Source of the DNA: a virus
Strand: one strand, 5' to 3'
Length of the DNA stretch: 64,000 bases
IMG/VR virus record: IMGVR_UViG_3300032282_006300
Location: 1 to 64,000 of that record
Shown here: piece by piece, positions 1 to 64,000 of the stretch
Numbering within the stretch: the first letter of the stretch is position 1
Layout: every line of letters starts with the position of its first letter
Translations under genes and position numbers: made by a program
The notes under the pieces: generated by a model
What the model was told of the DNA's origin: nothing
The model's input: only the letters and a program-made list of their open reading frames with translations
Databases searched by the model: none

Positions 1-190
1 CCGGTTAGACCAGTAGCACCGGTTTGACCGTTATTACCGGTTAGACCAGTAGCACCGGTTTGACCGTTATTACCGGTTAGACCAGTAGCACCGGTTTGAC
101 CGTTATTACCGGTTGCACCAGTAGCACCGGTTTGACCGTTATTACCGGTTGCACCAGTAGCACCGGTTTGACCGTTATTACCGGTTGCAC
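1..190. repeat. 36-bp tandem repeat (5+ copies) encoding 12-aa collagen units
   Basis: ccggtt(ag/gc)accagtagcaccggtttgaccgttatta at 1, 37, 73, 109 and 145. Confidence 0.95.
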
Positions 191-386
191 CAATTTGACC
201 CGTGACACCTGTGGCGCCGGTGGCACCAAAACCAGTGGCTCCAGTTGGGCCAGTAGGGCCGGTGGGGCGTTCCTCAAAAGCATCCGTGATATCAGCAATG
301 CCTTGCTCAATGTGGTTCATATTCTCAGAGGAAATAGGCAGGTTAGAATTTTCTAACTGCTCCCACTCTTTAGGCGTATATGGCAT
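1..386 (-). CDS. Collagen-like (Gly-X-Y) tail fibre/virion protein, 3'-truncated by window edge
   Basis: Absent from the ORF track. ATG at 386 reads [32 protein letters not shown]...[10 protein letters not shown]...([12 protein letters not shown])n and stays open to position 1. Its N-terminus resembles ORF 949-1203. Confidence 0.85.
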
Positions 387-388
387 CG

Positions 389-880
389 CTATTCTCCCGG
401 GTACAAATCTGGACTTGGAAAAATAGATGCGGCTGGGTAAATAGCCGTAATGACGTTATTCAAAATCACAGTGTAAATCCATTGACCATCAACCTCGTGA
501 AACCAAATGTAGTTATCGTCATTAGTTGAAGGATTCTCCCCATAAAATACCGGAATGCCCTCATACAATTCCAGATCAGAAAGACGAGATTGGTAGTTTG
601 CGTACATTGGGAAAGATGGACCTTGGGTGCCCTTGCCGTAAAGTACTGTAATTTCAGGGTTTTCATCAGGACCCAAGAAAAAGGGGATTTTAAAATCTTC
701 CCCGATTTGAACCAAAGAATTGCTAATGGGAAAACCGTCAGTAGTTGTAATGTCTGCCGGAATGGTGCAAGCAGAATCGGCAAAAACCGTAATGCTATGA
801 CGGTTTGGGGCTAAGACTGCGGCGCCCGGTTCGGTATAGATCAAGGCTGTTTGGTCTGCTGGAAAAAGCAAGCGAGCCAT
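389..880 (-). CDS. Hypothetical virion/tail-associated protein
   Basis: 163-aa ORF with RBS GAGGA, downstream of a late-promoter motif, among structural genes. Confidence 0.6.
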
Positions 881-910
881 TCATCCTCCTTGACCAATAA
901 GGGTATACTT

Positions 911-947
911 CTACCCTTTCAGGGGCCTAGGTAAGGGTTGCGACAGG
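911..947 (-). promoter_or_regulatory. Putative phage late promoter (CCTGTC-N22-AAAGGGTAG)
   Basis: The same bipartite motif, spanning 36-37 bp, recurs upstream of at least 10 structural genes. Confidence 0.7.
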
Positions 948-948
948 A

Positions 949-1203
949 TTAAGGAGAACCCTCAAGGTCGTTACCTTCCGCATCTCGCCAAGTGGCTCCG
1001 TCAGACCAAATGGGGATAGAAAGATCTGTGTCATAGTATTGAAAACCCGGACCTACTTCTGCCGGATCAGGGCGATCAACTGTGTATCCATAAGCAAGTA
1101 CTGACGCGGCTTCAATACCGTCTTCCATATGATTTAGACGAGCGGCGACAATTGGAGTGTTTCCTGCACGCAAATCTACCCAAGTTTGTTTTTCGTAAGC
1201 CAC
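949..1203 (-). CDS. Small tail-fibre-associated protein
   Basis: N-terminal W...TPIxAARLNHMEDGI motif and C-terminal YYDTDLxxPIWSDGxxWRDAxG, typical of tail accessory proteins. Confidence 0.6.
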   Translation of the reverse strand: MAYEKQTWVDLRAGNTPIVAARLNHMEDGIEAASVLAYGYTVDRPDPAEVGPGFQYYDTDLSIPIWSDGATWRDAEGNDLEGSP

Positions 1204-1212
1204 AATATCTCC

Positions 1213-2103
1213 TTAGTACCAACGGGCCCAATAGCGAGGACGAGCCGCGACAGAACCAACAATACGAGTAGGTCCATAACGACCGTAAACACCACCACTT
1301 GCCAAAACGCGAGGGCGACCCAAACCAATGTGTGCAATTTTGAACACAGACAATTGGTTCTGGAACATTTCTTCTTCGTTCTGCATAACTGACTGCCAGC
1401 GATCCATGTAGTCACGACGGTCAAGGCGAGTGATCTGTCCACCAACAAACATTGGTTGCTCAACATAAGAACGAATCAGGTGTTTCAAAGTTTCGATGTA
1501 AAGCGCAGTTTCGAGCAATGGACCCCATTGGTCTAAAGGAAAAAGTTTTCCACCCTGATCCAGCGAGTAAGTCATGTATGGCTGAGCCATTGTGTTCAAA
1601 CGACCTAACGCAATTTTAAGTAATTGCGAAAGTCGAGCGCGACCAAAATATGTTTGAAAATAGGTCATCAAATTGGGGCCAGACTCAGGTGAGTCATAGG
1701 TGTCAGCGAAACGAATCCAAACACTATCTACAACGGCCTTCATCCCGGGAACAAGCATGTCGTATTCTGGGGCTACCGCACCAACTTCAATATACGTTTC
1801 AGTGTATTGAGCAATTGAGTCAATAGCAAAAGACCATCCAACGGTGTAATAACCGGGCTGAGAAGTTTGAGAACTGTTTAGTGTGTGATTGTAAAGCCCC
1901 GTACTTTCACGAACTGCAGGTACTTCGTTTGCTACAATGTCGTCTGTAGATTCATTCCGAATGGTTACGTTTACAGAACTACCATCTGGATCAGCAAGCA
2001 CTCCTGCTTTATGGACGCCCAAAACCAAAATATCTTGAGAAAATTGGCTAACGTATTGACGGTCCCGACCCGAATACGGTGTGTCCTCTAAAGATACGGG
2101 CAT
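1213..2103 (-). CDS. Putative head-tail adaptor/neck protein
   Basis: 296 aa. Position downstream of the capsid operon, Ig-like N-terminus, C-terminal DRRDYMDRW region recalling cluster C-like neck proteins. Confidence 0.5.
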   Translation of the reverse strand: MPVSLEDTPYSGRDRQYVSQFSQDILVLGVHKAGVLADPDGSSVNVTIRNESTDDIVANEVPAVRESTGLYNHTLNSSQTSQPGYYTVGWSFAIDSIAQYTETYIEVGAVAPEYDMLVPGMKAVVDSVWIRFADTYDSPESGPNLMTYFQTYFGRARLSQLLKIALGRLNTMAQPYMTYSLDQGGKLFPLDQWGPLLETALYIETLKHLIRSYVEQPMFVGGQITRLDRRDYMDRWQSVMQNEEEMFQNQLSVFKIAHIGLGRPRVLASGGVYGRYGPTRIVGSVAARPRYWARWY

Positions 2104-2111
2104 CTTTACCC

Positions 2112-2825
2112 CTACCTAATCGGAGTAACAGTGATTCGTTGAGCCGTTGTAGCGCCATCCCAATTTAGACCGCTCTTATAACCAGCACAATAAAAAGTGT
2201 GCCCCTTGGGGCTAGCCATTGTGGCTCCGGCACCAGCCAAGAATATTTCCGAACCGGAAAGCGAAACTGTTGCACCGGACGTACCGGTGTGTTCGATCTG
2301 GCTTATCTGTAACCTACCCTGAAGTGCAGAAAGAGTTCCTGTGTCAATTGTATTACCTGTTCTGTAAGCCCAACCAAAACAACCAACGTCGTCTTGTTGA
2401 CCCGCGGCGGCAGATTGCGTAACCGCTACTTGCCAACTGATAAGACAATATATTGGTCGGGTAAATGTTTTAAAAACATGTGTACCTGAATCAAGAATGG
2501 TTGGAGCGGCTGAAGTGGATGTATTTGAAATAGTTATATTTGCATCGGAATAGTCAGTTTGTGGGGTTGGCATAGCCCCATCGGCGATCAAAGAATAGTT
2601 ACTAGAGCCGATGTACTCATACAGGCGCTTGGTGTCGGTCTCAAAAATGAGACGGCCAATTTGATCGGTATCCCAATCTGGGTAGGCTGGACGAGTTGAA
2701 CTGGTGCAAACATGCACACCAGGAGCAGCATCCAATTTGCTCCAGTTTTGGTTAAACGGAGTTTCAGAAAACGGGTCGCCGCCATCGAAGGTATTCAAAT
2801 CTAGGCGCGTAGTGTTTCCAGCCAT
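2112..2825 (-). CDS. Minor tail/fibre-like protein
   Basis: N-terminus TTRLDL...FNQNWSKLD...STRP...GRLIFETDT is typical of actinophage minor tail proteins. Confidence 0.6.
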   Translation of the reverse strand: MAGNTTRLDLNTFDGGDPFSETPFNQNWSKLDAAPGVHVCTSSTRPAYPDWDTDQIGRLIFETDTKRLYEYIGSSNYSLIADGAMPTPQTDYSDANITISNTSTSAAPTILDSGTHVFKTFTRPIYCLISWQVAVTQSAAAGQQDDVGCFGWAYRTGNTIDTGTLSALQGRLQISQIEHTGTSGATVSLSGSEIFLAGAGATMASPKGHTFYCAGYKSGLNWDGATTAQRITVTPIR

Positions 2826-2845
2826 GCCAATCCTTTCCTAATCCT

Positions 2846-2881
2846 CTACCCTTTCAAGGGGTTCAAGGGGTTACCGACAGG
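2846..2881 (-). promoter_or_regulatory. Putative late promoter (CCTGTC-N21-AAAGGGTAG)
   Basis: Copy of the recurrent motif. Confidence 0.7.
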
Positions 2882-3135
2882 GAGATTCCTGCGTGCCGTC
2901 TATCATCTTCGCTCATGCCGCCCCAGACGCCATACGGCTCTTTATGTTTGACCACAAAATCTAGGCAATTGCTAATTACTGAACAAGATTTACAAACTTT
3001 TTTGGCTTTTCGGTCTCGCAATTCTTTTTCAACGCCCCGTTCGCCCTCTGGGTGGAAAAATAGGTCCGCAAATTTATCATCTTTACATGCGGCTTTTTCC
3101 ATCCAGAGTTCAGAATTCACAATTTGATCTCCCAT
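2863..3135 (-). CDS. whiB: WhiB-family Fe-S transcription factor (WhiB3/WhiD-like)
   Basis: WxxxAAC...FFHPEGERG...CxxC...C...YGVWGG motif with four conserved Cys. Confidence 0.95.
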   Translation of the reverse strand: MGDQIVNSELWMEKAACKDDKFADLFFHPEGERGVEKELRDRKAKKVCKSCSVISNCLDFVVKHKEPYGVWGGMSEDDRRHAGISLSVTP

Positions 3136-3191
3136 ATTTATTCTCCAATAATTACAGGTTTATCTTAACGTGTTCTAAATCACAAACTGAA

Positions 3192-5129
3192 CTAGGGTGC
3201 AGTTGGGGTTACTGGGTCCGAAGGCTCAGATAGGGCGCCTTCACCAAGAGCATTTACCGCAGAAATCCTGAAAGTGTACGTTGTGTCATTGGTCAAACCT
3301 GTAACAAGGTACCCTGCGGAAATATCTTCCCCTAAACCGGTAATAATGGTATCAACAAGTACGTCATCTATGTACACATACAAGATGTGATCAAGAATTG
3401 TTGATCCGCCATCAAACCCAGCAGACCAACCAAGTTCAACTTGTTCATCTCCAACACCCGACAATGCAGGGTTCAAACCTTCAGAAGCCGAAGGCACAGA
3501 GTCCTCAAAAGTCACAATAAACGGGGCAGGAGTTGGGCTAAAAATGTCATAATCATGGAAGTGCCAAACGAAAAATGTGTATTCTTTACCCTCGGTCAGA
3601 CCATCAAAAGAATGGAATGTGTCTGAGCCGTAAGAGCCTTCTTCAAAAAGTGCACCATTTTCCAAAACCGTAATGTAATAATATTCAGGTGGAGAAGCAG
3701 TATATTCTGACTCATCCCAAACAAGAGTGTATTCATCAGTGTTGGTACGCGAACCTCGAATGTTTCGTACAACGCTGGGTGAACCCGTGTATTGCTTCAA
3801 CGTGCCATCAACATTCCAGATACCATCAATTTTATCGCGGAGTTCAATGCCCTGCATACCGAATCCGGTTTCATCAGAGTTGAATGGCGTTACTTCGCCA
3901 GACCAGTCGCTGGGCTCACTGAAACCATTGACATTACGGGCAACAATTCGGGCCCGAACGGGAAGACTTGATTGGCATTGGATCAAAGTACCATAGTAAT
4001 GGTTATCAAATGAACCATAGCGTCCAGCACGGTGGGTTGTGCCATCGCTCAAGTAGATTTCGTAATCCAATGTTGGTGCGCCAGAAATGTCTTCCTGGGG
4101 ATACCAATATGCAAAAACACCACGGCTGGTTGGGTAAATGTAAATATTATCGACTTCGTTTGGCACTTGAATATTTGTCAGTGTTGTAGCGCCAATGGAG
4201 TAACTATCTGCAGTCACAGATGAGTTGACCGTTTTACGCAAATCTACACCAGTGGTAAATCCACCCAGAGTGTAAGTTGAGTCAAACAGTTCAACGCCTG
4301 GACCAAATTGATCCGGCTCACGGTAATTTGGGTTTACCGAAGGAACACCCAAGGCTTGGTTTTGTTCAGAAGTGTTTTTGGTTCCCGATTCATCAATGGT
4401 CGGCAAAATTTCACCTGTGCCACCAGGAGCGCCTGCGGTGTCGCTGGTCAAAGGCTCACGGTTAAGCGAGTCAGGAACATCGCCAATGTAGGTAAAACCT
4501 TCAGCGCTTACGCCAAAGATCTCAAAGTTTTCGTTGTCAACAACATTGCTACCCGGTGCACGGTAATCAATGTCAACGCCTGGATCTTCGGTGTTGAAAA
4601 GCGGAGGAACACTGCTATCAAAAGTGGTACCGCTGGTTACAGCAACATTGACTTGAACATCGCCATCTTGACCCTGAACATAAGTTGAATCAAAAAGGGT
4701 GCCATCAATGGTGTGAGGAGCAGGAGCCGCACCCGAACCCGTGGTGTATGGGTAGCGAAGGACGTATTCGCCCGCGTCCGCATCATCGTAGCCACCGACG
4801 CGAATGTAGTAAACAGTTCCGGGAATTGGATCGTAAATAATTTTAGATGAATTGTTCGGACCGCCGTCGTCATCGCTGTCAATTTCAGTCAAATCATCAA
4901 TGGCCGTGCCAGTGTAAATCCACAAGTAGGTGTCAAAACTTGAGCCAAAAGTGTCAATGATTGCGTCGCCAACAAAATTGTCCGGAGTAATCCAGATGTG
5001 CCAAGCCGTAGCCCAACCGCCATAATTTTCAGCATCCGGTTCATCAACTTCAGTAGTGTAGCCAATGTTGTTACCAACAAAAGTCGTACCGGCCAGAACT
5101 GTTGCATTGGCAAAATTATCGTTTGACAT
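3192..5129 (-). CDS. Acidic virion surface protein with PPC-like N-terminal domain and several fibronectin type III repeats
   Basis: NDNFANAT...DTFGSSFDTYLWIYTG...YYIRVGGY (PPC-like) and GLTNDTTYTFRISAVNALGEG (FN3). Confidence 0.8.
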   Translation of the reverse strand: MSNDNFANATVLAGTTFVGNNIGYTTEVDEPDAENYGGWATAWHIWITPDNFVGDAIIDTFGSSFDTYLWIYTGTAIDDLTEIDSDDDGGPNNSSKIIYDPIPGTVYYIRVGGYDDADAGEYVLRYPYTTGSGAAPAPHTIDGTLFDSTYVQGQDGDVQVNVAVTSGTTFDSSVPPLFNTEDPGVDIDYRAPGSNVVDNENFEIFGVSAEGFTYIGDVPDSLNREPLTSDTAGAPGGTGEILPTIDESGTKNTSEQNQALGVPSVNPNYREPDQFGPGVELFDSTYTLGGFTTGVDLRKTVNSSVTADSYSIGATTLTNIQVPNEVDNIYIYPTSRGVFAYWYPQEDISGAPTLDYEIYLSDGTTHRAGRYGSFDNHYYGTLIQCQSSLPVRARIVARNVNGFSEPSDWSGEVTPFNSDETGFGMQGIELRDKIDGIWNVDGTLKQYTGSPSVVRNIRGSRTNTDEYTLVWDESEYTASPPEYYYITVLENGALFEEGSYGSDTFHSFDGLTEGKEYTFFVWHFHDYDIFSPTPAPFIVTFEDSVPSASEGLNPALSGVGDEQVELGWSAGFDGGSTILDHILYVYIDDVLVDTIITGLGEDISAGYLVTGLTNDTTYTFRISAVNALGEGALSEPSDPVTPTAP

Positions 5130-5156
5130 TTCGCTACTTCCTACTTGTAGTGGTTA

Positions 5157-6737
5157 TCAGTCTTGAGCAATGATCGCGGCAGATGGCTCAGATTGAGCGC
5201 TGGTGCCTTCAGCATTTACTGCGGCAACCTTGAAAGTGTAAGAAGCAGCCGCAGTCAGGCCCGTCAAAGTTAGCAATTGATCATCATTACCGGTTGACTG
5301 AGTTGCCTCAGCCGTTACACCATTAAGGTAAGGAGTTACAATGTAGTCGGTAATTGCGGATCCACCTGTTTGATCCAAGTCCCAAGTAAGGTCAACCTCA
5401 CCGACACCGCTACCCGTAGATCCAGCGACATCAATTGGCGCCTTGGGAGCAGCATCTTCAAGCAAGTAGAAAACAATCTCGTTAGAAACCGGCGAATCTA
5501 GACCATCCTCGTTGATGGCAAAAACAAGTGCGCTGTAAGTGCAGTTAATGTCAAAACCATAGTTCATGTGCTTGTAGGTACTTGAAGTGCTCCAAGTGTC
5601 CCACCAACCTTCAGTCTCATTAACTAAAAATACAACGTAGAAATCTAGAGGCGAACCGCCCGAATATGTGGGCGCAGTCCATGCTAGGTCAATTTCGCCA
5701 TTACCAAGATAGGTAGTAGCGAGGCTCGTCGGAGCCGATGGAGCACCAGTTCCAGAAAGCAGGTTTCCGTAAGGGTCAACGATACCGGCCCGCTCATTCT
5801 CATCAGTGTATCCACCGGGCTTGTTTGAATCGTTCTCGTCTGGGTTCCAACCCTGAGCGGTGCTGGACCAAGAAGAAGGCTCACTTGTACCGTTGTCGTT
5901 AATTGCATAAACGCGAACCCGAACGTCCACATTGGGGAGTGCATCTAGGAATTTGCCAAAGAAAAATTCGTTGCGGCTGGCGCGGTAAGTACCACTAACA
6001 ACACTTGGGTAGTTGCCATCAAAAACTTCAGAAAGTTCAATGATGTATCCACGGATTGGGGCATTTTCCGGATCGGGTGATGGGGTCCAGAAAGCGCGAA
6101 CTCCACGAGATGCGTAGTTAAGCCAAGCACAATCAGGTGCATCCGGAACATTATCGTTTAGAACGGGAACTGCACCGTAGCCAGTTCCGATCTGCGAAGT
6201 CTCAACAGTTTCACTGTAATTGTAAGTGGTAGGAATTGGAGCAATGCCCGAACTTGCAATCGAGTCAGAGCGAGTGGTGTCTTTGATTGTTACCGGAGCG
6301 CCAATAAAAGGTTCACGGTAAACATTGTATGTCGGCTCAACACCCAAGGGCTGATCCACATTAGTCGTGGGGATCGTTTCTGAGATGTCGGTGTTAACGG
6401 GTGTCGTTGGGAAGAAATCGTTATTCACACCAGCGCTTGTAGTATCACTGGTTACATCTGCGGTGCCCTGCTCGTCGCCATTGTAATCGGTGTAACGACC
6501 AAAAACGGGCTGTTGATCAAGAGTGGGGTGAGGATCAGTACCAGCGCCACCACCGAAGATCGTGGTATCTGCGTTGCTTACTTCTGCAGATACATCACCT
6601 TCACCGGCAGTTCCATCAATGCCGCTGGCGTTTTCGGTGTCGGTAGTTACAGGCTCCCGATTAAGCGGATAACCTTCTCCGTCAACACTTACACCAAAAA
6701 TTGGGAAATTTTCATTCTCAATAACATTGCTTGGCAT
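5157..6737 (-). CDS. Virion surface protein with fibronectin type III repeats (paralogue of 3192-5129)
   Basis: FN3 motifs (LTGLTAAASYTFKVAAVNAEGTS). Shares ENENFxIFGVS and LNREP segments with its neighbour. Confidence 0.8.
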   Translation of the reverse strand: MPSNVIENENFPIFGVSVDGEGYPLNREPVTTDTENASGIDGTAGEGDVSAEVSNADTTIFGGGAGTDPHPTLDQQPVFGRYTDYNGDEQGTADVTSDTTSAGVNNDFFPTTPVNTDISETIPTTNVDQPLGVEPTYNVYREPFIGAPVTIKDTTRSDSIASSGIAPIPTTYNYSETVETSQIGTGYGAVPVLNDNVPDAPDCAWLNYASRGVRAFWTPSPDPENAPIRGYIIELSEVFDGNYPSVVSGTYRASRNEFFFGKFLDALPNVDVRVRVYAINDNGTSEPSSWSSTAQGWNPDENDSNKPGGYTDENERAGIVDPYGNLLSGTGAPSAPTSLATTYLGNGEIDLAWTAPTYSGGSPLDFYVVFLVNETEGWWDTWSTSSTYKHMNYGFDINCTYSALVFAINEDGLDSPVSNEIVFYLLEDAAPKAPIDVAGSTGSGVGEVDLTWDLDQTGGSAITDYIVTPYLNGVTAEATQSTGNDDQLLTLTGLTAAASYTFKVAAVNAEGTSAQSEPSAAIIAQD

Positions 6738-6767
6738 GGGCCTCTACCTTTTCCTTTGGGTTGCTGG

Positions 6768-7385
6768 TTATTCGGTGACGGCTGAATCTTCAGTTACCAC
6801 GGGGGCAACCTTTTCAACAACCTTCTTCTTACGAGTTGAACGCTTCTTCGCAATGGGGGGCATTGCAGACATGTCACCTTCGCCTGCAGTTGTTGCCTCC
6901 TCCGTCGGAGCCTCGACGGCATCCACCGTAGCATCGGTAGGCACATCAGTTACCTCTTCAACTACGGTTTCTGCCACCGGGGTTTCGGCAACAACTACAG
7001 GTTCGGGAATATCAACCGAGACATCAGCAACGACTGCTTCAGCAACCGGTGCTCCACCGAAAGAACGCTTGGTAAGTGTATTTCGACTTTTATCAGCCTT
7101 CAGGTCGGCAAGGGAAATCCCGTACTGAGCCTCAAGGATGTGCAGGATGTCTCCACCTGCGAGATTGGCAGAATGACCGATAACGGCATCCTTCAACTGT
7201 TGTGCTTTATTCTCAGCGACTTGCTCTTGCAATTTAGCCTCCTCAGCCAGGATTTCTTCACGAGTTTTTGGTTTAGTTTCAAAAATTTCGTGAACAAACG
7301 CGATGTTATCTGTGGTACCCGACTGAACACCAGTGGTATCAATGGTGCCAGAAATATCTGTGAGGTTTCGCTGAGTTTTAGCCAT
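6768..7385 (-). CDS. Hypothetical low-complexity acidic protein
   Basis: 205-aa ORF, translationally coupled to the upstream gene. Confidence 0.6.
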   Translation of the reverse strand: MAKTQRNLTDISGTIDTTGVQSGTTDNIAFVHEIFETKPKTREEILAEEAKLQEQVAENKAQQLKDAVIGHSANLAGGDILHILEAQYGISLADLKADKSRNTLTKRSFGGAPVAEAVVADVSVDIPEPVVVAETPVAETVVEEVTDVPTDATVDAVEAPTEEATTAGEGDMSAMPPIAKKRSTRKKKVVEKVAPVVTEDSAVTE

Positions 7386-7747
7386 TACAGTACGCCCTCA
7401 CCCTTTTCGTCGGGGAAAGTAGCGGTAAAAATTGGTTCTTCAGTTTTCTCATCAATTACGGAAGTTTCTGCAGAGTTATTTGAGTCACTGCGAGCCTTCC
7501 AGGAGTCAACTTGTTTCTTCAGTGCCTCAACAATGGCAGGATCATTGGCGTCGTCTTCAACGACGAGAATTCCGCGCTGAACTGCACGCAGGAATTGCGG
7601 GGTGTTTACAATCTCATCGGGGGCTGGTTGAACATCGTTTCCCTGGGGGTCATTTGCGGCTTGCCACTCAACATAGTGAGTGCCCTTGGGGTCTGACGAT
7701 AGGACAAAAAGGCCCGGAAGTGTGTTCCTGACCATCGTTACAGGCAT
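7385..7747 (-). CDS. Conserved phage protein in the head operon
   Basis: MPVTMVRNT start with AAGGAG RBS, late promoter upstream. Confidence 0.6.
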   Translation of the reverse strand: MPVTMVRNTLPGLFVLSSDPKGTHYVEWQAANDPQGNDVQPAPDEIVNTPQFLRAVQRGILVVEDDANDPAIVEALKKQVDSWKARSDSNNSAETSVIDEKTEEPIFTATFPDEKGEGVL

Positions 7748-7780
7748 GATGTGCTCCTTTGCACTAGATGTAGATGCCTT

Positions 7781-7816
7781 ACACCCTTTCGTGGTCACTA
7801 GAGGGGGTCAGACAGG
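7781..7816 (-). promoter_or_regulatory. Putative late promoter (CCTGTC-N21-AAAGGGTGT)
   Basis: Copy of the recurrent motif. Confidence 0.6.
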
Positions 7817-7881
7817 AAGTGAAAGGTTCACAAGAAGGCTGTAATTAAACGGTTTAAAGAACCGGGCTTACAAGCCTTCGG

Positions 7882-8160
7882 TTAGATGTTATCTTCAATA
7901 TAACTTACGCGAGAGTCTAGGTCTTGAATATAAGGCGCAGCCTCAAAAACCGAAACAACCAAGGGGTAAGCACTGCGATCTGGATCGGACTCTGCTGAAG
8001 CAGAAGTATCCAATACTCGGTCATTAAAATCGGTATCTGTAAGCGTGGCAAATTCGGCATCGGTCAAAACCACCGTGTCGCCTCCATTGTAAGTGCCACC
8101 GGCACCCACAGGAAGCCACACGTTGGTGAATCCGGGCAGAACAGTAACTGGTTGACCCAT
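7882..8160 (-). CDS. Small putative virion protein
   Basis: 92-aa ORF with AAGGAG RBS, late promoter upstream. Confidence 0.6.
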   Translation of the reverse strand: MGQPVTVLPGFTNVWLPVGAGGTYNGGDTVVLTDAEFATLTDTDFNDRVLDTSASAESDPDRSAYPLVVSVFEAAPYIQDLDSRVSYIEDNI

Positions 8161-8178
8161 GAGGTACTCCTTTAGTTT

Positions 8179-8214
8179 CTACCCCTTAGACGGGCGCACA
8201 AGGCCGCTAACAGG
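8179..8214 (-). promoter_or_regulatory. Putative late promoter (CCTGTT-N21-AAGGGGTAG)
   Basis: Copy of the recurrent motif. Confidence 0.6.
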
Positions 8215-8219
8215 GTATG

Positions 8220-8591
8220 TCACTTACCGATTTTAGTTTGGATGTCCTCCGTCATATTGTGGATCTGCTGGGCCAGATCGTAAATTTGTTCGTTGATATG
8301 GGTATTTTCTTCCAATTCTACCTCTTGGCGATGAAATTCATGTTCCGTTTTTTTCTGTTGTATGTTAGATAAACGGTTTTGGCCGATCATCACAAAGGTG
8401 GAAAGAAAGATAGCCTCTAGGGAGACTACAAGGGTTAAAGTGGGCCAAGGATCTTTTTCTACAAAGATCATCCAAATACCAAAAATGGCTACAGAAATGT
8501 AAACAAATTTCATGGATCCAGCAAATGCAGTAATTTTATCTGCAATAATCAACTGGGAATCAATAAACTTTTTGATATATTTTTTAGACAT
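8220..8591 (-). CDS. DUF1003-family membrane protein
   Basis: ADKITAFAGS...PWPTLTLVVSLEAIFLSTFVMIGQNR signature. Confidence 0.85.
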   Translation of the reverse strand: MSKKYIKKFIDSQLIIADKITAFAGSMKFVYISVAIFGIWMIFVEKDPWPTLTLVVSLEAIFLSTFVMIGQNRLSNIQQKKTEHEFHRQEVELEENTHINEQIYDLAQQIHNMTEDIQTKIGK

Positions 8592-8651
8592 ATATATCAA
8601 ACCCCCTATCTAATAATTACATGGAGATAGGGGGACTTAGGTAGTTTCGTT

Positions 8652-9089
8652 TTAAGCGTGTAAAGATGCCCGCAATTGCCAAGACCATTTTTGGTGCATG
8701 TCAATGCGTTCTGCAATAAAGTTTGCTACGCCTTGTTCGTTTTCTTCATTAGCAACATTAAATGCTTGTTTCAGTTTAGCAATCAACATATCGTTGGACT
8801 GTAGAAGGTCCGAAGTCATAGTTTGTGCATTTGAGGTAACATCACTTTCAGGAAGTGTGCTCAACTCAAGAACGCGAGAAATCTTGTAGGGAGCATAGTC
8901 ACCAAGTTTACGAATGTTTTCTGCAAAAGGATCAATGCTTCCATCAGCATCTACGTAAATGTTCTCAAACAATGCGTGGTATTCGGAGAAATCTTTGCCT
9001 TCCACGTTCCAATGGTATCCGTGGGCTTTGAACTTAAACACAACAAGGTCGGCAACAAGAACCTTGAGGTTCTCGGTAAGTTCAGACAT
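8652..9089 (-). CDS. dps: Dps (DNA-protecting mini-ferritin)
   Basis: KAHGYHWNVEG..F..YH..FE..Y...ID..AE.IR.LG ferroxidase motifs and K..W.L end. Start MSELTE with AGGAG RBS. Confidence 0.92.
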   Translation of the reverse strand: MSELTENLKVLVADLVVFKFKAHGYHWNVEGKDFSEYHALFENIYVDADGSIDPFAENIRKLGDYAPYKISRVLELSTLPESDVTSNAQTMTSDLLQSNDMLIAKLKQAFNVANEENEQGVANFIAERIDMHQKWSWQLRASLHA

Positions 9090-9212
9090 TTTTCTCCTTA
9101 GTTCTTCAAACTTTCGGAGTTGATTTAAGTGATTACACAGTACCCCGCCACGGTAACGATCCGTGTTCCTCAGATTAAAAGTCTGATGCATCACCTTAAT
9201 GCTTGCAGGGCG

Positions 9213-9286
9213 CGACCCTGATCGGACTCGAACCGACGACATCCACCGTGACAGGGTGGCACTCTAACCAACTGAGTTACAAGGCC
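9213..9286 (-). tRNA. tRNA-Asp (GTC)
   Basis: GGCCTTGTAACTCAGTTGGTTAGAGTGCCACCCTGTCACGGTGGATGTCGTCGGTTCGAGTCCGATCAGGGTCG folds as a cloverleaf with anticodon GTC and a TTCGA T-loop. No encoded CCA. Confidence 0.93.
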
Positions 9287-9316
9287 TAGCAAAACAAACA
9301 TACACCATAAGTTTAG

Positions 9317-9357
9317 AAAAACCAAAAAGCCCCGGTGCCAAAGCACCGGAGCCTTTT
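9317..9357 (-). terminator. Rho-independent terminator after major capsid gene
   Basis: GCTCCGGTGC-TTTG-GCACCGGGGC hairpin followed by a T tract. Confidence 0.8.
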
Positions 9358-9372
9358 GTTAGACCTAAAAAA

Positions 9373-10359
9373 TTAGGACTTGGTGATCGTTGCAATACCG
9401 CGAGGGTTAAGAATAGCCATCGAAACCATCTCGTCAAATACCCAACCCTTCCAGAATGCCTCAACCTGGTGGTTCTCTTCAACGTCAAGTGAGTACAGGA
9501 CGGGGAAGACACCCAAGAAGTTAGGTTCAGGGGTGAGGAACACCTTGTTCTGAGGAACAATGATCGAACGCTGAATCTGGAACTCACCGAATGAGGTGAT
9601 CGTCTCTCCAGCAACCACGCGATCCTTGAACGCCCAACCGGTCTGGTTAATGTCCCAGCGGTAGAGGTCACGGAAGTCGTAAGGGTTGATGAGGATACGA
9701 GCCGACTGCAGTTCGTGCAGGTCGGTCTGGCTAACTGCCGAGTAAAGTGAACCCGGGGTCAGGTAACCCGATCCTTCAGTGATGTTGTGGTTCGGTGAAA
9801 CCGTGTGGTCTGGACGTGATGCATAGTCCGTCACAGCAGCCTGCAAGATCACGAGAAGACGTGAGTCTTCCTGCTTCAAGATGGCCTGCTTGGTCTCGTC
9901 CTGAGCCTGCTCAACGGCGTTGATACGCAGGTAGAACAGGTCTTCCTTACGAATCGCGGGACGCGAAGCAATACGGAAGAAGCGAACCGGAACGCGCTTG
10001 CCTTCGAACGGAGTCACTCGGACTTCGCCTTCAGTACCGGACATGATGTATGCCTGGCCCAAGTCATCCCAAACGTCATACTCAACCGGAGTACCAGGAG
10101 TTACCGGGTCCTCAACAAGCACGTTACGGGTAATACCTTGGTAACGCAGTTTCAATTGAATCGGGCCGACCATACCGACACCGAGACGCTTAATACCACT
10201 GACTTCATCCTGAAGGATGAGAGCCATCTTGCGAACCTTGGCCTCGTGGGTCAAAGTCGCACCCGCCTCACGGCGGTTCAAAATTTGAGCAACGTAATCG
10301 TCACTCTTCTTGGCAACCCGGCCCTTGAGGCCATTGCCCGTGTGTGTCAATTGCGACAT
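9373..10359 (-). CDS. Major capsid protein (HK97-like, cluster C/Bxz1-like)
   Basis: 328 aa from MSQLTHTG. PIQLKLRYQGITRNVLVED...ILNPRGI resembles cluster C capsids. Strongly biased codon usage, terminator follows. Confidence 0.88.
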   Translation of the reverse strand: MSQLTHTGNGLKGRVAKKSDDYVAQILNRREAGATLTHEAKVRKMALILQDEVSGIKRLGVGMVGPIQLKLRYQGITRNVLVEDPVTPGTPVEYDVWDDLGQAYIMSGTEGEVRVTPFEGKRVPVRFFRIASRPAIRKEDLFYLRINAVEQAQDETKQAILKQEDSRLLVILQAAVTDYASRPDHTVSPNHNITEGSGYLTPGSLYSAVSQTDLHELQSARILINPYDFRDLYRWDINQTGWAFKDRVVAGETITSFGEFQIQRSIIVPQNKVFLTPEPNFLGVFPVLYSLDVEENHQVEAFWKGWVFDEMVSMAILNPRGIATITKS

Positions 10360-10384
10360 GTTTTTTATTCCTTCCGGGCAATAT

Positions 10385-10912
10385 TTAGCGAAGTCCACCG
10401 ATGGTGATCTTCGTAGCGGAGTTGACCTTAACAAGGCGAGCAACGGGGTCGTTGCTCAAGGTTCCACGGCCGGATTGACCGGCGGGAGCCAACTTGCCCT
10501 GGTTAGCACCATCAACGATGGCGTGGACCAGAACTTCGGTTCCGTCATTGGAGTCATTCCAAGTCGAACCAGTGTCGAATGCGGGAGCAAGAATTTCGAA
10601 TTCAGCATCCGGAGCCGTGACCCACACCGAAAAGGCGTTGATCCCTGAATCAAGAACTTCATCAATTCCGTCGCCACCGACGTAAAGTGCACCAAAACCG
10701 TAAGGAACTTCGTCCTCGGGGGTTCCGTTAGTTGCACCAATCAGGCTGACGTTCTCACCAGTGGTGCGAGCGAAAACCATACCGGGGTAAATGTCAATCG
10801 AACGATCCCAGTCGGAATCGAGAAAGACTGACTTTGGTGTTGCTTGCGTAGCGGAGTACAATGGGCGAATTGTTCGCTTGATGTACGACGTAGCGATCCG
10901 CGTCCTCAGCAT
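10385..10912 (-). CDS. Capsid decoration/cement protein
   Basis: 175 aa immediately upstream of the major capsid gene, IYPGMV motif. Confidence 0.65.
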   Translation of the reverse strand: MLRTRIATSYIKRTIRPLYSATQATPKSVFLDSDWDRSIDIYPGMVFARTTGENVSLIGATNGTPEDEVPYGFGALYVGGDGIDEVLDSGINAFSVWVTAPDAEFEILAPAFDTGSTWNDSNDGTEVLVHAIVDGANQGKLAPAGQSGRGTLSNDPVARLVKVNSATKITIGGLR

Positions 10913-11070
10913 ATCTTCCCACCTTTCTGCGGGTAGTTAAACCGGCGTATCGGAACGCCGTACTTTCTAATGTTTGATTGGAGATAAACACTGTTTGACA
11001 GGCGCAACAAATGAAGGAACCGGCCTTTCCTTATTCAGAAAAAACCGGTTCCTTTTGGTTTTTGAAAAAC

Positions 11071-11949
11071 TTAGTTCAAAAACAAGTCTGCATCTGCAGT
11101 TTCTTCAGCGGAAACGGCACTCGTGGCAATGATGCCTGAAGCGTTGTCGCCAGCAAAAGAAGGAGTGGTGCGCTCAGCCGAAGCCTTGCGAGGAACCAAT
11201 CCGGATGGACGCGCTTGCTTAGCCGCGGCCTTGTTAACACCAGAGAGAATATTAATCTCATGGGCAATCATTGAATCACTCAAAGAGTTGTCTGACTCAA
11301 TTGCGGCTGAAACAGTAAGGTCATCTCCCTTAGCAAGACCAGCGGCGATGCGCAGTCGGGCCAAGTTCAAAGAAGCAACAACGCGGTTACGCGAAGCGGC
11401 TGCAGCCTGTCCACCAACACCTTGCTCAGTAGCGGCAAATTCAGGGCCACCGATGAGAGGGAATGCAATCTGAGGATTGTCTGGGTCACCAACGCGAACA
11501 TCCACCTCAAGGCGGGTGAGTTCGTTGGGAACGTGGGTTTCAGTTCCAGCAACAGGCGAAGTAACATCGGTTGGGGTTCCCCAAGGCGAAGTCGGAATCG
11601 TCTGACCGGGGCGAAGTGCAGTGTCAACCTGATCTGCTGCAAGGTTGTTCACCGAACCAGGAGTTTCACCAAGTGCTTGCGCGTCATCGCGAGCCTCTGG
11701 TGTAGCAACTTCTTGGGTGGTTTGCGTCGGACCAGATGATGGGGAGTCCGGCACGGGCTGTGCTGGGTTTGCCAAGTCAGCCTGCTTGCTAATTTCATCA
11801 ATGTACTCACCGACACCAGCAATGCGGGCAATGAAATCAACCTGTGCGCTTACCGTTTCAATACGGCGAGACTGGTCGTCAATGATCTGCTGTTGCTTGG
11901 CGATGGTGGTGAGCAATGCACGGCGGTTGCCGCCATTTTGGGTACTCAT
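11071..11949 (-). CDS. Putative scaffolding/head assembly protein
   Basis: Coiled-coil N-terminus, C-terminal D..LF, located between protease and capsid genes. Confidence 0.5.
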   Translation of the reverse strand: MSTQNGGNRRALLTTIAKQQQIIDDQSRRIETVSAQVDFIARIAGVGEYIDEISKQADLANPAQPVPDSPSSGPTQTTQEVATPEARDDAQALGETPGSVNNLAADQVDTALRPGQTIPTSPWGTPTDVTSPVAGTETHVPNELTRLEVDVRVGDPDNPQIAFPLIGGPEFAATEQGVGGQAAAASRNRVVASLNLARLRIAAGLAKGDDLTVSAAIESDNSLSDSMIAHEINILSGVNKAAAKQARPSGLVPRKASAERTTPSFAGDNASGIIATSAVSAEETADADLFLN

Positions 11950-11998
11950 CTACTCATACTCCTTCGATGGACTTGCCCTACGGCGGATACCGCACGGC

Positions 11999-12034
11999 TC
12001 ACCCTTTTATTGGAAAAAGGGCCGTTGCGACAGG
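11999..12034 (-). promoter_or_regulatory. Putative late promoter (CCTGTC-N21-AAAGGGTGA)
   Basis: Copy of the recurrent motif. Confidence 0.6.
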
Positions 12035-12043
12035 AGTTGAACT

Positions 12044-12775
12044 TTATACCCAGTAAGTTTTATTACGGCGAGAAGATTGCATAGACATAATGGCGTTTTC
12101 TTGCATCAATGCGCCTTTACCACAATTGGGGCAAGGGGCACCAGCAACAAGACCTACTCCATCATTTTCAGGATCCGTTGCGTTATCTCCGGAAGTCAAT
12201 GGACCGGCAGAAGGAACGTTCAATCCACAAATTGGACAAATTAAAGAAGCACCTTGTTGATCTTGTGCGCCACGCTCAGCATCTTCCACAAAATTTCCGG
12301 GGTTTTGTTCAGCAATATTTTCAGGATCAATTGGGTTTTCTTCAACGTCTTCTTCTGCAACATTAGTGGGCACCGGCGAACCATCAGCGTCAAGAGCGCG
12401 AACGTCAACGGGAACGCGAGCATCTGTTTCATCAAGTTGGTTGGGATCCATAGGCGCTTGATCTTGTTCTTGTGCAAATTCAGCGGCTTGATCAGGATTC
12501 ATTACGGAATCATCTTGCGCGCTTTGTCCAGTATCAGTTCCACCAAAGTCGCCCTGTGATTCATCAACTTGCTTACGAAGGTCAAGGGTGCGAGCCAAAT
12601 CTACATCGGGATCGCGGAAAGGCTTGGGAGGTGCAACATAGCCACAGACTTGACACTCGTTACCGTCGTAAGAGTCTGATTCTGAGCAAATGGGGCAAGA
12701 TTCGTCGCGCAGAGTATCCACGTCTGCCGGAGCCTTGGTTTCACCATAGGCGAACTTGCGTTGTGGATTGGTCAC
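12044..12775 (-). CDS. Zinc-ribbon head-assembly-associated protein
   Basis: Two CxxC...CxxC pairs with an acidic linker, N-terminal RKFA motif. Confidence 0.55.
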   Translation of the reverse strand: MTNPQRKFAYGETKAPADVDTLRDESCPICSESDSYDGNECQVCGYVAPPKPFRDPDVDLARTLDLRKQVDESQGDFGGTDTGQSAQDDSVMNPDQAAEFAQEQDQAPMDPNQLDETDARVPVDVRALDADGSPVPTNVAEEDVEENPIDPENIAEQNPGNFVEDAERGAQDQQGASLICPICGLNVPSAGPLTSGDNATDPENDGVGLVAGAPCPNCGKGALMQENAIMSMQSSRRNKTYWV

Positions 12776-12836
12776 GAATCCTCCAAATAGATATCTACAT
12801 CTTACCCGGCCCTATGCCGTTTGAAACAGTATAGCC

Positions 12837-15800
12837 CTATTCAGCAGGCGGGAAGAAATTGGCAAAATGGTCAAATAATTTGCTTGTGTGCATATTTTTG
12901 CGCCATTTAAACTTTTTCAAATTTTCGTCATCAGGGTTTTTTTGTTCAAAATCTTCCATCAATTCCCTATTATCCTGTTTTGTTGTTTCGTCATCAGTTA
13001 TATTGTGAATTCGCCTAAATGCTAGCCACGTAATTCCCTGAACTTGTTCTGGATGCAATTTAAAATTTGGATCATTTTGACGTTTACGTTCACGCTTAGT
13101 AATGTCATCTGCCGCTTTGCAATACATATCAACAGCATCGCGATAAAATGACTTAGTCCCAAGGGCTTTAGTGATTGCATCAAAACTGATTTTTTTCCAA
13201 TTTTTACCAATCATAACACGTGCGGAATGCCTATCAATTGCAGCACGCCTTTCGTCAGGTTGAATATTGGGTCGTTGTCCGCCATGAGCAATTAGATCGG
13301 CAAAATGTCCGGTCTTAAGGTGTTCTGGCAACACCGTAGAATAATGTTCGCCATCCATAATTCTACCAACTTTTTTAACACTATCTCCCAATGCACCCAC
13401 AGGTTTTCCCGAAATTTTTGACCTTAAGGCTTTACTAACATTTTGACCCCAACCGGTCATGGGACTATAGGCAGAGATAATACCGGCACCTTTATGAGAA
13501 TCACCTTCGCCAATAAAATGTGCAAATTCGTTTGCGTCTGAATACCATTTAGAACCAAGTTCTTTTTCTTCATCTGTAGCCTGGTCGTACATGCTTATAA
13601 TATTTTTGTGGTGCATTCCAAATTCTTTAATTTTGGGATGTTGTCCTCGTGCATAGATGGCTTCAAAATGTGGCAAACTTGAAGTATCCGCAAATGTAGC
13701 GGTTTTAATGTTTTCTGAACGTGGAATGGCTTGGTGAGGCACCCCAGCACCATTATCGTTTTTGTGGACATAGTTGTAAACGCTTCCGTCATTTACGCTA
13801 TAAATATCTCCGTTACAAGTTACGCAAACATCTTCTTGTCGTTCTTTTGCGCCCGAACCATCTTCGTCAGGAACGGCTTGGTGGGTCACACCCGCGCCAA
13901 CTGGAATATCATGTTGCCAAGGATTTAAAGAACCATCTTCAACCTTGTAGATATCTTCACCGCAAATTTTACATTTTTTAATTTTGCGATTTTTGTTGCG
14001 AGATTTTTTTTCAACATCAGTTTCTTGTGTGCCGCGGCCACCCATAGGATTAGCAAATTTAAAATGGTTTACTAAAGATGAAAGCATTGGTCGTTTTAGA
14101 AACATATCCGTTTCAGGAATTTCACTAACGGTATCTGTAATCTTATTGCGAGTGGGTGATCCAGTAATGCCCGTAGTATCTTCAGGCGCCATGTCTAAAA
14201 ATCCCTTTTTGGTTTGGGAATAGCCATTTCTTTTTTGCCAAGGAATAATTCTGCGATCATGGTGTTCGGCGTATTGACCATATTCTTTAACCCATTTGTT
14301 TAAATTGTTTTGTAGAGATCGACGGTTCCAACCCGCAGGTTTTGTACCAGCATCAAAAAAACCACTCTCAATACCGCCGGTAGTGTGAACAAGAGCGTGC
14401 TCAACTCTGCCCGTAGCCCTATGTAAAATACGAATATTTTGTCCCCCGTAGTCACGAGCAATATAGCCAGATGGGTGTTGCACATCTACATATGGCGTAC
14501 CCGAATGCCAATCGTCGGGATCATCTTCATGGAATTTAATGTGTTCTGGTTTATAGTTAGTTAAAAGTTCTTCAACAGAACGCATGTTTCGGTCTGATTG
14601 ACGAGATTCTTTTGTTCCTCCGGGATCCAAAATATCGTCAACGCCATTCAAAAGTTTGTCAACAATGCTTTTTGCTTTTTCTTTACCCGATTGCTCTTTA
14701 TCAAAATAATCTCGTTGTTTTTCAGCGTGGGCTTGGTTGTCCCAATTGTGATGATGAAGTTGGCGATTTTGATTATCTACAACACGAAATTTTTTATCTT
14801 CAGGGTGTTGCACTACAGAATAGGGACCATGCCATTCGTCTCTAGGAGAAAAACCTTCTGGTTTTACAATTGGCGCAGGATTTTCTTCTGCTCGTTGTTG
14901 ATAAATTTTATTTTTGGGATCTTCTGTGCTATGGGCAAATGGTGGGGTCGGTTTATACCATTCTGCTTCTTTTGAAGAAATTGGGTTACTGTGCCCTTCG
15001 CTATCTGGCGCTTCATGGCCAACAATAGAGTCTGCACTGTCATGAGAAGTATGCCCAGAAGAATCTAGCATGTGGCCGTGTTCGCGGTTAATTCTAATCC
15101 AAATATTTCTTGCCATCCTCCAAGCACCACGGTCATCATCTGGATTTGAAAAAGAATCTACTAATTTGTTTTGATTATCTACTATTTGCATTTTACGAGT
15201 TTCAGGATGCCTTGTTAAATGCCAAGGACCTTGATTTTTTTGTTTTGGCTCCAATCCAAAAGAAGCGCGGACTGCATCGTAATCTGCATTGCCCGCAGGT
15301 TTTGCCCAAAAATCATGGTGTTCTGTGTTTTTTGTGGTTTTTAAATAACCTTCAGGTTGCCTTTCGTCATTGTCTTCCAATTGGGCAAAATGGCGCAACA
15401 ATTTAGACAACATGGTCGGGCCTGTTGGATTAGTGCTAAAAAAATCTTTTTCTTTCTGGGATACACCAGATGTTGCTTCGTCAACGCTGCGACCAAGATC
15501 GGCCATATCATCTTTGTGATGTGCATCAAATTCTGCTTTGGCACGATCTCCCATCCATTTTTGAAAATGGGGGCGATAATCATCTTGAGCATGGTGCAAT
15601 TTATCTTGCCAATTTAAATAATGTTCTAGGTGCTCTGATAATATCTCATCTGTTTCGGGCAAATGTGTATCTGCTGTGCCAGCAACAATTTGGGTATCAA
15701 GAGCGTTTGTTAAACGTTTATCATGTTTTTCAAATTCATTATTCGCCGATTGAACAGAATCAAGATATTTACCTCGGTGCTCGTCGTGCGCAAGATCAAT

Positions 15801-18683
15801 ATCTCGAGTTGCACGAGACATATTGTAAAAAGCCTGCATACTTTTGGCTTCTTCATCGTATTCGGGACTTTCATGTTCCCACCAATGAATTCCAGAACTG
15901 TAAGAAAAATTACTAAAAAATTGAAACAAACTAGAATAACGAGCACTTGATGGCGTTTTGCCAAATTGCGGTGCTCGGTCGCCTTTTAAAATACGAAAAA
16001 GAACACTTGCATCTTCGCCCGAAGAATACCGAAGCGGTTTATCAAAATCATGTTTTTTATGTTGTTTTGATATAAAATCTCTAAAACCTGTAGGATTTTG
16101 ATATTTTAACGGATCGGTAGAAACAATACTCTTGACACAATCGGGGCAAGCCTCGCCTACCCTAGAAAGGTGGTGCAATTTTTCTTTATATGCTTCAGCC
16201 ATATCGGAATGGTCAAAAGACCATCCACAGTCACATTCAGCACGATAACCACCCTTACGCATCTGAGTTACTTCATGCGTCTGGTGTTGTTTTTCAGGGG
16301 AATCATAAATTCCGCCTTGTTGGTAAGCATCAATTTTGCGATTAATTGCATCAGGGGTCAATGCTGGATCAACTAAAGGTTCACCAAATTTATTTTCTGG
16401 ATATTTTACTTTATCGTTAACCATCGTGCCGTTATTTGCAAAATGCTGAAACAGTCCATCTTTTTCTGAAAGACTTCCGCTTCGCTTTAAACGCCACAAT
16501 CTATTGTTCATATTAACAAGACTTATTTGTCCAGATTGGTAAAGATGAACAATATTGCTTTGAATTGCCTCTTTTTGACTACTGCTATCGGCAAACCAAC
16601 CGCAACTGCATTCTGCGCGATACCCACCATTGCGCATTTTGGTTACGGTATTTTCGTGAACTTTTGTATTTTGTTTATGTTCTGGAGTGTCATAAGAATC
16701 AATAAGATCGTTGACACCAGCAGGGGTTACCCTGCGGTCTAATGGGTATTGTTCTGCAATTTTTTGATTATTTGCAAAATATTGCAATACAGAATATTTA
16801 CTTGGACCGTTGGGCATAATATCAAGAGTGGAGAGATCTTCTTTAATATTTGAACGTTGACCTATTTCATCCACGTTTTTTTTAGCAGAATCATAATTTT
16901 GATTTTCGCGCTCTAATTTTTCTAACATTTGGCGGATATTTTCTTCTCCGCCAGTTATTTGGTCTATCGTCTCATCATCGGGTTCTTCAAGTTTATAACG
17001 CATTTTACGAATTTTTTCGTGAACATTTTCCCCTTGACCCAATAAAATTTCTCCGCTCATCTTAGGCCCCCTATAGCGAGCCAACCATTCATCGGTTGAT
17101 TTAACTGGAGGGTAAAGGCTCACGTGATAAGGATGCAAGTATGTTTTATAGTGCTCGGGCCGTTTTCCCGAAACAGACGCGGGGACGTGCGTAACTTTAA
17201 AATCATCTTCAGGATGTTGTGGTTCGAGCATCTCCCCCGCTTGGGCTATTTTAAAAGAAGAGTATTTGCTGGGACCATGCGGCATGATGTCAAGAGTGGA
17301 AATATCTTCTTGAATATCCGGGCGTTTGCTTAATTCATCTACGCCATTTTTTGCAGAAGCAAAATCTTCGTGTTCAGGGTCTTGGTGCGATGGATCAATG
17401 TGCTCGGCTTCAGTGTGAAAAGGCTCGTTGTTTTGAACACACCAAGGGGCCGTGCATGGTTTTTCATTTTCAAAAGGAAAAGCACCGCAAGAAGGACATT
17501 GATCATGTGCCGTCAATGGCATGTCAGTGTGGGGACAAGTTGCTTGATCACGCGCTCCGGTCTTGCGGGCGGTGTGAAAATGTACACCATGAAGGGTGGT
17601 AGCGTTGGGCCAATCTTCGGGATATTCACCGTGTTCGTGGTCGTGAACTTTTTGCATTTCCGCGTGAGTAAGGTCGCGATCCATATCCTCATCACTCTCA
17701 CCAAGGGCATCGGTGTTGATGGGATTTTTGCGAGCAAAGTCATGGTCTTCTGGGTAGCGATCATGTGCCTCAATCATGTGCTGCATTAGATCAATGTGGT
17801 CTTTAGTGTTTACGACACGCTTCTCGGCTTGTTCACTCAATTCCAAATCTTGATTCCGCTGTTGAATCATCTGTCGGTAGAATTCGCGATCTTCATCGCT
17901 CAAACGAATATGAGAATGGTTGGTTGGTTCTTCACCCGGTTTACTTGGGCCCATTTGGAAATCTTCGTGATCAAGATGCGCAGTTTTACTGGCAGCCTTA
18001 GTCACACCACTTGTATCAACGCCAAGAAAAAAAGCAGTCGGGTCAGCGGGTTCTTCAACTAGCAAAGAGTTTTCAAAGAAAGACAAACCGTAACAAATCT
18101 CGCGGATCAAAATTCCTTCTTTGACACCAGTCTTAGGATCGGCCTTGTAAAGACGCTGTCCCTTTTGGCGAGGAATGTGGGCGCAATATTCGGCAGGACT
18201 AGAGGCTTTGTTTCCGCAAGCCGAACAAATTGAGTACGCAACATCTGTGCCCATTGAGGTGCGGTCAATGTGACCTTTTTGGATAGCGTCAGCCAACTTG
18301 GGAAAGTTGATCGCGTCTACTTCCATCAAGACCTCAGCCCAAGTATCAGGCGAGCCATCTGGATTGAAGTCTTCGTGAAGAACAGCATCAATAATGACAC
18401 CACGCGCACGACGGTGGTTGTCATTGTGGTGGTTAACAAACACCGGCTTACCAATAAAAGTTTTGTAGCCTTGCTTGATTTCCTCGGCGGGGAACTCATC
18501 AAAGTTGTCGTTACAACGGCTTGAAATGGCCCGTGAACGGACATAGAGGAAACCCGGGCGTACTTCATAATCAAAGGTTGCTCGGTGAGCCTGCTTGACC
18601 ATAGCCAGTCCCTGAGCCGCCGTAACGTTGCTGGGGACTAGAACACTGCTGGTAACGCCAAACGAAGCGAACTTGGTGAACAC
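12837..18683 (-). CDS. Giant polyprotein: N-terminal prohead-protease-like domain, many small duplicated modules, C-terminal HhH-glycosylase-like (DUF7178-like) domain
   Basis: GKPVFVNH...TSMG...CSACG...FFENSLLVEEPADPTA at the N-terminus. WY...AGIISAYSP...IDRHS...QVQGITW at the C-terminus. Internal duplicated modules. Confidence 0.75.
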   Translation of the reverse strand: MFTKFASFGVTSSVLVPSNVTAAQGLAMVKQAHRATFDYEVRPGFLYVRSRAISSRCNDNFDEFPAEEIKQGYKTFIGKPVFVNHHNDNHRRARGVIIDAVLHEDFNPDGSPDTWAEVLMEVDAINFPKLADAIQKGHIDRTSMGTDVAYSICSACGNKASSPAEYCAHIPRQKGQRLYKADPKTGVKEGILIREICYGLSFFENSLLVEEPADPTAFFLGVDTSGVTKAASKTAHLDHEDFQMGPSKPGEEPTNHSHIRLSDEDREFYRQMIQQRNQDLELSEQAEKRVVNTKDHIDLMQHMIEAHDRYPEDHDFARKNPINTDALGESDEDMDRDLTHAEMQKVHDHEHGEYPEDWPNATTLHGVHFHTARKTGARDQATCPHTDMPLTAHDQCPSCGAFPFENEKPCTAPWCVQNNEPFHTEAEHIDPSHQDPEHEDFASAKNGVDELSKRPDIQEDISTLDIMPHGPSKYSSFKIAQAGEMLEPQHPEDDFKVTHVPASVSGKRPEHYKTYLHPYHVSLYPPVKSTDEWLARYRGPKMSGEILLGQGENVHEKIRKMRYKLEEPDDETIDQITGGEENIRQMLEKLERENQNYDSAKKNVDEIGQRSNIKEDLSTLDIMPNGPSKYSVLQYFANNQKIAEQYPLDRRVTPAGVNDLIDSYDTPEHKQNTKVHENTVTKMRNGGYRAECSCGWFADSSSQKEAIQSNIVHLYQSGQISLVNMNNRLWRLKRSGSLSEKDGLFQHFANNGTMVNDKVKYPENKFGEPLVDPALTPDAINRKIDAYQQGGIYDSPEKQHQTHEVTQMRKGGYRAECDCGWSFDHSDMAEAYKEKLHHLSRVGEACPDCVKSIVSTDPLKYQNPTGFRDFISKQHKKHDFDKPLRYSSGEDASVLFRILKGDRAPQFGKTPSSARYSSLFQFFSNFSYSSGIHWWEHESPEYDEEAKSMQAFYNMSRATRDIDLAHDEHRGKYLDSVQSANNEFEKHDKRLTNALDTQIVAGTADTHLPETDEILSEHLEHYLNWQDKLHHAQDDYRPHFQKWMGDRAKAEFDAHHKDDMADLGRSVDEATSGVSQKEKDFFSTNPTGPTMLSKLLRHFAQLEDNDERQPEGYLKTTKNTEHHDFWAKPAGNADYDAVRASFGLEPKQKNQGPWHLTRHPETRKMQIVDNQNKLVDSFSNPDDDRGAWRMARNIWIRINREHGHMLDSSGHTSHDSADSIVGHEAPDSEGHSNPISSKEAEWYKPTPPFAHSTEDPKNKIYQQRAEENPAPIVKPEGFSPRDEWHGPYSVVQHPEDKKFRVVDNQNRQLHHHNWDNQAHAEKQRDYFDKEQSGKEKAKSIVDKLLNGVDDILDPGGTKESRQSDRNMRSVEELLTNYKPEHIKFHEDDPDDWHSGTPYVDVQHPSGYIARDYGGQNIRILHRATGRVEHALVHTTGGIESGFFDAGTKPAGWNRRSLQNNLNKWVKEYGQYAEHHDRRIIPWQKRNGYSQTKKGFLDMAPEDTTGITGSPTRNKITDTVSEIPETDMFLKRPMLSSLVNHFKFANPMGGRGTQETDVEKKSRNKNRKIKKCKICGEDIYKVEDGSLNPWQHDIPVGAGVTHQAVPDEDGSGAKERQEDVCVTCNGDIYSVNDGSVYNYVHKNDNGAGVPHQAIPRSENIKTATFADTSSLPHFEAIYARGQHPKIKEFGMHHKNIISMYDQATDEEKELGSKWYSDANEFAHFIGEGDSHKGAGIISAYSPMTGWGQNVSKALRSKISGKPVGALGDSVKKVGRIMDGEHYSTVLPEHLKTGHFADLIAHGGQRPNIQPDERRAAIDRHSARVMIGKNWKKISFDAITKALGTKSFYRDAVDMYCKAADDITKRERKRQNDPNFKLHPEQVQGITWLAFRRIHNITDDETTKQDNRELMEDFEQKNPDDENLKKFKWRKNMHTSKLFDHFANFFPPAE

Positions 18684-18693
18684 AGGCGACCTC

Positions 18694-18730
18694 CTACCCT
18701 TTTAGGTGGTTCAAACGGTTCATGGACAGG
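18694..18730 (-). promoter_or_regulatory. Putative late promoter (CCTGTC-N22-AAAGGGTAG)
   Basis: Copy of the recurrent motif directly upstream of the protease polyprotein gene. Confidence 0.7.
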
Positions 18731-18738
18731 CGAGAAAC

Positions 18739-18942
18739 TTAACCTCTGCCAGCCTTAATTTTCCAAGCAACAATGTATCCATCTTTTTCTGTTCGTTGAA
18801 AAATGTCGCCAGATTTCCTCTTGCCTCTAACGTGCTTTTCAGCCTCAGCCTCGCTGACGGATACCAAAATACGCCGACCGTTGCGGTCTAAATCGTAATA
18901 CTGGCCCCCAACTGGGGTCAGCATCCACTTAACTTTAGACAA
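18739..18942 (-). CDS. Hypothetical protein
   Basis: Small ORF overlapping the upstream gene, start uncertain. Confidence 0.45.
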   Translation of the reverse strand: MSKVKWMLTPVGGQYYDLDRNGRRILVSVSEAEAEKHVRGKRKSGDIFQRTEKDGYIVAWKIKAGRG

Positions 18943-19147
18943 CCTTACGATCTTTCCAGTTTGAAAACGAAGGCTTGACGCTTTGTGAACGGATTTCTTC
19001 TAACAGGGCTAGGGTTGCATAAGCCTGAGCCTGTACAGCAGCCAACAATCGAAAATCTGATGTCGTGGTGACATGGATATGAGATTCGGATAGCAACTGT
19101 TCAGCCAGTTCCTTGGGACCCAATTCTTCTAGCATTTTGTTGTTCAT
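18935..19147 (-). CDS. Hypothetical protein
   Basis: MNNKMLEE start with AGAAGG RBS. Confidence 0.5.
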   Translation of the reverse strand: MNNKMLEELGPKELAEQLLSESHIHVTTTSDFRLLAAVQAQAYATLALLEEIRSQSVKPSFSNWKDRKVV

Positions 19148-19332
19148 GCGTTTTGACCTTCTTTCTTTTTTGTTGTAAATAAATCCATGTTTTCTGGTTC
19201 GCAAGTCAGACAAAATGGGAGTTCTTCACCATTAAGACTTTCAATCCAAATAACTGCTTGCTTGCGCAGGCAGGAAACGCAAATATCAAAACTCATCGTT
19301 TGACCTTTTCTCTAGCGGGTGGAAAAAGTGTA

Positions 19333-20103
19333 TCACATTCCCATGCGTTGTCTACAAGCATCAGCATTTTCTTGCAGGGTTAAATATCCATATATTTCTC
19401 TATTGTCCAAATATTGCTGAATTTGATTGCTACGAAGTATGCGGGAAAAAATTACATATTCGTAATCTTCTGTTCCATCAAAATAATCACATTTGTCTAA
19501 AATGCTCTTGTGCAGAAGATATGTGCAATGCATCACAGCGACTGCTATAAGGCCCGTAACTTTTTGTTCAACAATAGCAAAATATGCGGGATTGTCAATG
19601 TAATACCCATACTCGTTTACTTCGTTGTGAAAATTTGAATAAGCGCGAGGACCTTCATCTGGTCCATTTGCGTAATGCAACATCGGGGCAACAGCACTCA
19701 CTCCGGTTTCAATCAACGCAGAAAGAGTGTGGGGAAAAAGATAGTTGTCAACATCTGAAACAAAGTAGTAGTCAGCGTTCATCTGCCGAGCCATTTGAAT
19801 GGACTTACGGCGAATACTTGCCAACACCGAAAATCGCAAAGAAGTCCATTCATGTACGCCAAGTGATTCTAGGTCGTGGGGCACATCCGTGTAGTCCATC
19901 AGCACCGACATGTATTGCGAACCATATTGACGAACCCATTCGTTAAGGATGTCTTCAGTTTCGTCAGTGTTGTTGTTAGTCCTGATGTAAATGTGCATTC
20001 GGTCTTTGGGGTAATCCCAATTATTCAAGGTTTCCAAATAAAAGGGTAGAGTCGCGGCTTTTTCTTTTGCCAAAATTGCAACAAAAACCGTGGGCTTTTC
20101 CAT
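19333..20103 (-). CDS. Glycosyltransferase (GT-A fold, GT2/procollagen galactosyltransferase-like)
   Basis: VFVAILAK...DYPKDR..IYIRTNNNTDET...YYFVSDVD (DxD)...HCTYL. Confidence 0.8.
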   Translation of the reverse strand: MEKPTVFVAILAKEKAATLPFYLETLNNWDYPKDRMHIYIRTNNNTDETEDILNEWVRQYGSQYMSVLMDYTDVPHDLESLGVHEWTSLRFSVLASIRRKSIQMARQMNADYYFVSDVDNYLFPHTLSALIETGVSAVAPMLHYANGPDEGPRAYSNFHNEVNEYGYYIDNPAYFAIVEQKVTGLIAVAVMHCTYLLHKSILDKCDYFDGTEDYEYVIFSRILRSNQIQQYLDNREIYGYLTLQENADACRQRMGM

Positions 20104-20888
20104 TAAATGCCATCACCTTTCCAGGGATTAAAAACAATGCTCACTGCAACAAAAGGTATGGCCCATACAGGCAATAAATTACAGGTGGCCAATGCAAGCA
20201 CCGGGGTAGCCCATTGGTATAGGCGGACAGAATCAGTGGCAATAAGTAATTGCGAATAAGCCAGAAGTAAGGCTAAAAATAATTGTGGGGTCATTGCGCC
20301 AAGACCTAATATCAATCCGGCCCAAGGGGTTAGCATCAACTGAGGGCTCATCCATTTGCCAGCATGAAATTCTTTAGAAGCCTTAAAAGGATGTTTTACA
20401 ATCCACAAACCTTTTTCATCAAGAACATCGGGACCTTCTTTTTGCAACCAGCGAATTGCAACCGGAATCATTCCGACTAAAAGGATTGGGTTCCATGCAT
20501 AAACGGCAGACCAGATTGGTGCAGTTTCTCTTACGCAACCGGCAAGTAAAGCAACTGCAACCGCGGCTGGCCAATAGATCGGTAAAAGGACGCACGCTAG
20601 TAGCGCGAGGAACATTCCAAAAGCATCAACGAGGACTGGGCACTTCCAACTAAAAACAATTCCCGGCAAGAGTGCTACCGAAACCATCCACGGATTTTGG
20701 CAATAAACTGCGGTAAGGATTGCAAAACCAACAATAGATAATCTTGTGACCCAAGCCCATGCTTGCAGATTATCTTTTAAAACAAAGGGCAAAAACCATC
20801 GCAAATGAAATGGTTTAATTACACGTTTTTCAGATACCGCAAAATAACGATATCCGTCCGGCGTAAGCCAAACATTGATAGGTTTCAT
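20103..20888 (-). CDS. Multi-pass membrane protein (possible GT-C-type glycosyltransferase)
   Basis: Many hydrophobic segments, TPDGxRY and RE motifs, coupled to the GT gene. Confidence 0.55.
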   Translation of the reverse strand: MKPINVWLTPDGYRYFAVSEKRVIKPFHLRWFLPFVLKDNLQAWAWVTRLSIVGFAILTAVYCQNPWMVSVALLPGIVFSWKCPVLVDAFGMFLALLACVLLPIYWPAAVAVALLAGCVRETAPIWSAVYAWNPILLVGMIPVAIRWLQKEGPDVLDEKGLWIVKHPFKASKEFHAGKWMSPQLMLTPWAGLILGLGAMTPQLFLALLLAYSQLLIATDSVRLYQWATPVLALATCNLLPVWAIPFVAVSIVFNPWKGDGI

Positions 20889-21161
20889 TTACTTGACATC
20901 GCCAATGTAAACACCATTGCGTGGAGGATCTGTTTGCCAATTCGGAAAATCCATACCCAAAACGTAAGGGTCAACGTGCAAATATCCTTTGCAACCAATG
21001 GCTACTTTTCCATCGGCAACAAGTACATGGTCTTGTTCAGAAGGTTGATCTGAATTACATTGGCAACACTGAGAAGTTAGCCAACTTTGAACACTCGGTT
21101 CATCAAAACCTGTGCGTTCAAGTCGTTTGAGATATTCTCTCTCAATGTGTCCAAGCATCAT
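20889..21161 (-). CDS. Hypothetical protein
   Basis: 90-aa ORF with Cys motifs. Confidence 0.5.
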   Translation of the reverse strand: MMLGHIEREYLKRLERTGFDEPSVQSWLTSQCCQCNSDQPSEQDHVLVADGKVAIGCKGYLHVDPYVLGMDFPNWQTDPPRNGVYIGDVK

Positions 21162-21214
21162 TACAAAACCTTCTTACGATTAGGGGTGTATAAGTGTATT
21201 GCTAAATATCTTTT

Positions 21215-21430
21215 TTACAAAACTGACTTATGGGCCTTGTAAAGATTGACGCAATACACTCCGCCATAAAACAGACACAAGATTGCTAAAGCGGGTTGGT
21301 GAATGGCAAAAGCATAGATGACCCAAGGGATTTCCATAGCCAAACACCAACCCCAGCCAATCTTGGGATTGCGTGCAACGATCCAAAGACCTGCAATACT
21401 ACCCGCGGCCAGAACAAATGAAAACCACAC
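21215..21430 (-). CDS. Small membrane protein
   Basis: Three hydrophobic helices. Confidence 0.6.
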   Translation of the reverse strand: MWFSFVLAAGSIAGLWIVARNPKIGWGWCLAMEIPWVIYAFAIHQPALAILCLFYGGVYCVNLYKAHKSVL

Positions 21431-21621
21431 TACTCAGCGCTTTTTCCGTGGTGCTCAGACCAATTCTCAAGCCAGGAATCAAATGCCTTCTCTGGGGTGT
21501 TCAATCCATCAGCCTTATACTTGGCTTGCTCGTCTGAACTGAGATTGCTCCACCATTGCTGGATTTCTTCCTGCAATTCTTTTTCAATCTTGTCTTTAAT
21601 GTTATTGTGTTCCTCGGGCAT
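21430..21621 (-). CDS. Hypothetical protein
   Basis: MPEEHNN start with GAGG RBS. Confidence 0.5.
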   Translation of the reverse strand: MPEEHNNIKDKIEKELQEEIQQWWSNLSSDEQAKYKADGLNTPEKAFDSWLENWSEHHGKSAE

Positions 21622-21622
21622 A

Positions 21623-21844
21623 TTACTTAACCTCTTCCTTTTGTGTATGTTCTGAAACGGCCAATGATCCAAATTCCAAAATTCCAAGAATATGATCAAA
21701 AACTTCATTGGTGTCTTTGCAACAATCTTTTTCTTGAATTTCATTAATGAGATTGATGATACGACCGCGTTCTTCAATAACACCTAGAGAATAGGCGCCC
21801 TGTATCGGAGTATCAGTTACTTCAATCTTGTTTTGTTCTGTCAT
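21623..21844 (-). CDS. Hypothetical protein
   Basis: 73-aa ORF with AAGGA RBS. Confidence 0.5.
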   Translation of the reverse strand: MTEQNKIEVTDTPIQGAYSLGVIEERGRIINLINEIQEKDCCKDTNEVFDHILGILEFGSLAVSEHTQKEEVK

Positions 21845-21866
21845 TGTTTTAATCCTTAGTTAGAAA

Positions 21867-22325
21867 TTAAAAATCTGTATCAAGCAATGCAATTAGAGTT
21901 TCTGCAACCAGTTGGGTTGACATTGACTGTTCAAAAGCATAGTCAAGCAACATTGCGAACTTGTAATAGGGGTCTTGAGCCAAAGAAAGATTGACCCACC
22001 GACGTGCCAAAAAGGTTTCATCTTTGATGCAATAAATTGCAGACAACATAGACGCGATTGGGGCAGTTCCGCTATCTTTTACTTGATACAAGTTTAATAA
22101 CAAGTTTTCAATAGCATCAATGTTTTCTTCTTTTGTGTGGCAAAGAGCAACCAACAGGGCATCACGCATAACTGAAGATTCTGTTAGCAAAACCAGACTA
22201 TCAATTTGATGATCTTTAAGTTCATCAAAAGAAAGTTTGCTCGCGGAAATAAAAAACTTTACAGCCTTTTTATGGTTTCCATAATGTTGCAAGTATCTTG
22301 GATCGTCAAAGATTTCCTCAGACAT
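21867..22325 (-). CDS. DUF4192-like helical protein
   Basis: MRDALL...APIASMLS...A..DPYY.FA.LL pattern recalls the C-terminus of actinobacterial DUF4192. Confidence 0.55.
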   Translation of the reverse strand: MSEEIFDDPRYLQHYGNHKKAVKFFISASKLSFDELKDHQIDSLVLLTESSVMRDALLVALCHTKEENIDAIENLLLNLYQVKDSGTAPIASMLSAIYCIKDETFLARRWVNLSLAQDPYYKFAMLLDYAFEQSMSTQLVAETLIALLDTDF

Positions 22326-22393
22326 TGGTCTCTTTCAGGTAGGCGGTATTAGATACCTAAACCTACCACAAGAATGCCTAATTGGCCACAACC

Positions 22394-25069
22394 CTAGGAA
22401 TGGGCCCCGCAAAAATGGCTACCTTCTTGGGCATCGTTTTCGCACCCTTCCCAGTAACTAGAGCCCATCGGCCCGCTCATGCCATCATTTGCTAGGCCTT
22501 CACACATGCCATCATATTTGCAACCTTCTCCGTCATTCCAACAATCATCCGCGTAGTGGTTTTCGTTGTCTACAAAACCTTCACATTCATGATCATCATC
22601 TTTTTGTGATTTAGCGCACTCGTCATATACACCAGTGTGGTCATGGTCGGTTTCGTGATCGCTCTTAGGGCATCCACAAAGGCAGGTGGCCCCTGGAGAC
22701 TCTTTGCTTGCCAATGCCTGACTTAGGGGTAGGTGTAGTTCACAAAGGGTCTGTCCGCCAACCACAGCGGTCTTAGCCACGTTGCCACAATAATCGCATT
22801 TAACGGCCTGAGCGGTCTTGTAGAAAGAGAACTCAGTCTTGCGGGAACCAGTACTTGACTTGGGTACAAATTTTTCAACGTGGTTGTCTTCAGTGTTGGC
22901 CCCGTTACCTCCACCATGACCCTTTCCAAAACCCAGTCCTCGTGTTACGTTTTTCATCAATCCTCCTGCGCCACCTGCGGCTCCTGATCCGGCTCCGGCT
23001 GCTCCGGCTCCGGCCCCTGCTACTTCAGCACCGGCTGCTCCTGCGCCTGCTACTTCAGCCCCTGCTGCTCCGGCTGCTCCTGCACCTTCAAGCAATGCGG
23101 CTCCTTCAAGCAACACTGGCAAGAAAGCGGTTTTATTTGAAGCGGTGCTTCCGCCAAGAAGATTATTGGCAGTGTTCTTAGCGTAAGTGCTGTCGGCCTC
23201 TAGGTGGGCTTTATGCCAATCAGATTGAGAACGGCGAAGTTGGTCTTTAATAATTTCGAAAGCAACTGCTCGTTCCATTGATTTAGGAGCAAATCGATAA
23301 ACAGCAAAAGCCTTGGACTTTTCATGGTCTTCTTGGGCGACTTTCAACCTAATGTCGGCGTTACGTTTTTTGCGGTCACGAATTTCTTCATGGCTTAGAC
23401 CCGAATTGTTAAGTTCTTCAAAAGCATCTTCAATGCTTGGCGCAGGACGAGTGTTCTTAGGCAATTTAAAACTGCGTCCACGTTCAGGAGAAGGACCGGT
23501 TTGAGGAGCGGGGGCTTGAGAAGGTTGTGGTTTTTCGTTAGGAGATTGGAAAACAATCGGGTTAACCGCACCAGTTACCTTGTTCCAAGGTTGCTTGGGA
23601 TTTTTGACGTGAGAACTAGAGCGCTTGCACTTGCATTTGCTAACCATGCAACCGCCGGAAACAGGTGCTCCACTTTCCTTATCTTTGCTACGGAACTCAA
23701 CGTCGTGACTGTTGGCTGAGTGTCCACAAGTAGAACAATTGTCTGCGCTGGTTTCCCTATTCCAATCGTCGTCGTCGTCGTCGTCGTCGGAATCGCTTTC
23801 GTTATACTCATCGCCAAAATCAAAATCGTCATCGTCATCTAGGTTAGACTCGCTACCACAAGGACATTGGCAATCTCCACCAACACAGTTTTGGTGATTG
23901 CCTTCAAAACATTCTTGACAAATGTCAGCCTTAGCCAACTTACTCAAATCATCCCAGACTTGCTCAGACAAGGACGCTGTGGCTTGTTTTTCCATTCCCG
24001 AATCTTTGCAACGACGGCAAATGTCTTGACCTGCCAAGTTCGCAAGGAAGTCGTCCCCGCCACAGAGTTTGCAAGCCCAACCATCTTTTGCCAATTCAAA
24101 ATCAACAGCAAACTTCTTAAGGGCGGTCACACTCAAATGCGCTAATGCGCCAGAGGTCTTAGCGGTAGTGCTCTTGCCGTCGCCTGAACACACTTCGGGG
24201 TGACTGTACCAATCCTGTGGTGCATCATCTAGGTCAAACCAACGCTGACACTTAGGACAAGTCACACCATTGCGACCAGCGTTCTTGTGAACAGCATGGG
24301 AGTGAATGTTGCCCTCCGTCTTAGCATCGGGCCATTCGCCTTCCATTGCTTCGTGTTGTTCATCGTGCTCTGCTTGCAAATGTTCATGGTCCCAGTGGTC
24401 TACGCTAAATCCCACAGGTGGATGTAATTGAACAATGTGTTGCAAAAGTTCAGTGCGGTCTTGAGTGTTTACGGGATTCTTTTCTGCATGTTCTTTCATT
24501 TGAGAATCCCTAAATGCATCTTCTTCTCGTTGTTTAACGAATTCCCTCATAATCTCAAAACGACCTTTATCGCAGATGAGCCCTGTGTGTGTTTTTCCAT
24601 CTTCGGTTGGAATTGTAATTGGAACCGTTTCACCTTCGCAATCGGAAGGATAAAGGTGAGAAATACAACGTCCGTCAAGGTTAGCAATCTTGCTACCTTG
24701 TGACGACTTCAGGGCTTCTTCGTAGGCATCAAAGTGGCGGTCGTAGTAGGAGTCAGGGTAGGAATTGTGACGCTTAGCGTGAGCCATTTCATCATCGTTG
24801 GGCTTAGGCTTTAGCGAGTTGAACAGTTTGACATCAAAACCTTCAGCCAATTCTGCATCGCCCTGAGAAGCAATCTTGTTCAACTCATTCCAAACCTGTT
24901 CGGAAAGGGACGAGGACTTGTCAAGGGGGAGTTCTTCTTGCTCACCGAAACCGTTCTTTACTTCTCTTGTTCCACCATCGCAAGGGCAGTCGCAACGACC
25001 TTCGCCACCATTGGAAGGAACATCACAGTTGTGGTGATTACCAATCTTGCAATGACGACAAGAATCCAT
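22394..25069 (-). CDS. Modular Cys/His-rich polyprotein (putative internal head cargo)
   Basis: Many CxxC/H modules separated by KxA motifs (LNKIA, LKKFA, SNKTA, FYKTA), duplicated SLSEQVW, Gly/Ala repeat. Confidence 0.7.
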   Translation of the reverse strand: MDSCRHCKIGNHHNCDVPSNGGEGRCDCPCDGGTREVKNGFGEQEELPLDKSSSLSEQVWNELNKIASQGDAELAEGFDVKLFNSLKPKPNDDEMAHAKRHNSYPDSYYDRHFDAYEEALKSSQGSKIANLDGRCISHLYPSDCEGETVPITIPTEDGKTHTGLICDKGRFEIMREFVKQREEDAFRDSQMKEHAEKNPVNTQDRTELLQHIVQLHPPVGFSVDHWDHEHLQAEHDEQHEAMEGEWPDAKTEGNIHSHAVHKNAGRNGVTCPKCQRWFDLDDAPQDWYSHPEVCSGDGKSTTAKTSGALAHLSVTALKKFAVDFELAKDGWACKLCGGDDFLANLAGQDICRRCKDSGMEKQATASLSEQVWDDLSKLAKADICQECFEGNHQNCVGGDCQCPCGSESNLDDDDDFDFGDEYNESDSDDDDDDDDWNRETSADNCSTCGHSANSHDVEFRSKDKESGAPVSGGCMVSKCKCKRSSSHVKNPKQPWNKVTGAVNPIVFQSPNEKPQPSQAPAPQTGPSPERGRSFKLPKNTRPAPSIEDAFEELNNSGLSHEEIRDRKKRNADIRLKVAQEDHEKSKAFAVYRFAPKSMERAVAFEIIKDQLRRSQSDWHKAHLEADSTYAKNTANNLLGGSTASNKTAFLPVLLEGAALLEGAGAAGAAGAEVAGAGAAGAEVAGAGAGAAGAGSGAAGGAGGLMKNVTRGLGFGKGHGGGNGANTEDNHVEKFVPKSSTGSRKTEFSFYKTAQAVKCDYCGNVAKTAVVGGQTLCELHLPLSQALASKESPGATCLCGCPKSDHETDHDHTGVYDECAKSQKDDDHECEGFVDNENHYADDCWNDGEGCKYDGMCEGLANDGMSGPMGSSYWEGCENDAQEGSHFCGAHS

Positions 25070-25107
25070 GACTTAAACCTTTTCGTAGAAGAAGCAACTC
25101 CTACGGA

Positions 25108-25353
25108 TTACTCCGCTTCTTTGGTCACTTCAACAGTATTGGACGTTTCAATCCATACTCTTGCGCCACACGAAAGCGGGTCTTGTGCTTGATAAACAAC
25201 TCTGGCGGCCTCCAGACCGTCCTGCCCATAGATGATGGCAGTGTGAGCGTACCTGTTCTCCTTGTAAGTCTTTACCGTCAGCACAGGCTCGTTAGTGTTG
25301 TTCTTGGCATTGGCTTTAATCTTGTGCTGGTTTACATGAATGATGGTTTTCAT
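25108..25353 (-). CDS. Conserved phage hypothetical protein
   Basis: MKTIIHVNQH...VLTVK...PLSCGARVWIET, a family I recognise as widespread in phages, function unknown. Confidence 0.75.
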   Translation of the reverse strand: MKTIIHVNQHKIKANAKNNTNEPVLTVKTYKENRYAHTAIIYGQDGLEAARVVYQAQDPLSCGARVWIETSNTVEVTKEAE

Positions 25354-25482
25354 TTGACAAACACTTCGTTGGAAGCAATCTCACCCAATGTCACATCGGG
25401 GTGTTGTTCTAGGTATGCGTCAATGAAGTCTAGGTATTCTCCAAACTCTTGCTTGCTTCCCCTGAAGGACAAGACCAATGTC

Positions 25483-25677
25483 TTACTCACCTAGCAACTC
25501 CTTAATGCTTCTGTCGTTATCTGCGTGGCAAGACTGACACATTATTTTGCCTTTAATCTTCTCGCTGTTAGCCCAAAGTGCTTCATTGTCTTCGGTCAAG
25601 TAGATGTGAAAGTCGCCATAGTCAGCGAACTTGCGACCGCACACCAAACACTTTCCTACTTGTGAAAGTCTTGCCAT
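25483..25677 (-). CDS. Small zinc-finger protein
   Basis: CxxC...CxxC with AGGAG RBS. Confidence 0.6.
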   Translation of the reverse strand: MARLSQVGKCLVCGRKFADYGDFHIYLTEDNEALWANSEKIKGKIMCQSCHADNDRSIKELLGE

Positions 25678-25728
25678 AACAACTCCTATCGTTGGTTGCT
25701 TCCAACCTTACACCTTGCTGTCAAGCCT

Positions 25729-25923
25729 TTAGTCAGGCTCGTAAGGTTCAGAGTTGTTCACGACCTCGTGGAGTTCGCAGAACTTGTCTGAGGTTTCCGT
25801 GTCAATGTCGTCCTCGCAGAACTCAACATCGGGCACTTCTGTCCAATCAGGGTGAGCAACGGAGTAGTGATACATCACTGCCCAATTACACTTGCCCTTG
25901 ATTGGATTTACATCTTCACCCAT
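25729..25923 (-). CDS. Hypothetical protein
   Basis: MGEDVNP start with GGAGG RBS. Confidence 0.5.
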   Translation of the reverse strand: MGEDVNPIKGKCNWAVMYHYSVAHPDWTEVPDVEFCEDDIDTETSDKFCELHEVVNNSEPYEPD

Positions 25924-26016
25924 TGCGCTTTTCCTCCAGCAGTTTGGTGATACAAGGCACGCAGTAGTCAAAGCCGTTGGTGGCTTTGCTCTGGCAACCT
26001 TTGGTCTGGCAACGCT

Positions 26017-26328
26017 TCACGGTTTGCTCACTTGCTTCTGTTGCTTCCTTACCTGAGATAGCCAAGTCGGAACTGCGTCCTTCCAGACGGCTCTGAGGTC
26101 GTCGTCGTTGTTGATGAGGTCTGCTACCCACTCGCGCGCGAGCACCACCTCCAGCAGTCGCTCCGCTTCCTCAAGTGATGTCTGCTCGTCTATCTCCAAC
26201 TGACAGACCGAGCAGAAGGCTTTGGCTTCATTGCCGGTGGAGTTGGGACAAGCAATCCAAGTCAATGAGCCATCATCTGCGTGTTCCCCGAAGGCAAAGC
26301 CTGAGCAGGGATAGTGTGTATTGTTCAT
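26017..26328 (-). CDS. Hypothetical protein
   Basis: 103-aa ORF coupled (ATGA) to the upstream gene. Confidence 0.6.
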   Translation of the reverse strand: MNNTHYPCSGFAFGEHADDGSLTWIACPNSTGNEAKAFCSVCQLEIDEQTSLEEAERLLEVVLAREWVADLINNDDDLRAVWKDAVPTWLSQVRKQQKQVSKP

Positions 26329-26786
26329 GCGCTCACCTTAGCACCTAGAGCCTCTGCTGGGTACACCATCTGCCCAGCCTCAATGTCCTCCCTGATGTGG
26401 ACTTCACTCCACTCAGGCTCAACGGTCAAGAAGCCAGAGCCGGAGAAGGGGAAGCAGGTAAGCACCAGACCGTCTACAAGCCACTCACAGCCATCATCGC
26501 CCCACTCCCATAGTCCTTTGACCAAAGGGAACTGCGCGGTCGTGTCAAACTGTCTGGCGGTCGTGTCAATGACAATCTCCTCGGCTTCCACCCAAACTGC
26601 CCAATGCTCACGACCTTGATACTCAACGCCGGTCATTCGTATCAGGCTTGCGTCAATGCCTCGGTCTTGGAGGAACTGCGCCAAGCCCTGAGAGGCAATG
26701 ACACAATGTCCCCAAGCCTTGTGAGGTACTGACAAGTCCTGCTGGCTTTCGCACCACTGCTGGACTAGCCCTAGCGTGTGGTTCAT
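26325..26786 (-). CDS. Putative transglutaminase/papain-like (Cys-His-Asp) protein
   Basis: GHCVIAS...EHWAVWV...VIDTTARQF spacing of Cys, His and Asp. Confidence 0.55.
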   Translation of the reverse strand: MNHTLGLVQQWCESQQDLSVPHKAWGHCVIASQGLAQFLQDRGIDASLIRMTGVEYQGREHWAVWVEAEEIVIDTTARQFDTTAQFPLVKGLWEWGDDGCEWLVDGLVLTCFPFSGSGFLTVEPEWSEVHIREDIEAGQMVYPAEALGAKVSA

Positions 26787-26876
26787 CTTGCTCCTTCCGT
26801 TGTTGTTGTGCCCCACCTTAGCGACTAACGCCGGAGAGTCAAGCACCCTCACCGGCGTGTCGCCAGATTGTTTGAG

Positions 26877-27161
26877 TCAGCAATACTCGCAGATTTCGCA
26901 GTGCTCCACGGCGCAACGCACTATTGGCTGGCGGAGCAACTCCAGCAGGTAGCCGAGGAACTCAGGTCGGGTGATGTCCCATGCTTCTTCTTCAATGTGT
27001 CCGTAGTGCAATGGATTGCTCTCGTCCTCCATGAGCACGAAGCCTGCGGAGCAAGACCAATCCGCTCCGTAAGTGTTCACATCTCCGCGCTCGGTGTAGA
27101 CCTCAATCTCAATGCCGACTTGCTCAGCCAGCGTGAGCACTTGCTTGAGTGTTGCCTTCAT
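26877..27161 (-). CDS. Hypothetical early protein
   Basis: Own GACAC promoter cassette and RBS. Confidence 0.65.
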   Translation of the reverse strand: MKATLKQVLTLAEQVGIEIEVYTERGDVNTYGADWSCSAGFVLMEDESNPLHYGHIEEEAWDITRPEFLGYLLELLRQPIVRCAVEHCEICEYC

Positions 27162-27248
27162 GTCTTGCCCCCTTCGTTGTCGTTGGTACTAACTTACACG
27201 CAACGCCGGAGGAGTCAAGCATTTCCACCGGCGTGTCGCAAGATTGTG

Positions 27249-27521
27249 TCAGCGCGTTGCGTTGATGGGGAACATCTCATCAAAGATTTCCCACAGTCGG
27301 GCTTCCACAAGACCGGCTTGGTCAAAGGTGTCCGATACGATAAAGGACTCGTTTGGCTTGGTCGTCCAAATCTGCCCATCGTCAAGGACAAGACGGAAGC
27401 CTGTGCCGTCTGGTGTGACCCTTTGGACAACTCGGCTCATTACCCAAGCACCTGTGCGGGGATTGCCGTGGAGGGTGATGATGTCCTGCGTCTTGATTTC
27501 GTTAGCCGGTGTCTGGTTCAT
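27249..27521 (-). CDS. Hypothetical early protein
   Basis: MNQTPA start, own promoter cassette. Confidence 0.65.
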   Translation of the reverse strand: MNQTPANEIKTQDIITLHGNPRTGAWVMSRVVQRVTPDGTGFRLVLDDGQIWTTKPNESFIVSDTFDQAGLVEARLWEIFDEMFPINATR

Positions 27522-27610
27522 TGTGTTGCTCCCTTTCGTTGTCGTTAGTACTAACATACACGCCGGTGGTCACTTTCGCGGTATTGACCACCGGCGTGTC
27601 GCAAGTTATT

Positions 27611-27982
27611 TCAGCCGTAGATTTCCTCACCAAAGATTGCCAACTGAAGCACCGTGGTGGCAACGCAAACATCCCACGACCAGAAGTCGGTGGAGATGGC
27701 ATTGCCACAGCAGGAGTCGCGCAGAGAGCGCGTCAGGGCAATCTGGAAGCCCCTCTCAATGTCAGCAATACCCAAGATGATTTCGCTTGGCTTGCCATCG
27801 TAGAAGTCGTCCTGCTTGTAATAGGTGAACTTGATTTCACCAATGGTTTCCCAATCGGCTTCGCCGAGGTACTCGGCTGAAACGCAGAAGGACTTCATCA
27901 CAGGGTCGCAATCCCAGCCTGAGCCGAAAGTGGCTTCCCATAGAGCCTTGCTGTCCACCTCTACTGCGATTGTCTGGTTCAT
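27611..27982 (-). CDS. Hypothetical early protein
   Basis: MNQTIA start, ends VLQLAIFGEEIYG, own promoter cassette. Confidence 0.7.
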   Translation of the reverse strand: MNQTIAVEVDSKALWEATFGSGWDCDPVMKSFCVSAEYLGEADWETIGEIKFTYYKQDDFYDGKPSEIILGIADIERGFQIALTRSLRDSCCGNAISTDFWSWDVCVATTVLQLAIFGEEIYG

Positions 27983-28067
27983 TGTCTTGCTCCTCTCGTT
28001 GTTGTCGTTGGTACTAACATACACGAAACGCCGGTGGAAACAAGCATTTCCACCGGCGTGTCGCGGA

Positions 28068-28364
28068 TTATTTCACGCAGTCGGGACAGCCCAACTCGCA
28101 AGGCTCAACTCGTGAGCAAAGGTCTACGACACTCTCCCAGATGTCGCCCCAAAGTTCACCGTCCGTCCTGCTGTAATAGTAATCACGGTAGTGGCTGTCA
28201 CCATAGAAGGTGTAGCCGGTCGGAGGGTCAAGGCTGACATGACCACCGGAGATAACGAGGGTGCAACCTGCTCGCTTCGCGGAGGCGATTGCTTGCGCCT
28301 TCGTTGCCTTGCGGGCGGGCTTGACGGCAAAGAGTTGGTTCAGTCGTTGTTCTAGTTCTAACAT
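28068..28364 (-). CDS. Hypothetical early protein
   Basis: MLELEQ start with AAGGAG RBS, own promoter cassette. Confidence 0.65.
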   Translation of the reverse strand: MLELEQRLNQLFAVKPARKATKAQAIASAKRAGCTLVISGGHVSLDPPTGYTFYGDSHYRDYYYSRTDGELWGDIWESVVDLCSRVEPCELGCPDCVK

Positions 28365-28519
28365 GGTCTTGCTCCTTTCGGTTGTCGTTGGTACTAACAT
28401 ACACGAGTTTGCCCGAAACCTCGGTATTTCCACCGGCGTGTCGCAAACTATTTATTTCACCAAAGACCCCTGCCAGACGGGGGATGCTGGCAGGGGTCGG
28501 TCTGGTGTCAGGTCAGGCT

Positions 28520-28891
28520 CTAACCCTCCCTGCTCGTGTCGTTCACATCGTGGCTGTGAAACTCGCCCTCGCTCTGGATTTCAGAAGCCAGCGCGTCCTC
28601 ATCATCAAGGCAGTAGTCGTTGGACTCCACCTCGTACTCAGCCTCGCTCCAATCCAGCCAACGCTCAAGGTTGTCACCGTCACCCTCGCTATCAACGAGG
28701 GTGGTGGCTTCCTGCTCATCAGTAGCCAAGACCAGCAAGGAGAAGGGCACTGTGGCTGTGACCTCCACCGTGAGCGTAATGCCAAACTCGGCAAACTCAA
28801 GTTGAGCGCGGTACTCAGCAGTGCCGGTCACGCGGAACTTGTGGAGTTCTTGCGTGAAAGCAATCTCGTCATTGCTGTCAAAGTAGTTCAT
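28520..28891 (-). CDS. Highly acidic hypothetical early protein
   Basis: 123 aa, very D/E-rich C-terminal half, own promoter cassette. Confidence 0.65.
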   Translation of the reverse strand: MNYFDSNDEIAFTQELHKFRVTGTAEYRAQLEFAEFGITLTVEVTATVPFSLLVLATDEQEATTLVDSEGDGDNLERWLDWSEAEYEVESNDYCLDDEDALASEIQSEGEFHSHDVNDTSREG

Positions 28892-29443
28892 TGTCGTCCC
28901 CTTCTGTCGGTGTAAGCGGTCTTGCTTACAAGGAATACATTACACACCTTTGCCCGAAACCTCGGCATTTACATCGGCGTGTCGCAAGATTTATTTCAGG
29001 GGAGGTAAGAATACCCCTCCCTCCCTACCCTATTTATGGTATCGGCAATCTCGCGCGAAGTCACGCACATCTACCGGCGTGTCGTGAAAAAGTTTATGGA
29101 TTTATCGGCGTGTCGCTACATAACCTGTGCTCAACTCCCCAGATTGCTCTGTATCGCACGAACGCAGGGGGGCTGGTGTGATTGGATAGGGGCAGGGCTA
29201 AGGCTCTCACAGGGGCACACAGGGCTTCTGGTGGGGGTATGCCCCTTGTCAAGCATTGACTCCGGCGTGTCGTGAACTTTCGCCTGAAACGACCAAACCC
29301 CCCTCACGACAATGGGGGGGTCTGGGAGTCGCTGGGGAGGAAAGGAATACTCCTATGCGACTGCCACGCGCTGACAAGGCGCGTGGGGGTGAGCCTAGCC
29401 GGTGAGTCACGGGGGATGGACTCACCGGCTAGGGGCGTGGGGG

Positions 29444-29818
29444 CTACATAGGCTTCACCACGATGTAGTCGGTGGCGGTAGCCAGCATTTCGGCAATCGC
29501 AGGGTACTCAGCCTTCAGGCGAGTGGTGTCAATGCCGGTGCGAGTCCGAGAGCAAGCCATAACCTGAACATAGCCTCCGACTGAACCAGCCTCGTGACCA
29601 TCAAGAAGGGTCAGGATTTGAGCGCGAACCGCCTTTTCCTGAGCCTCAAACAACTTGCTCGCGGTGCGAGCCTCGTTGAGAGCGTTCACCAACTCCAACA
29701 GGTTGGTGTTGTCAAGAGCGATAACATCATCACTCACAGCGGTCGTCTGCTTCACAGCAGGAGCAATACCGACAAGTCGCGCGATTGCGGACTTGGTGAT
29801 TTCGGTCAAAGTAGCCAT
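29444..29818 (-). CDS. Hypothetical early protein (resembles C-terminal region of YqaJ-type phage proteins)
   Basis: Coiled coil followed by IDTTRLKAEYP, strong RBS, own promoter. Confidence 0.6.
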   Translation of the reverse strand: MATLTEITKSAIARLVGIAPAVKQTTAVSDDVIALDNTNLLELVNALNEARTASKLFEAQEKAVRAQILTLLDGHEAGSVGGYVQVMACSRTRTGIDTTRLKAEYPAIAEMLATATDYIVVKPM

Positions 29819-29918
29819 TGTCGTTCCTTTCCTTGTCGTTGTAAGCGGTCTTGCTTACAGGGACTAACTTACCGGACACACCGGAGGAGTCAAGCATTTC
29901 CTCCGGCGTGTCGCGGAT

Positions 29919-30185
29919 TTATTTCGTGTTCAGCGCGTCAAACTGTGCGTGCCACTCAGGGCTTGTCGCCTTGCCACACGAGATAGCAACTTCCAGCACC
30001 GCAATCGCGGTGTCAATAGACATCACCACTTCTTGTGGTGCGTCTGGAGCAGACCACTCGTATAAGTGCCTGTCCTCTCGCGCGATGTGCCAAGACTCGT
30101 ACCGAGCCTGAGCAAGTTCGCCCAGAGCCGAGTCAAGCAGGTTCAGCACGCGAAGCGTGGTTTCCCTTTGCCTTTGGACTGTCAA
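29919..30185 (-). CDS. Hypothetical early protein
   Basis: TTG start with AAAGGA RBS, own promoter. Confidence 0.55.
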   Translation of the reverse strand: MTVQRQRETTLRVLNLLDSALGELAQARYESWHIAREDRHLYEWSAPDAPQEVVMSIDTAIAVLEVAISCGKATSPEWHAQFDALNTK

Positions 30186-30719
30186 TGTCCTTTCCTTCCT
30201 GTTGAGTTGTTGGTAATAACCTACACGAAACCTCCGACAATGCTGGGATTTCGCTCGGCGTGTCGCAAACTTTATGAGATTTATTTATTTATTGGAGTCA
30301 CCGGCGTGTCGCTACACGACCTGTGAGTAAATCCTCCCTAACGGACTTTCAGGCAGGGGGTGGGGTGATTGCCCCTAAACAGGGGGTAAATGGCTTAGAA
30401 CGGCGCACAGGGCTTCTCCGGCGATTTGGCTAAAGTCAAGCATTTGGCTCGGCGTGTCGGGAACTTTCGTGACAATAGCAACCGCACGACTTGACCTGCC
30501 CTTCGCGCTCGTATGACTCACGACACGCCGAGTGCTGATGTGTCAAGCACCAGCCGAAACTTGTGGTACGGTCGGAGGTGGACTTTGGCTTCGGCTTCGG
30601 CTTCGGCTTTGCCCTAGTCATTGGCTTGCCCCCCTGAGCAGGGGCAGAGGTCGCTGGGCGAGTTCGGGAGTCAGCCCCCTGCCGGTGACATAACGGACAT
30701 TTCGGGCATAGCCCGATTT

Positions 30720-30943
30720 GAGTCCGAACTGAAAGTCCGGCGGCGAACTTGCTGGCTGACCCTGAGAGTCCACACAAGGTGTCCCAGCCTGTGATTGTGA
30801 CAAAGACCGGCGACAGTCCGAAGCCCCCTGGAATAGTCCGAACTCAGTCCGGTCATAGTCCCCTAATAGGGTGGTACGCATTAGTCCGAAGTCAGTCCGA
30901 GCATAGTCCCCTATGCTCAGTCCGACCTCAGTCCGGTAGTTCG
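30720..30943. repeat. Iteron-like array of (T/C)AGTCCG units, often 11 bp apart
   Basis: About 9 AGTCCG plus AGTCCC/AGTTCG variants in 220 bp. Confidence 0.85.
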
Positions 30944-30946
30944 GCA

Positions 30947-31417
30947 TTACCAACTCGCCCGATACTGAAACTCCCAGCCTTGAGGAGTGTCCTTCAGCAC
31001 ACGCTCTAGTTGCTCAATGGAGTCGTCAATGTCTGACCAATAGGACTCGTCAATCTCGGTTGAGCCGAAGAAGAAGCCAGCGCAAGGAGGCAACAGTTCC
31101 TCAGCGACCTCCTTGCCTCCAGCCTTGACATTGAGGCAGATGGTCAGCAGTTCGCTCAGTTGCTCACGACCGACATACATCTCCTGACATTCGTCAATGC
31201 CTCGCCCACAGTTGTCTACGAACCAGCGATGGATTTGATTTGCCTTGCGCCAATAGCCAACGGACAGGTCAATCTTTGCTGAAGGCACGAAGCCCCCTAC
31301 AAAGTCTTGACCTTTGACGGCCTCCAAGACCGCGCTGAAGGTGTCCTGATTGGCTTGGGACTGATAGATAGACTCGCTGACATACTTAGTCGCGGTCAGG
31401 TATTGGTCTAGACCCAT
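30947..31417 (-). CDS. Conserved phage hypothetical protein
   Basis: MGLDQYL...YWRKANQIHRWFV...GFFFGST...YRASW family signature. Confidence 0.8.
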   Translation of the reverse strand: MGLDQYLTATKYVSESIYQSQANQDTFSAVLEAVKGQDFVGGFVPSAKIDLSVGYWRKANQIHRWFVDNCGRGIDECQEMYVGREQLSELLTICLNVKAGGKEVAEELLPPCAGFFFGSTEIDESYWSDIDDSIEQLERVLKDTPQGWEFQYRASW

Positions 31418-31418
31418 C

Positions 31419-31691
31419 TCAATCACCCTCCTCATCAAGCCACGGTTCTAGGTGGTGTCCATCAACGATTGCCCACGCTGGCGCGCTCATCTCACCGCGA
31501 TACAGAATACCTTCGGGGAGGTCAATGTCTGCCTCGCTGTTGCCCTCGTTCACAGCCTCAATGGCCAGCACGCAAGGCTCAATCATTGTGGCGGGCACAG
31601 GTGGGTAGTGATTGTTGGTGAGGTGGATAGATAGTGCTTGACGCAAGCCAAACATACTCGTGGCTAGGTCTTGTGCGAAGTTGCTTCCCAT
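31419..31691 (-). CDS. Conserved actinophage hypothetical protein
   Basis: HLTNNHYPPVP...IVDGHHLEPWL. Confidence 0.7.
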   Translation of the reverse strand: MGSNFAQDLATSMFGLRQALSIHLTNNHYPPVPATMIEPCVLAIEAVNEGNSEADIDLPEGILYRGEMSAPAWAIVDGHHLEPWLDEEGD

Positions 31692-31775
31692 TGTCGTTCC
31701 TTCCTTGTTGTTGGTAGTTCCATTGTGGCACACACCGGAGGTCATTTGGGGGATTGACCTCCGGTGTGTCGGGAC

Positions 31776-32195
31776 TTATTCCGCAACAGCCAGCAGGATA
31801 AGTCGTTTCACATCACTGCCATAACCGCGCTCCAACATCTGAGCAAACAGTTGCGCGAGCCGGTTGTCCTCATTGTCGCCCTGACTCATCTCAAAGAAGT
31901 GCTGAGATACTTCGGGCAAGCCCCAGCAATGAGCGAGGATACTCGCCACAATCGCAGGGTGGTCGCGCTCACCATCAGGTGCGATGGTTGCGTACTCGTA
32001 GATGAAAGTTCGCAGTTCATACGCACCATCATCACTGCTCAGGGCAAGCCCCAGAACATTGTCGCGCACATACAGGTTGCTGAACGCGCTGGCCAGCATG
32101 GCAAACACTTCAGGCGTGTAGGTGCGTTCATTGTTGTCAATGGCAACAGCGAAGTCCACGACTGCCTGAACCTCTGAGTCGCTGTGGCTAATCAC
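31776..32195 (-). CDS. DUF4192-like helical protein
   Basis: VRDNVL...IVASILA...NRLAQL, similar in pattern to 21867-22325. Confidence 0.45.
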   Translation of the reverse strand: MISHSDSEVQAVVDFAVAIDNNERTYTPEVFAMLASAFSNLYVRDNVLGLALSSDDGAYELRTFIYEYATIAPDGERDHPAIVASILAHCWGLPEVSQHFFEMSQGDNEDNRLAQLFAQMLERGYGSDVKRLILLAVAE

Positions 32196-32362
32196 ATTGA
32201 CTCCTTAGCAAGTTGGATAGCGCGAACCATACCGCTTGCCCAGCCATCGTTGTATTGGATTTCCTCGTCCTCCAACTCGCCTTCCTCAGCCTCAGCCTTG
32301 TCTAGCGCGGTCGTCTGGTCGTGTTCTGCCTGAAGGACTTTGATGAGTTCCTCAATGGTCAT
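32192..32362 (-). CDS. Small acidic hypothetical protein (56 aa, below ORF-track cutoff)
   Basis: MTIEELIKVLQAEHDQTTALDKAEAEEGELEDEE..., follows a promoter cassette with GGAAGGAAG RBS. Confidence 0.6.
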   Translation of the reverse strand: MTIEELIKVLQAEHDQTTALDKAEAEEGELEDEEIQYNDGWASGMVRAIQLAKESM

Positions 32363-32511
32363 TGTCTTGCTTCCTTCCTTGTTGTTGTTGTTGTTGTTGG
32401 TCTTACTATTTCACACACTCTGGTCATTTCGGTGTATTGACCTCGGCGTGTCGTGGACTTATTTCGGAAGGTGTTGCCCCTGCCCAATGGCGGTCAGGCA
32501 GGGGCAAGTAC

Positions 32512-33348
32512 CTATCCCTCCTCGTAGAAGTCAAACGAGTTCCAAGCCTCGTCCTCGTCCCAATCGTTGTCCCAAGCAGAGCCGTCAGACCCAAGCAAGG
32601 GCACATAGTCAGGGTTGGCAATCTCAGCCAACACTTCATAGCGACAGGTACGCAACTTCTGGAAGTCGCAGTCGCGCGGAACGGATACAACATCGCGAGG
32701 GTTGATTTTCACCTTGACCACGCGAGGTGCGAAGGTGGAGGCGTAGTCCCAAGTGCCAGCGTGGAGTCCGGTAGAACAGCCCTCAAAGGCGTTTGCGTTC
32801 ACGCGATTGCGAGGCATTTCCACGATTGACCCAACAGAGTTCGGGACATTACCGTAGACGGTCTGACCATCTACGATTGCTTCCCCAGAGTGAACCGAGG
32901 TGAGGTCGTCCCTCAGACCCTTGTAGGCGATAAAGTCACCGTCCTCAGTAATGGTGAAGTTCCGGTCGTTGAGCCAAGTGTAAAGTTGCTCACGACTGTT
33001 GCCATTACGGTTCTGGAGTACCTTCTCGTAGAAGTTCACGAGAGGCACGAAATCGTAGATACCCTGCTTCTGAAAGCGCGAGATTTGCGCCGACAAAGAG
33101 TTGTCCACGAGTTCACCATCAACATACACACGACCATCGCTGATTGAGATACGGTCGCTGACCTTCTCAAAGGCTTGTCGTGCTTGCTCGGCTAGGTCAA
33201 ACAAGCCAAACACTTGAGGGTCGTCCTTGATAACTCCCTCAATAATCTGCGCGAACGCAGGGTGATTGTTGGTGGCTGTGTAGACCTTGCCACCTTGTAG
33301 CACCGTAATGGCTGAGCCATTACCTGTGCTGATGAGTTCGTAAAGCAT
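32512..33348 (-). CDS. rIIB: rIIB-like protein
   Basis: NPS-like NRNGNSREQLY...ITEDGDFIAYK...VEMPR...CSTGLHAG...KINPRDVVSVP.D....R.CRYEV. Confidence 0.9.
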   Translation of the reverse strand: MLYELISTGNGSAITVLQGGKVYTATNNHPAFAQIIEGVIKDDPQVFGLFDLAEQARQAFEKVSDRISISDGRVYVDGELVDNSLSAQISRFQKQGIYDFVPLVNFYEKVLQNRNGNSREQLYTWLNDRNFTITEDGDFIAYKGLRDDLTSVHSGEAIVDGQTVYGNVPNSVGSIVEMPRNRVNANAFEGCSTGLHAGTWDYASTFAPRVVKVKINPRDVVSVPRDCDFQKLRTCRYEVLAEIANPDYVPLLGSDGSAWDNDWDEDEAWNSFDFYEEG

Positions 33349-33482
33349 TTCGTTTCCTTCCTTGTAGTTGTTAGTTCTAACTTACCATCTGGGACTGACA
33401 AACCGTGTATTGACGACCGGCGTGTCGTGAGAAGTTTCGGCAGGGCAGGTCAGGCAGGGAAGCCCTGACCTGCCCCTGACCG

Positions 33483-35519
33483 TCACTCGCTGGACTGCTG
33501 ACGCAGGGCATAGGAAGCGTTGAGGTAGATAACAAACTCAGCCCTGACGAGTTCACTATCGGTCACACGACCCAGCCAGATTTCGTTGAGCAGGGGATAA
33601 CTGTGAAGGCTGGTCTTGTAGTCGCTGACCAAAGACTCACCGATAGAGAACGAAAGCGTTCGTGCCAACTTGCGGAACTTGCTCACGACCTCACCGACCT
33701 TCTCATAGCAATCTTTCAGGTCGCGCAGTTCGTCAATGAACTGCTGGTCGTCTACCAATCCCTCTAGCGCGTCAGCGAGTTTGGCTGGCTGACCGAACGA
33801 GTTGTTATTGGAGTTGTAGAGAACAACCTCGCGCGATGTGAACGCTGTCAATGCTTCAGCATAGTCGCGCTTGATTGCTTGTTGGACTGTCAGAGCCAGA
33901 GGGTTCTCTCGCAAGAACTTGTCCTGACGGTTCTTGGCAACTTCCACGACCGCGTAGTTGTCCTCCACAAAATGCTCCACAATACGATTGCGCGAATAGC
34001 CACGGTACTCGTCATTGCTCAGTTCCGTTGGCGAGAAGTAGAGAACCTGCTTGCCAGCAAAGTCAATGCTGTCGGCTGGCATAAGCCCTCCGTTGTTGGT
34101 GACAAGTTCCCAATCCTTAGTGCGTGTTGGGGAGTTCGCGGTGGTCGTTCCAACAGATTGCTTGTGAACTTTGATTGCCTTGATTGTTGAGTAATCAACG
34201 GCAAGAACATTGACCCACTCGCCGACAAAGTTGGTGTCTGCGAATAAGTATTCCGTTGGAGCAGTTTCCAAAGCGAGCGTGTCCACATAAGCGTTCACTC
34301 TCTCAATGGTCGTGGCAGAAGGGTACGACTCACTGCTGTATCCGGTGACAAGAAGTACCTTGCCCAAGTCGCTCGCAATAATAGAACTTTGACGAGAGTT
34401 CTTACGACTACCGTAAGAAGGACTGAGTTGGTGGAGCAGGTAAGAATAACGGAACTGATTGGGCACAGTTTCGCCCCTGAACTCAAACCGCTTGTTGCTG
34501 TCCTCAATGTTGCGCGCAATCGCTCGCCATTGGGTCGCTTCCTCAAAGGCTTCTGCCTTGTTGTTAGCCCTTCCGACATCGGCATAGGCTTTATTGCGTG
34601 CGTTCTTGCGTGCGATGTTCACGAGTTCGGCAAGTCGCTTCTCGGTTCGGTCTGTCAAGTGTAGTTCCTCACGGCTTGGCACGAAGTTGAGTTCGCCCAT
34701 TGGAACTGTGAATACGACAAGGCAATCAAACCAACGGTTGAGTTCGTCTGCGATGTTGCGTGGAGCAGGGTAAGGCACTCCACCCATTACGAAGGTGTGC
34801 GCGCTAATCCTGTCGTCTACCGATTGCGCGCGCCAAGAACTCCAAGCAGGCAGGTTGGTAGCAACAATGGACACATCGTCAGTTCCGACTTCCTTGCCCT
34901 CCACCTTGACATTAGGTTCACCGTCAATCAAGACAGAACCGGACTCCCAGACAGAGAACAGTATCTTAGCCTTGCTTGCGAACTTGTTGTCCGGCTTGGC
35001 TGGGACAGTAATCTTGACTCCGTTGCGTTCGGTCGTGGAGGCGGTGTCCATCACCGACATAGTGCCAGCACCGTCAGTCTTGACTGAGATAAGTACCTCA
35101 GACTTCACACCGTCCTTCACAGCCGTCATAATGAACTGTGAGGCATAGGTCAGGGCAGACTTTGAGCCAAGACCGAGCATACCTGTTTGCTCATTGGACT
35201 CGCGCTTAGTGCTTGCTCCATAGCGTGAGTAGATAGCAGTAATGTCGTCAAGCGACAGCCCTAAGCCAAAGTCCTGAATAGTCAGGAACGGAGAGAGCGT
35301 GTTGGGGAGATTGACCTCAATGGGGGCAGGGTTGCCAGAGGCGATGTGAGAGTCGCGCGCGTTGCTGGAATACTCACGCAAGACTGCCATTTCGGGGTCG
35401 GAGTAGAGGTTGGTCAGAACGCTCATAATGTGAGCGAGCGAGTTCTGGTCAATGCTCATCTCAATGGACTCGCCCTCAAAGGTTGAGGACTTACGAATAC
35501 CTGTCTTTGCTGGTATCAC
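33483..35519 (-). CDS. rIIA: rIIA-like protein (GHKL/HATPase N-terminus)
   Basis: LYSDP.MAVLREYSSNARDSH...IQDFGLGLS...YGASTKR.SN...GMLGLGSKS...SREEL, adjacent to rIIB. Confidence 0.9.
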   Translation of the reverse strand: MIPAKTGIRKSSTFEGESIEMSIDQNSLAHIMSVLTNLYSDPEMAVLREYSSNARDSHIASGNPAPIEVNLPNTLSPFLTIQDFGLGLSLDDITAIYSRYGASTKRESNEQTGMLGLGSKSALTYASQFIMTAVKDGVKSEVLISVKTDGAGTMSVMDTASTTERNGVKITVPAKPDNKFASKAKILFSVWESGSVLIDGEPNVKVEGKEVGTDDVSIVATNLPAWSSWRAQSVDDRISAHTFVMGGVPYPAPRNIADELNRWFDCLVVFTVPMGELNFVPSREELHLTDRTEKRLAELVNIARKNARNKAYADVGRANNKAEAFEEATQWRAIARNIEDSNKRFEFRGETVPNQFRYSYLLHQLSPSYGSRKNSRQSSIIASDLGKVLLVTGYSSESYPSATTIERVNAYVDTLALETAPTEYLFADTNFVGEWVNVLAVDYSTIKAIKVHKQSVGTTTANSPTRTKDWELVTNNGGLMPADSIDFAGKQVLYFSPTELSNDEYRGYSRNRIVEHFVEDNYAVVEVAKNRQDKFLRENPLALTVQQAIKRDYAEALTAFTSREVVLYNSNNNSFGQPAKLADALEGLVDDQQFIDELRDLKDCYEKVGEVVSKFRKLARTLSFSIGESLVSDYKTSLHSYPLLNEIWLGRVTDSELVRAEFVIYLNASYALRQQSSE

Positions 35520-35630
35520 TTTGGAACTTCCCTTCGGTTGTTGTTGGTGACGGTCATCACCTTGTGCCCTAATCATTACACGACAAACGCCGATACTCGT
35601 GGATTGAGTACCGGCGTGTCGCGGATTATT

Positions 35631-35993
35631 TCAGAACGAGTAGGTATTGACCTTCTCAACCGATTTCATACGAGCCTTCAGCACCTTCTCGTACTCCGAA
35701 CGCTCGTGATACACATAGCCACAGGAGTTGCCTGTGCCAACGAAGTAGAAGATTGTGGTGAAGCAGTTGTAAGGGTCACAGGCGTTGTCCATCTTCCACC
35801 TCAGACCCCCCATGTCGTCTACCCAAACATCGTCAATCGGGATACCGCAGGAGAAGTGATACACCTTCGCCAGATAGTCCTTCTTGACCCACCCTTTCGG
35901 GTTGAGCAGTCGCGCAGTCTTGGAGGCTTCCGTCAGGCTGGTGTTCTTTCCCCAGCGACCGTTTCCACCAATGACGACATAGAAATCAGACAT
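35631..35993 (-). CDS. Hypothetical early protein
   Basis: 120 aa with GGGAG RBS, first gene downstream of the non-coding hub. Confidence 0.6.
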   Translation of the reverse strand: MSDFYVVIGGNGRWGKNTSLTEASKTARLLNPKGWVKKDYLAKVYHFSCGIPIDDVWVDDMGGLRWKMDNACDPYNCFTTIFYFVGTGNSCGYVYHERSEYEKVLKARMKSVEKVNTYSF

Positions 35994-36246
35994 ACAATCA
36001 TCTCCCCTGTTGAGTTATGCCAGCACTTGCTGACAAGAACTAACTTAGCACCTCAGACCCCCGAAACCGTGTATTGACCGCTTCGGCGTGTCGCCGGAAT
36101 AGAGATTTCCAACTATTTCCAAACTCTCGGCGTGTCGCTACAAGGGCTGTATGTAAATGCTCTGTAATCGCCTGAAACGATGTGGTTGGTATGGTTGGGT
36201 GGATACGGGGGGTAAGTGGCTCAAATCGCCTCCTACGGCTTCTAAA

Positions 36247-36271
36247 GACCATTGTCCCACATTGTTCCACT
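36247..36271 (-). promoter_or_regulatory. Short MraZ-type GTGG decamer repeat
   Basis: GTGGAACAAT-GTGGGACAAT-GG on the minus strand, 10-bp period. Confidence 0.4.
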
Positions 36272-36456
36272 ATGTCCGATTTGCTCTGCTCTGTTGAGTT
36301 ATGGCTTTCGCTACCTCAAGCATAGCATCACTTGACCCAAAATCTTGGTATTGACTCTCGGCGTGTCGTGAAAAGATTTATTTATTTTCGGCGTGTCGGT
36401 ACTTGATTTCGCGCCTCAAAAGAGTAAAGTTGAGTTTGGTGCCCAAAAACATTTAT

Positions 36457-36472
36457 TCGTACAGGTGTTCTA
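36457..36472. promoter_or_regulatory. LexA (SOS)-box-like site
   Basis: TCGTAC-AGGT-GTTCTA versus the actinobacterial consensus TCGAAC-N4-GTTCGA (2 mismatches). Confidence 0.5.
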
Positions 36473-36654
36473 ATCCAACGACACTCTGTTGCCTCGGTTC
36501 CCTAACTCACCAGCCTAATGCCAAATGGGGCACTTGTCAAAGACCGACACGCGGTTTGGTAGGTGTTTATCATCACACTCAAATCGGCGTGTCTTGCCAA
36601 GATTTCAGGTATGGTTCGGCTATGGTGGTCGTGCCCACGAGCATAACCTACCTT

Positions 36655-36682
36655 ACTTGACATAATGTGTATTATCGGCGTG
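36655..36682 (-). other. dif-like XerC/XerD recombination site
   Basis: CACGCCGATAA-TACACA-TTATGTCAAGT, an 11-6-11 layout. The XerD arm TTATGTCAAGT and the GCCGATAA of the XerC arm match the actinobacterial dif as I recall it. Confidence 0.8.
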
Positions 36683-36824
36683 AGCCACTACGAGTAGGAG
36701 GTCTAGGCACAAATGCCCTTCAGAAGCCCTGTAAGGCTCGCTGAGGGACTTACCCTCCTTCTGTAGGCAATCACCCTAGCCCTTACCTGTTAGGCGCTCA
36801 TGAAGCCATACAGAGCCTCCAAAT

Positions 36825-36951
36825 CTATCCACAGACCTCACGCCTGTATCCACAGGTTATCCACAGGTCGCAAGTTATCCACAGGTTATCCACAAGGTTG
36901 TCCACATTGTGGATAAAATCTGTGGATAACTTGTCCACAGCCTGTGGATAG
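36825..36951. promoter_or_regulatory. Cluster of 10 DnaA boxes
   Basis: TTATCCACA at 36857, 36875, 36886. TGTGGATAA at 36908, 36921. TTGTCCACA at 36898, 36931. One-mismatch boxes at 36825, 36846, 36943. Confidence 0.9.
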
Positions 36952-37055
36952 TGCCTGTCCGTTATGTCCGATTTGCCAGACACGGGGGGTCTCAGCGCCA
37001 GCCAGACCCGCGGGGAGCCATACCATACCCCTACCCCCGCCGCGCGCGTGGACCA

Positions 37056-37276
37056 TAGTCCGGTCCAGTCCGGTCCGTGAGCATGAGCATGACCGGTGTC
37101 AGTGAGCATGACCGAGTCCGGTGTCAGGGCTATAGTCCGATTTCAGTCCGGCGGTTCCCAAAAATAGTCCGAACTTAGTCCGAAGATCAGTCCGAAGCAT
37201 TTTTAAATAGTCCGGACCCATACATGTAAAAAGTCCTCGGCACATCTAGTCCGAAAATAGTCCGGCCATAGTCCGA
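37056..37276. repeat. Second iteron-like (T/C)AGTCCG array
   Basis: About 12 AGTCCG units, many 11 bp apart, same orientation as 30720-30943. Confidence 0.85.
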
Positions 37277-37370
37277 CACAAGTACGCTCGCGTGACGCTC
37301 GCAACTTAATTCAACTTGTTCTCGCCGCCGACTCTTCTTGCACAGCGAACGTGTCCGTAGGCACAAAAAG

Positions 37371-37420
37371 ATGGTAGAAAGTGGTAGAAAGTGGTGCATG
37401 GTGGGGCTTTGTGGGACTTT
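37371..37420 (+). promoter_or_regulatory. MraZ-type binding array (5 x 10-bp GTGG repeats)
   Basis: ATGGTAGAAA GTGGTAGAAA GTGGTGCATG GTGGGGCTTT GTGGGACTTT. Confidence 0.65.
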
Positions 37421-37575
37421 GCTATTAGATATCTGTTAGTGAACTATTGTCCCTATTCGCACGCTTGATTGTAAACGGTACGGGTAATCTTCCAAACACT
37501 ATCGTCCACATGAACGCTACTATGATGTCCATGAGGATATGATCAGGGTCAGATATGTTTTCTAGGAATTGTTCT

Positions 37576-38235
37576 TTACTGATCATAGGACTGATCGTAG
37601 GTGGGATCGTCTTTGATCTCCCGATAGATTCTTTGGTAATCCATCTTTTCTTTGTAATGTTTTTCACACTGGGGTTGTGTTTGACCACTTGTTGTTACAT
37701 AGTCTGCGAATCTTTTCTCAGGACATTGTGAGCATTTTGTTTGGCTCAATAGTTCACTGGCGACTTTTACGGCGATCCGCGGGGTCTTCCCCTGATATTT
37801 CCCTTCAAGGATCCCGTGTTCGCGCACATGCTCGCGGGCGCGGTTGATCGTATCCTCGTTGGGGTCTTCATGTTCTTCGGGGTCTTGATCAGTCCGTGAC
37901 CAGTCCGCGTGATTAGTCTTGTCCGGGTCGATGCCCTTGTAGGGCAAGGGGTGCTTTCCAGCAGAGTCATAAGCATGCGTGTCGTCGTGCGCGAAGTAGT
38001 GCGATGGGACCTCCATCTTGTCGCCATCGCTGTCTGTCAAGACCCACCCCATCGCCCCGAAACGAAGAGAAGGCTTCTCGCGGATCAGTGCGTGAGCGTA
38101 TTCAAGGCAATTGCCGTGCTGCCAGTCGCGCCAGCCGTGGAGGTTGTATCCTCGCTCTTGGTAGTCCTTCTCCCATTCCGCAGTTTCTAGGCTGTCTTCA
38201 TTGTTTTCAGCGACTTTGTACCATAGGTTAGCCAT
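37576..38235 (-). CDS. MxNLWYKVA-leader protein with possible Cys-His-Asp catalytic domain
   Basis: Shared leader, then GNCLEYAHAL...SHYFAH...YDSAG. Confidence 0.65.
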   Translation of the reverse strand: MANLWYKVAENNEDSLETAEWEKDYQERGYNLHGWRDWQHGNCLEYAHALIREKPSLRFGAMGWVLTDSDGDKMEVPSHYFAHDDTHAYDSAGKHPLPYKGIDPDKTNHADWSRTDQDPEEHEDPNEDTINRAREHVREHGILEGKYQGKTPRIAVKVASELLSQTKCSQCPEKRFADYVTTSGQTQPQCEKHYKEKMDYQRIYREIKDDPTYDQSYDQ

Positions 38236-38277
38236 TATTGTTCTCCGTTATATTGAAAATACACAAGTAAAATTGCT

Positions 38278-39000
38278 TTAAAATTTCCATCCGACGTCTT
38301 GTCCAACGTAAGGGCTTGGACTTAAATGATGATTAATCCGGTTTTTAATACAACTAGAGGCATCTGGATCTAAACAACCATTTTTTTCTGCAAGCGTTCC
38401 ATCAAAAAGACCATTGTAAAGATTTCCACAACGAAGGCATTCATGTTCCCAACCATAATGTGTTTGTACGGGAATATGAAGCGAACTTTTCCAACCCTGT
38501 GATATTGTGCTTTTTAATTCAAAATGCGATCCTGTTTCGGGATCCTTTTCGGATCCGTTGGACCTTAAAGGAGATTGTTGCGCTTCTGCTCCATGTAACC
38601 ATGAACCTAAACCTTGTGTATGTAGATACATGGCTGGTCCAGAATTGTCGTGTTTTAAAATTCCACAATTTATGCCAACTAGGCCACCGTCACCATAAAT
38701 ACCATGTTTTCCGTATATAATCCTATTGTCGTTATGATTATATACGGAACCTTCTTTAAGAATATCTGATACATGTTTTTCGCAATGGTGACAATAATCT
38801 GTTCTGTCATCCATCAATGTGCTTAAATTTTCGCCTTTTAATGTTTCGAAACCTTTATGTATATGGCTCAAATATAAAGAAGGGTTATAAATATGGCGCA
38901 AAGCGGGCGCATTGTGAAACCTACCAATTGCTGGGTTATTATTAAGTTCAGAAACCCAACTTGGTGTATCTGAAGCGACTTTGTACCATAAATTACTCAT
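38278..39000 (-). CDS. MxNLWYKVA-leader His/Cys-rich protein
   Basis: Start MSNLWYKVA at 39000 (TAATG overlap) with GAGGAG RBS. Confidence 0.7.
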   Translation of the reverse strand: MSNLWYKVASDTPSWVSELNNNPAIGRFHNAPALRHIYNPSLYLSHIHKGFETLKGENLSTLMDDRTDYCHHCEKHVSDILKEGSVYNHNDNRIIYGKHGIYGDGGLVGINCGILKHDNSGPAMYLHTQGLGSWLHGAEAQQSPLRSNGSEKDPETGSHFELKSTISQGWKSSLHIPVQTHYGWEHECLRCGNLYNGLFDGTLAEKNGCLDPDASSCIKNRINHHLSPSPYVGQDVGWKF

Positions 39001-39692
39001 TATTGCTCCTCGCCTTTGAAAAGATATAAACCATTCTTTTGGCGCCATTCTGCTTCTGATCCTAGAAGGGTCTCTAGATCTCCTGCGGTACCATAGGCTT
39101 TTGCTTGTTCGTCAGAAATGTGACCCCCGGGCCAAAGGTCTTTATGGTGAACATAATCTCGGGTTTCCTCTAAAGTATCTTTAAAAGCATGTGGGGTGAA
39201 TATGTCATGTGCAATACAAGAATCAGGATGCCCCGTCGCTTTTACCATTTTTAATTTGTGTTCTTGGCATTCTTTTTGTGAATGTGGTCTGGCGGGCAAT
39301 ATGCTTCCCATAACACAAGTAGGACATTCAACGCCATTTATGTTATTTTTTCTTAATTCTTGAAAAGAAATGGGTTTTTCAATTGATCCACCACGTGAAT
39401 GTTTTAGAAATTTTTCTTTACATTCGTCTCTATTGCAAATAAAAAATTCATGACCAGACCCATTTTTTGCTACGTGGGCAATTTTATCTTGAGGGCTTCT
39501 CAAATGTGAAATATTTTCCCAATATTTATTTGCATATATTGTACGTTGTTTAGTATTTAATTCTCCAGCAACATCAAAAAATTTAAATTTACCTTCAATA
39601 GGAGCAGGTTCATTATCTTCGGGCACCCTTAACCAGTCTGGTTCTCTCATATGGTCACCATAATCAGCAACTTTGTACCATAGGTTACTCAT
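39000..39692 (-). CDS. MxNLWYKVA-leader Zn-binding paralogue
   Basis: SFQELR...CxxC...ILPxRPH..EC...HISDEQAKAYGTAGDLE. Confidence 0.75.
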   Translation of the reverse strand: MSNLWYKVADYGDHMREPDWLRVPEDNEPAPIEGKFKFFDVAGELNTKQRTIYANKYWENISHLRSPQDKIAHVAKNGSGHEFFICNRDECKEKFLKHSRGGSIEKPISFQELRKNNINGVECPTCVMGSILPARPHSQKECQEHKLKMVKATGHPDSCIAHDIFTPHAFKDTLEETRDYVHHKDLWPGGHISDEQAKAYGTAGDLETLLGSEAEWRQKNGLYLFKGEEQ

Positions 39693-40414
39693 GATTTATT
39701 TCTCCCACCTAAATTGATGGGCAGATTGTTTTTTACACGGTATTCTGCTTCTGATCCTAGAAGTACTTCTAGGTCTCCTGAAGTACCATAGGCTTTTACC
39801 TGTTCATCTGTAATGTGACCTTGTGGAAAAGCATGTTTGGGGTCAAAACCTCCGTGGTTAATGCATGATCCCTCATACGAACCATGTTGGCATTTATGGA
39901 AATAAATTCCTTCTGGTCTAAGTTGACAAGTGGCCAAACAGTTTCCTTTTTTTTGTGGCCTACCATTAGGTTTACATTCTTTTTCCGAATGTGGTCTTGA
40001 AGGTAAAATTGTGGTTGCGCAATTAAGACACTGAGGAAAAATATTATCCGCTCCTGCTTTATAAATTGGGCTGTAGTCGTTGTTTTGTTCTTGTCTTAAT
40101 TCTTGAAAAGAAACAGGTTTTAAATTGCTATATTTTAAACCACTTACCTTGTCTCTAAAATCATTTTTTTCTACTTCTGGCAAACATGTTCTGTGAATCA
40201 ACGCTTTATAAGGAAAATGACTATCTTTAATATCGGCCGAATATGCAACTGTATTATCTCGACCCATTGATGATAGATTTTTCCAATAGTTTTCATGATG
40301 TTTTTCAGCATCAGTACGGTTGTATTTTAATAAAACCCAAAGATTGGGGTCTAATTGTTGATGCCTACCGCTTAAATTAGAATATTCAGCGACTTTGTAC
40401 CAGAGGTTAGCCAT
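39689..40414 (-). CDS. MxNLWYKVA-leader Zn-binding paralogue
   Basis: SFQELR...CxxC...ILPSRPH..EC...HITDEQVKAYGTSGDLE. Confidence 0.75.
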   Translation of the reverse strand: MANLWYKVAEYSNLSGRHQQLDPNLWVLLKYNRTDAEKHHENYWKNLSSMGRDNTVAYSADIKDSHFPYKALIHRTCLPEVEKNDFRDKVSGLKYSNLKPVSFQELRQEQNNDYSPIYKAGADNIFPQCLNCATTILPSRPHSEKECKPNGRPQKKGNCLATCQLRPEGIYFHKCQHGSYEGSCINHGGFDPKHAFPQGHITDEQVKAYGTSGDLEVLLGSEAEYRVKNNLPINLGGRNKS

Positions 40415-40986
40415 TAGAAAACCCTGCCCTTGGGTTCAATATTTTCACGGGCCTGTATTTCATGTTCTTTTGCTAGGTATACTTCGGCGTCTCCGGATAC
40501 CCCTAAATGATCGGTAATATCTGGTGAATTTTCAGGCAAATGGTTTTTGCATTGAGTTGTCCATCCATCTGGATGCGATTCAAGTTCGCATTCTGATTTT
40601 TTATGTGGTCGGCCTTTAAGAATTGGCTGATAACATTCTGAGCACTGAGTTGTATGGGGTGTACTTTTTCTTACATCAGCAAAAGATAAGGATTTTTTTT
40701 CATCTTCATAAAGCCAATTAGATGTGTCACACTGAGGGTGAAAAAAATTACCACGAAATGTTTTAGCAAAAGGTTGTTTCGGATTTTGTACCCAACTATC
40801 TAAATTTGAATAATAATTGTCCATACCTTCGGCATTGAGAGGGGCAATACGACCTTTTTCCCCTTTCCAAAGAGCGGGAAATTCTTCATCATGACTATCT
40901 CCCTGAACGTGGGGGTGCGGTGACCAATATTGAAACCCGTCAAGAAACGGGCTGATTTCACTGGTTTTGTACCATAAATTACTCAT
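40414..40986 (-). CDS. MSNLWYKT-leader Zn-binding paralogue
   Basis: SFADVR...CSEC..PILKGRPH..EC...GD.E. Confidence 0.75.
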   Translation of the reverse strand: MSNLWYKTSEISPFLDGFQYWSPHPHVQGDSHDEEFPALWKGEKGRIAPLNAEGMDNYYSNLDSWVQNPKQPFAKTFRGNFFHPQCDTSNWLYEDEKKSLSFADVRKSTPHTTQCSECYQPILKGRPHKKSECELESHPDGWTTQCKNHLPENSPDITDHLGVSGDAEVYLAKEHEIQARENIEPKGRVF

Positions 40987-41441
40987 GGGTTCTTATTCAT
41001 TCTGCTAACTTCAGGGATTGTTTCTTTTGCATCTTCGTATCCCCCCCAATATCCATATGCTCTGGGATCATCTTCAGAAATATGGGGTTCTTCACAATAA
41101 CTCTCATCTTGTTCACACTCTGAGTCAAGATGGGGACGTTCGGGTACAATCATTTTTCCACATTTATCGCAGTCATAACCGTGAGGCAATTTGACACGCA
41201 ATTCTTTAAATGAGATTCCTGTTGTGTCTTTGTATTTAGGTCCACATTTTTTACAAAAAACACCGTCTCCCACAAAAGCGTAAGGACCTTCTTCATTTTT
41301 TACTTGGTCTGGAAATGAATGTTGTAAAGAATGGTGTTCAACAGAACCGCATTCGGTGCAAGGATGAAATTGAAATATTCCGGAAGCAGATTTAAAATTA
41401 AAATTTAAACTGTGCAAGGAGAGCCAATAGTCATTGTTCAT
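40983..41441 (-). CDS. Zn-binding paralogue of the same family (divergent leader)
   Basis: SFKELR...CDKCG..IVPERPH..EC...HISEDD.RAYG. Confidence 0.7.
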   Translation of the reverse strand: MNNDYWLSLHSLNFNFKSASGIFQFHPCTECGSVEHHSLQHSFPDQVKNEEGPYAFVGDGVFCKKCGPKYKDTTGISFKELRVKLPHGYDCDKCGKMIVPERPHLDSECEQDESYCEEPHISEDDPRAYGYWGGYEDAKETIPEVSRMNKNP

Positions 41442-41466
41442 TAAAAATCCCCTCGGATAACGGTCT

Positions 41467-41503
41467 ATACCATTTAAACCGCTGTTTTAGAGGCTAGAAC
41501 AGG
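41467..41503 (-). promoter_or_regulatory. Putative late promoter variant (CCTGTT-N22-AAATGGTAT)
   Basis: Same spacing as the other copies, heads the LWYKVA operon. Confidence 0.5.
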
Positions 41504-41721
41504 CCGGTGGCTTTTTCTTTTGCTGGGGCATCAAAGACCCGAATTACCAATTCACAGGGGTCTCCCCCATCTTCCCACTCTTTGGCCTCTTCCTCGGTGA
41601 AATACTCATATCCACCATCGTGGGTATTGCAATAAGGCTCGGAAATCCAATTATTCTCAATTCCGATGCGTATCCAGTCAATAAAATCGGGTTCGTTATT
41701 GTTCTTGGCATGCTTAGCCAT
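41494..41721 (-). CDS. Hypothetical protein
   Basis: WIRIGIENNWISEPYCNTHDG...GGDPC, a small phage family. Confidence 0.65.
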   Translation of the reverse strand: MAKHAKNNNEPDFIDWIRIGIENNWISEPYCNTHDGGYEYFTEEEAKEWEDGGDPCELVIRVFDAPAKEKATGLF

Positions 41722-41993
41722 AATGGGCCTTTCTGAAGCGGAAGATTGTGTGCTGATTTTTAATGCTGGTCCAGCCAATAAAAAAATGCCATCATCAATA
41801 CTGAACATAGTCCAATTACAATACCTGAAATATTCATTACACGTCCTTACCGATCTTGTATGCCATGTAGCAGGTTACAACAACAATAATGGCAATAAAA
41901 ACAACAACAATTGAGTTCATGATTCCTTCAAATCTAAGACTAGGACAACCCCACCACAACAAGAAGGAAAAAGATGGGGTCGCCCTAGTGGTC

Positions 41994-42392
41994 TTAAGTC
42001 AGACTTGCAATGTCTGATTCATATTCTGGGCAAAATGCCGCGACTGATGCTCCCACAAGGGTTCCTGCTTCTGAAGCAGAAAAACCATTGTCAATGATTA
42101 TATTGCCGACCTGGATCAATCCTGCACCAGAGTCAAGCGCTGAACATACTGCTTTTCCGAGACGGAGAGCGGTAGCATCATCAACACTGCCAAACTCGCT
42201 TTGGATAAGAGTCAAAAAAGCCTGTTCGTTGATATCATTGTTGCTGACAACAGGGGGGTCATATGGCACAGGTGCAGGTGCTTGTGCTTGTGGTGCTGGC
42301 TGTGGTGCAGGTGTGGGCGCTGGCGTTGAAGAACATCCCGCGATCAAAAATGCTACAGCGACAATGGCTGAGCCTAATGCAATTTTCTTCAC
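41994..42392 (-). CDS. DUF732-family lipoprotein
   Basis: Lipobox LIAGC, Pro-rich linker, G..VC..LD.G...GASV.AFCPE. Confidence 0.8.
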   Translation of the reverse strand: MKKIALGSAIVAVAFLIAGCSSTPAPTPAPQPAPQAQAPAPVPYDPPVVSNNDINEQAFLTLIQSEFGSVDDATALRLGKAVCSALDSGAGLIQVGNIIIDNGFSASEAGTLVGASVAAFCPEYESDIASLT

Positions 42393-42856
42393 GAACTTAC
42401 CTTATTTTCTATGTGGGTTGGCCAGTAATACGAACACCGATCACAACAAACATGCTCCGTGTAAATCTCTGACTCATATTGATATTGAGGATAGTGCTCA
42501 GGGAACTTGATAAACAAGCGACCCCTATGGGTGATTTTGACGCTATCGTTATTCAGCCATTGTGGGGCTGAAGTTTTGGTAAAATGTGTATCATACACAT
42601 CTTCAATTTTTTCAAGCAAATCTGTTTTATACCCACGGTTGGAGATTTCACGGTAGATTGCTTTGGTGTAATCAAGCAAACTGGATTCGTGACCTTTCCA
42701 CATAAGGCATGCTGGATGGTTGCGCCAGCCTTTGGTAAGACCAGCATTGACCCGAAGAATTTGGTAAGACTCAAGTCCTTGCTTGTTTAATCGCTTAACA
42801 TCAAGCACTTTTGCTGATTCATCAAAATCAATGCCACCCGGCATAAAAGTTTGCAT
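42389..42856 (-). CDS. Pyrimidine-dimer DNA glycosylase-like protein (MSMEG_6728 family)
   Basis: MQTFMP...LD.KRL.KQ..E..QIL...GWRNHPA..MW.GHE. Confidence 0.8.
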   Translation of the reverse strand: MQTFMPGGIDFDESAKVLDVKRLNKQGLESYQILRVNAGLTKGWRNHPACLMWKGHESSLLDYTKAIYREISNRGYKTDLLEKIEDVYDTHFTKTSAPQWLNNDSVKITHRGRLFIKFPEHYPQYQYESEIYTEHVCCDRCSYYWPTHIENKVSS

Positions 42857-43028
42857 TAATTAACTCCATAAATGTATCGGCTGATTACTGTACCAAGAAA
42901 GGCGCAGATGATTAATCCTATCGGAAAACCAATAATTAATGGCAAGTTGGCCCATACTAATGCCGCGATACATCCCGCCAACAAGACTAATGTCAAACTT
43001 GCAATAAATTTTCCAATTTCAAGAAACA

Positions 43029-43361
43029 TTAGACATCCTTGCGGGAAAGGTGGGAAATTTCACCGGAATGCCAATTGATGTTTTCGGCAAGTTTTTTCAA
43101 TTGTTCTGACATTAGGGATTCTGGGTTATTCTTAATTTTGTAGAAAGAATGAAGAAACTGGTCAACAAACTCGTAGGGGACAGTGATTGCATTTTCATTG
43201 ACCTCAATACGAATTGAATAAATATCATTGTTGAAAATTTCGCCATCAACATCCAAAACGATGTTGCGAAGTGCAAAAATTTTCATGGAGTGGTTAGAAT
43301 TTTCTGAAAAAACAAGTTCTTGTTCAAACATCAAAGAGTTACCATCAAAATTCTTAATCAT
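43029..43361 (-). CDS. Hypothetical protein
   Basis: 110-aa ORF with AAGGA RBS. Confidence 0.5.
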   Translation of the reverse strand: MIKNFDGNSLMFEQELVFSENSNHSMKIFALRNIVLDVDGEIFNNDIYSIRIEVNENAITVPYEFVDQFLHSFYKIKNNPESLMSEQLKKLAENINWHSGEISHLSRKDV

Positions 43362-43716
43362 TGTTTTCCTTAGCGGTTGAATTTGTTTATTACTGGTGAC
43401 TCACCGTAATGACAACACTCATTGTTGGTGTGAGTGACGCCACAAGTGACCTTAGTGATTCCAGAAGGAAGAATATAGTATACTTTAAAACACTTGGGGC
43501 AAACCCAAGACGGCCAATCTGATTCATCCTTCTGTAAACTACTCATTGTTCTTGGCGATCCTTAGAATGCTGAATTAAATGCCAAGACCAAGCGTAAGGA
43601 CCAAACTGCCCGAAACCATCTCCTTGGGTTTCAATCATAGATTTGGTCCATCCATGATTATTAACGAGATGATCGTTTAATTCTTTTTGTCGAATCAATG
43701 TGTGTTCGTTTTTCAT

Positions 43717-44292
43717 TTATACCTTCTTTGCACATTCTGGACCAAGTCCTGAATGCAAACTAGATGGGACGGTTAATTGGCGGTTACAAAGAGAACAGCG
43801 ACCTGAAATCTTTGCATATTTTTCTCTGGCGGGGTTTGGATCTTTTATCACAGATTGGATGTCTGCGAGCAATAGCGTATCATCTTTAAAACGTTTCCAT
43901 ACCCTTATTTCGACATTGTTTTGAGTTTTTTGTAAATGTCCGAAATTGGTGTATTTGTCCTTTTCTCCCGTATTGTCTAGATATCCAACAATTTGGGTAT
44001 CTGGCATAAAATCGTCGTCTTTATCTTGTGTGCGTATGCGAAAAGTGGTCTTAGAGCCATCCAGACGTACTACAGTGTAAAAACCCTCTGAGAAGCCGTA
44101 GGATGCGTTCTGAGACGTTTTCTGGCAATCTGCGTGCTCAACCCTCCATTCGCCTACTTCTCCAAAGAGAAAGCCTTCTCCGGCTTTTACGGGGGCATTA
44201 CACTTAGCGCAACGAGAATCAAAACGGTTGCGCCTAGATGCTTCTTTGGGGCGGGTGGCAAAAGGGCTACTAAATGCTGGTTTGGCGGTCAT
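43717..44292 (-). CDS. DUF6011-like zinc-finger protein
   Basis: C-terminal GRCSLCNRQLT.P.S...GLGPECA and N-terminal CxxC...H..C. Confidence 0.75.
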   Translation of the reverse strand: MTAKPAFSSPFATRPKEASRRNRFDSRCAKCNAPVKAGEGFLFGEVGEWRVEHADCQKTSQNASYGFSEGFYTVVRLDGSKTTFRIRTQDKDDDFMPDTQIVGYLDNTGEKDKYTNFGHLQKTQNNVEIRVWKRFKDDTLLLADIQSVIKDPNPAREKYAKISGRCSLCNRQLTVPSSLHSGLGPECAKKV

Positions 44293-44372
44293 GGCACAAT
44301 GATTGCACAAATTTGAGCAAAAAGCAAAGATGCTGGCCAATTTTATCAGCCAGCACCTTTTTAGATATTCTA

Positions 44373-44603
44373 CTATTTTTTAATGTTGTTCAATTCATCG
44401 TGACTTGGGTGTTCAGATACCTTACCTATTTCTGGGTTTTTGGGGTCAAAATAAGCAACCAACGTTCGCAAAAAGGCAATACACACAGCCACTGCGATTA
44501 CTTTAACCCAAGGTACATCTTCTACAACAAAAAATGATACTGGCAAAAGTGTCAGCAATGTTGAAAAAAAGGTTGTAAGTGATGATCGAATTAGCATCGT
44601 CAT
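44373..44603 (-). CDS. Putative holin
   Basis: 76 aa, two TM helices, RTLVAYFDPKNP..G end typical of actinophage holins. Confidence 0.55.
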   Translation of the reverse strand: MTMLIRSSLTTFFSTLLTLLPVSFFVVEDVPWVKVIAVAVCIAFLRTLVAYFDPKNPEIGKVSEHPSHDELNNIKK

Positions 44604-44917
44604 TACCTACCTGAATTATCTAGTCGCTCCATAATCCAAAGTTGACGTTCTTCTATACGTTGCATTCTTTCGCATAAATCTTCCATCATTTGGTCACGGT
44701 TCATGGTTAATTCAATTTGTCTTTTCCAACGAGCATAAAGACGGCCAACTCCTGCACCAATGGTTGCAAGACTGACTACAATTGCTGTGATTAAATATGC
44801 ACTACTTACAAAATCATCGTTACTGATTGCTACCCCTACGGCTAACGGAGCGCCACTAGCAATGGCCCCCGTAATACTTAATAAAATTGTGGCTTCGCCT
44901 GAGTCAGTGCCACGCAT
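44603..44917 (-). CDS. Membrane protein with C-terminal coiled coil (possibly lysis-associated)
   Basis: TM segments followed by RMQRIEERQ. Confidence 0.5.
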   Translation of the reverse strand: MRGTDSGEATILLSITGAIASGAPLAVGVAISNDDFVSSAYLITAIVVSLATIGAGVGRLYARWKRQIELTMNRDQMMEDLCERMQRIEERQLWIMERLDNSGR

Positions 44918-45025
44918 TTTAACAGTCCGTAAGGTGCAGGGGGGAGTTTTTGTTTTTCAACATATTATCCTCCCCGAAATGGTATTTACAATCATTAGTG
45001 GTATTTAGTCCCGCCTACACAGGCG

Positions 45026-47650
45026 TTAGAACCAAAGGGTGTCGCTTTCTTCATTTTCTAGAAAAGAAGCCTCAACTTGTGCATAATGGGTGCCTTCAAG
45101 ATTTAAACGGTCAAAGTTGGCGGCCCGAACATCCCCTTGCTCACCTTCTCGAATAATTTGGTCTGCTTCCCCGGAAGTAAAACTCTTCATAGAAATTTTT
45201 TCTAGATATTGTTTTGCGGCTTTGGCAATATCTGAATCTCCAACGGCTGGGCCAACGTTTTCACCATCAAGATGAGAGGCTGTAGCCTGGAACTGAGCAA
45301 CAATGTCATTCACAGAACCTGTGGTTACCAGACTTTCGTTGCTAGGACTGATGTTGCTAAACTTTCCATCTTCTTCTTCTGTAGTGTTGCTACCAGCCAT
45401 CAAACGGCCAACGTCTTTGCCGTCAGTGTTTTTTTGTGGCAAAACCGGCAATTCTGGTTTAGTGCTATGAGTTACATAATTGCCGTCTGTACTTGGCAAA
45501 GCAGGTTCTGGTTCGTCGTTCAAAATTCCTTCTGAACCATCGGTGCGAGGTAGGGCGGCTTCTGGTTCTTCGCGCAGGGTAGCCTCTGAATCAAGATCGG
45601 CTTCAAACAAGAATTCATCATCCAAAGATCCGTAAACGCTACCGACACCCTCAGCGTCACGAGTTTTAACGCTTTGGTCTCCCCAACCACCTGGGTCAGG
45701 AGCAGAGGCGAAACCGGCAGAGGCAGGGTTTTCGCTTTTATCCGGAAGTTTAGTTCCACCGGGTTGGGACATATTAACGTCAACAATTACTTCACCAAAT
45801 GGTGTATTGACACTACCTTCAAAAGCGTGCAATGTGTAATAAGCATCTTCATCACCAAGTGATGCAATATGTTCTGAAACGGAATGTTCAAAAACATTCA
45901 AACTTGAACGTGCGCGAATGTTTTGACCGCTATTGATATCGTGTTTTACAACTACACGACGTGGAACCCAACGGGCCTGCTCGCTTTCACGAATATCTTT
46001 ACCAAACATACCTTGAGACTGTGATTCAAATTGCAAAGCGAGCGCGTGTGAACACATGCGTCCAGCAAATTTGCTATTGTCGTCTGATGCACCCCAATGG
46101 TAGGAGCCCCACTTGCATCCACAAGACCATGAAGAAACTCCCGACTTGCCAGGAAGTTTTTGCAAACCTGTTTCGTATACATTATGGTCGCCCCGCACAT
46201 TTCCGAAAATGTAACCGTCGCGGGCAAGTTTAATATTTACTCCGCCTTCTTGACGAATGCGCTTGGCTTTTGCTCTTACATCAGACCAACCAGCGGTTAC
46301 GTGAAAGGCAAAATCTGGATCCGTTGATGCTTGAGCGATAATGCGATCAATATCTTTAGATATTAAAGATCCAATAGAAGAATCTCCTCCACTACCGCTC
46401 GAGTCGCCAGAATCTCCCGAATCAGAATCGTTTGAGTCTGCGCCAAAACTATCATCAAAATTTAAATCATCTCTACTATCGTCATTTTGATCTTTATCTG
46501 CATCTTCAAAATCGTTAGGGTCATGCACTTGGTTGGCCACGTTGTTGTGCAAATCATTACTAGAAATCATAGGCGTTCCGCAAAGAGGGCAAGCCATTCC
46601 TGGATACGCTTTTGCGTTCCAGTATTTACAATCTGGACAAACAGAACCAGAATGTGGGCGTCGTTTAGATGGATCTGCTTGTTCGGGATCGTTAGAAATC
46701 ATTTCATGGCGATCAACGGATGTTTTATTAAAAGAAGATTTTTTCTTATTATTATTTAAATGGTGACCGCAAGAAGGGCATTGATCAATTGTAATATTTT
46801 TTGGATCTCCGTGATCATCCATTGGATCACCGCAACCACAATTTAAACATGCAATTTTACGAGATGATTCAGTTTTTACATCAGGGCGATTTTCTTTAAT
46901 CCAATTAACAAGATCTTTTTGCAAACCTTCATGAGTCAAAGGTCGTTTTTCTGTGCTAAAAATATTGTCAATTACTTCGTATTTAAGATTTCCATTTTTG
47001 TCGTATCTAGGGTTTGAATCAGCAATATCTAAAAAATCGTAAGGAAGTTCTGGTTTATGGTAAGCACGAACGGTATAGCCCGAAGGGTGAAAAACTTCGT
47101 AATAATGTTCTCCACCTAAATCAACACCATATTTACCTTTGGGATTTTCTCCAAAAGTTTTTTTCAAACCAGCAAGGCCACCATTTTTGCTCGAACAAGG
47201 ATTACAAAGAGGTGCATCCTCTTCATCAGGAACCACCATATTGGTTCCGCAATCTGCGCAATTGCTTCGTTTACCGACAATCCTAGAACCCATTTTAGTA
47301 TTAATGGCAATGTCGGGTCTTTCAATTAAAATATTGCCAAGTTCTGGGTAATCATCGGCGGCCGTAACCACATTGCTAATAACCTGTGCTTGAACAGATT
47401 TGTTGGCTACCACAGATTTAATTTGGTTGGGGCTGTATTCCCCAGCGCCGAGGTTGTTGTCTAAGACAATGTGGTAAATCTCAGTTCCGCTTACAGGGCC
47501 ATCCTTGATGTCGGAAATCAAACCAGCAATTCCGTCAACAGTCATTACGTGCTGACCTACTTGATAGTCAGTATCTGAACCCTGATCAAAAGCATTTTTG
47601 CGCACAGAATCAGTGTCGTGAAACCTAGCGTTACGCCGACCAAGACTCAT
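45026..47650 (-). CDS. Modular head-associated protein with SWIM-like Zn finger
   Basis: WSCGCKW...CSH SWIM-like motif, KxA-delimited modules, directly downstream of portal. Confidence 0.65.
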   Translation of the reverse strand: MSLGRRNARFHDTDSVRKNAFDQGSDTDYQVGQHVMTVDGIAGLISDIKDGPVSGTEIYHIVLDNNLGAGEYSPNQIKSVVANKSVQAQVISNVVTAADDYPELGNILIERPDIAINTKMGSRIVGKRSNCADCGTNMVVPDEEDAPLCNPCSSKNGGLAGLKKTFGENPKGKYGVDLGGEHYYEVFHPSGYTVRAYHKPELPYDFLDIADSNPRYDKNGNLKYEVIDNIFSTEKRPLTHEGLQKDLVNWIKENRPDVKTESSRKIACLNCGCGDPMDDHGDPKNITIDQCPSCGHHLNNNKKKSSFNKTSVDRHEMISNDPEQADPSKRRPHSGSVCPDCKYWNAKAYPGMACPLCGTPMISSNDLHNNVANQVHDPNDFEDADKDQNDDSRDDLNFDDSFGADSNDSDSGDSGDSSGSGGDSSIGSLISKDIDRIIAQASTDPDFAFHVTAGWSDVRAKAKRIRQEGGVNIKLARDGYIFGNVRGDHNVYETGLQKLPGKSGVSSWSCGCKWGSYHWGASDDNSKFAGRMCSHALALQFESQSQGMFGKDIRESEQARWVPRRVVVKHDINSGQNIRARSSLNVFEHSVSEHIASLGDEDAYYTLHAFEGSVNTPFGEVIVDVNMSQPGGTKLPDKSENPASAGFASAPDPGGWGDQSVKTRDAEGVGSVYGSLDDEFLFEADLDSEATLREEPEAALPRTDGSEGILNDEPEPALPSTDGNYVTHSTKPELPVLPQKNTDGKDVGRLMAGSNTTEEEDGKFSNISPSNESLVTTGSVNDIVAQFQATASHLDGENVGPAVGDSDIAKAAKQYLEKISMKSFTSGEADQIIREGEQGDVRAANFDRLNLEGTHYAQVEASFLENEESDTLWF

Positions 47651-47671
47651 AACCCGCCCTCTCAGATACCT

Positions 47672-47708
47672 CTACCCTTTCGGGGGCATATATGCCAAAT
47701 GAAACAGG
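47672..47708 (-). promoter_or_regulatory. Putative late promoter (CCTGTT-N22-AAAGGGTAG)
   Basis: Copy of the recurrent motif. Confidence 0.7.
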
Positions 47709-47713
47709 CTAAA

Positions 47714-49807
47714 TTAAGCCTGATCTTCGTCTAGGTCAATATCTTCTCGGGTCAAGTGACGGCGCATACCTACCACCTTGGGGTCTCCGAACTTGCCTCT
47801 TGGCAAGGGATCGGAAGGTAACAATAAGCCAGATTCGTTGTAAATGGCGTCATTATTTTCTTCTAAAGGTGCTGGAATTTTGTAATGTTCCCTTGCAATC
47901 CCTCGCATACGGCCAGCCTGCTTGTACAAAACGGCCTGACTTGGCATACCAGCCCTCATCTCGTCTGACTCTTCTGGTCGCTGAGCAGGGGCATCATCTT
48001 GTTCTGCCTGCACTTCATCTTCAAGATTTGATGGAATAGTGTTCATCAAATCATCCTCAGTGGGAGCCAAGTTTGGCTGTATAGCATTGGGGTCCGTACC
48101 CAAAGTAGTAACCCTCGTGTTTTGCATTGCATCCGCAGATGGTCCAGCAGTGGGCTCAAAATCGGCTCGCAAGTCCATTGGAATAGGAAGACCGCGGTCG
48201 CGCAATGCCTGATACATAGCCTTGCGGGTTTCTTGTTCTGCAATAGCCAATTGCACTTGCTCTTCTTGGGTGCGCTCAACTTCTTCATCAAGATCAAAAG
48301 GAATATTGAGGAGGCGAGTTTTGATAGAGATAGGAACTCCAGCGGCCCGCAATTGCTCGTAAAAATCACGTTGGTTTTGTTCGTCGGACAGATTCATTGT
48401 CTTGAAACGAAGTTCGGGAATCAACAGTTTGGGTTGTTCAACGATACGCTCTTCGCCTGTTTCTTCGTCAATTTCAAGAACTTCTTCCATTTTGACGTAA
48501 CGCTTACCGTTGCGAACTTCATAATCAAAATGTTCTTGTGCCTCGGCAACAATCAGTGCACGACTACGGTAATGGTTTGCGATCATCTGCTGGTAAGAAG
48601 TAAGCAACTGGCTTACGAGGTCTCGGTTCAAAGCATCCGCCGCATATGTTTCACCAGCGGATGCACCAGAAAGCATGGTCTGGCTCAAACCAAACGACTG
48701 AAGAATACGTCCTTCTAGCCGGTCAAAATCTGCACTCATGTCGGGCATATTTTCGCGACCGAAAACAGATTCCATTTGGATACCAAAATGGTGAACCAAA
48801 ACGCGGAAGTCCGCGGCCAATGCTTGGTCAAGGGCTTCTTCAAAGTTACCCAAGTCGTCATCTGTTGGAATCCAAGGAACTGTTGTCCCCAAGTCTCCGG
48901 CACTTGCGCCCAATTTTGCAAGAATAAGCGGAGTGTAGAGTCGGTCGGCGATAGCATCTTGCGCGGCGTTAAGCATTTCTTCTTGCATAACCGCTCGCAT
49001 GGCACGCATCAAGATCGGCACGCCACGCTTGTTAAACGTATCTGCTTCAAATTTCATTTGTTTCAGCAACACATTGCTGACAGGCATCAATGCTCCATCA
49101 GAAGCATACTGAAGCAATTCTGGGTAATTCTGGATCAAACGTTCATATTCGTATGAAGGTGAGCGCTTTTGGATAATTTCACGAAGTGATTGAGGCAATT
49201 TGATGTATAGATGTGGATCTCGAGAAAAAGGACTGCGTTCAACTTCTACATCGTCAGGGTTGAGAAGTTCTTCATCTTCCCAGACACCAAGAGCCTCATT
49301 GAAAGAACCCAATGACATGGCTTCACCAACGGTCCAATATTGCTTTCCAATGTCAATCAGAAACTTATCGTAATTTAATCCATCTGGACTAAAAAAAAGA
49401 TCGGTATAAAATTCGGTGAGTTGCTCATCTTTACAAACCAACTCGGAACCGAGCAAAGGATATTTGGAGTAAATGTCCACGCAAGATGCAACAATTGGGT
49501 GAGTCAAGTAAAGCAGACGACAGAAGGCCCGGACCTTTTTAAGTTCTTCGTGCTTTTCCACCTCGTAAGGTAGGTTGTTTTGTTTCCAGTAAAACAGTGG
49601 GTCACGAGGACGACCTGTGGCAAAGGACAATTGTGATCCACCACGACCAGCACCCGATGTAGCAGAAGCAGTACGACGGTTTACTGCGCGGTTCTTTCGC
49701 ATCTCTGCAACTTCAGGATTGTCATCTGTAGTGCTTGTTCGACGAAAACTACCTAACGTTTTCATTACAGATTCATCATATGAAGACGGTTTGCTTTCGT
49801 CAGCCAT
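47714..49807 (-). CDS. Portal protein (cluster C-like)
   Basis: CRLLYLTHPIVASCVDIYSKYP...LLNPDDV...RGVPIL.RA...AQDAIADRLYTPLILAKLG. Confidence 0.85.
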   Translation of the reverse strand: MADESKPSSYDESVMKTLGSFRRTSTTDDNPEVAEMRKNRAVNRRTASATSGAGRGGSQLSFATGRPRDPLFYWKQNNLPYEVEKHEELKKVRAFCRLLYLTHPIVASCVDIYSKYPLLGSELVCKDEQLTEFYTDLFFSPDGLNYDKFLIDIGKQYWTVGEAMSLGSFNEALGVWEDEELLNPDDVEVERSPFSRDPHLYIKLPQSLREIIQKRSPSYEYERLIQNYPELLQYASDGALMPVSNVLLKQMKFEADTFNKRGVPILMRAMRAVMQEEMLNAAQDAIADRLYTPLILAKLGASAGDLGTTVPWIPTDDDLGNFEEALDQALAADFRVLVHHFGIQMESVFGRENMPDMSADFDRLEGRILQSFGLSQTMLSGASAGETYAADALNRDLVSQLLTSYQQMIANHYRSRALIVAEAQEHFDYEVRNGKRYVKMEEVLEIDEETGEERIVEQPKLLIPELRFKTMNLSDEQNQRDFYEQLRAAGVPISIKTRLLNIPFDLDEEVERTQEEQVQLAIAEQETRKAMYQALRDRGLPIPMDLRADFEPTAGPSADAMQNTRVTTLGTDPNAIQPNLAPTEDDLMNTIPSNLEDEVQAEQDDAPAQRPEESDEMRAGMPSQAVLYKQAGRMRGIAREHYKIPAPLEENNDAIYNESGLLLPSDPLPRGKFGDPKVVGMRRHLTREDIDLDEDQA

Positions 49808-50112
49808 TAAGACTCCAGACCAGAGGTATACATGTCCCAAGCCTTATGGCCCAGACTACGGATAACATTACCAAAGACACGACGATCTTCCCAATCAGGC
49901 CTACCGTCGTTTTGATACATCATTTTGACGTATTCAGTTAAATTGTCAGAACAAATGCCACACAACTGAATGTAGAAACCCGGCCCTCTTACAATGGCTT
50001 CCGCCGCGATTCCGTAAATGGAGGTTGCTACCGCAGAATCTAGGCGATATGGGTGCAAAACCATAGGCGTAGGCGAATGGAACTTAGATCCTTCGCATAG
50101 TTCGGAGGACAT
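49807..50112 (-). CDS. Hypothetical protein
   Basis: 101 aa, coupled to portal. Confidence 0.55.
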   Translation of the reverse strand: MSSELCEGSKFHSPTPMVLHPYRLDSAVATSIYGIAAEAIVRGPGFYIQLCGICSDNLTEYVKMMYQNDGRPDWEDRRVFGNVIRSLGHKAWDMYTSGLES

Positions 50113-50126
50113 TTCAATTTCCTGAC

Positions 50127-50759
50127 TTAGTTTTGACCCATGCGAGATGCTTTAACGGCCCTTAGCACCTCGGGTGAACGACCGCTAAATTCAATAGCAA
50201 GGTGTCGCAAATAATCTTCCTCACTCACCAAAACACCACTGGCGGTTTTGTAAGATTTTTTAGCAAGTTCTTCATCTTGTGGTTGAATATCGGGATTTTC
50301 TTCTTCCGCTTCTTCCTCGGATACATCTTCGGGATTAATAGGATCTTCTTGGCCCAAAGAGTCTTGTCCGTCCATTGCGGTGCCTTGGGTTGGTTCTGCG
50401 TTTGGCATACCGGGAATTTCTACGGGCACTCCATCAACTGTCTGCGGGAAAGCAGGATAAGAAGGTTGAAGGCGAACCATAAAGTTGATACCACAAAAAC
50501 CACATTCAACTGCCCCATCAGAACGGGCAGTTACCTGACCACTACCGCACATGGGGCAGTGAAAAATACGAAATTGGTCACCGCTATCGTGAGCCTGCAC
50601 CCTAATAGATGACATTGTTTTCCTTCCAGAACTCTTTGATGCCGAAACCATTCCGCCACGGGGACGCTCTAAACAAGCCGGACAAAGCATCTGATCGCCC
50701 GAACGACTGCGGGGTACGTACGGATCCATCTTGACTCCGCAATCATCACACAGCCTCAT
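50127..50759 (-). CDS. Zinc-ribbon head-region protein
   Basis: AHDSGD..IFHCPMCGSGQV..RSDG.VECGFC, late promoter upstream. Confidence 0.6.
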   Translation of the reverse strand: MRLCDDCGVKMDPYVPRSRSGDQMLCPACLERPRGGMVSASKSSGRKTMSSIRVQAHDSGDQFRIFHCPMCGSGQVTARSDGAVECGFCGINFMVRLQPSYPAFPQTVDGVPVEIPGMPNAEPTQGTAMDGQDSLGQEDPINPEDVSEEEAEEENPDIQPQDEELAKKSYKTASGVLVSEEDYLRHLAIEFSGRSPEVLRAVKASRMGQN

Positions 50760-50771
50760 ATAGAGCCTCCT

Positions 50772-50807
50772 CTACCTTTTTGGAGCCGTTTAAGGTGATG
50801 CGACAGG
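50772..50807 (-). promoter_or_regulatory. Putative late promoter (CCTGTC-N21-AAAAGGTAG)
   Basis: Copy of the recurrent motif. Confidence 0.65.
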
Positions 50808-51866
50808 GGTTTTGGGCTCGTTCAGGGCTTTCATGTACCAAGACATGTTTTCTTGCAATCTGGGGTCTTCAGGAAACAAGTCTAATGCTTTTTGACCATA
50901 GGATAGGGCCAGATCATGCGCACCGCAATTATGGGCGCATAAAGCCGCAATATCATAGATGTAGAAATTCCAGGCTTTATCTTCTGTGATGTATGCGGGG
51001 TGTTTAAAATCCATAGAAACTGCTCTATTGGCCATGCCAAGACCACATTGCCAACGACCTTCGTTGTAATACAATTCTGCCAATTCTACAAAAGGTTCTC
51101 TGCGGTCAGAAGTTTCTGCACAAGCCTTTAGTAACCAAGTTTCAGCATTGTTGGGTTCGCATTTGGCGAGCATAATCATTGATTCAGAACGTTCGTATGA
51201 CCAACCACCAAGGGTTAGATAACGTTTAAGTTCTTCGGCACATTCTTCAAAACGTTGAACATAAAATAATTCTCTGCCGTAATAAAAAGACATACGGGAA
51301 TCATCCGGCAAATCTTTTACTGCTTGTTCAAGCATAGGTAGGTAATTGCGGGGTTTGGTGCGATCTGGCATATGTTCGCTAATTACCTTACTGCTGGCCC
51401 TAATGCACGGTGTAACTTCAAGCATTTCGTGAATAGGCCAAACCCAACGTGAGCCGTGGCGAGCATGGATGTTTACACGTTCCCAACTTTGCAATGGCGT
51501 TCCATCGGGCAATTTGCTATTGATAAATAAATAACCAAATTGTGTGGCTTCTGGATTTTCTTCAATAGTTTTTTCTAATTCTTCTCGCCATCCTTCATGC
51601 AAAATTTCATCCATATCGACACTGAAACAAAAATCAACATCGTCGGGGATAAGGTTGAGCGCATCATTGCGTGCCTGATCAAATTTAAAAGTTTTATATT
51701 TTTTCTTATGAACCGTTACGCCAGAGGCTTTGGCAATTTTGACGGTATCGTCTTCTGAGCCTGTATCAAGAATTAAACGAACGTCTGCATCTTTTGCTGA
51801 TTCAGCCCAACGGGCAACATGCTTGGCTTCGTTTTTGGCTATTGAATATACAGCGATCTTTGGCAT
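50790..51866 (-). CDS. GT2 glycosyltransferase with TPR repeats
   Basis: IAKNE...DTGSEDDT...FDQARNDAL...VDMDE...W..PIHE plus TPR-like helical C-terminus. Confidence 0.88.
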   Translation of the reverse strand: MPKIAVYSIAKNEAKHVARWAESAKDADVRLILDTGSEDDTVKIAKASGVTVHKKKYKTFKFDQARNDALNLIPDDVDFCFSVDMDEILHEGWREELEKTIEENPEATQFGYLFINSKLPDGTPLQSWERVNIHARHGSRWVWPIHEMLEVTPCIRASSKVISEHMPDRTKPRNYLPMLEQAVKDLPDDSRMSFYYGRELFYVQRFEECAEELKRYLTLGGWSYERSESMIMLAKCEPNNAETWLLKACAETSDRREPFVELAELYYNEGRWQCGLGMANRAVSMDFKHPAYITEDKAWNFYIYDIAALCAHNCGAHDLALSYGQKALDLFPEDPRLQENMSWYMKALNEPKTPVASP

Positions 51867-51900
51867 AACAACAGATCATAGTACCTTTATGGGATAAGGT

Positions 51901-52380
51901 CTAGTCTTCGTAGAAAGCGTCTCTAATAAGCACAGAAGCCGCGGTACGGACAACAGAATCGGCCTCTTCTTCATCCAATTGGCTCAATACTTCAATAAAA
52001 GATGGGTCTCTACGAATAAGACTTGCCACCAGAATCAAGGCATCTTCAGCGATATCTTGAAAAGCGGCTAGGTGGCCAGATTCGTGCATGGCATTTAAAA
52101 TTGCCGTTTCCCCACCCATGTCGTACACATCGCGAACAGCAAAAGCCGTCAAACCAGAAGTTTCCAGAGAGTCGTTCAAATCTGTGTCAATTGAACTGGT
52201 TGATTGCAAAGGCGAAAGATCGTGTAAAGCCACAGGAACAATCTGTCCTGCAGAAATACCATTTTCAAAAGAAATATGTGCTGTATTCGAAGACATCAAA
52301 AGGATGCGACCCTCATCACCAAGATTGAGTTCGCTGGTTGCATAACCTGTGTATGCTACCTTTTGTCCTTCGCGCAACAT
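51901..52380 (-). CDS. Hypothetical protein
   Basis: 159 aa with AAGGA RBS. Confidence 0.6.
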   Translation of the reverse strand: MLREGQKVAYTGYATSELNLGDEGRILLMSSNTAHISFENGISAGQIVPVALHDLSPLQSTSSIDTDLNDSLETSGLTAFAVRDVYDMGGETAILNAMHESGHLAAFQDIAEDALILVASLIRRDPSFIEVLSQLDEEEADSVVRTAASVLIRDAFYED

Positions 52381-52388
52381 ATTAATCC

Positions 52389-53717
52389 TTATGGTTGTTG
52401 TTGTTGTTGTTGTTGGTTGTTTTGTTTTTGAGGAGGATTAAAACTTTTTGGAATTTTATTCAAAAGTGGTCCAGCACCAGGAAGCAAAACATTTACTCCA
52501 GTTTCGACCACTTTAGGAATTGCTCTTTTTACGGCTTGTTCAATTGGTCCATCAGGAGGAGAAGATGGCGGTTGAAAATTTAAAGAGTTGGCAAAACCTC
52601 CACCCAAGAAAGACATAGGGTATTCTGCCATCGCGGAAATAGCGATAACCCGTGCTTCTTTATCGCTTAAATGCGGATTGTCTTGAAGTACCTTTGCGGT
52701 AAAAAGCAACAAAGAAATTTTAGGCGACGAAGTGTCTGGTGAATTAGCACCACTAGAAGCAGGATTAAACATACCGGGCTGTCCCCCGCTCAGCCCGGGA
52801 TTTCTCATTTGGCGGTTAATTAATTCTGGATCACTTGATTCTAGCCCCATTGCGGGTGAGGTTCCGTTTCCGTAATTAGAAGAAGGACCTGCACTGCTTG
52901 GCAACATGCCATTATTGTATTGAATACTGGCTGGGGTGCTATTGGCACTAGACCTTTTATCAATAGTGCCCTGCTCTTCTAAGTCTCCAGAACCGCACAA
53001 AGGACATTTGCGAGGACCTTGTGGATTTTTTAAATCGTTAAAAGCGTCGTCTTCATCTTTATGATTACAATTTTTACATTTAAGTTCTACAACCATATCT
53101 GCTTTTTTTAAGATACCAACAGAGAATTTTGATGACAGGTATTCCCAACGACCGTTAGGTACATACACGCCATCTTCATCTTGTTCTGTGAGATGCACTT
53201 TTATCCTCGGGGCTTGTTCTGAAGGCTTTTGTTTTTTTGAAGGTGAAGGAGCCGGTTCAGATGTTTGTTGTGGTTGTTGTGGTGGTTGTGGTTTTTGTGG
53301 ACGTTGCACGTTTGTTTCTTTTTTTTTAGGTTTTCCCATCAATTCGTCAAATTTTTCAAAACCTTTTAGCAGTTTTTGATCTAAACCTTGAAAACCTTGC
53401 CAATGGTTTTCATTAAGTTCACCTTTGTGGTTTAAACGATTTTGTACCGTATTGATAATATTTTTTATATCTGCTGTGGTACCAGAAGCAGTTACACCAT
53501 CATTGTTTTCATTTAGTGGGCGAGTGCTTTCATCGTGGCAAGGACCACAAAAAACCATTTTGCCATTATCAATGGAGACACCACAACATTCTCCTGCATT
53601 CAAACCACAATTATCGCATTTTGGCGTAGGGTGTCCCGGCTCAACAAAATCTTGTTCGGCAGGTGAATGTCCGCACCGAGATTTGTTGGCTGTTTGAGAA
53701 CCATACTTATCGGCCAT
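52389..53717 (-). CDS. Low-complexity modular protein with Zn ribbons
   Basis: CxxC modules and P/Q-rich linkers. Confidence 0.6.
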   Translation of the reverse strand: MADKYGSQTANKSRCGHSPAEQDFVEPGHPTPKCDNCGLNAGECCGVSIDNGKMVFCGPCHDESTRPLNENNDGVTASGTTADIKNIINTVQNRLNHKGELNENHWQGFQGLDQKLLKGFEKFDELMGKPKKKETNVQRPQKPQPPQQPQQTSEPAPSPSKKQKPSEQAPRIKVHLTEQDEDGVYVPNGRWEYLSSKFSVGILKKADMVVELKCKNCNHKDEDDAFNDLKNPQGPRKCPLCGSGDLEEQGTIDKRSSANSTPASIQYNNGMLPSSAGPSSNYGNGTSPAMGLESSDPELINRQMRNPGLSGGQPGMFNPASSGANSPDTSSPKISLLLFTAKVLQDNPHLSDKEARVIAISAMAEYPMSFLGGGFANSLNFQPPSSPPDGPIEQAVKRAIPKVVETGVNVLLPGAGPLLNKIPKSFNPPQKQNNQQQQQQQP

Positions 53718-53719
53718 TA

Positions 53720-55462
53720 TTAACCCATATCGTTTTCAATTTGTGGATCGAAAGAACTAAGACGATGGGTACGTTGCCATCCCCATACAGGGTTGTAATA
53801 ACCATTTGGAGTATTTTTATGCACATGGTTCATAATATGTGTATGCGCGTGAACACCAAAAAAATCAGTAAGTTCTCGATGATCAGACGGTGATACGTTG
53901 TATTTCTTGTACATAGCAAGTTGGGGTTCGGTTGGTTCGTCGTTATAAGTTTCACTGATCGCGTGATCTTCAGAACAATCGTCCGCACCGGCCGTTTTAT
54001 TAAAATTTAGGCGACTGCTAGATTGGCTAGAAACTTTGAGCGACTTATAATCGCTGTGCAAGCGCTTGCTTGCGGCAACAGCCTCGTCACGGGTTTGGTG
54101 TGAGGAAAGAACATTGCCTGATTTCTTGTCAATGATTACCCACATGCCATTGCGCTTACGCACATTGCCAGCCGCGGTACGGCGTGAGGCAGTCTTGCGG
54201 GAGGCAGTGGTGCCCATTGGGTAAGAACGATCCGGGTGCGTGTGATCAGCATGGCCATCGTTGTGCATCTGATCGTGCAAATTTGCAATAGTCTCTTCGT
54301 GAGCACTGCCACGGTCTTCATCATCCTTAATAGACAAATCAGGCCCAGGAAGAAATTCAGTCCAAAGATTATGATCGTTCTCAATGTGCTGAACCATAGG
54401 GTGGCTTTCCACGTCGTCAGGATCAACCCCCCAGCCAAGGATGTTTGCGAGATACGGGCCTTCCTTGGGGGCATCATCCGAACCTGCAACCAGGAGAGGG
54501 TTGTCTTCTTCATCGCCTGGGTGCCAGTGGTCAATACTGCCATCGGCGTGCTCATTGTCATGTTTTTCTTTAAGCAATTGCCCGACATCAGTGCGTCCAC
54601 CATTACGCGCTTTGTATGCTGCGTCGTCATGAACTTGGCTCAAAATATCACCGGCACCATTGCCGTGATCTTCAACAAGGTGATCCATAGCCTCGTTAAT
54701 GTGGTGATCTTCAGCAGCGGTCTTGCGGGAGGACTGTGCACGCTTGTGATCACTCATACCACGTCCATCGCAACCTGGACAAGTGTTATCACCATGATTA
54801 ATCTCGCCATCTGTGGTACCTGTGCCATTACAAGAAATACAAGTCATATGGCCAGTCTTGCGAGCGGCAGTGGTGCTGTTGTCTTCTGATTGGCATTGAG
54901 GACAAACAAGATGTAGTTTTCCATCAAACGTGGTGTAATCTGACCAATTTTCTTTTTTGCCAGAGAACCCGCACTTATTACACTTAGCAGAAGACCCGTC
55001 ATCACCAGCGGTACGGCGTGAGGAAGTGGTGTTGCCTCTCTGCCTTTTGTCATATTCAGCAAAGGGGTCGGTGTCTTTGTATTCAGGCAAATTATTTTTA
55101 TTTGCGTGTTCTCCGAAAAACTCACAAGCCAAACATACATTTGGGTCTTCAGCATCGCATCCACAAGGGCAACTGCAAATACCGTTGTTTGCCAACTTGA
55201 CGTTACCGGCCTCAACCAGCATTTCCCAACGGTTACGCAAAGAAGCAGTAACTTCATCAAGAGGAACACCTGTGCTATCTGACAACTCCTGAATGCTCGC
55301 GGTGGCCAGCATTAGGCGACCTTCGAACTCATCGTTGGTCTGCGCCAGAGCAAGGTATTGCATGACACCAGTTGATGCCACACGGAGGTTAGCCTGAGCA
55401 ACTAGACGCGCTTCTGAATCGTAATCGCGTGAAGCCTCATCCCAAACGGAGTAGCCATCCAT
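53720..55462 (-). CDS. SRKTA-delimited modular polyprotein (putative internal head protein)
   Basis: SRRTA, ARKTG, SRKTA x2, SRRTA and FNKTA separate Cys/His modules. Confidence 0.7.
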   Translation of the reverse strand: MDGYSVWDEASRDYDSEARLVAQANLRVASTGVMQYLALAQTNDEFEGRLMLATASIQELSDSTGVPLDEVTASLRNRWEMLVEAGNVKLANNGICSCPCGCDAEDPNVCLACEFFGEHANKNNLPEYKDTDPFAEYDKRQRGNTTSSRRTAGDDGSSAKCNKCGFSGKKENWSDYTTFDGKLHLVCPQCQSEDNSTTAARKTGHMTCISCNGTGTTDGEINHGDNTCPGCDGRGMSDHKRAQSSRKTAAEDHHINEAMDHLVEDHGNGAGDILSQVHDDAAYKARNGGRTDVGQLLKEKHDNEHADGSIDHWHPGDEEDNPLLVAGSDDAPKEGPYLANILGWGVDPDDVESHPMVQHIENDHNLWTEFLPGPDLSIKDDEDRGSAHEETIANLHDQMHNDGHADHTHPDRSYPMGTTASRKTASRRTAAGNVRKRNGMWVIIDKKSGNVLSSHQTRDEAVAASKRLHSDYKSLKVSSQSSSRLNFNKTAGADDCSEDHAISETYNDEPTEPQLAMYKKYNVSPSDHRELTDFFGVHAHTHIMNHVHKNTPNGYYNPVWGWQRTHRLSSFDPQIENDMG

Positions 55463-55480
55463 AGTTATATTTCCTCTTCC

Positions 55481-58141
55481 TTAGTTTTCTTTGGTTACAA
55501 GAGAGATATTATCTTCAATTGCTTGACGGAAGTTGGCCAGACGGCGAGCACTCGTCAATTGTTGTGTTGCTGGCATTGAGACGTTGATCTCGGCATTAAT
55601 CACACCTTGACCAAAGGGCTCAACACCATTGTAGGGTGCAGGACCACCGGGACGAGCGGGATCAGTTCCTCCAGCGTTAGGACCATCGCGGCCCGGACCG
55701 TTAATGGGGGTTTCACCAACGGGGGAAGGTGTAGCGTCTGGAGCCATAGTGTCAAGGTCAGTTGACGTGGCACTCTCAACGCGAAGGTAAGCACCCTTCA
55801 TAATTCCACCTTGATCAGAAATGACCTTCAAGGAGAAATCTTTATGAAGTGCAATGCGCTGGCTAAACTCTGGATACTTGTTGGCTTGCTTGCGATGCTT
55901 GGCAACCCAAGCCTCTTGAGAACCAATGTTGTCAGAGATACCTGCGTACAGGCCAGCCTCAAACTCGGCAGAACCGGTGCGAACCAATGGCTTGCTTGCG
56001 TCCCATTTGCTTGCAAACTTGTAAGCCTTACGGAATTCAGGGTCCTGATTTGCATCTTCTGGAGTGAAAAGGCTAGAGGTGCGTTGCGCTTGTGCTTCGT
56101 CCAATTGCCTTTCTAGATCCTTGTTGTTTTCTGGTGCGTGTTTGGGAGATGGTGAATTTCCTCGCCAAATCTGGTCACTTTCATACCTTTGACTGTAAGG
56201 CAAAGTTTCATCATCAATATATTTGCCCGGACGATTAAGGTGCAATTTACTTACGTCGGTTGGAAGATCCGCGGCTGGACCTTTACGACGAAATGGGTTG
56301 CGACCAGCGGTACCACTCAAAAATGCCTGACCATTATCGCCACCGGCTGAGTAAGGCATGTCCTTGGGGTTACGCTCATCGCGTGCTTCGCCAATACCCT
56401 TTTGGTAACCTGCAACATAACCGGAGGAGAAAGCAAGACCACTTGATGCATCAGAGTAGGTAGGTGCATCACCATTGGCGCCATCAGCCATACCGGCCGC
56501 AAAACCAGCGGTGTACGAGCCACCCTGCTGAGGTTGTGGGGTAGTAGCAGGGGAATTTGCTACATCAGGTTGTGCAACTGCGTGAGGTGCATCGGAGTTA
56601 CCGTACATGTCAGCAGTTTTGCGAGAAGCCGTTGGCGGTGCTATGCCGTCGAGAAACGGTCCCCTGCAATCATCGCAACTCCACCTAGTTTGATTAGGAT
56701 TCCCATAAGAGATATAGACAGACGGTTTTGCCCCAGCGGCTCCACAATTGTCGCAAGTTGCTTCAGCAGCAGTCTTGCGGGAGGCGTTCTTGGGCGCGTT
56801 GACTTCAGCGGGAACCATACCCATGCCACCGCAATTACCGCAGGAGTTCTTGCCATCTTTAGTCTTTCCAGTGGCATCACAAGAACGGCAAGAAAAATCA
56901 GCGGGAGCAGCAATACGGCGAGAGCCGGTAAAACCAAATTCGTGTTGTCTACCCGGCAAATATCCGCGAAGGTGTTCGTTTATGTGGGCTTTGGCGTCCG
57001 CAACGCTTTCATGGTCGTGCTGATTTTGATCGTCGTGGGTATTTTCATTTCCCATAATTGTGAAAATACGATTGGGATCATCTCCACTTTGATAAATGTG
57101 ACCGAATGCAAAATTGCCATCTCTGTCTTTAGTCTCTGCGCTGTGTAAAAGTGGATCATCTCCACCATTTGGATCAATTCCACCCTCGTCATACCACTGA
57201 ATTTTAGCAGCAGTCTTGGTTGCGGCAACAGCCTTATCAATTGCTGCTGGTGCCGCCTGAGTAAAATCCTGATCATCAGCCTCTGGGTCCACAACCGGAC
57301 CGCCAAGCATCCAAGGGTAAGCAACTTCACCCGGAAGTGGGGTGGGCTTGGGCATGTTGTTGGGGTCAATGGTTTGAGCAATCTGATCCAAGGTGCTTGC
57401 GGCTTCACGCTGACGAAACTCATCCAAGTTGTAGGAGTGAGAAATGGCAACTGAAGTTACATTAGCAAAGTTAGCGGTTCCGCCACCGGGAACTGGGGGC
57501 CATTCTCCTTGGCCTTGTCCTCCACCAAGTTGCTCAATTTCAGCAAGCAATGGGTTGTTGTAAGTTCCCTCTTGCGCGACAGCCTGATCATTAATCGGGT
57601 GAACTGGGTCTTCAAAAGTGGGGAAGGTAGCCGCAGGGTATTCAGTAGCCTTGGGCATGTTATTGGGATCAATGAGTTGGTCAACCTGATCCAAGCCGGA
57701 TGCGGCTTCGCGGTTCAAGAATGCAACGTATTGCAAGAACGACTGCTCGGCGTCAGGTGCATAAACACCGTAAGTGCTGGCGGTACGACGAGCAATACCA
57801 CGGGCCTGCTCAACAAACTCTGGAACGTCATTTTTGACTTCGTCAGAGATGCGGTTGAACCACAATGATGCTTCAGCCATCACTGCTTGGTGATAGTTAT
57901 TGTCCTGAGTGTCGTCATCCATGCTCAACCAGTCGGTGGAGGCAGTGTGAAACTCGTGCACTCGCACGGGCGACAATGTCTGCTCTACAATCGCGCTGGT
58001 GAAGTCTAGACTTCGGTCTTCAGCGATGTTGCTGGCCTGACGAGCGTCAAGTGCTTCAAGTTCTGAAACCAAAGCGATCTGCTCAGCAAGAGATGATGCT
58101 TTTTGCAAGGATGCCATGATTTCGGCACGAGAGTTGTTCAC
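55481..58141 (-). CDS. SRKTA-delimited modular polyprotein (putative internal head/core protein)
   Basis: Duplicated REAAS.LDQ..Q.IDPNNMPK, plus KTAA, SRRIA and SRKTA x2. Confidence 0.7.
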   Translation of the reverse strand: MNNSRAEIMASLQKASSLAEQIALVSELEALDARQASNIAEDRSLDFTSAIVEQTLSPVRVHEFHTASTDWLSMDDDTQDNNYHQAVMAEASLWFNRISDEVKNDVPEFVEQARGIARRTASTYGVYAPDAEQSFLQYVAFLNREAASGLDQVDQLIDPNNMPKATEYPAATFPTFEDPVHPINDQAVAQEGTYNNPLLAEIEQLGGGQGQGEWPPVPGGGTANFANVTSVAISHSYNLDEFRQREAASTLDQIAQTIDPNNMPKPTPLPGEVAYPWMLGGPVVDPEADDQDFTQAAPAAIDKAVAATKTAAKIQWYDEGGIDPNGGDDPLLHSAETKDRDGNFAFGHIYQSGDDPNRIFTIMGNENTHDDQNQHDHESVADAKAHINEHLRGYLPGRQHEFGFTGSRRIAAPADFSCRSCDATGKTKDGKNSCGNCGGMGMVPAEVNAPKNASRKTAAEATCDNCGAAGAKPSVYISYGNPNQTRWSCDDCRGPFLDGIAPPTASRKTADMYGNSDAPHAVAQPDVANSPATTPQPQQGGSYTAGFAAGMADGANGDAPTYSDASSGLAFSSGYVAGYQKGIGEARDERNPKDMPYSAGGDNGQAFLSGTAGRNPFRRKGPAADLPTDVSKLHLNRPGKYIDDETLPYSQRYESDQIWRGNSPSPKHAPENNKDLERQLDEAQAQRTSSLFTPEDANQDPEFRKAYKFASKWDASKPLVRTGSAEFEAGLYAGISDNIGSQEAWVAKHRKQANKYPEFSQRIALHKDFSLKVISDQGGIMKGAYLRVESATSTDLDTMAPDATPSPVGETPINGPGRDGPNAGGTDPARPGGPAPYNGVEPFGQGVINAEINVSMPATQQLTSARRLANFRQAIEDNISLVTKEN

Positions 58142-59643
58142 TGGTTCTCCTCTAGATCAAGCACTTGACGTGCTCTTTGGGCGATGGCTGAAGCCGTACG
58201 CCGATTGTTTTTGATTGCTGCTTTGTTAACTGATGGTGCGTCTGAAAATTTCAAACCACCCGCACCAGGAACTTTTTCTACGAAACCGCAAGTAGAACAT
58301 TTATAATCGTTTGCGCCTTTTTGCAATGTCATCATTGTACCATCACGAGGGCATTTTAACTCTTCGGCAGAAGGTTTGTTGGCGAGTGGATCATGTTGAC
58401 GGCCAAAAGGAATTACATTGCTGTTTCCACCCGGAATGCCTGTGCTAGGTAATTCAATTTGACTCATGTTGTAAGGATTACGTACAACTGTTCGATTTCG
58501 TTTTACGGGAGAAGAAGTTCCTGAATCTGTGTCCACGTAGGCTTCACCGCTTTGAGTTTCAAAAGAACGTGTACGGCGAATTTTTTCATTACCTTGGGTA
58601 ATTGGGTGGAGAATGTAATCTTGTGGTGTTAAATTTTGAACTTGAGTGGGGATCAAAGTCGCATTCTTGTTTGAGGAAGTGGCTTTGTTATTCGGAGTTT
58701 TACGAGCGCCGCGAAAATTGCGCATCATTGTATGATAGACATCGTCCGCAGCGTATCTTTTTTGCGAAGTCTCGTGCTCTTGGAACGGGCTTACGCGATG
58801 GTACTGTGTGCCTTTTGGACCTTCAACGGTAAAAACACCAGCCTTGTAACCGTAGGCTTTATTTCCAAAATCATTATCTGGAACGTGTTCGTGATAACTG
58901 ATATTGTGTTCAACGCCATCGGGACCAATAAATTGCATGGATTCCCCGTGTTGAAGCCCATGAATCTGTGTCCACGTAGGCAGTTTTGCCCACCAGGGAT
59001 TTTCATTTTCAGCAGTTTTGCGAGAAGCCTCGGTGTGCTCACCGCTTTGAACGTGGAGGTCTGGATCGTACCAATCGTCGTGACCATAGTGTTCGAAATA
59101 ATCTTTTCTGTTTGCTGAATACCACGGGGCGATAACTTCTTTTCCGCACGCAGAGCAACGTTCTCCCATTGGACCGGTAGAATCCCAAGATGCAATGGAA
59201 CCACATGATCCTTCGCATTCTTTAGTCTCTGGGCCGTGGCAATCGGTACAATAGATTTCTCCATCATGGGCGTAGCCTTTTAAGAATTTGTCAGACGCAG
59301 TTTTGCGAGAGCCGGTAAAACCCGGATCTTTTTCGCGGTCGTAGGGGCGGTCGGGAGTGCCTACTGCCGGGTCGTTTTTCGTGCAATTGTCGCACTTAGG
59401 AAAAGAACTATCTTCAGGCACGAGCATATTAGTCCCACAGTTAATACAACTACCGCGGACAGCAATTTTAGAATTAGCGAAAAAAATGTCATAAGCCGAC
59501 TTCTTTGCCATTTGCCGTCTAACCTTCTTCTGGTCGGTGGATGGATTACGCCTTACTTGGCTGTCAGAACCCCTCATAGGTTCTTGCTTCGGAGCGTCCT
59601 CATTACGAGAAACACCCTTTGGCTTTGCAGCCTCATACTGCAT
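58138..59643 (-). CDS. SRKTA-delimited modular polyprotein
   Basis: SKIA, SRKTA x2 and RRTA with Zn-ribbon modules, late promoter upstream. Confidence 0.7.
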   Translation of the reverse strand: MQYEAAKPKGVSRNEDAPKQEPMRGSDSQVRRNPSTDQKKVRRQMAKKSAYDIFFANSKIAVRGSCINCGTNMLVPEDSSFPKCDNCTKNDPAVGTPDRPYDREKDPGFTGSRKTASDKFLKGYAHDGEIYCTDCHGPETKECEGSCGSIASWDSTGPMGERCSACGKEVIAPWYSANRKDYFEHYGHDDWYDPDLHVQSGEHTEASRKTAENENPWWAKLPTWTQIHGLQHGESMQFIGPDGVEHNISYHEHVPDNDFGNKAYGYKAGVFTVEGPKGTQYHRVSPFQEHETSQKRYAADDVYHTMMRNFRGARKTPNNKATSSNKNATLIPTQVQNLTPQDYILHPITQGNEKIRRTRSFETQSGEAYVDTDSGTSSPVKRNRTVVRNPYNMSQIELPSTGIPGGNSNVIPFGRQHDPLANKPSAEELKCPRDGTMMTLQKGANDYKCSTCGFVEKVPGAGGLKFSDAPSVNKAAIKNNRRTASAIAQRARQVLDLEENQ

Positions 59644-59666
59644 ATTAGGCCTCCACAATCAATCTC

Positions 59667-59703
59667 CTACCCTTTCAGGGGGTTTGTGCTAGATAGTGAC
59701 AGG
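59667..59703 (-). promoter_or_regulatory. Putative late promoter (CCTGTC-N22-AAAGGGTAG)
   Basis: Copy of the recurrent motif. Confidence 0.7.
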
Positions 59704-59723
59704 GGCGACAACAAAGAGTTTTT

Positions 59724-60218
59724 TTATTGCACAGGACGACTTGAAGTTGCGACCCATACTATTGCCTGATTTCCATACCGAGTTAGCCTTCTTAAACCCG
59801 AATCTTGTATCCAGCCGTCTTTAACCAGCGTATTGCGTGCCCCGCTCGTACTTTGATGAGAACGGCTAATGGCGATCTCTATTTCATCATCCGTGGCCCC
59901 TTTGGAACCAGCATCTTGGATAGTATGAAAAACTTTTGCTCTAATGGTGCCCGATTTTCCAGAAAATAATGCCAAGGTCATTTGGGAAGTATCTGGATGA
60001 TTGGCAGATATCCAAGTTGCATCGTCTTGGGGCATCCTTGCGGATTTAACTATGGCTTGCATCAATTGCTTGTTTTGTGCACTGCCGTTCTTTGACGGAA
60101 TAGGTAAACCTTCCCAATAAGTCCCTGATGGGTCGTGGGCATGCATGCCAAAAGGATGGGCTGGCTTTGTACAAGCCATCCCATCCTGATCGGGGTTTGC
60201 CTCAGAACAGAGAATCAT
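59724..60218 (-). CDS. Winged-helix DNA-binding protein
   Basis: GATDDEIE....SHQSTSGARNTLVKDGWIQDSG.RR.T..G..AIVW. Confidence 0.75.
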   Translation of the reverse strand: MILCSEANPDQDGMACTKPAHPFGMHAHDPSGTYWEGLPIPSKNGSAQNKQLMQAIVKSARMPQDDATWISANHPDTSQMTLALFSGKSGTIRAKVFHTIQDAGSKGATDDEIEIAISRSHQSTSGARNTLVKDGWIQDSGLRRLTRYGNQAIVWVATSSRPVQ

Positions 60219-60516
60219 CTTCCTCCATTGCTCGTTTCAGCAAATTTTGTAATTCGGGATCGTTGTCGTATTCATCCTGAGCGTGAACATAACCATGTTC
60301 TACATCAATGTCACGGTGGATGTCACGACGGAGCCGGGGCAAAATGTAACCCTTGAAAAAAATCTTGTAGCCAAGCCAAAGGAGCACAAAGTCAAAGACA
60401 ATGGTAAAAGTTAATTCGGCCAAAATGTGTGCAGGGTCAAAAGAAACACTGACATAGTCTTGCCAAATTGACATGTTGCTTTCGGTTTCTTGTACTAGCA
60501 TCGCTGTATTAATCAT
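60202..60516 (-). CDS. Membrane protein
   Basis: Single TM segment. Confidence 0.55.
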   Translation of the reverse strand: MINTAMLVQETESNMSIWQDYVSVSFDPAHILAELTFTIVFDFVLLWLGYKIFFKGYILPRLRRDIHRDIDVEHGYVHAQDEYDNDPELQNLLKRAMEEDDSLF

Positions 60517-60553
60517 GTTTAAAACTTAATGCAAAATTTCTACAAAGTCAAGC

Positions 60554-60985
60554 CTATAGCCATTGAATATCGTTTAAATTGTCTACGCCATCTAGGGCCT
60601 GACGTGCAATATCTTCAGCCACCCAATCAGGGTCCATCAAAGCCGCAATTTCTTGCGAAATCAAGATAGCCATACCCGTGTCTAATTCGGTATCATATTT
60701 TAACGTAGCCAAACGGTTGGTTGCCAACCATGTTTGGAAATTGCAGATTTTATCTTCTAAATTATTTGAAATATTAAAATATTTAGGAATTTGTCCCAAA
60801 ATACCACTTGTTGGAATGATGGCATTTGATTCAGACAATACGATTGTTGGTTCACCAAGAATATCTAGAAAACGGTGGTAAATTTTATCAATCGTATTTA
60901 CACCAAACGGCAATTTAAAAGCAACGACCGACCATTCTGTACCATGCTCTTCACAAAAGTTTTTGCACAAACGATAGTCAATCAT
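60554..60985 (-). CDS. Hypothetical protein
   Basis: 143-aa ORF with GAGG RBS. Confidence 0.5.
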   Translation of the reverse strand: MIDYRLCKNFCEEHGTEWSVVAFKLPFGVNTIDKIYHRFLDILGEPTIVLSESNAIIPTSGILGQIPKYFNISNNLEDKICNFQTWLATNRLATLKYDTELDTGMAILISQEIAALMDPDWVAEDIARQALDGVDNLNDIQWL

Positions 60986-60994
60986 AATTCCTCT

Positions 60995-61198
60995 TTACAA
61001 AATAATATCTGCCGAAGTCATTTTTTCACGCCATTCAGGGTTCGCCTGTTCATAAACATCGCGGGCTTTTACACTGATTGCTGAAGAAAATGATGCACAA
61101 GGTCCAGGGTGGTTTAAAGGAAGTTCACACCAATAGTTGTTGTGTTCTCCTGCGACACCTTCACGACAAGTTTTTTCTGGGTATTCGGCGGGCTTCAT
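60995..61198 (-). CDS. Small Cys/His protein
   Basis: C...CEL...HPGPC motif. Confidence 0.55.
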   Translation of the reverse strand: MKPAEYPEKTCREGVAGEHNNYWCELPLNHPGPCASFSSAISVKARDVYEQANPEWREKMTSADIIL

Positions 61199-61491
61199 TA
61201 ACTCTCCTCAATTTGCGATATTTGAGACAGTGGGTCCAACGGTTTTGAAACTATAACACCATCGTATTTGTATACTACACCCTGGATCTGAGTGATCAAA
61301 TTGGCAGGCAAATACTGTATTTGTGGGCTTAATTCTTCTGGCATCTCAATAATAACGAGAACGGGCCTATTTTGTTGTGGAATAACGTATTGGGGCCCAA
61401 AACAATCAAAAACATTTTCCAGAGCATAAATAGCCCTATTTGCGTCATTAAAGTTGTTGAAATATGCTTTAAAAATTCTGTTATTCATCAA
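61198..61491 (-). CDS. Hypothetical protein
   Basis: 97-aa coupled ORF. Confidence 0.5.
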   Translation of the reverse strand: MMNNRIFKAYFNNFNDANRAIYALENVFDCFGPQYVIPQQNRPVLVIIEMPEELSPQIQYLPANLITQIQGVVYKYDGVIVSKPLDPLSQISQIEES

Positions 61492-61714
61492 TACCTCTCA
61501 GCAATTCAATTTCATCATCGGGAGAAAATGATTGTTTTTCGGTAACATCATTTGTTACAAAAGTAACGATAATCATGGATACGTGCCCTAAACTAGAATT
61601 GGCATTGTTAATATTGGTAACATAACTTCTACCAAAATCTGTTTTAATAACTTGACCTTTTTTAATATCGCCAGCAAGAATTATCAAAGGGGTTTGGCGT
61701 TCTTCAGACATCAC
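61481..61714 (-). CDS. Hypothetical protein
   Basis: 77-aa coupled ORF. Confidence 0.5.
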   Translation of the reverse strand: MMSEERQTPLIILAGDIKKGQVIKTDFGRSYVTNINNANSSLGHVSMIIVTFVTNDVTEKQSFSPDDEIELLRGIDE

Positions 61715-64000
61715 TGCGCCCCCTCTTTTTTATCAATACCAAAACGGGCATTTACAAGAGGTTGCCATAAACCTTTTTGATCTAAATATTTTTCGGCGGC
61801 ATTGCGGTAGTCAAAAACCCCGCGACCAGAAGGTTTGAATGCGCCCTTGCGAGATTCGTGGATAAATTCCCACAGTTGTCGGGCACGGCGGTTGCGGGAA
61901 GGTTCTGGCAACTTGAGAATGTTCTCAATTTCTACAGCCAATCCTTCAAAATAATACCATTCGCTTTGATTAAACTGGTGACCTTCTGGTGCCTCAATCG
62001 GTCGCACTGCCCATTCATCGTCAGTTAAATTATAAGCCGCGTAAGGTTTTAACACACTAATATCGTAAGAATGGGGATTGACGTAAAAAGTAGCAGACCA
62101 AGGGCCAACCTTAATTTTTCCACCAAATGGTTCACCGTTCCATTCCCATTCTGGAATGCCAATAAAAGGCACATTAAAATATGCTTCTTCAATGTTGCAG
62201 TGTTCGCGTAATTCTGCATTCATATGTGCAGAAATTTTTTCAGGAGACATTGTTGCAAATTGTGGATTGCTTTCAATCAAACCACCGTATTCAATTCCAA
62301 TCAAGGTATCAAGATCATCATTAAGATGGTATCCTTGAGATGCGCCGATTTCAGGATTTTTTACTGCGCTAGGATCTGCCCACCATTGGCTTACAGAAGA
62401 ACCGGCAATATAAACTTTACTCCAGTTTTTCCATTCTTTGTATTGGCTGTCCCATAATTCAGCAATACGGTTTATAATGGATTCACGAATTTCTGGGCGA
62501 ATCTTGTCATCTTCAAAAAGACGTGGATCTAGGCTACCAATAGTTGGCGCAAACAAGCGCTGGTTAGGTCGCCAAGAATCAAGGACTGCATTGCGTTCAT
62601 TTGCATTCTTAGAAGCATGTGGGTGAAGTGTTTTTACAAGGTGGTCATGCCACGCCCTGCCTTCACTTGTTTTACGATTTGAATGAATAGGTTTGGTGTC
62701 GGCTAAACCTAACATGTGTGCTTCGTGCGCTTTTGTAAGCATTGTAGTAGCGATACCGTGATATTGATATCCTGGATCTACTTCAATCCAATCAATCTCA
62801 CCTGGAGATAATTTAGAAAGATCGTCTCCATGTCGATCTGTCCATGATAATACTCCAATTTGTTCGTTATTATGATGGACAGTTATTCTATGAGAACCTC
62901 CCTTTTCCGGCGATTCTTTAAAGCGATATTCAATATTTTGTGGGTGAGGGGCATTACTCATATTTTGTGTATAAGTTTTATTTGCCTCATCTAAATTTTT
63001 TTGAAAATCTAAAAATGCATCTTCAGATTTACTTTTATAATACTCGTTTTCATGTTTATTTATTGCATTTTGAAGACGGGCATCTTCCTGTTTTTTAATA
63101 GTCAGGAAAGGATCTTCATCACTAGCAAAATGCTGGAGTAGGCTTAGGCTTGGAGGTAATGAAGACACCCACGCTTCACCGTCATCACTCAGGATATCTG
63201 AGTGCTGGGGTTTAGTAATTGCTCTACCAGAATAATGGGCATCGCGAGCCTTTTCCATCATTTTTGTAGCAATACCATGACGTTGATATTCATCATCCAC
63301 GTCAATGTTGCTGATTTCACCAGAAAAATAGCCAGAACTATATTTATCGTGGGTATCAGTCGCCCAACGAAGGTTGCCAACTTGTTTGCCATCATGGTTC
63401 GCAGTTACTTCATGCATGCTGCCAACCGTGCCAACAGCGCGATAAAACTTGTATTCTACGTTCATTGGGTGTGGTGCTTTTCGCATATTTTGTATATAAA
63501 TTTTGTATGCATTTGAAAATTCTTCATTAGAACCACGCTTTGCCGCATTAAGTTTAGCCTTTTCCTGCTTTTTAATCGTCAGAAAAGGATCTTCATCACT
63601 AGCAAAATGCTGGAGTAAGGAAGCCAAGGTGGGATTTTTTTCAACCATGCGGTCATACCATGCTTGACCTTGAGTGGTTTTGTGATCGGAATGTTCAATA
63701 CGTGTACTGGCATCACCAAATTCGTAAAATTCCCGAGCCTTTTTAATAAGATTAGTAGCAATGCCATGACGTTGGTATTCCGGGGTTACTTGGATGTGGC
63801 CAATTTCCCCAGGAAAAAGACTATGACGTGTTTTTTTTTCATCATTAGCCCAGCGAACATGACCAACTTCTTCGCCATTATGGTAAGCAGTTACTTGATG
63901 CATTTGGTTTCCACCATGTTCAGAACGTTTATTAAATTCGTATTCTACGTTCATTGGGTGTGGGGCTTTTCGCATATTTTGTATATAAATTTTGTATGCA
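61711..64000 (-). CDS. Polyprotein with at least 3 tandem GNAT acetyltransferase domains and a C-terminal nucleotidyltransferase-like domain (5'-truncated)
   Basis: Three GEI...V.PEYQRHGIAT motif-A copies and IAGSSVS...DDLDTLI (Pol-beta-type GS...DxD). The frame stays open to the window edge. Confidence 0.8.
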   Translation of the reverse strand, partial: AYKIYIQNMRKAPHPMNVEYEFNKRSEHGGNQMHQVTAYHNGEEVGHVRWANDEKKTRHSLFPGEIGHIQVTPEYQRHGIATNLIKKAREFYEFGDASTRIEHSDHKTTQGQAWYDRMVEKNPTLASLLQHFASDEDPFLTIKKQEKAKLNAAKRGSNEEFSNAYKIYIQNMRKAPHPMNVEYKFYRAVGTVGSMHEVTANHDGKQVGNLRWATDTHDKYSSGYFSGEISNIDVDDEYQRHGIATKMMEKARDAHYSGRAITKPQHSDILSDDGEAWVSSLPPSLSLLQHFASDEDPFLTIKKQEDARLQNAINKHENEYYKSKSEDAFLDFQKNLDEANKTYTQNMSNAPHPQNIEYRFKESPEKGGSHRITVHHNNEQIGVLSWTDRHGDDLSKLSPGEIDWIEVDPGYQYHGIATTMLTKAHEAHMLGLADTKPIHSNRKTSEGRAWHDHLVKTLHPHASKNANERNAVLDSWRPNQRLFAPTIGSLDPRLFEDDKIRPEIRESIINRIAELWDSQYKEWKNWSKVYIAGSSVSQWWADPSAVKNPEIGASQGYHLNDDLDTLIGIEYGGLIESNPQFATMSPEKISAHMNAELREHCNIEEAYFNVPFIGIPEWEWNGEPFGGKIKVGPWSATFYVNPHSYDISVLKPYAAYNLTDDEWAVRPIEAPEGHQFNQSEWYYFEGLAVEIENILKLPEPSRNRRARQLWEFIHESRKGAFKPSGRGVFDYRNAAEKYLDQKGLWQPLVNARFGIDKKEGAQ

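Follow-up and report, generated by a model that had tools for sequence, protein, structure and literature searches.

A canonical dif-type site of actinobacterial character is present as a single copy in the genome of a large myovirus, where it lies in a non-coding control region next to an array of DnaA-box-like words. The window, i.e. the whole stretch of 64,000 nucleotides analysed here, is the first 64 kb of an IMG/VR record of 123,830 bp that is rated complete. On the minus strand, positions 36682..36655 of the window read CACGCCGATAA-TACACA-TTATGTCAAGT, the same letters, TACACA spacer included, that an earlier sequence-only reading of this DNA had given when it proposed an actinobacterial-type dif. 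Two 11-bp arms with partial dyad symmetry enclose the 6-bp spacer (...GATAA / TACACA / TTATG...). The dif suggested for Frankia alni, CACGCCGATAATGCACATTATGTCAAGT, as it stands in the text of Kono et al. (PMC3025954), is identical to the phage site at 27 of 28 positions, and the sole difference is at spacer position 2. We propose that the phage sequence is a working XerCD site, on which the host enzymes would monomerise or circularise a circular replicative form of the phage, and assign this reading a probability of about 0.4.

The site has no second copy in the phage: over all 123,830 bp it is the one match at up to three mismatches, no other match appears at up to four mismatches, and no second XerD arm at up to one. 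Chance alone would supply about 5e-10 matches at up to one mismatch from the F. alni 28-mer in a genome of equal size and composition. The single copy is non-coding, with no supported ORF across it. As a sequence feature we regard the site as real, and a chance match is excluded as its source.

The resemblance to dif would be misleading if the sequence were a phage operator or promoter that is recognised by a phage protein instead of XerCD, the XerC arm serving as an additional early-gene box. It had been claimed from the sequence alone that the XerC arm overlaps the early promoter box, and CGGCGTG (plus strand, 36676) is indeed common to the arm and the box family CGGCGTGTC. This family comprises 21 plus-strand copies between 26853 and 36593, each just upstream of a small minus-strand ORF, and one copy on the other strand; six of the boxes lie around the site. 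In addition, the complement of the site contains TTGACA. However, the overlap amounts to seven bases only: the box match ends there, as no TC follows, and the other 21 bases match dif at 20 of 21 positions. A consensus scan for promoters and terminators finds nothing at the site, and the F. alni dif as published in the text of PMC3025954 itself includes CACGCCG. An operator is thus a very improbable explanation. Several copies of the box form the 3' half of a GC-rich hairpin, and the family is restricted to the higher-G+C region (52-55%, compared with about 40-46% elsewhere).

The actinobacterial assignment is borne out by the dif sites of candidate hosts, to which an alignment had been recommended. 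We scanned one genome per species, 185,579 species in all, for the 25-base core of the site with its spacer. The exact core (25/25) is found in one of these genomes, the 2.9-Mb chromosome of a member of the Acidimicrobiales (G006), where it is the sole dif-type site at zero mismatches. It is located 1.33 Mb from dnaA, i.e. at 46% of the circle, which is the position where a chromosomal dif is expected. The arms without the spacer, GCCGATAA-N6-TTATGTCAAGT at up to two mismatches, occur in 101 of 201 sampled Acidimicrobiia genomes, nearly always once per genome, compared with two genomes of the same sample that match a reversed control pattern. Spacers differ among the sampled genomes, and TACACA is seen in G006 only. 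Owing to the variation in spacers and outer bases, the full 28-mer is rarely matched with three or fewer mismatches: of 151 genomes sampled from the phylum, one (G006) has such a match. The flanks of the G006 site and of the phage site are unrelated, and only the 28-mer resembles host DNA. Given its closeness to chromosomal dif, the phage site is highly likely to be recognised by XerC and XerD of a suitable host.

Judged by architecture, consensus, single copy and non-coding location, the phage sequence qualifies as a dif-type site at the level of sequence. Its position is not that of a dif, as it marks neither a replication terminus nor a skew switch. Cumulative GC and AT skew of the phage show no inflection, and GC falls monotonically with no turn at 36.7 kb, although the test is weak since all genes are on one strand.

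The gene content supports the description of the genome as large and myovirus-like. Tail sheath and baseplate J genes are present among some 150 ORFs, almost all on the minus strand, and the closest phages in culture infect actinobacteria: the portal shares 41-44% identity with the portals of Rhodococcus phage E3 and Mycobacterium myoviruses, and RIIA is 31-34% identical to RIIA of Streptomyces phages of about 130 kb. On these similarities we classify the phage as a myovirus with a distant relationship to actinophages. Matches to DUF732 and DUF6011, and a weak one to DUF4192, give the gene set a further actinobacterial touch; together with the portal relationships and the dif match to G006 they are hints to the host, and no more than hints. 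The 'terminal repeat' of the record is an 83-bp exact overlap from assembly only, so that the record represents a circular assembly. Two tRNA genes, Lys-ttt and Asp-gtc, are located at 9140-9286, and a 1441-aa ORF at 61711-66036 of the genome (61711-64000 of the window and beyond) has GNAT acetyltransferase domains in its N-terminal part.

The phage encodes a DnaE-type polymerase, a DnaG primase, RecA, a DnaB-type helicase, a class II ribonucleotide reductase, an SNF2 helicase and a 5'-3' exonuclease. The observation that no integrase gene lies in the window extends to the whole 123,830 bp: in six-frame searches of the complete genome, tyrosine (PF00589) and serine (PF00239) recombinases give no match at E<=1. 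The same searches yield no match at E<=1 to ParB (PF02195), ParA/CbiA (PF01656), FtsK or DUF3653 (XafT-like). A scan of the phage genome with what we take to be the parS motif finds no parS-like site at up to two mismatches, and no repressor gene was identified. With no recombinase of its own and a near-perfect host-type site, the phage probably borrows XerC and XerD from its host.

The surroundings of the site, which were absent from the sequence-only reading, are the context of most weight for its function (Table 1). DnaA-box-like words T[AG]TCCACA, which we take to be the DnaA-box consensus, occur ten times in 125 bp, compared with 11 times in the other ~124 kb, and this array lies on the side of the XerC arm at a distance of 145 bp. 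The AGTCCG(A/G) repeats show a roughly helical spacing (~11 bp) in both of their clusters, of 12 and 9 copies. DnaA boxes and iterons are the usual make-up of plasmid-type origins, and the combination of the array with phased iterons makes the control region origin-like. The array is probably a phage origin or a sink for DnaA. A phage that carries its own helicase, primase and polymerase and no recognisable initiator could use host DnaA there.

None of the six small ORFs inside the control region matches PHROGs at E<=0.01, and the flanking 120-aa and 219-aa ORFs have no Pfam or PHROG match. Rfam returns sub-threshold matches to miRNA models only, located on the inverted DnaA boxes. At 37570-37626 strain contigs end or diverge and 37656-37800 is uncovered in four sequencing runs, which marks a mosaic boundary where the control region meets the late genes.

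Table 1. Features of the dif-type site and its surroundings, in window coordinates
Feature	Position	Strand	Basis or remark
dif-type site, 28 bp	36655..36682	-	27/28 to F. alni dif; unique in phage genome
XerC-type arm	36682-36672	-	sequence read
Spacer TACACA, 6 bp	36671-36666	-	sequence read
XerD-type arm	36665-36655	-	sequence read
Non-coding control region, ~1.6 kb	35994..37575		between 120-aa ORF upstream of rIIA and 219-aa ORF
DnaA-box-like words T[AG]TCCACA, n=10 (7 plus, 3 minus)	36826..36950		word scan; inverted repeats
AGTCCG(A/G), n=12, iteron-like, several at 10-12-bp spacing	37057..37276	+	repeat scan
Second AGTCCG(A/G) cluster, n=9, 6.3 kb away	30721..30936	+	repeat scan
CGGCGTGTC boxes, n=6 of 21	35612..36593	+	repeat scan; 'early promoter boxes' of the sequence-only reading
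rIIA-like gene, first large gene downstream of control region	33483..35576	-	PHROG phrog_612, 3e-87
rIIB-like gene, after rIIA	32512-33348	-	PHROG phrog_609, 6e-60

Based on site and context, and with the control region taken as the main cis-acting region of the phage, we suggest the following sequence of events. The injected genome would circularise, and host DnaA would start theta-type replication from the box array. Circles would be fused into multimers by homologous recombination, which the RecA of the phage would favour, and host XerCD would use two copies of the site in direct repeat to convert these to monomers again. Alternatively, XerCD may close a terminally redundant molecule, with one copy of the site at each end, into a circle, in the way Cre-lox does in P1. 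What the data show are the sequence of the site, its uniqueness, its context and the lack of a detectable recombinase; that XerCD binds the site, that the phage passes through a circle and that it profits from this are inferred. In mycobacteria a minimal 28-bp dif, placed ectopically as a direct repeat, is recombined by endogenous XerCD, and sites with an altered spacer still recombine with identical copies, though not with the chromosomal site, according to the portion of 10.1101/758037 used here.

The origin context, the RecA of the phage, the missing recombinase and the recurrence of dif together with DnaA boxes in other viruses all speak for use of the site on a circular form. Several points speak against it. 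Packaging from concatemers gives no obvious need for monomers. A canonical dif normally needs FtsK at the closing septum, and the phage encodes neither FtsK nor an XafT-like activator. Partition genes or a parS-like site, which would suggest stable maintenance as a circle, are absent. The trait is young, the nearest other RIIA lineages being without the site, and most viral dif-type loci (106 of 113) have at most one DnaA box within 300 nt.

The last point derives from a survey of IMG/VR, in which 15 other contigs carry both arms exactly and 113 stretches match a looser dif-type pattern. At seven of the 113 loci, belonging to five sequence families, at least two DnaA boxes lie within 300 nt, compared with 0.92 expected from random placement. 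In one pair of contigs (L002/L006) six DnaA boxes start 10 nt after the XerD arm, and the 25-base core is identical to the one on the chromosomes of two Acidimicrobiia (G032 and G035). Another contig has two DnaA boxes 4 nt before the XerC arm and has a 63%-identical ribonucleotide reductase and a glycosylase in common with the phage; a further one (G004) carries one DnaA box on each side of the site. A 31.6-kb viral contig, which has two proteins in common with the phage, contains three tandem dif-type 28-mers at 29-bp spacing, separated by single bases (G005:C1:14417-14497, locus L028), in a large AT-rich non-coding region. No tyrosine recombinase is found in five other dif-bearing contigs, which are fragments of 16-31%. 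Taken together, independent gains in several viral lineages, often beside DnaA boxes, argue for selection.

Four further contigs (L034, L040, L110 and L122) share one left flank, which is identical as far as the dif-type site AATTTCGATAAACTCTATTATGTCAAGT; beyond the site, three different right flanks are seen. This pattern is the footprint of site-specific recombination and suggests an Xer-exploiting element in more than one genomic setting. As one left flank is joined through the site to three right flanks, such elements do recombine. In L040 and L122 two DnaA boxes and inverted repeats are present about 270 nt upstream of the site.

The distribution of the site among relatives of the phage bears on the possibility that it is a passenger, i.e. 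a fragment of a host terminus or the relic of a past Xer event, captured recently by non-coding DNA that is prone to recombination, and with no present role. A profile of RIIA homologues retrieved 33 IMG/VR loci (28-47% identity) and 80 metagenome loci. A clear dif-type site is found in none of the 33 and is absent from 79 of the 80, the exception being metagenome contig L164, which is also the only RIIA locus with a DnaA-box cluster. One other locus (L151) has a site match at four mismatches, and the reversed control pattern also gave one. Two members of the RIIA clade at 43-45% identity, with about 5 kb of upstream DNA, have no site. Searches with single proteins, RIIA and the 219-aa flanking ORF, reveal no close relatives in IMG/VR, and BLAST of a 34-mer against 50,697 records of cultured phages gives nothing better than E=1, a search that sites with other spacers escape. 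The absence from the 28-47% RIIA relatives indicates that the site is a recent gain of the phage species and not a long-kept trait.

A passenger would account for this confinement to one phage species, and the exact core match to one bacterial genome suggests a recent host origin; in addition, the region borders the mosaic break, with no cover beyond ~37.65 kb in all four runs. On the other hand, the 28-mer alone resembles host DNA, the flanks in G006 and in the phage being unrelated; viral lineages have gained such sites repeatedly and independently, often beside DnaA boxes; and arms and spacer are intact in all four variants that cover the site. We consider a passenger rather unlikely, while giving it some weight.

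To follow the site in strains, we used sequencing runs. Parts of the stretch are contained in 20 runs from 11 studies, none of those listed being an RNA dataset; four runs from four studies were aligned (X2 and X4, freshwater; X3, lake water; X5, sediment). Contigs of X2, X3 and X5 are continuous phage DNA across the site at ~98% identity. Within the 28-mer, changes are seen at the two end positions only: X2 has 36655 A>G, and X3 has 36682 G>A. Contig L164, which is 98.2% identical over 33000-37605 and has phage DNA on both sides of the site, carries the same last-base change as a strain variant and all ten DnaA boxes. The inner 26 bases are unchanged in X2, X3, X5 and L164; this conservation among ~98%-identical strains is not significant, as about 0.5 changes are expected per strain.

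The search for phage-host junctions at dif in metagenomes, which had been put forward as a check, gave none, neither in the contigs of the four runs, three of which span the site, nor in L164, with the proviso that contigs drop rare forms. Loose contig ends lie within the DnaA-box array (36847-36944) or at 35611, 36167 and 37626, and none is at the site; those in the array look like box repeats of other organisms. A gap in X4 at 36655-36731 was considered as a junction and rejected, since contigs end at 36649 and restart at 36796 at a depth of ~3, consistent with low coverage.

These data weigh on lysogeny in the manner of integrative mobile elements exploiting Xer (IMEX), where the site would be an attP and host XerCD would integrate the circle reversibly at the chromosomal dif, resulting in a recombinase-free prophage or a transient hitch-hiking state. 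The whole genome lacks an integrase, and the 25-base core of the site, spacer included, is the same as on the chromosome of one member of the Acidimicrobiales, just as the viral site of L002/L006 equals that of the Acidimicrobiia G032 and G035. Spacer identity is what inter-molecular exchange needs, according to the part of 10.1101/758037 drawn on, and the contig family with one left flank joined to three right flanks also fits. Yet no junction appears in contigs, X2, X3, X5 and L164 having phage DNA on both sides, and relatives of the portal are found in 0 of 401 sampled genomes of the phylum. The gene set looks virulent (a 124-kb myovirus with a replisome and rIIA/rIIB, and with no repressor or partition gene identified). 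Moreover, the site is fully canonical, so that integration would be reversible, with re-excision by FtsK-XerCD, whereas the phage dif-like sites described in the text of PMC3025954 are degenerate. We regard integration of this kind as unlikely.

Side by side, the DnaA boxes and the dif-type site might also act without any recombination, as decoys that titrate host DnaA and XerCD or stall FtsK, such that host replication initiation and chromosome segregation come to a halt as phage copies rise. The juxtaposition of two different host chromosome cis-elements speaks for this, and the triple site of G005, at a 29-bp spacing too close for recombination, looks selected for binding and not for exchange. 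DnaA-box-like arrays are also found in the unrelated lytic phages P483 of Escherichia (L244) and BD1 of Vibrio (L245), where TATCCACA arrays are located in non-coding DNA near the ends of the records; no dif-type arm is nearby in these two phages. However, the phage described here has one dif copy only, and the triple G005 site fits a decoy better. The gain within a lytic cycle would be small, because only those few cells that have dimers suffer when dimers are no longer resolved. A decoy also gives no reason for keeping a perfect spacer and both arms, and we judge it quite unlikely.

A broader version of the proposal of a working XerCD site can be conceived, in which a chromosome-style cis cassette, consisting of a DnaA-box origin and a bona fide dif, is used by some virulent-looking tailed phages of freshwater Actinomycetota. 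In dividing cells, host DnaA, XerCD and FtsK would then replicate and resolve a circular, plasmid-like carrier replicon, or allow it to dock reversibly at the host terminus, resulting in a recombinase-free pseudolysogeny. This generalisation is doubtful at present. If true, the scattered dif-type sites in IMG/VR phage contigs would represent a new class of Xer-exploiting Caudoviricetes.

Compared with the chromosomal dif/XerCD system of Actinomycetota, the phage site has the same length of 28 bp, the 11-6-11 architecture, the single copy, the non-coding location and the arms of Acidimicrobiia. It differs in lying 145 bp from an origin-like DnaA-box array instead of opposite the origin, and in not being marked by a skew inflection. 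IMEX such as CTXphi, VGJphi and TLCphi, as well as microvirus-like and double jelly-roll prophages, resemble the phage in having no integrase and a dif-like site for host XerCD. In the reports as far as they were accessible, those elements are small, non-tailed and mostly from Proteobacteria and Bacteroidetes, with degenerate sites or odd spacers, whereas the phage described here is a 124-kb actinobacterial myovirus; its site is canonical, and no integrated form was found. The phage thus combines the lack of an own integrase with a dif-like candidate attP, as IMEX do. In the text of PMC3025954 an IMEX attP departs from dif, a degenerate XerD arm or a non-matching or longer spacer stabilising the integrated state; in the phage both arms are canonical and the spacer has 6 bp.

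The exploiters of Xer described so far, in the literature as far as we had access to it, are filamentous, microvirus-like and double jelly-roll phages, islands and plasmids, while tailed plasmid-prophages bring their own Xer-like recombinases according to the portions of PMC8026635 and PMC9703825 consulted. Our search of article texts, with supplements and image tables outside its scope, found no publication that describes a host-type dif in any tailed actinophage. The phage site, real as a sequence feature and a candidate in function, would extend Xer exploitation to such a phage. If it works, large phages of lytic type can leave it to the host to monomerise, circularise or integrate their genomes, dif spacers could serve host prediction for uncultured actinophages, and a lysogeny-like state would be invisible to lifestyle predictors based on integrases.

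Plasmid multimer-resolution sites offer a further comparison. Resolution at cer and psi depends on some 200 bp of accessory sequence and on architectural proteins; in this dependence the two differ from the phage site, and to see the DnaA-box array as a counterpart of their accessory sequence would be pure speculation. In common with them and with the mycobacterial Xer-cise cassettes (10.1101/758037, in the part used here), the phage would rely on an extrachromosomal or ectopic Xer site, host XerCD and direct repeats. The array is on the XerC-arm side in the phage and on the XerD side in L002/L006.

Among large myoviruses, P1 carries one loxP site on its genome, on which Cre circularises terminally redundant DNA and resolves dimers. 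Its oriR combines DnaA boxes with iterons, and P1 encodes its own recombinase and partition system. At the level of sequence the two phages are alike in having a recombination site on a large myovirus genome together with DnaA boxes and iterons of an actual or putative origin; they differ in that the enzyme would be that of the host, the phage described here having no ParA, ParB, parS-like site or own resolvase. Finally, the virulent Bacillus phage phi29 carries parS-like and Spo0A sites by which host chromosome-handling proteins act on phage DNA. The sites, the proteins and the host phylum are different in that case, and no parS-like site is present here, but both phages have in common that cis-sites of the host chromosome are placed on phage DNA.

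Follow-up and report, generated by a model that had tools for sequence, protein, structure and literature searches.

The phage genome studied here carries, within 127 bp at positions 36825-36951, ten DnaA boxes with at most one mismatch to TTATCCACA, and this array is the sole DnaA-box cluster of the whole phage genome. With a genuine, dense cluster of DnaA boxes in a phage without a dnaA gene of its own, the sequence is most naturally read as recruiting DnaA from the host. As to what such recruitment might achieve, we tentatively favour the possibility, a serious one albeit short of probable, that the region of the array is a boundary element of the kind seen in phage T5 (Repeat Region 3, or iss) and that it binds DnaA. 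Reasoning by analogy, three things point to this reading over a DnaA sink or a replication origin, namely the extended untranslated tract of repeats that borders a block of gene cassettes, the analogues found at terminal-repeat borders of other phages, and the T5 precedent itself.

Results

The DnaA-box array

The record is a complete phage genome of 123,830 bp (GC 44.7%), and the window, by which we mean the whole stretch of DNA analysed, is its first 64 kb. An 83-bp overlap between the ends of the record indicates a circularised assembly, the genes lie almost all on the minus strand, and the identity as a phage follows from the portal, rIIA/rIIB and replisome genes that it encodes. The ten boxes are arranged as follows:

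36825..36906, plus strand: six DnaA boxes in the same orientation (one CTATCCACA, one GTATCCACA, three perfect, one TTGTCCACA; box scan)
36908..36951, mixed strands: four DnaA boxes, oriented -, -, +, - (two perfect, one TTGTCCACA, one CTATCCACA; box scan)

Our rescan returned the same ten boxes that an earlier note on this DNA had counted, that is, five perfect copies of TTATCCACA (36857+, 36875+, 36886+, 36908- and 36921-), two of TTGTCCACA (36898+ and 36931+), and three with another single mismatch (CTATCCACA at 36825+ and 36943-, GTATCCACA at 36846+), with start-to-start pitches of 21, 11, 18, 11, 12, 10, 13, 10 and 12 bp. The switch of orientation that the note had placed near 36907 is real, but it is not a clean one: boxes 1 to 6 all point along the plus strand, while among the following four, box 9 is again on the plus strand. 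The left and right halves of the array make inverted repeats with arms of 13-22 nt and 77-94% complementarity, and the Rfam matches on the array, all to microRNA models (32.9 bits versus a gathering threshold of 95), were rejected as hairpins arising from the inverted boxes. Over all 123,830 bp, the scan counts 48 sites that deviate from TTATCCACA by one mismatch at most, 7 of them perfect; the array holds 10 of the former and 5 of the latter. In other words, 10 boxes are observed where 0.039 would be expected per 127 bp, the leading Poisson term being approximately 2e-21.

The TTGTCCACA variant is the preferred box in high-GC actinobacteria. It makes up just two of the ten boxes here, yet the analogous phages described below infect Streptomyces. 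The Streptomyces hosts of these analogues and the freshwater or lake labels of the source runs are mere hints at the host.

The untranslated region and its repeats

The array lies inside the longest gene-free stretch of the genome, whose right end is at 37.575 kb and whose left end is at about 36.3 kb, or perhaps as far out as 35.99 kb. This stretch covers 1.3-1.6 kb and divides a gene of 219 amino acids from the rIIA/rIIB homologues. Between 35994/36300 and 37575 there is no ORF with family support, and the sole ORF over the array is taken as non-coding because a 5-nt indel among strains falls in it. A megablast search of the array region against cultured phages gave no match. Reading rightward in plus coordinates, the boxes are followed by two CGGACA units, a GC-rich spacer and twelve AGTCCG units. 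The features of this region, along with a related array farther away, are:

36266..36284, minus strand: second copy of a DRD-like motif, approximately 550 bp away on the opposite side of the boxes (repeat scan)
36956..36976, minus strand: two CGGACA units; the minus strand of 36962-36975 reads GGCAAATCGGACAT, 12/13 to the T5 DRD core (repeat scan)
36980..37056, no strand assigned: GC-rich spacer with short direct repeats (CCAGAC..GGGG and TACCCC units; repeat scan)
37057..37275, plus strand: iteron-like array of 12 AGTCCG units (8 of them TAGTCCG), all on one strand (repeat scan)
37576..38235, minus strand: gene immediately preceding the untranslated region; 219 aa, matching no family, with a C-terminal Cys-rich motif (family search)
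30694..30930, plus strand: second iteron array, within the block described below, of 10 units, 9 of them same-strand, with no DnaA boxes (repeat scan)

Many of the AGTCCG units at 37057..37275 follow each other at a pitch of 10-12 bp, with a further unit at 37352, and the array contains 12 of the genome's 31 same-strand copies, compared with 0.034 expected in a span of this size. Both repeat tracts vary: a 5-nt GTCCG indel distinguishes strains in the iteron array, and a 12-nt unit of the spacer is polymorphic in relatives. The twelve iterons have the CGGAC core alone in common with the T5 DRD repeat, the consensus of which is TGTGC(A/G)AATCCGACA. Its 13-nt core, on the other hand, matches two sites of the gap at 12/13, at 36273 and at 36965, and the latter abuts the last box; a 12/13 site arose in 3 of 2000 shuffles of the gap, a test that is post hoc. 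The 14-mer GGCAAATCGGACAT also adjoins the boxes of the Streptomyces phage BillNye.

In several assemblies, contigs break at about 36336-36376 and 37570-37605, where repeats lie. These breaks were left out of account. A joint from 39000 back to 25208 in one run involves a short element at about 25.2-25.35 kb that recurs in several contexts, and we do not take it for a terminus.

The cassette block

To the left of the array begins a series of block-specific upstream cassettes, which lie directly downstream of the array and precede small genes as well as rIIA and rIIB:

26853..36593, minus strand: span of the 22 copies of the cassette (motif scan)
33483..35576, minus strand: rIIA homologue, the first large gene downstream of the untranslated region (phrog_612, 3e-87)
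32512..33348, minus strand: rIIB homologue, C-terminal part (phrog_609, 6e-60)

Each cassette opens with CGACACGCCGG, its centre near -50, and continues with a variable -35 region, GTGTA(A/T)GTTAG, which resembles an extended -10 element, a leader, a ribosome-binding site and a start codon. All but one of the 22 are in the sense of the genes, none occurs outside 26.85-36.59 kb, and the first ones lie 240-470 bp downstream of the array. We take the cassettes to be putative promoters and the block to be putatively early in timing. The cassettes go unflagged in a generic sigma-70 scan (7 sites versus 7.7 expected), and just 3 of 21 cassettes contain TTGAC-N16-19-TAnnnT. The block also stands out in composition, with a GC content of 0.52-0.56 over approximately 26.0-37.2 kb versus 0.40-0.47 in the flanks and, at 26.0 kb, an abrupt boundary. 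Its length, not counting the untranslated region, is about 10.7 kb, or about 8.6% of the genome, and a contig of the probable source crosses both proposed borders without a break. Family searches with the block proteins and the flanking proteins otherwise returned no informative family.

Replication genes and the question of an origin

The earlier note had remarked that no dnaA gene lies near the array, and this can be extended to the entire genome: DnaA domain IV (PF08299) has no match at E<=1 anywhere in it, and PF00308 has a single sub-threshold match (19.5 bits versus a cut-off of 23), in an ORF that is IstB/DnaC-like. A replisome, on the other hand, is encoded outside the window:

84303-85166: IstB/DnaC-like AAA+ protein
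82999-84312: DnaB helicase
79666-80784: DnaG-type primase
74212-77613: DnaE-type polymerase

RecA, a class II ribonucleotide reductase and a 5'-3' exonuclease are encoded outside the window as well. No initiator gene was recognised among the phage replication genes; the ORF upstream of the IstB/DnaC-like loader was considered for this role and turned out to be transglycosylase-like.

Could the array be an origin of replication? Because a replisome is encoded without a recognised initiator, this idea stays alive, and we regard it as a real, albeit lesser, possibility that the region is a DnaA-assisted origin of the iteron type, where the DNA would be opened jointly by host DnaA, bound to the boxes, and a phage protein, bound to the CGGAC iterons, and the phage DnaB would be put in place by the phage DnaC/IstB-like loader. 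The gene content fits such a scheme, with loader, DnaB, primase, DnaE, RecA and exonuclease present and both DnaA and a recognisable initiator absent, and so does the composition of the region, with boxes beside helically phased iterons. Namely, iteron plasmid origins such as P1 oriR and RK2 oriV have DnaA boxes adjoining their iterons, and at least four direct repeats at roughly helical pitch next to boxes are indeed found here. In addition, the head-to-tail boxes at 11-12 bp pitch in two opposed halves recall oriC, where phased head-to-tail boxes likewise form two opposed groups. No better origin-like intergenic site was found elsewhere in the genome, and in a relative of the phage (L262, see below) an AT-rich tract lies directly 5' of the boxes.

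What speaks against an origin is, in the first place, the DNA next to the boxes. The earlier note had seen no AT-rich unwinding element (DUE), and our duplex-stability and AT scans bear this out: the stretch 36980-37080, flanking the array, belongs to the most stable DNA of the genome (0-2nd percentile of duplex instability). Of all 100-bp windows within 36300-37600, the richest in AT has an AT content of 0.62, which is only the 80th percentile. According to a study of the basal unwinding system (PMC8287927), such a system comprises a DnaA box with at most two mismatches and at least three NAN trinucleotides within 0-16 nt of it. All ten boxes have the former property, while no run of at least three NAN trinucleotides occurs within 16 nt of the outer boxes; in 36701-37100, the only NAN runs are at 37079 (+) and 36763 (-), which is 128 and 62 nt away from them, respectively. 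The search for a DUE or DnaA-trios that the earlier note had suggested thus turned up neither at the array, and the suggested inspection of GC skew gave 0.146-0.177 at third codon positions on both sides of 36.9 kb, i.e. no change, which in a phage is weak evidence. The replication genes are 36-50 kb distant, neither a Rep-like gene nor an AT-rich region, as in iteron-type origins, adjoins the array (the flanking proteins match no family), and a second iteron array exists without any boxes. Finally, the T5 preprint argues that the T5 counterpart of the region is an unlikely origin, the T5 origins mapping to the centre of the genome (10.1101/866236). The origin that the earlier note had offered as one of two inferences therefore retains its natural starting point, DnaA recruitment by a phage that has a loader and a replisome and no recognised initiator, but lacking a DUE, trios and a skew change, it is not the best supported reading. 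Were it correct after all, we would be dealing with a lytic phage that has its own loader, helicase, primase and polymerase and borrows only the host initiator.

Relatives in metagenomes

In a contig from another metagenome, 98% identical, the ten boxes are all present, as are the iterons and the cassettes. The region is also covered by contigs from three other studies of fresh water or lakes, which differ by 12-27 substitutions and by small indels that occur within the repeats alone. Most can be learned from a more distant relative, the locus L262, which has 45% identity to the phage in rIIA and 74% in rIIB. It has six boxes in about 160 bp and a convergent pair 1.4 kb further up, followed 45 nt after the last box by a DRD-like motif of the GGCAAAACGGACAT type and then by a 16-copy cassette block of its own, with homologues of the phage block genes and with rIIA about 7 kb downstream. 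Out of 80 metagenome loci, a density above 3 boxes per 200 bp is reached in just these two, the 98% contig and L262, the remaining contigs being mostly short. When rIIA was searched for by alignment (80 loci), such a density was seen at none of the loci within 7 kb of rIIA, and no relatives came up in viral contigs searched with the rIIA protein alone. By its portal, the phage is about 42-44% identical to Rhodococcus phage E3 and to Mycobacterium Bixzunavirus phages, and a box cluster is absent from these portal relatives (E3 and two Bixzunavirus records).

A set of 119 viral contigs with a double box was also considered as a source of relatives and rejected, their only common ground with the phage being the boxes and a few scattered protein matches. 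In many of them the box clusters lie at contig ends, and we discount these as evidence because such repeats break assemblies.

Box groups in Streptomyces phages

Among the 34 larger viral records that share rIIA (31-47% identity), 17 have 2-4 perfect boxes at one place, although two of these 17 appear to be one and the same phage. If one mismatch is tolerated, each group comprises 2-9 boxes, the expanded array of record G030 having 9, and all of the groups lie in ORF-poor gaps. The terminal repeat could be measured in nine of the box-grouped records. In seven, which represent one phage cluster, the terminal repeats are 10.7-11.4 kb long and the box group ends just 49-81 bp before the right repeat copy; in the other two (G009 and G012), where the repeats measure 2262 and 789 bp, the boxes precede the repeat by 5.1-5.8 kb. 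The GC content of the terminal repeat is 0.56 in these phages versus 0.49 in the adjacent unique DNA. Two of the loci are at 100% identity to named, cultured Streptomyces phages, EGole and BillNye. In EGole, the boxes and the start of the repeat share a 1.7-kb unannotated gap between converging gene sets, and in several EGole-type phages a DRD-like motif is found about 230 bp inside the repeat. A query with the EGole junction matched 53 records, and boxes were confirmed in those retrieved. According to the abstract of the relevant study, phages of cluster BE1 are siphoviruses of more than 130 kb with terminal repeats of about 11 kb (PMC5764925).

The sequences identify these Streptomyces phages as analogues that have rIIA and the module in common with our phage and not as close kin, because no homologue of the phage portal is detectable in them. 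What is more, seven Streptomyces junctions align with one another, whereas against the phage junction nothing aligns beyond the boxes; the phage junction is therefore not placed by homology, its flanks being unalignable. We found no paper on DnaA boxes in Streptomyces phages.

The T5 region

The T5 preprint (Davison 2020) describes Repeat Region 3 as an untranslated stretch of 1.2 kb that straddles the inner end of the left terminal repeat and contains a 131-bp inverted repeat with DnaA boxes and then nine DRD direct repeats (10.1101/866236). It treats this region, at 7.9% of the genome, as the presumptive injection stop signal (iss), gives a role of membrane-bound DnaA at the boxes as a hypothesis only, considers an origin there unlikely, and reports about eight DnaA boxes in inverted repeats in the untranslated regions of the left terminal repeat in all 25 T5-like phages examined (10.1101/866236). 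The T5 record itself (AY587007.1) shows the same layout, with positions 8657-10856 unannotated, and our box scan places boxes at 9358-9439, within IRD'/IRC', and at 6045/6118, that is, four boxes per inverted repeat, with one perfect box in Repeat Region 3. The DRD or a very similar motif lies beside the boxes in BillNye and L262 also. When 14 proteins of the T5 left terminal repeat were compared with the phage genome by tblastn, no homologues of dmp, A1 or A2 were detected (best E 0.067). Literature on DnaA boxes in lytic phage genomes comes down, as far as we could find, essentially to this one preprint (10.1101/866236).

Discussion

How might a boundary element of this kind work? Host DnaA would land on the array as on a high-affinity pad inside a repeat-dense control region, which forms the upstream border of the GC-richer block of about 10.7 kb with its small genes, rIIA and rIIB. 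Together with a second factor bound to the CGGAC iterons, DnaA oligomerised on the ten boxes would then build a bulky nucleoprotein complex. This complex would sit between the first-expressed block, which is probably also first-entering and terminally repeated, and the remaining genome, and it would hold up, anchor or insulate the DNA at this point, pending the action of proteins encoded by the block. The individual steps differ in what they rest on. Namely, binding of DnaA to the array is predicted from the boxes themselves, and we infer that the block is a collapsed terminal repeat, for which the GC-rich cassette block of 10.7 kb and the analogues with boxes 49-81 bp from a repeat of about 11 kb give indirect support, whereas an effect of the array on DNA entry is suggested by analogy with T5. 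To our knowledge, two-step injection of DNA has never been shown outside the T5-like phages.

The element would then be a DnaA-box and repeat region of the T5 type that is found here in an unrelated freshwater phage and also, so far apparently without description, at the terminal-repeat borders of cultured Streptomyces phages. One can go a step further and imagine that boxes and a DRD-like repeat make up an ancient, cross-phylum entry checkpoint, at which host DnaA brakes or anchors the genome at the border of the first-entering block in large, terminally redundant phages whose hosts are as far apart as E. coli (T5), Streptomyces and freshwater bacteria. We consider this broader proposal on the whole unlikely, but if it were true, DnaA would be a general host factor of phage entry or of the early phase of infection, and not a replication initiator alone. 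The Streptomyces phages offer culturable and non-pathogenic systems for asking what stops DNA transfer of the T5 type and what part DnaA plays in it.

Alternatively, the array could be a DnaA-dependent transcription barrier or switch, where bound DnaA keeps transcription of the upstream operon from running on into the block, or adjusts the first cassettes to the DnaA status of the host. Bacterial DnaA does work as a repressor, an activator and a roadblock, so that such a role would have precedent, and since the genes all run in the same direction through the region, a barrier between the upstream operon and the block would be needed, with no strong intrinsic terminator found between 37576 and the array. 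Gene arrangement in the analogues is in keeping with this, as the equivalent gap parts converging units in EGole and T5 and the box pair of L262 sits at a divergence of gene orientation. That said, ten high-affinity boxes are far above the number at DnaA-regulated promoters, all those known to us using far fewer, no box overlaps the core of a cassette, and the fixed 49-81 bp between boxes and terminal repeat in the Streptomyces phages would be left unexplained. For these reasons, we judge a barrier or switch to be distinctly unlikely.

Still less probable, in our view, is the DnaA sink that the earlier note had put forward, where replicating phage genomes would titrate host DnaA and so shut off initiation by the host. 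Clusters of boxes without a DUE in E. coli (datA), Bacillus and Streptomyces are titration sites for DnaA, and the array resembles them in that ten near-consensus boxes, the genome's only cluster, exceed the four to five high-affinity boxes that are the least for a datA-like site and lack a DUE. Amplification of the phage genome would presumably multiply the sites, and G030 has a similarly expanded array. Against this stands the finding that most analogues keep just 2-4 boxes, with position and neighbours conserved, which argues for a role in cis over bulk titration, and early in infection the array would presumably be present in a single copy. Boxes without a DUE are thus what remains of the sink inference, and with the analogues keeping 2-3 boxes at a precisely conserved place, it is not the best supported one. 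That the array is a functionless relic, either a captured piece of a host oriC or a chance expansion of repeats, would agree with the higher GC content of the block and with repeat copy numbers that differ among strains, but it appears exceedingly unlikely, given that boxes are kept in the relative with 45% rIIA identity and in many analogues with otherwise unalignable flanks, and that no remnants of dnaA or dnaN were found.

Comparison with known systems

With the datA locus of E. coli and the box clusters of Bacillus and Streptomyces, the array has in common that high-affinity boxes are clustered and that no unwinding element accompanies them. It differs from datA-type loci in belonging to a lytic phage, in keeping its place with respect to gene blocks and terminal repeats, and in its second repeat family. 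The likeness to bacterial oriC, in turn, lies in closely spaced, phased high-affinity boxes in two opposed groups, while trios within 16 nt, a DUE, dnaA/dnaN as neighbours and a skew switch all set oriC apart from the phage array. As in P1 oriR, RK2 oriV and pSC101, DnaA boxes adjoin short direct repeats at roughly helical pitch; unlike in these, there is no adjacent AT-rich region or Rep gene, the repeat core is just 6-7 nt, and a second iteron array, 6 kb away, is free of boxes.

The Streptomyces phages (EGole, Peebs, Jay2Jay, NootNoot and relatives) resemble our phage in having rIIA homologues and boxes in a long unannotated gap, beside a GC-richer block of about 11 kb and with a DRD-like AAATCGGACAT motif nearby. 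They differ from it in having just 2-3 boxes, in the absence of a detectable homologue of the phage portal, and in flanks that cannot be aligned beyond the boxes.

As for T5, our phage is without dmp, A1 and A2, its replisome, with a DnaE-type polymerase, is unrelated, and its boxes are much denser, all ten having at most one mismatch. The T5 boxes lie just inside the terminal repeat, those of the Streptomyces phages just outside it, and those of our phage, which is known from a circularised contig assembly, would likewise lie just outside the putative repeat. These differences notwithstanding, the two regions are alike in several respects. Both are untranslated over more than 1 kb, that of T5 beside the first-expressed genes and that of the phage beside a putative early block. 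In both, the boxes form an inverted arrangement of about 130 bp (131 bp in T5, 127 bp in the phage), which is followed by a series of same-strand direct repeats (nine DRD units and twelve iterons, respectively), so that the order of block genes, boxes and direct-repeat series is the same. Transcription of the T5 genes dmp, A1 and A2 also leads away from the repeat regions and on towards the end, and the DNA transferred first in T5 amounts to 7.9% of the genome, as compared with about 8.6% for the block of the phage. In this sense, boxes together with direct repeats in an untranslated region at the edge of a block recur in unrelated actinobacterial phages and in our uncultured freshwater phage, which suggests a general solution and not an oddity of T5.

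Promoter-like cassettes of the block

The GC-richer segment at approximately 26.0-37.2 kb, which measures about 10.7 kb without the untranslated region and carries rIIA, rIIB and a number of small genes, has an upstream element of its own, the second entry in the following list of features in and around this block (window positions).

25183-25494, plus strand: small ORF, overlapping a break-prone stretch
26853-36593, 21 of 22 copies in gene sense: upstream cassette, GAAATAA..CGACACGCCGG..GTGTA(A/T)GTTAG, followed by leader, RBS and start codon
30694-30930, nine of ten units on one strand: second (A/T)GTCCG array, in an intergenic gap within the block

In the entire 124-kb genome, not a single copy of the cassette was found outside 26853-36593. 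Since its conservation is strongest near -50, the sequence suggests that these cassettes represent a promoter class which would need an activator or factor.

Repeats and variation around the box array

The second (A/T)GTCCG array lies 6 kb from the main one (37057-37275) and is free of DnaA boxes; the two arrays could pair or loop with each other. At the strain level, indels fall within the repeats: a 5-nt GTCCG unit is inserted or deleted at 37067 in all four sequencing runs, the probable source among them, and a 12-nt TACCCCTACCCC unit at 37025 in runs X2 and X3.

At the far edge of the block, assemblies from three runs tend to fail at 25144-25354: contigs break or end loosely there, and one variant skips 139 nt. 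The small plus-strand ORF has two homologous places in L262, a relative with 45% rIIA and 74% rIIB identity, and two in L263, so that it may belong to a short element that is either repeated or mobile. Elsewhere in the window, one assembly of the probable source has a break at a pair of tRNA genes:

9140-9286, minus strand: tRNA-Lys(ttt) and tRNA-Asp(gtc), neighbouring genes

Comparison with other phages

A tandem double DnaA box occurs in at least 119 viral contigs (L009-L127), some of which may be bacterial oriC contamination. Among the 119 matches listed, 13 hold 7-11 boxes within 150 bp, and none shows kinship to the window phage. By blastn, short DnaA-box arrays are also present in cultured phages of 40-47 kb, namely Vibrio phages BD1 and BD5 (H29, H30), Escherichia phage P483 (H27) and nasanit (H31), and in BD1 the array lies at most 65 bp from the record end. 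A metagenomic phage (G030, locus L214) has the following arrangement.

6021-6129: array of nine DnaA boxes spanning about 110 bp, with palindromes of the GACATACCCCCGGGGG type on its flanks
6186-6869: next ORF, with an HNH-like Cys/His motif

In seven Streptomyces-phage records (G017, G027, G015, G004, G020, G005 and G003; loci L221-L224, L226, L228 and L229), the first base of the terminal repeat of about 11 kb is directly preceded by two to three DnaA boxes together with a block of conserved sequence, TTGTGCACAATAT...GTGTAATGG, and this block may be part of the end-forming site. Finally, the core of the T5 direct repeat DRD (L258, T5 9672-10409) is matched at 12 of 13 positions at 36273 and 36965, on either side of the box array, and the same motif adjoins DnaA boxes in BillNye (L217), L262 and EGole-type phages as well.

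Follow-up and report, generated by a model that had tools for sequence, protein, structure and literature searches.

We found a short basic peptide motif repeated in three adjacent genes of a phage genome, and its copies are probably cleavage sites of the prohead protease in head-associated proteins built of a leader, variable modules and, in two of the three (P0002 and P0003), a conserved core. The genes lie in a stretch of 64,000 nucleotides (hereafter the window), positions 1 to 64,000 of the virus record IMGVR_UViG_3300032282_006300. The initial annotation had proposed cutting by this protease at the motif, and comparison with relatives supports a candidate site of the form [KR]-x-A, which recurs just behind the protease domain, at junctions within polyproteins, at the N-terminus of the major head protein (MCP) and in the portal extension in hundreds of relatives, including the cultured phages E3 and Rizal. 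P0001–P0003 carry the same short motif as the other candidate substrates, namely MCP, portal and the protease itself. The result predicts a basic-x-Ala specificity for a very large prohead protease family (2451 cluster representatives), to which well-studied cluster C mycobacteriophages belong and in which Rizal gp94 is still annotated as a tape measure protein. It offers a simple, sequence-only rule for locating the substrates of this protease and can be tested directly in cultured phages.

Motif copies and modules in P0001–P0003

The strict motif [SA]R[KR]TA occurs nine times in three adjacent minus-strand ORFs spanning 53720–59658 (four copies in P0001, three in P0002 and two in P0003) and zero times in the other 56 of the 59 window ORFs examined. 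For each of the three proteins, 0 of 300 composition-preserving shuffles reached the observed count, which bears out the SRKTA and SRRTA repeats noted earlier in ORFs 53720–55462, 55481–58141 and 58138–59643. Over the whole record (123,830 b, 139 ORFs, 39,263 aa), R[KR]T[AG] was counted 13 times, 11 times in P0001–P0003 and once each in the portal and the protease fusion, with none in the remaining 134 ORFs. The repeats had also been said to run throughout ORFs 45026–47650, 22394–25069 and 12837–18683, but these hold no strict copy and only weak motif-like matches, such as the three [KR]TA of 22394–25069 (0.4 expected); bare KxA, described as recurrent, is hardly enriched in any ORF.

P0001 (53720..55462, minus strand, 580 aa) has an N-terminal leader, after which the motif delimits two zinc modules with CxxC, a His/Asp-rich block of 176 aa, a basic module of 61 aa and a His-rich tail of 89 aa. 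Its sites, all on the minus strand, are SSRRTA at residues 148–152 (site 1, motif codons of the S-S-R-R-T-A region at 55007..55021), AARKTG at 200–204 (site 2, A-R-K-T-G, 54851..54865), SSRKTA at 245–249 (site 3, S-R-K-T-A, 54716..54730), the tandem of ASRKTA at 421–425 and SRRTA at 426–430 (sites 4 and 5, 54173..54202) and NKTA at 488–491. Homologs have the leader (residues 1–85/93) and single modules in common with P0001, but no conserved C-terminal core.

P0002 (55481..58141, minus strand, 886 aa) opens with a conserved N-terminal region, residues 1–280, that includes IARRTA at 116–121 (site 1, A-R-R-T-A, 57779..57793, minus strand). Its variable middle, about 281–503, is bounded by TKTA at 308–311, SRRIA at 407–411 and ASRKTA at 453–458 (S-R-K-T-A of residues 454–458, 56768..56782, minus strand). 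ASRKTA|DM at 505–512 then opens a conserved C-terminal core, which the S-R-K-T-A of residues 506–510 (56612..56626, minus strand) directly precedes, and the protein finishes with a conserved tail of family consensus AFRxxVQAxLL. In a family alignment of 37 sequences, Arg118 is invariant and Arg119, Ala121, Ala510 and Asp511 are conserved in at least 90%. Conservation at the sites that lie within conserved blocks (P0002 residue 118, MCP and portal) could have structural reasons.

P0003 (58138..59643, minus strand) has 501 aa from the ATG at 59643 or 506 aa from the TTG at 59658, and residues are numbered on the 506-aa form. A conserved basic leader and a zinc ribbon are followed by GSRKTA at 116–121 (site 1, S-R-K-T-A, 59296..59310, minus strand), ASRKTA at 211–216 (site 2, S-R-K-T-A, 59011..59025, minus strand) and ARKTP at 318–322; the C-terminal part consists of a conserved core (SH3-like barrel and zinc ribbon), NRRTA at 485–489 (site 4, N-R-R-T-A, 58192..58206, minus strand, 17 residues short of the C-terminus) and a 17-aa helix. 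In the predicted structure all four sites lie inside or at the edge of segments with pLDDT below 50 between better-folded blocks, with ~47% of the model at low confidence. A fold search with this model returned only a small SH3/KOW-like barrel (331–391) at a Z score of ~7, in the range of unrelated matches, and the P0002 model in the Protein Atlas (pLDDT 0.43) gave no usable structural look-alike.

Counting strict and loose sites together, the three proteins hold 15, and cutting at all of them would give 18 fragments of 5–376 aa. CxxC pairs are present in eight of these fragments and several others are His-rich; the earlier description of Cys/His-rich modules thus holds for composition, but not for the size range of 30–100 aa, and the release of 'dozens of peptides' was an overstatement.

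Searches of the P0001–P0003 families against PHROGs, Pfam and NCBIfam gave no match: the only domain resemblances were sub-threshold, to DnaJ-type or Anti-TRAP zinc-fingers, and among these databases the modules matched no known enzymatic or effector family and no peptidase domain was found. Searches of deposited phages, with P0002 by tblastn (50,697 genomes) and with the region by megablast, also gave no match. Relatives of P0002 in viral contigs were recovered by an alignment-based scan, a single-protein scan having yielded none. The genes belong to a densely packed block that lies upstream of the portal gene. Since the proteins have no database matches, their proposed association with the virion is deduced from the position of the genes and the motif they share. 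A profile comparison showed no relationship between the P0002 family and E3 gp68 (probability 0.8%). At the gene position of this block E3 has the non-homologous gp70, annotated as a 'structural protein'. A reading of the three proteins as RiPP precursors was dropped, the modules being folded domains of 45–190 aa and the motif being tied to head-assembly proteins.

The protease fusion and the other candidate substrates

The candidate enzyme is encoded by a long fusion ORF (12837..18683, minus strand, 1948 aa), of which residues 1–210 (about 18054–18683) form a prohead protease domain with the T4 gp21 fold. The fusion matched the PHROG head maturation protease at 1.7e-20. The AlphaFold model of the domain (pLDDT 79.8) is folded over residues 1–210, and its top three Foldseek matches were chains of 5JBL (T4 gp21; probability 1.00, E 6e-4, TM 0.55 by target), with the HCMV and VZV proteases further down the listing; a sequence search against solved structures gave no match, and the relation came from the fold search. 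His85, His103, Ser143, Ser151 and His169 of the protease are invariant in 37 sequences. Directly after the domain, ASKTA at residues 231–235 (KTA = 17979–17987) lies in a predicted disordered linker (211–247, pLDDT below 50). A second match, ARKTG, is found at 372–376 (17556–17570), and the C-terminal part of the fusion matches DUF7178. Modelled as a complex with P0001 residues 405–445, the protease domain scored 0.02, which counts neither for nor against an interaction.

The post-domain site recurs in the family. Of 110 family members, 42 have [KR]TA in the stretch of 30 residues that follows the protease core, compared with 132 of 2720 other windows (4.9%); 58 of the 110 have no [KR]TA in the post-domain window. 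The site typically reads AASKTA[SAM], and Rizal gp94 has ANNKTA|G directly after its protease domain. Over 150 protease fusions R[KR]T[AG] was counted 66 times, against 11.1 expected.

The genes run in the order protease fusion, 243-aa module, scaffold-like protein, phrog_2783 protein, MCP, and E3 and Rizal have this order too. The 243-aa zinc-ribbon protein (12044..12775, minus strand) starts with ..PQRKFA|YGETKAPADVDTLRDE, in which RKFA (residues 6–9, 12749–12760) stands near the N-terminus as first noted. In relatives, E3 and Rizal this zinc-ribbon module is fused to the protease polypeptide, and the junction before YGET..DTLR reads SKLA, GKTAA or RRTAS in relatives, RKQA in E3 and RKFA here; in Rizal, LQA precedes the fused module. 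In two relatives, L061 (1047 aa) and L063 (1511 aa), protease, 243-aa module and scaffold-like protein are one polypeptide, and the scaffold-like protein (here 11071..11949, minus strand, 292 aa) makes up its C-terminal portion.

MCP (9373..10359, minus strand, 328 aa from the ATG at 10359) has the N-terminal sequence ..LKGRVA|KKSDDYV, with RVA at 10312–10320. Among 80 loci fetched, 70 carried the anchor (S/A)(K/R)(K/R)SDDY, and in 68 of these [RK]-x-A stands ahead of it; in most loci the middle residue is Val or Ile, mostly Val, rather than Thr, and E3 and Rizal have GRFA|KASD. The portal (47714..49840, minus strand) has an N-terminal extension with NRRTAS (residue 55; codons 49667–49681), confirming the RRTA reported there, about 15 residues ahead of the core shared with the portals of E3 and cluster C phages. 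By a hand count of alignment rows, 23 of 33 readable relatives have [KR][TVI]A at the same place, and several have RKRA, RKQA or RKHG instead. Middle residues of the portal and P0002 sites showed no clear pattern of co-variation across relatives.

We considered whether the motif might be a linker with a role other than cleavage, its Thr being phosphorylated or glycosylated, or its basic residues forming a nucleic-acid-contact patch. A family-2 glycosyltransferase gene (50790–51866) lies in the same gene block as P0001–P0003, and Thr is fixed in 135 of 135 cargo-type copies, although by construction of the search pattern. However, the MCP equivalents mostly have Val or Ile for Thr and the junction sites have Phe, Leu or Gln, and a position after a protease domain and at junctions of polyproteins is expected of a cleavage site and not of a modification site; we regard this reading as very unlikely. 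Less probable still is cutting by another protease, of the host or the phage, for instance after delivery into the next host cell. It has been proposed that various peptidases process phage polyvalent proteins, either ahead of delivery or following it (PMC5512222), but the present motif co-occurs with this protease family in very different genomes and is found at that protease's own C-terminal boundary, and P0001–P0003 have no detected peptidase domain of their own.

Cultured Rizal carries the motif around the same genes: 13 of its 20 [KR]TA[AGS] fall in gp86, gp87, gp93 and gp94, around portal and protease, with five in gp94 (0.22 expected) and four in gp86 (0.13 expected). Rizal gp93, which has three RTA[AG], and E3 gp76 are homologs of a Cys-rich protein of the window (45026..47650, minus strand, 874 aa) with SSRKIAC at residue 264. 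Two high-GC relatives with complete genomes show no genome-wide enrichment of the strict motif (six copies against 6.1 expected in G002, eight against 5.0 in G004). Loose-motif counts in high-GC relatives are uninformative because of spurious Arg-rich ORFs. Judged by these sequence comparisons, the multi-copy design is specific to the clade of the window, and a general site must be looser than SRKTA.

Module exchange and the DNA of the joints

The motif had been described as the joint between modules and, as a pattern, module boundaries do coincide with it: 17 of 90 ends of homology blocks fall at the motif, compared with 7.2 by chance, the endpoints being non-independent events. Modules are common to the P0001, P0002 and P0003 families and move between protein families; a 52-aa module, for example, is present in both P0002 and P0088 at 88% identity. 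Conserved leaders are also common to proteins that otherwise differ, and the motif comes next. The conserved C-terminal core of the P0002 and P0003 families begins directly behind the Ala that closes the last internal motif.

This last arrangement is also expected if the protease cuts but the variable modules are parts of N-terminal propeptides, which serve assembly (targeting, scaffolding or space-filling), are diced and leave the head, so that only the P0002 and P0003 cores stay and no effector cargo exists. Many family members have no middle modules (for example, P0101–P0105, of 305–375 aa), and cuts in SPN3US mostly remove N-terminal propeptides that are largely lost from the head (PMC10052503). 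On the other hand, the modules resemble folded zinc-binding domains rather than spacers, P0001 has no conserved C-terminal core in common with its homologs, and the high identity of modules in different proteins suggests selection on the modules themselves. We consider the propeptide explanation unlikely, though one to be taken seriously. More doubtful is the proposal that the cassettes are exchangeable cargo, in which the leader (with the C-terminal helix in P0002 and P0003) would direct each chain to the prohead, dicing would yield about 18 small zinc-binding or His-rich proteins, retained with the DNA and entering the host along with it, and the motif would serve as a swap boundary between genes and phages, giving each phage its own mix.

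The joints had also been described as conserved in their DNA. Three DNA words, each the reverse complement of motif codons, were found at exactly the positions given for them (56613, 59012 and 59297; 54192, 54720 and 56772; 56921 and 59308), and 0 of 100 shuffles reached their counts. Codon identity in excess of that imposed by the peptide was, however, seen only at the first Arg, which is CGC in nine of 11 copies compared with a genome usage of 24%. The GFTGSR flank of P0003 site 1 (59296..59310) is common at the DNA level with P0002 56921–56935, and at one joint the shared DNA, flank included, extends over 26 nt. The pattern that joint DNA promoting recombination would leave is accounted for equally by selection for in-frame insertions flanked by sites.

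Could the repeats be functionless leftovers of a recent duplication of joint plus module? The recurrent CGC, the 26-nt match and three codon sub-variants of the joint that are common to the ORFs would fit such an origin. Against it, the three families together show 135 distinct motif contexts in which the peptide motif is kept and the flanks have diverged, and over 100 protease fusions carry the motif at positions that are not homologous. Neutral substitution within the motif is contradicted by the context comparison and by conservation in the P0002 family, and we consider this origin extremely unlikely.

Proposed processing and known systems

The favoured reading, cleavage by the prohead protease, can be put as follows. 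The N-terminal gp21-fold domain of ORF 12837–18683 would cut at sites of the approximate form basic-(Thr/Val/Ile or other)-Ala, probably after the Ala. P0001–P0003 may enter the prohead as head-associated proteins, each apparently with a conserved N-terminal leader and a variable string of zinc-ribbon, DnaJ-type zinc-finger or His-rich modules, the chain closing in P0002 and P0003 with a conserved C-terminal core that ends in a predicted short conserved helix. As the prohead matures, the protease would trim the N-termini of MCP and portal, free itself from its long C-terminal extension and cut P0001–P0003 at as many as 15 sites, giving at most 18 pieces. Building blocks bounded by candidate protease sites and exchanged between genes would illustrate with unusual clarity how the contents of phage heads evolve in modules and, if the fragments are delivered to the host, would be a new source of small host-directed phage proteins.

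Literature searches found no study of cleavage or virion proteomics for this phage or its group and nothing relevant on the (S/A)-R-(K/R)-T-A motif itself, or on N-terminal or cleavage data for E3 or Bxz1-type phages, for which supplementary tables could hold virion peptides. The predicted system would be a variant on the theme of protease-processed head proteins known from T4, phiKZ and SPN3US, although P0001–P0003 showed no sequence homology to the known substrates in these phages. As in T4, the protease fold matches gp21 (5JBL), and the order of conserved N-terminal leader, protease site and variable body recalls the internal proteins IPI–III. T4 gp21 cuts after Glu in (L/I)-x-E, once per internal protein, and the internal proteins are single small proteins, whereas P0001–P0003 are multi-module chains. 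The fusion of the protease to a scaffold-like C-terminal part, from which it must free itself, resembles protease–scaffold polyproteins such as herpesvirus assemblin. Assemblin likewise cuts after Ala (A|S), but its consensus is not known to include basic residues before the Ala, and the extension here is up to 1700 residues long with unrelated modules.

Polyvalent proteins (Iyer et al. 2017, PMC5512222) are large, mosaic, multi-domain proteins encoded among late and head genes, thought to be packaged and processed, with rapid shuffling of known effector, enzymatic and DNA-binding domains and often a peptidase of their own. P0001–P0003 are like them in head gene context and mosaic shuffling, and unlike them in that no recognised effector, enzymatic, DNA-binding or peptidase domains were detected; a fixed inter-module motif, as seen here, is not mentioned in the portion of PMC5512222 available to us. 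In SPN3US, the prohead protease acts at a single short motif, A-X-E, in portal, MCP, ejection proteins and its own C-terminal side, and most cuts remove N-terminal propeptides of 111–254 residues that receive several cuts each and for the most part do not remain in the head (PMC10052503). The predicted system shares with phiKZ, 201phi2-1 and SPN3US (gp175/gp245) a gp21-fold protease acting at one short motif in many head proteins, and its predicted sites would likewise give several cuts per protein and long N-terminal propeptides. It differs in that the motif is basic-x-Ala rather than one ending in Glu, and the substrates in those phages are not described as strings of exchangeable mini-domains. 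Those phages are jumbo phages of Gram-negative hosts, whereas the genomes here belong to an actinophage-like lineage of about 124–155 kb.

The motif and its genomic setting

The window corresponds to the late/structural region of a large, myovirus-like relative of actinophages, as read from its portal (47714–49840; phrog_2833, 3.7e-158), its major head protein (MCP; 9373–10443, likely start 10359; phrog_2522, 5.6e-103), its rIIA/rIIB genes (32512–35576) and its protease matches. The latter lie in a 1948-aa protease fusion (12837–18683), the first ~250 residues of which match head-maturation protease profiles (phrog_2774, 1.6e-59; phrog_18299, 1.7e-20). The portal core shares 41–44% identity with its counterparts in Rhodococcus phage E3 and in cluster C (Bxz1-type) mycobacteriophages, and no DNA-level match to the window was found among deposited phages. 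The full record has 123,830 bases (window, bases 1–64000), and 124 of its 139 ORFs are on the minus strand. The G+C content is 0.52–0.56 in the block 26000–36000 compared with about 0.40–0.47 elsewhere in the window; this block, which contains the rIIA-like (33483–35576) and rIIB-like (32512–33348) genes, may have been acquired separately.

The motif (S/A)-R-(K/R)-T-A is repeated between small modules of P0001, P0002 and P0003, the proteins of three closely packed minus-strand ORFs (53720–55462, 55481–58141 and 58138–59658 respectively); the P0003 and P0002 ORFs overlap by 4 nt, and a gap of 18 nt separates those of P0002 and P0001. The head gene block also includes a family-2 glycosyltransferase gene (50790–51866) whose product contains a TPR repeat, with the portal on one side and the motif-rich ORFs on the other; in the cluster C Mycobacterium phage Rizal, a glycosyltransferase cluster is found elsewhere in the genome.

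The strict form of the motif, [SA]R[KR]TA, occurs four times in P0001, three times in P0002 and twice in P0003, counts matched by none of 300 shuffles for each of the three ORFs, and it was absent from the 56 other ORFs tested. Similarly, 11 of the 13 copies of R[KR]T[AG] in the complete record (39,263 aa) are in these three ORFs, the remaining two being at residue 55 of the portal and residue 373 of the protease fusion. The sequence feature is real and statistically strong. The extended consensus reads [AGS]-[SA]-R-[RK]-T-A-[AGSD] (135 distinct contexts; motif-bearing peptide sequence, ..TASRKTASRRTAAG..). The initial annotation had the strict motif recurring throughout ORFs 45026–47650, 22394–25069 and 12837–18683 as well, which is not so; only weak motif-like matches are present there. 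The DNA words that it had reported for the joints were all recovered in place. These words are the codons of the motif read on the opposite strand, in three codon sub-variants common to the ORFs, and codon identity goes beyond the peptide requirement solely at the first Arg, which is CGC in nine of 11 copies. If all 15 sites, strict and loose, were cut, 18 fragments of 5–376 aa would be expected. The dozens of 30–100 aa modules first envisaged are thus fewer and more varied in size, and their Cys/His-rich character was borne out in part, with CxxC pairs in eight fragments and several fragments being His-rich.

Two complete high-GC relatives show no genome-wide enrichment of the strict motif, with 6 copies compared with 6.1 expected in G002 and 8 compared with 5.0 in G004, and most P0002 homologues contain only one or two copies. 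As judged from these sequences, only the clade of the window has the many-module design, and recognition in general would follow a looser rule than SRKTA.

Conserved families and exchange at the motif

Sequence comparison indicates that P0001, P0002 and P0003 represent real families of a common design. None of the three matched an annotated family or a deposited phage. P0002 has 87 database matches counting itself, nearly all metagenomic and on contigs of up to 162 kb. Its N-terminal region (1–280) and C-terminal blocks (504–606 and 681–850) are conserved, with residues 281–503 variable. In a 37-sequence alignment Arg118 is invariant, and Arg119, Ala121, Ala510 and Asp511 are at least 90% conserved, which places one site in the N-terminal region and another directly before the conserved C-terminal core, where the sequence reads ASRKTA|DM; the C-terminal tail of the family, AFRxxVQAxLL, is also conserved. 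P0003 (25 matches) consists of a conserved basic leader, variable inserts bounded by SRKTA, a conserved core that begins directly after [AS]SRKTA|T in many members, and a conserved C-terminal helix, SAIAxRARxVLxxEEN. In the P0003 model, nearly half of which is low-confidence, all four sites are within or border segments of pLDDT<50, which supports their predicted position in linkers. P0001 has few relatives, which have the first 85–93 residues in common and differ in the remainder.

Internal endpoints of homology blocks (at least 50% identity) were located no more than six residues from a motif in 17 of 90 cases, compared with 7.2 by random placement (P about 4e-4, 5000 simulations), the endpoints not being independent since several relatives have a boundary at residue 504 in common. 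Residues 409–460 of P0002 are 88% identical to a module of P0088, a P0001 homologue, with motifs on both flanks; residues 114–217 of P0003 are 47% identical to a middle module of P0025, a P0002 homologue; and residues 499–554 of P0001 match a middle module of P0006. Leaders, too, are swapped between families at the motif: in three members of the P0002 family (P0033, P0043 and P0049), a leader of the P0003 type, about 50–60 residues long, is joined to a P0002 body at RRTA, in the form (Q/N)(S/N)RRTAAE. The pattern of module exchange at the motif is real. The joint DNA of 13–15 nt may promote the exchange, or selection may merely retain in-frame, site-flanked insertions, which would give the same pattern.

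The protease and motif-like sites in head proteins

The model of the protease was confident over residues 1–210, and its sole significant structural matches were T4 gp21 chains (5JBL, probability 1.00), with herpesvirus proteases lower down. Both fold-class features tested, the fold and the gene context, agreed with gp21, and the model indicates a real protease domain of the gp21 fold class. The family has 2451 representatives at E≤0.001; among the top 150 of these, nearly all have an N-terminal protease followed by extensions (total 249–2422 aa), and the 150 together contain 66 copies of R[KR]T[AG] compared with 11.1 expected. Within 30 residues after the protease core, [KR]TA was present in 42 of the 110 proteins with an EEPADP anchor among the top 150, the window's own protein excluded (38%, compared with 4.9% of 2720 other windows), and 58 of the 110 had a post-domain window without [KR]TA. 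The window's protease fusion has AASKTAH at 230–236, inside a predicted disordered linker, and in Rizal gp94 ANNKTA|G directly follows the protease domain. Rizal gp94 (NC_011272, 43988–48100; L081/L082) is annotated as 'tape measure'; its residues 35–226 are 45% identical to the window protease domain, and it is a prohead protease fusion, the true tape measure being gp127.

In four relatives, the protease and a 243-aa protein that is separate in the window form one polypeptide, which must be cut; two of the four also include a scaffold-like protein. The conserved module YGET..DTLRDE..CPxC is preceded by SKLA, GKTAA or RRTAS in relatives; where the separate ORF of the window begins, the preceding sequence is RKFA, and in the cultured phage E3 it is RKQA. 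Of 80 loci fetched, 70 show the anchor (S/A)(K/R)(K/R)SDDY at the MCP N-terminus, and 68 of these have [RK]-x-A before it, with GRFA|KASD in E3 and Rizal. In the N-terminal extension of the portal, a sequence resembling EMRxNRRVxxRKTAA is retained about 15 residues ahead of the conserved core, and [KR][TVI]A is found at this site in 23 of 33 readable relatives (counted by hand). The portal ORFs of three relatives (L037, L047 and L052) are 964–1097 aa and match the window portal only from residue 344–529, pointing to an N-terminal fusion or to a large insertion that could be an intein. Across the 150 kb of the cultured phage Rizal, [KR]TA[AGS] occurs 20 times compared with 7.5 expected. Thirteen of these copies fall in genes surrounding the portal and protease, namely gp86, gp87, gp93 and the fusion gp94.

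Predicted cleavage and the fate of the pieces

On the best reading, the motif would serve as a site of the prohead protease. In the SPN3US study (PMC10052503), mass spectrometry located sites of that protease and its relatives at MCP/portal N-termini, on the protease's own C-terminal side and in multiply cut internal proteins; the motif is found at the same positions, which supports this reading. Conserved blocks (YGET.., DMYGNS.., KKSDDY..) start right after the Ala in several cases, pointing to cleavage after this residue, and the protease would thus cut after the Ala of basic-x-Ala sites. The predicted cut after Ala resembles that of herpesvirus assemblin (A|S) and differs from those of T4 and phiKZ-type enzymes, which are made after Glu. 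As in T4, phiKZ and SPN3US, head proteins would be processed by the protease, here as a prediction from sequence. Unlike in those systems, the putative specificity is basic-x-Ala rather than x-x-Glu, the protease's own extension is extremely long and modular, the substrates would be strings of mini-domains split by a near-identical five-residue site, and there is evidence for exchange of whole modules and leaders at the sites. The feature is best explained by an enzyme of a known type whose cleavage specificity would be new and whose substrates would be unusually modular. A literature search of main texts found no description of the motif, or of the sequence preference with which proteases of this family cut. 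The prediction is concrete and testable in cultured cluster C mycobacteriophages.

As for the products, the conserved C-terminal cores alone may be kept, with the remainder serving during assembly before being cut up and lost, which would parallel the fate of most SPN3US propeptides (PMC10052503). The initial annotation had proposed a cargo library, with retention and delivery of the zinc and His-rich modules. The modules do look like folded domains, and those that have moved stay conserved, at 88% identity between different proteins; however, none is similar to any known enzyme or effector, P0002 is mostly low-confidence or disordered in its Atlas model, and a fold search with the P0003 model returned only a generic SH3/KOW-like barrel for the core. 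We consider delivery of such a library unlikely. In context and mosaicism the proteins are similar to the polyvalent proteins described by Iyer et al. (PMC5512222), but the recognizable effector domains that define the latter were not detected here.

Other large ORFs of the window have features of their own. ORF 45026–47650, directly downstream of the portal, encodes an 874-aa Cys-rich protein homologous with Rizal gp93 and E3 gp76 ('LysM-like protein'), with a candidate CxC...CxH (SWIM-like) zinc motif near residues 510–545 (by eye). ORF 22394–25069 (891 aa), for which no family match was found, has many CxxC/His clusters, an acidic D-rich run near residues 410–435, an Ala/Gly-rich low-complexity stretch at about 655–705 and three copies of [KR]TA compared with 0.4 expected. 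A GNAT acetyltransferase ORF (61711–64000), truncated by the window end, reaches 66036 in the full record (1441 aa). It contains three internal repeats (residues about 550–628, 713–791 and 875–950) that resemble residues 381–447 of the ORF covering E3 gp70, an annotated virion structural protein. Possibly its product, too, is a large multi-domain protein that is packaged.
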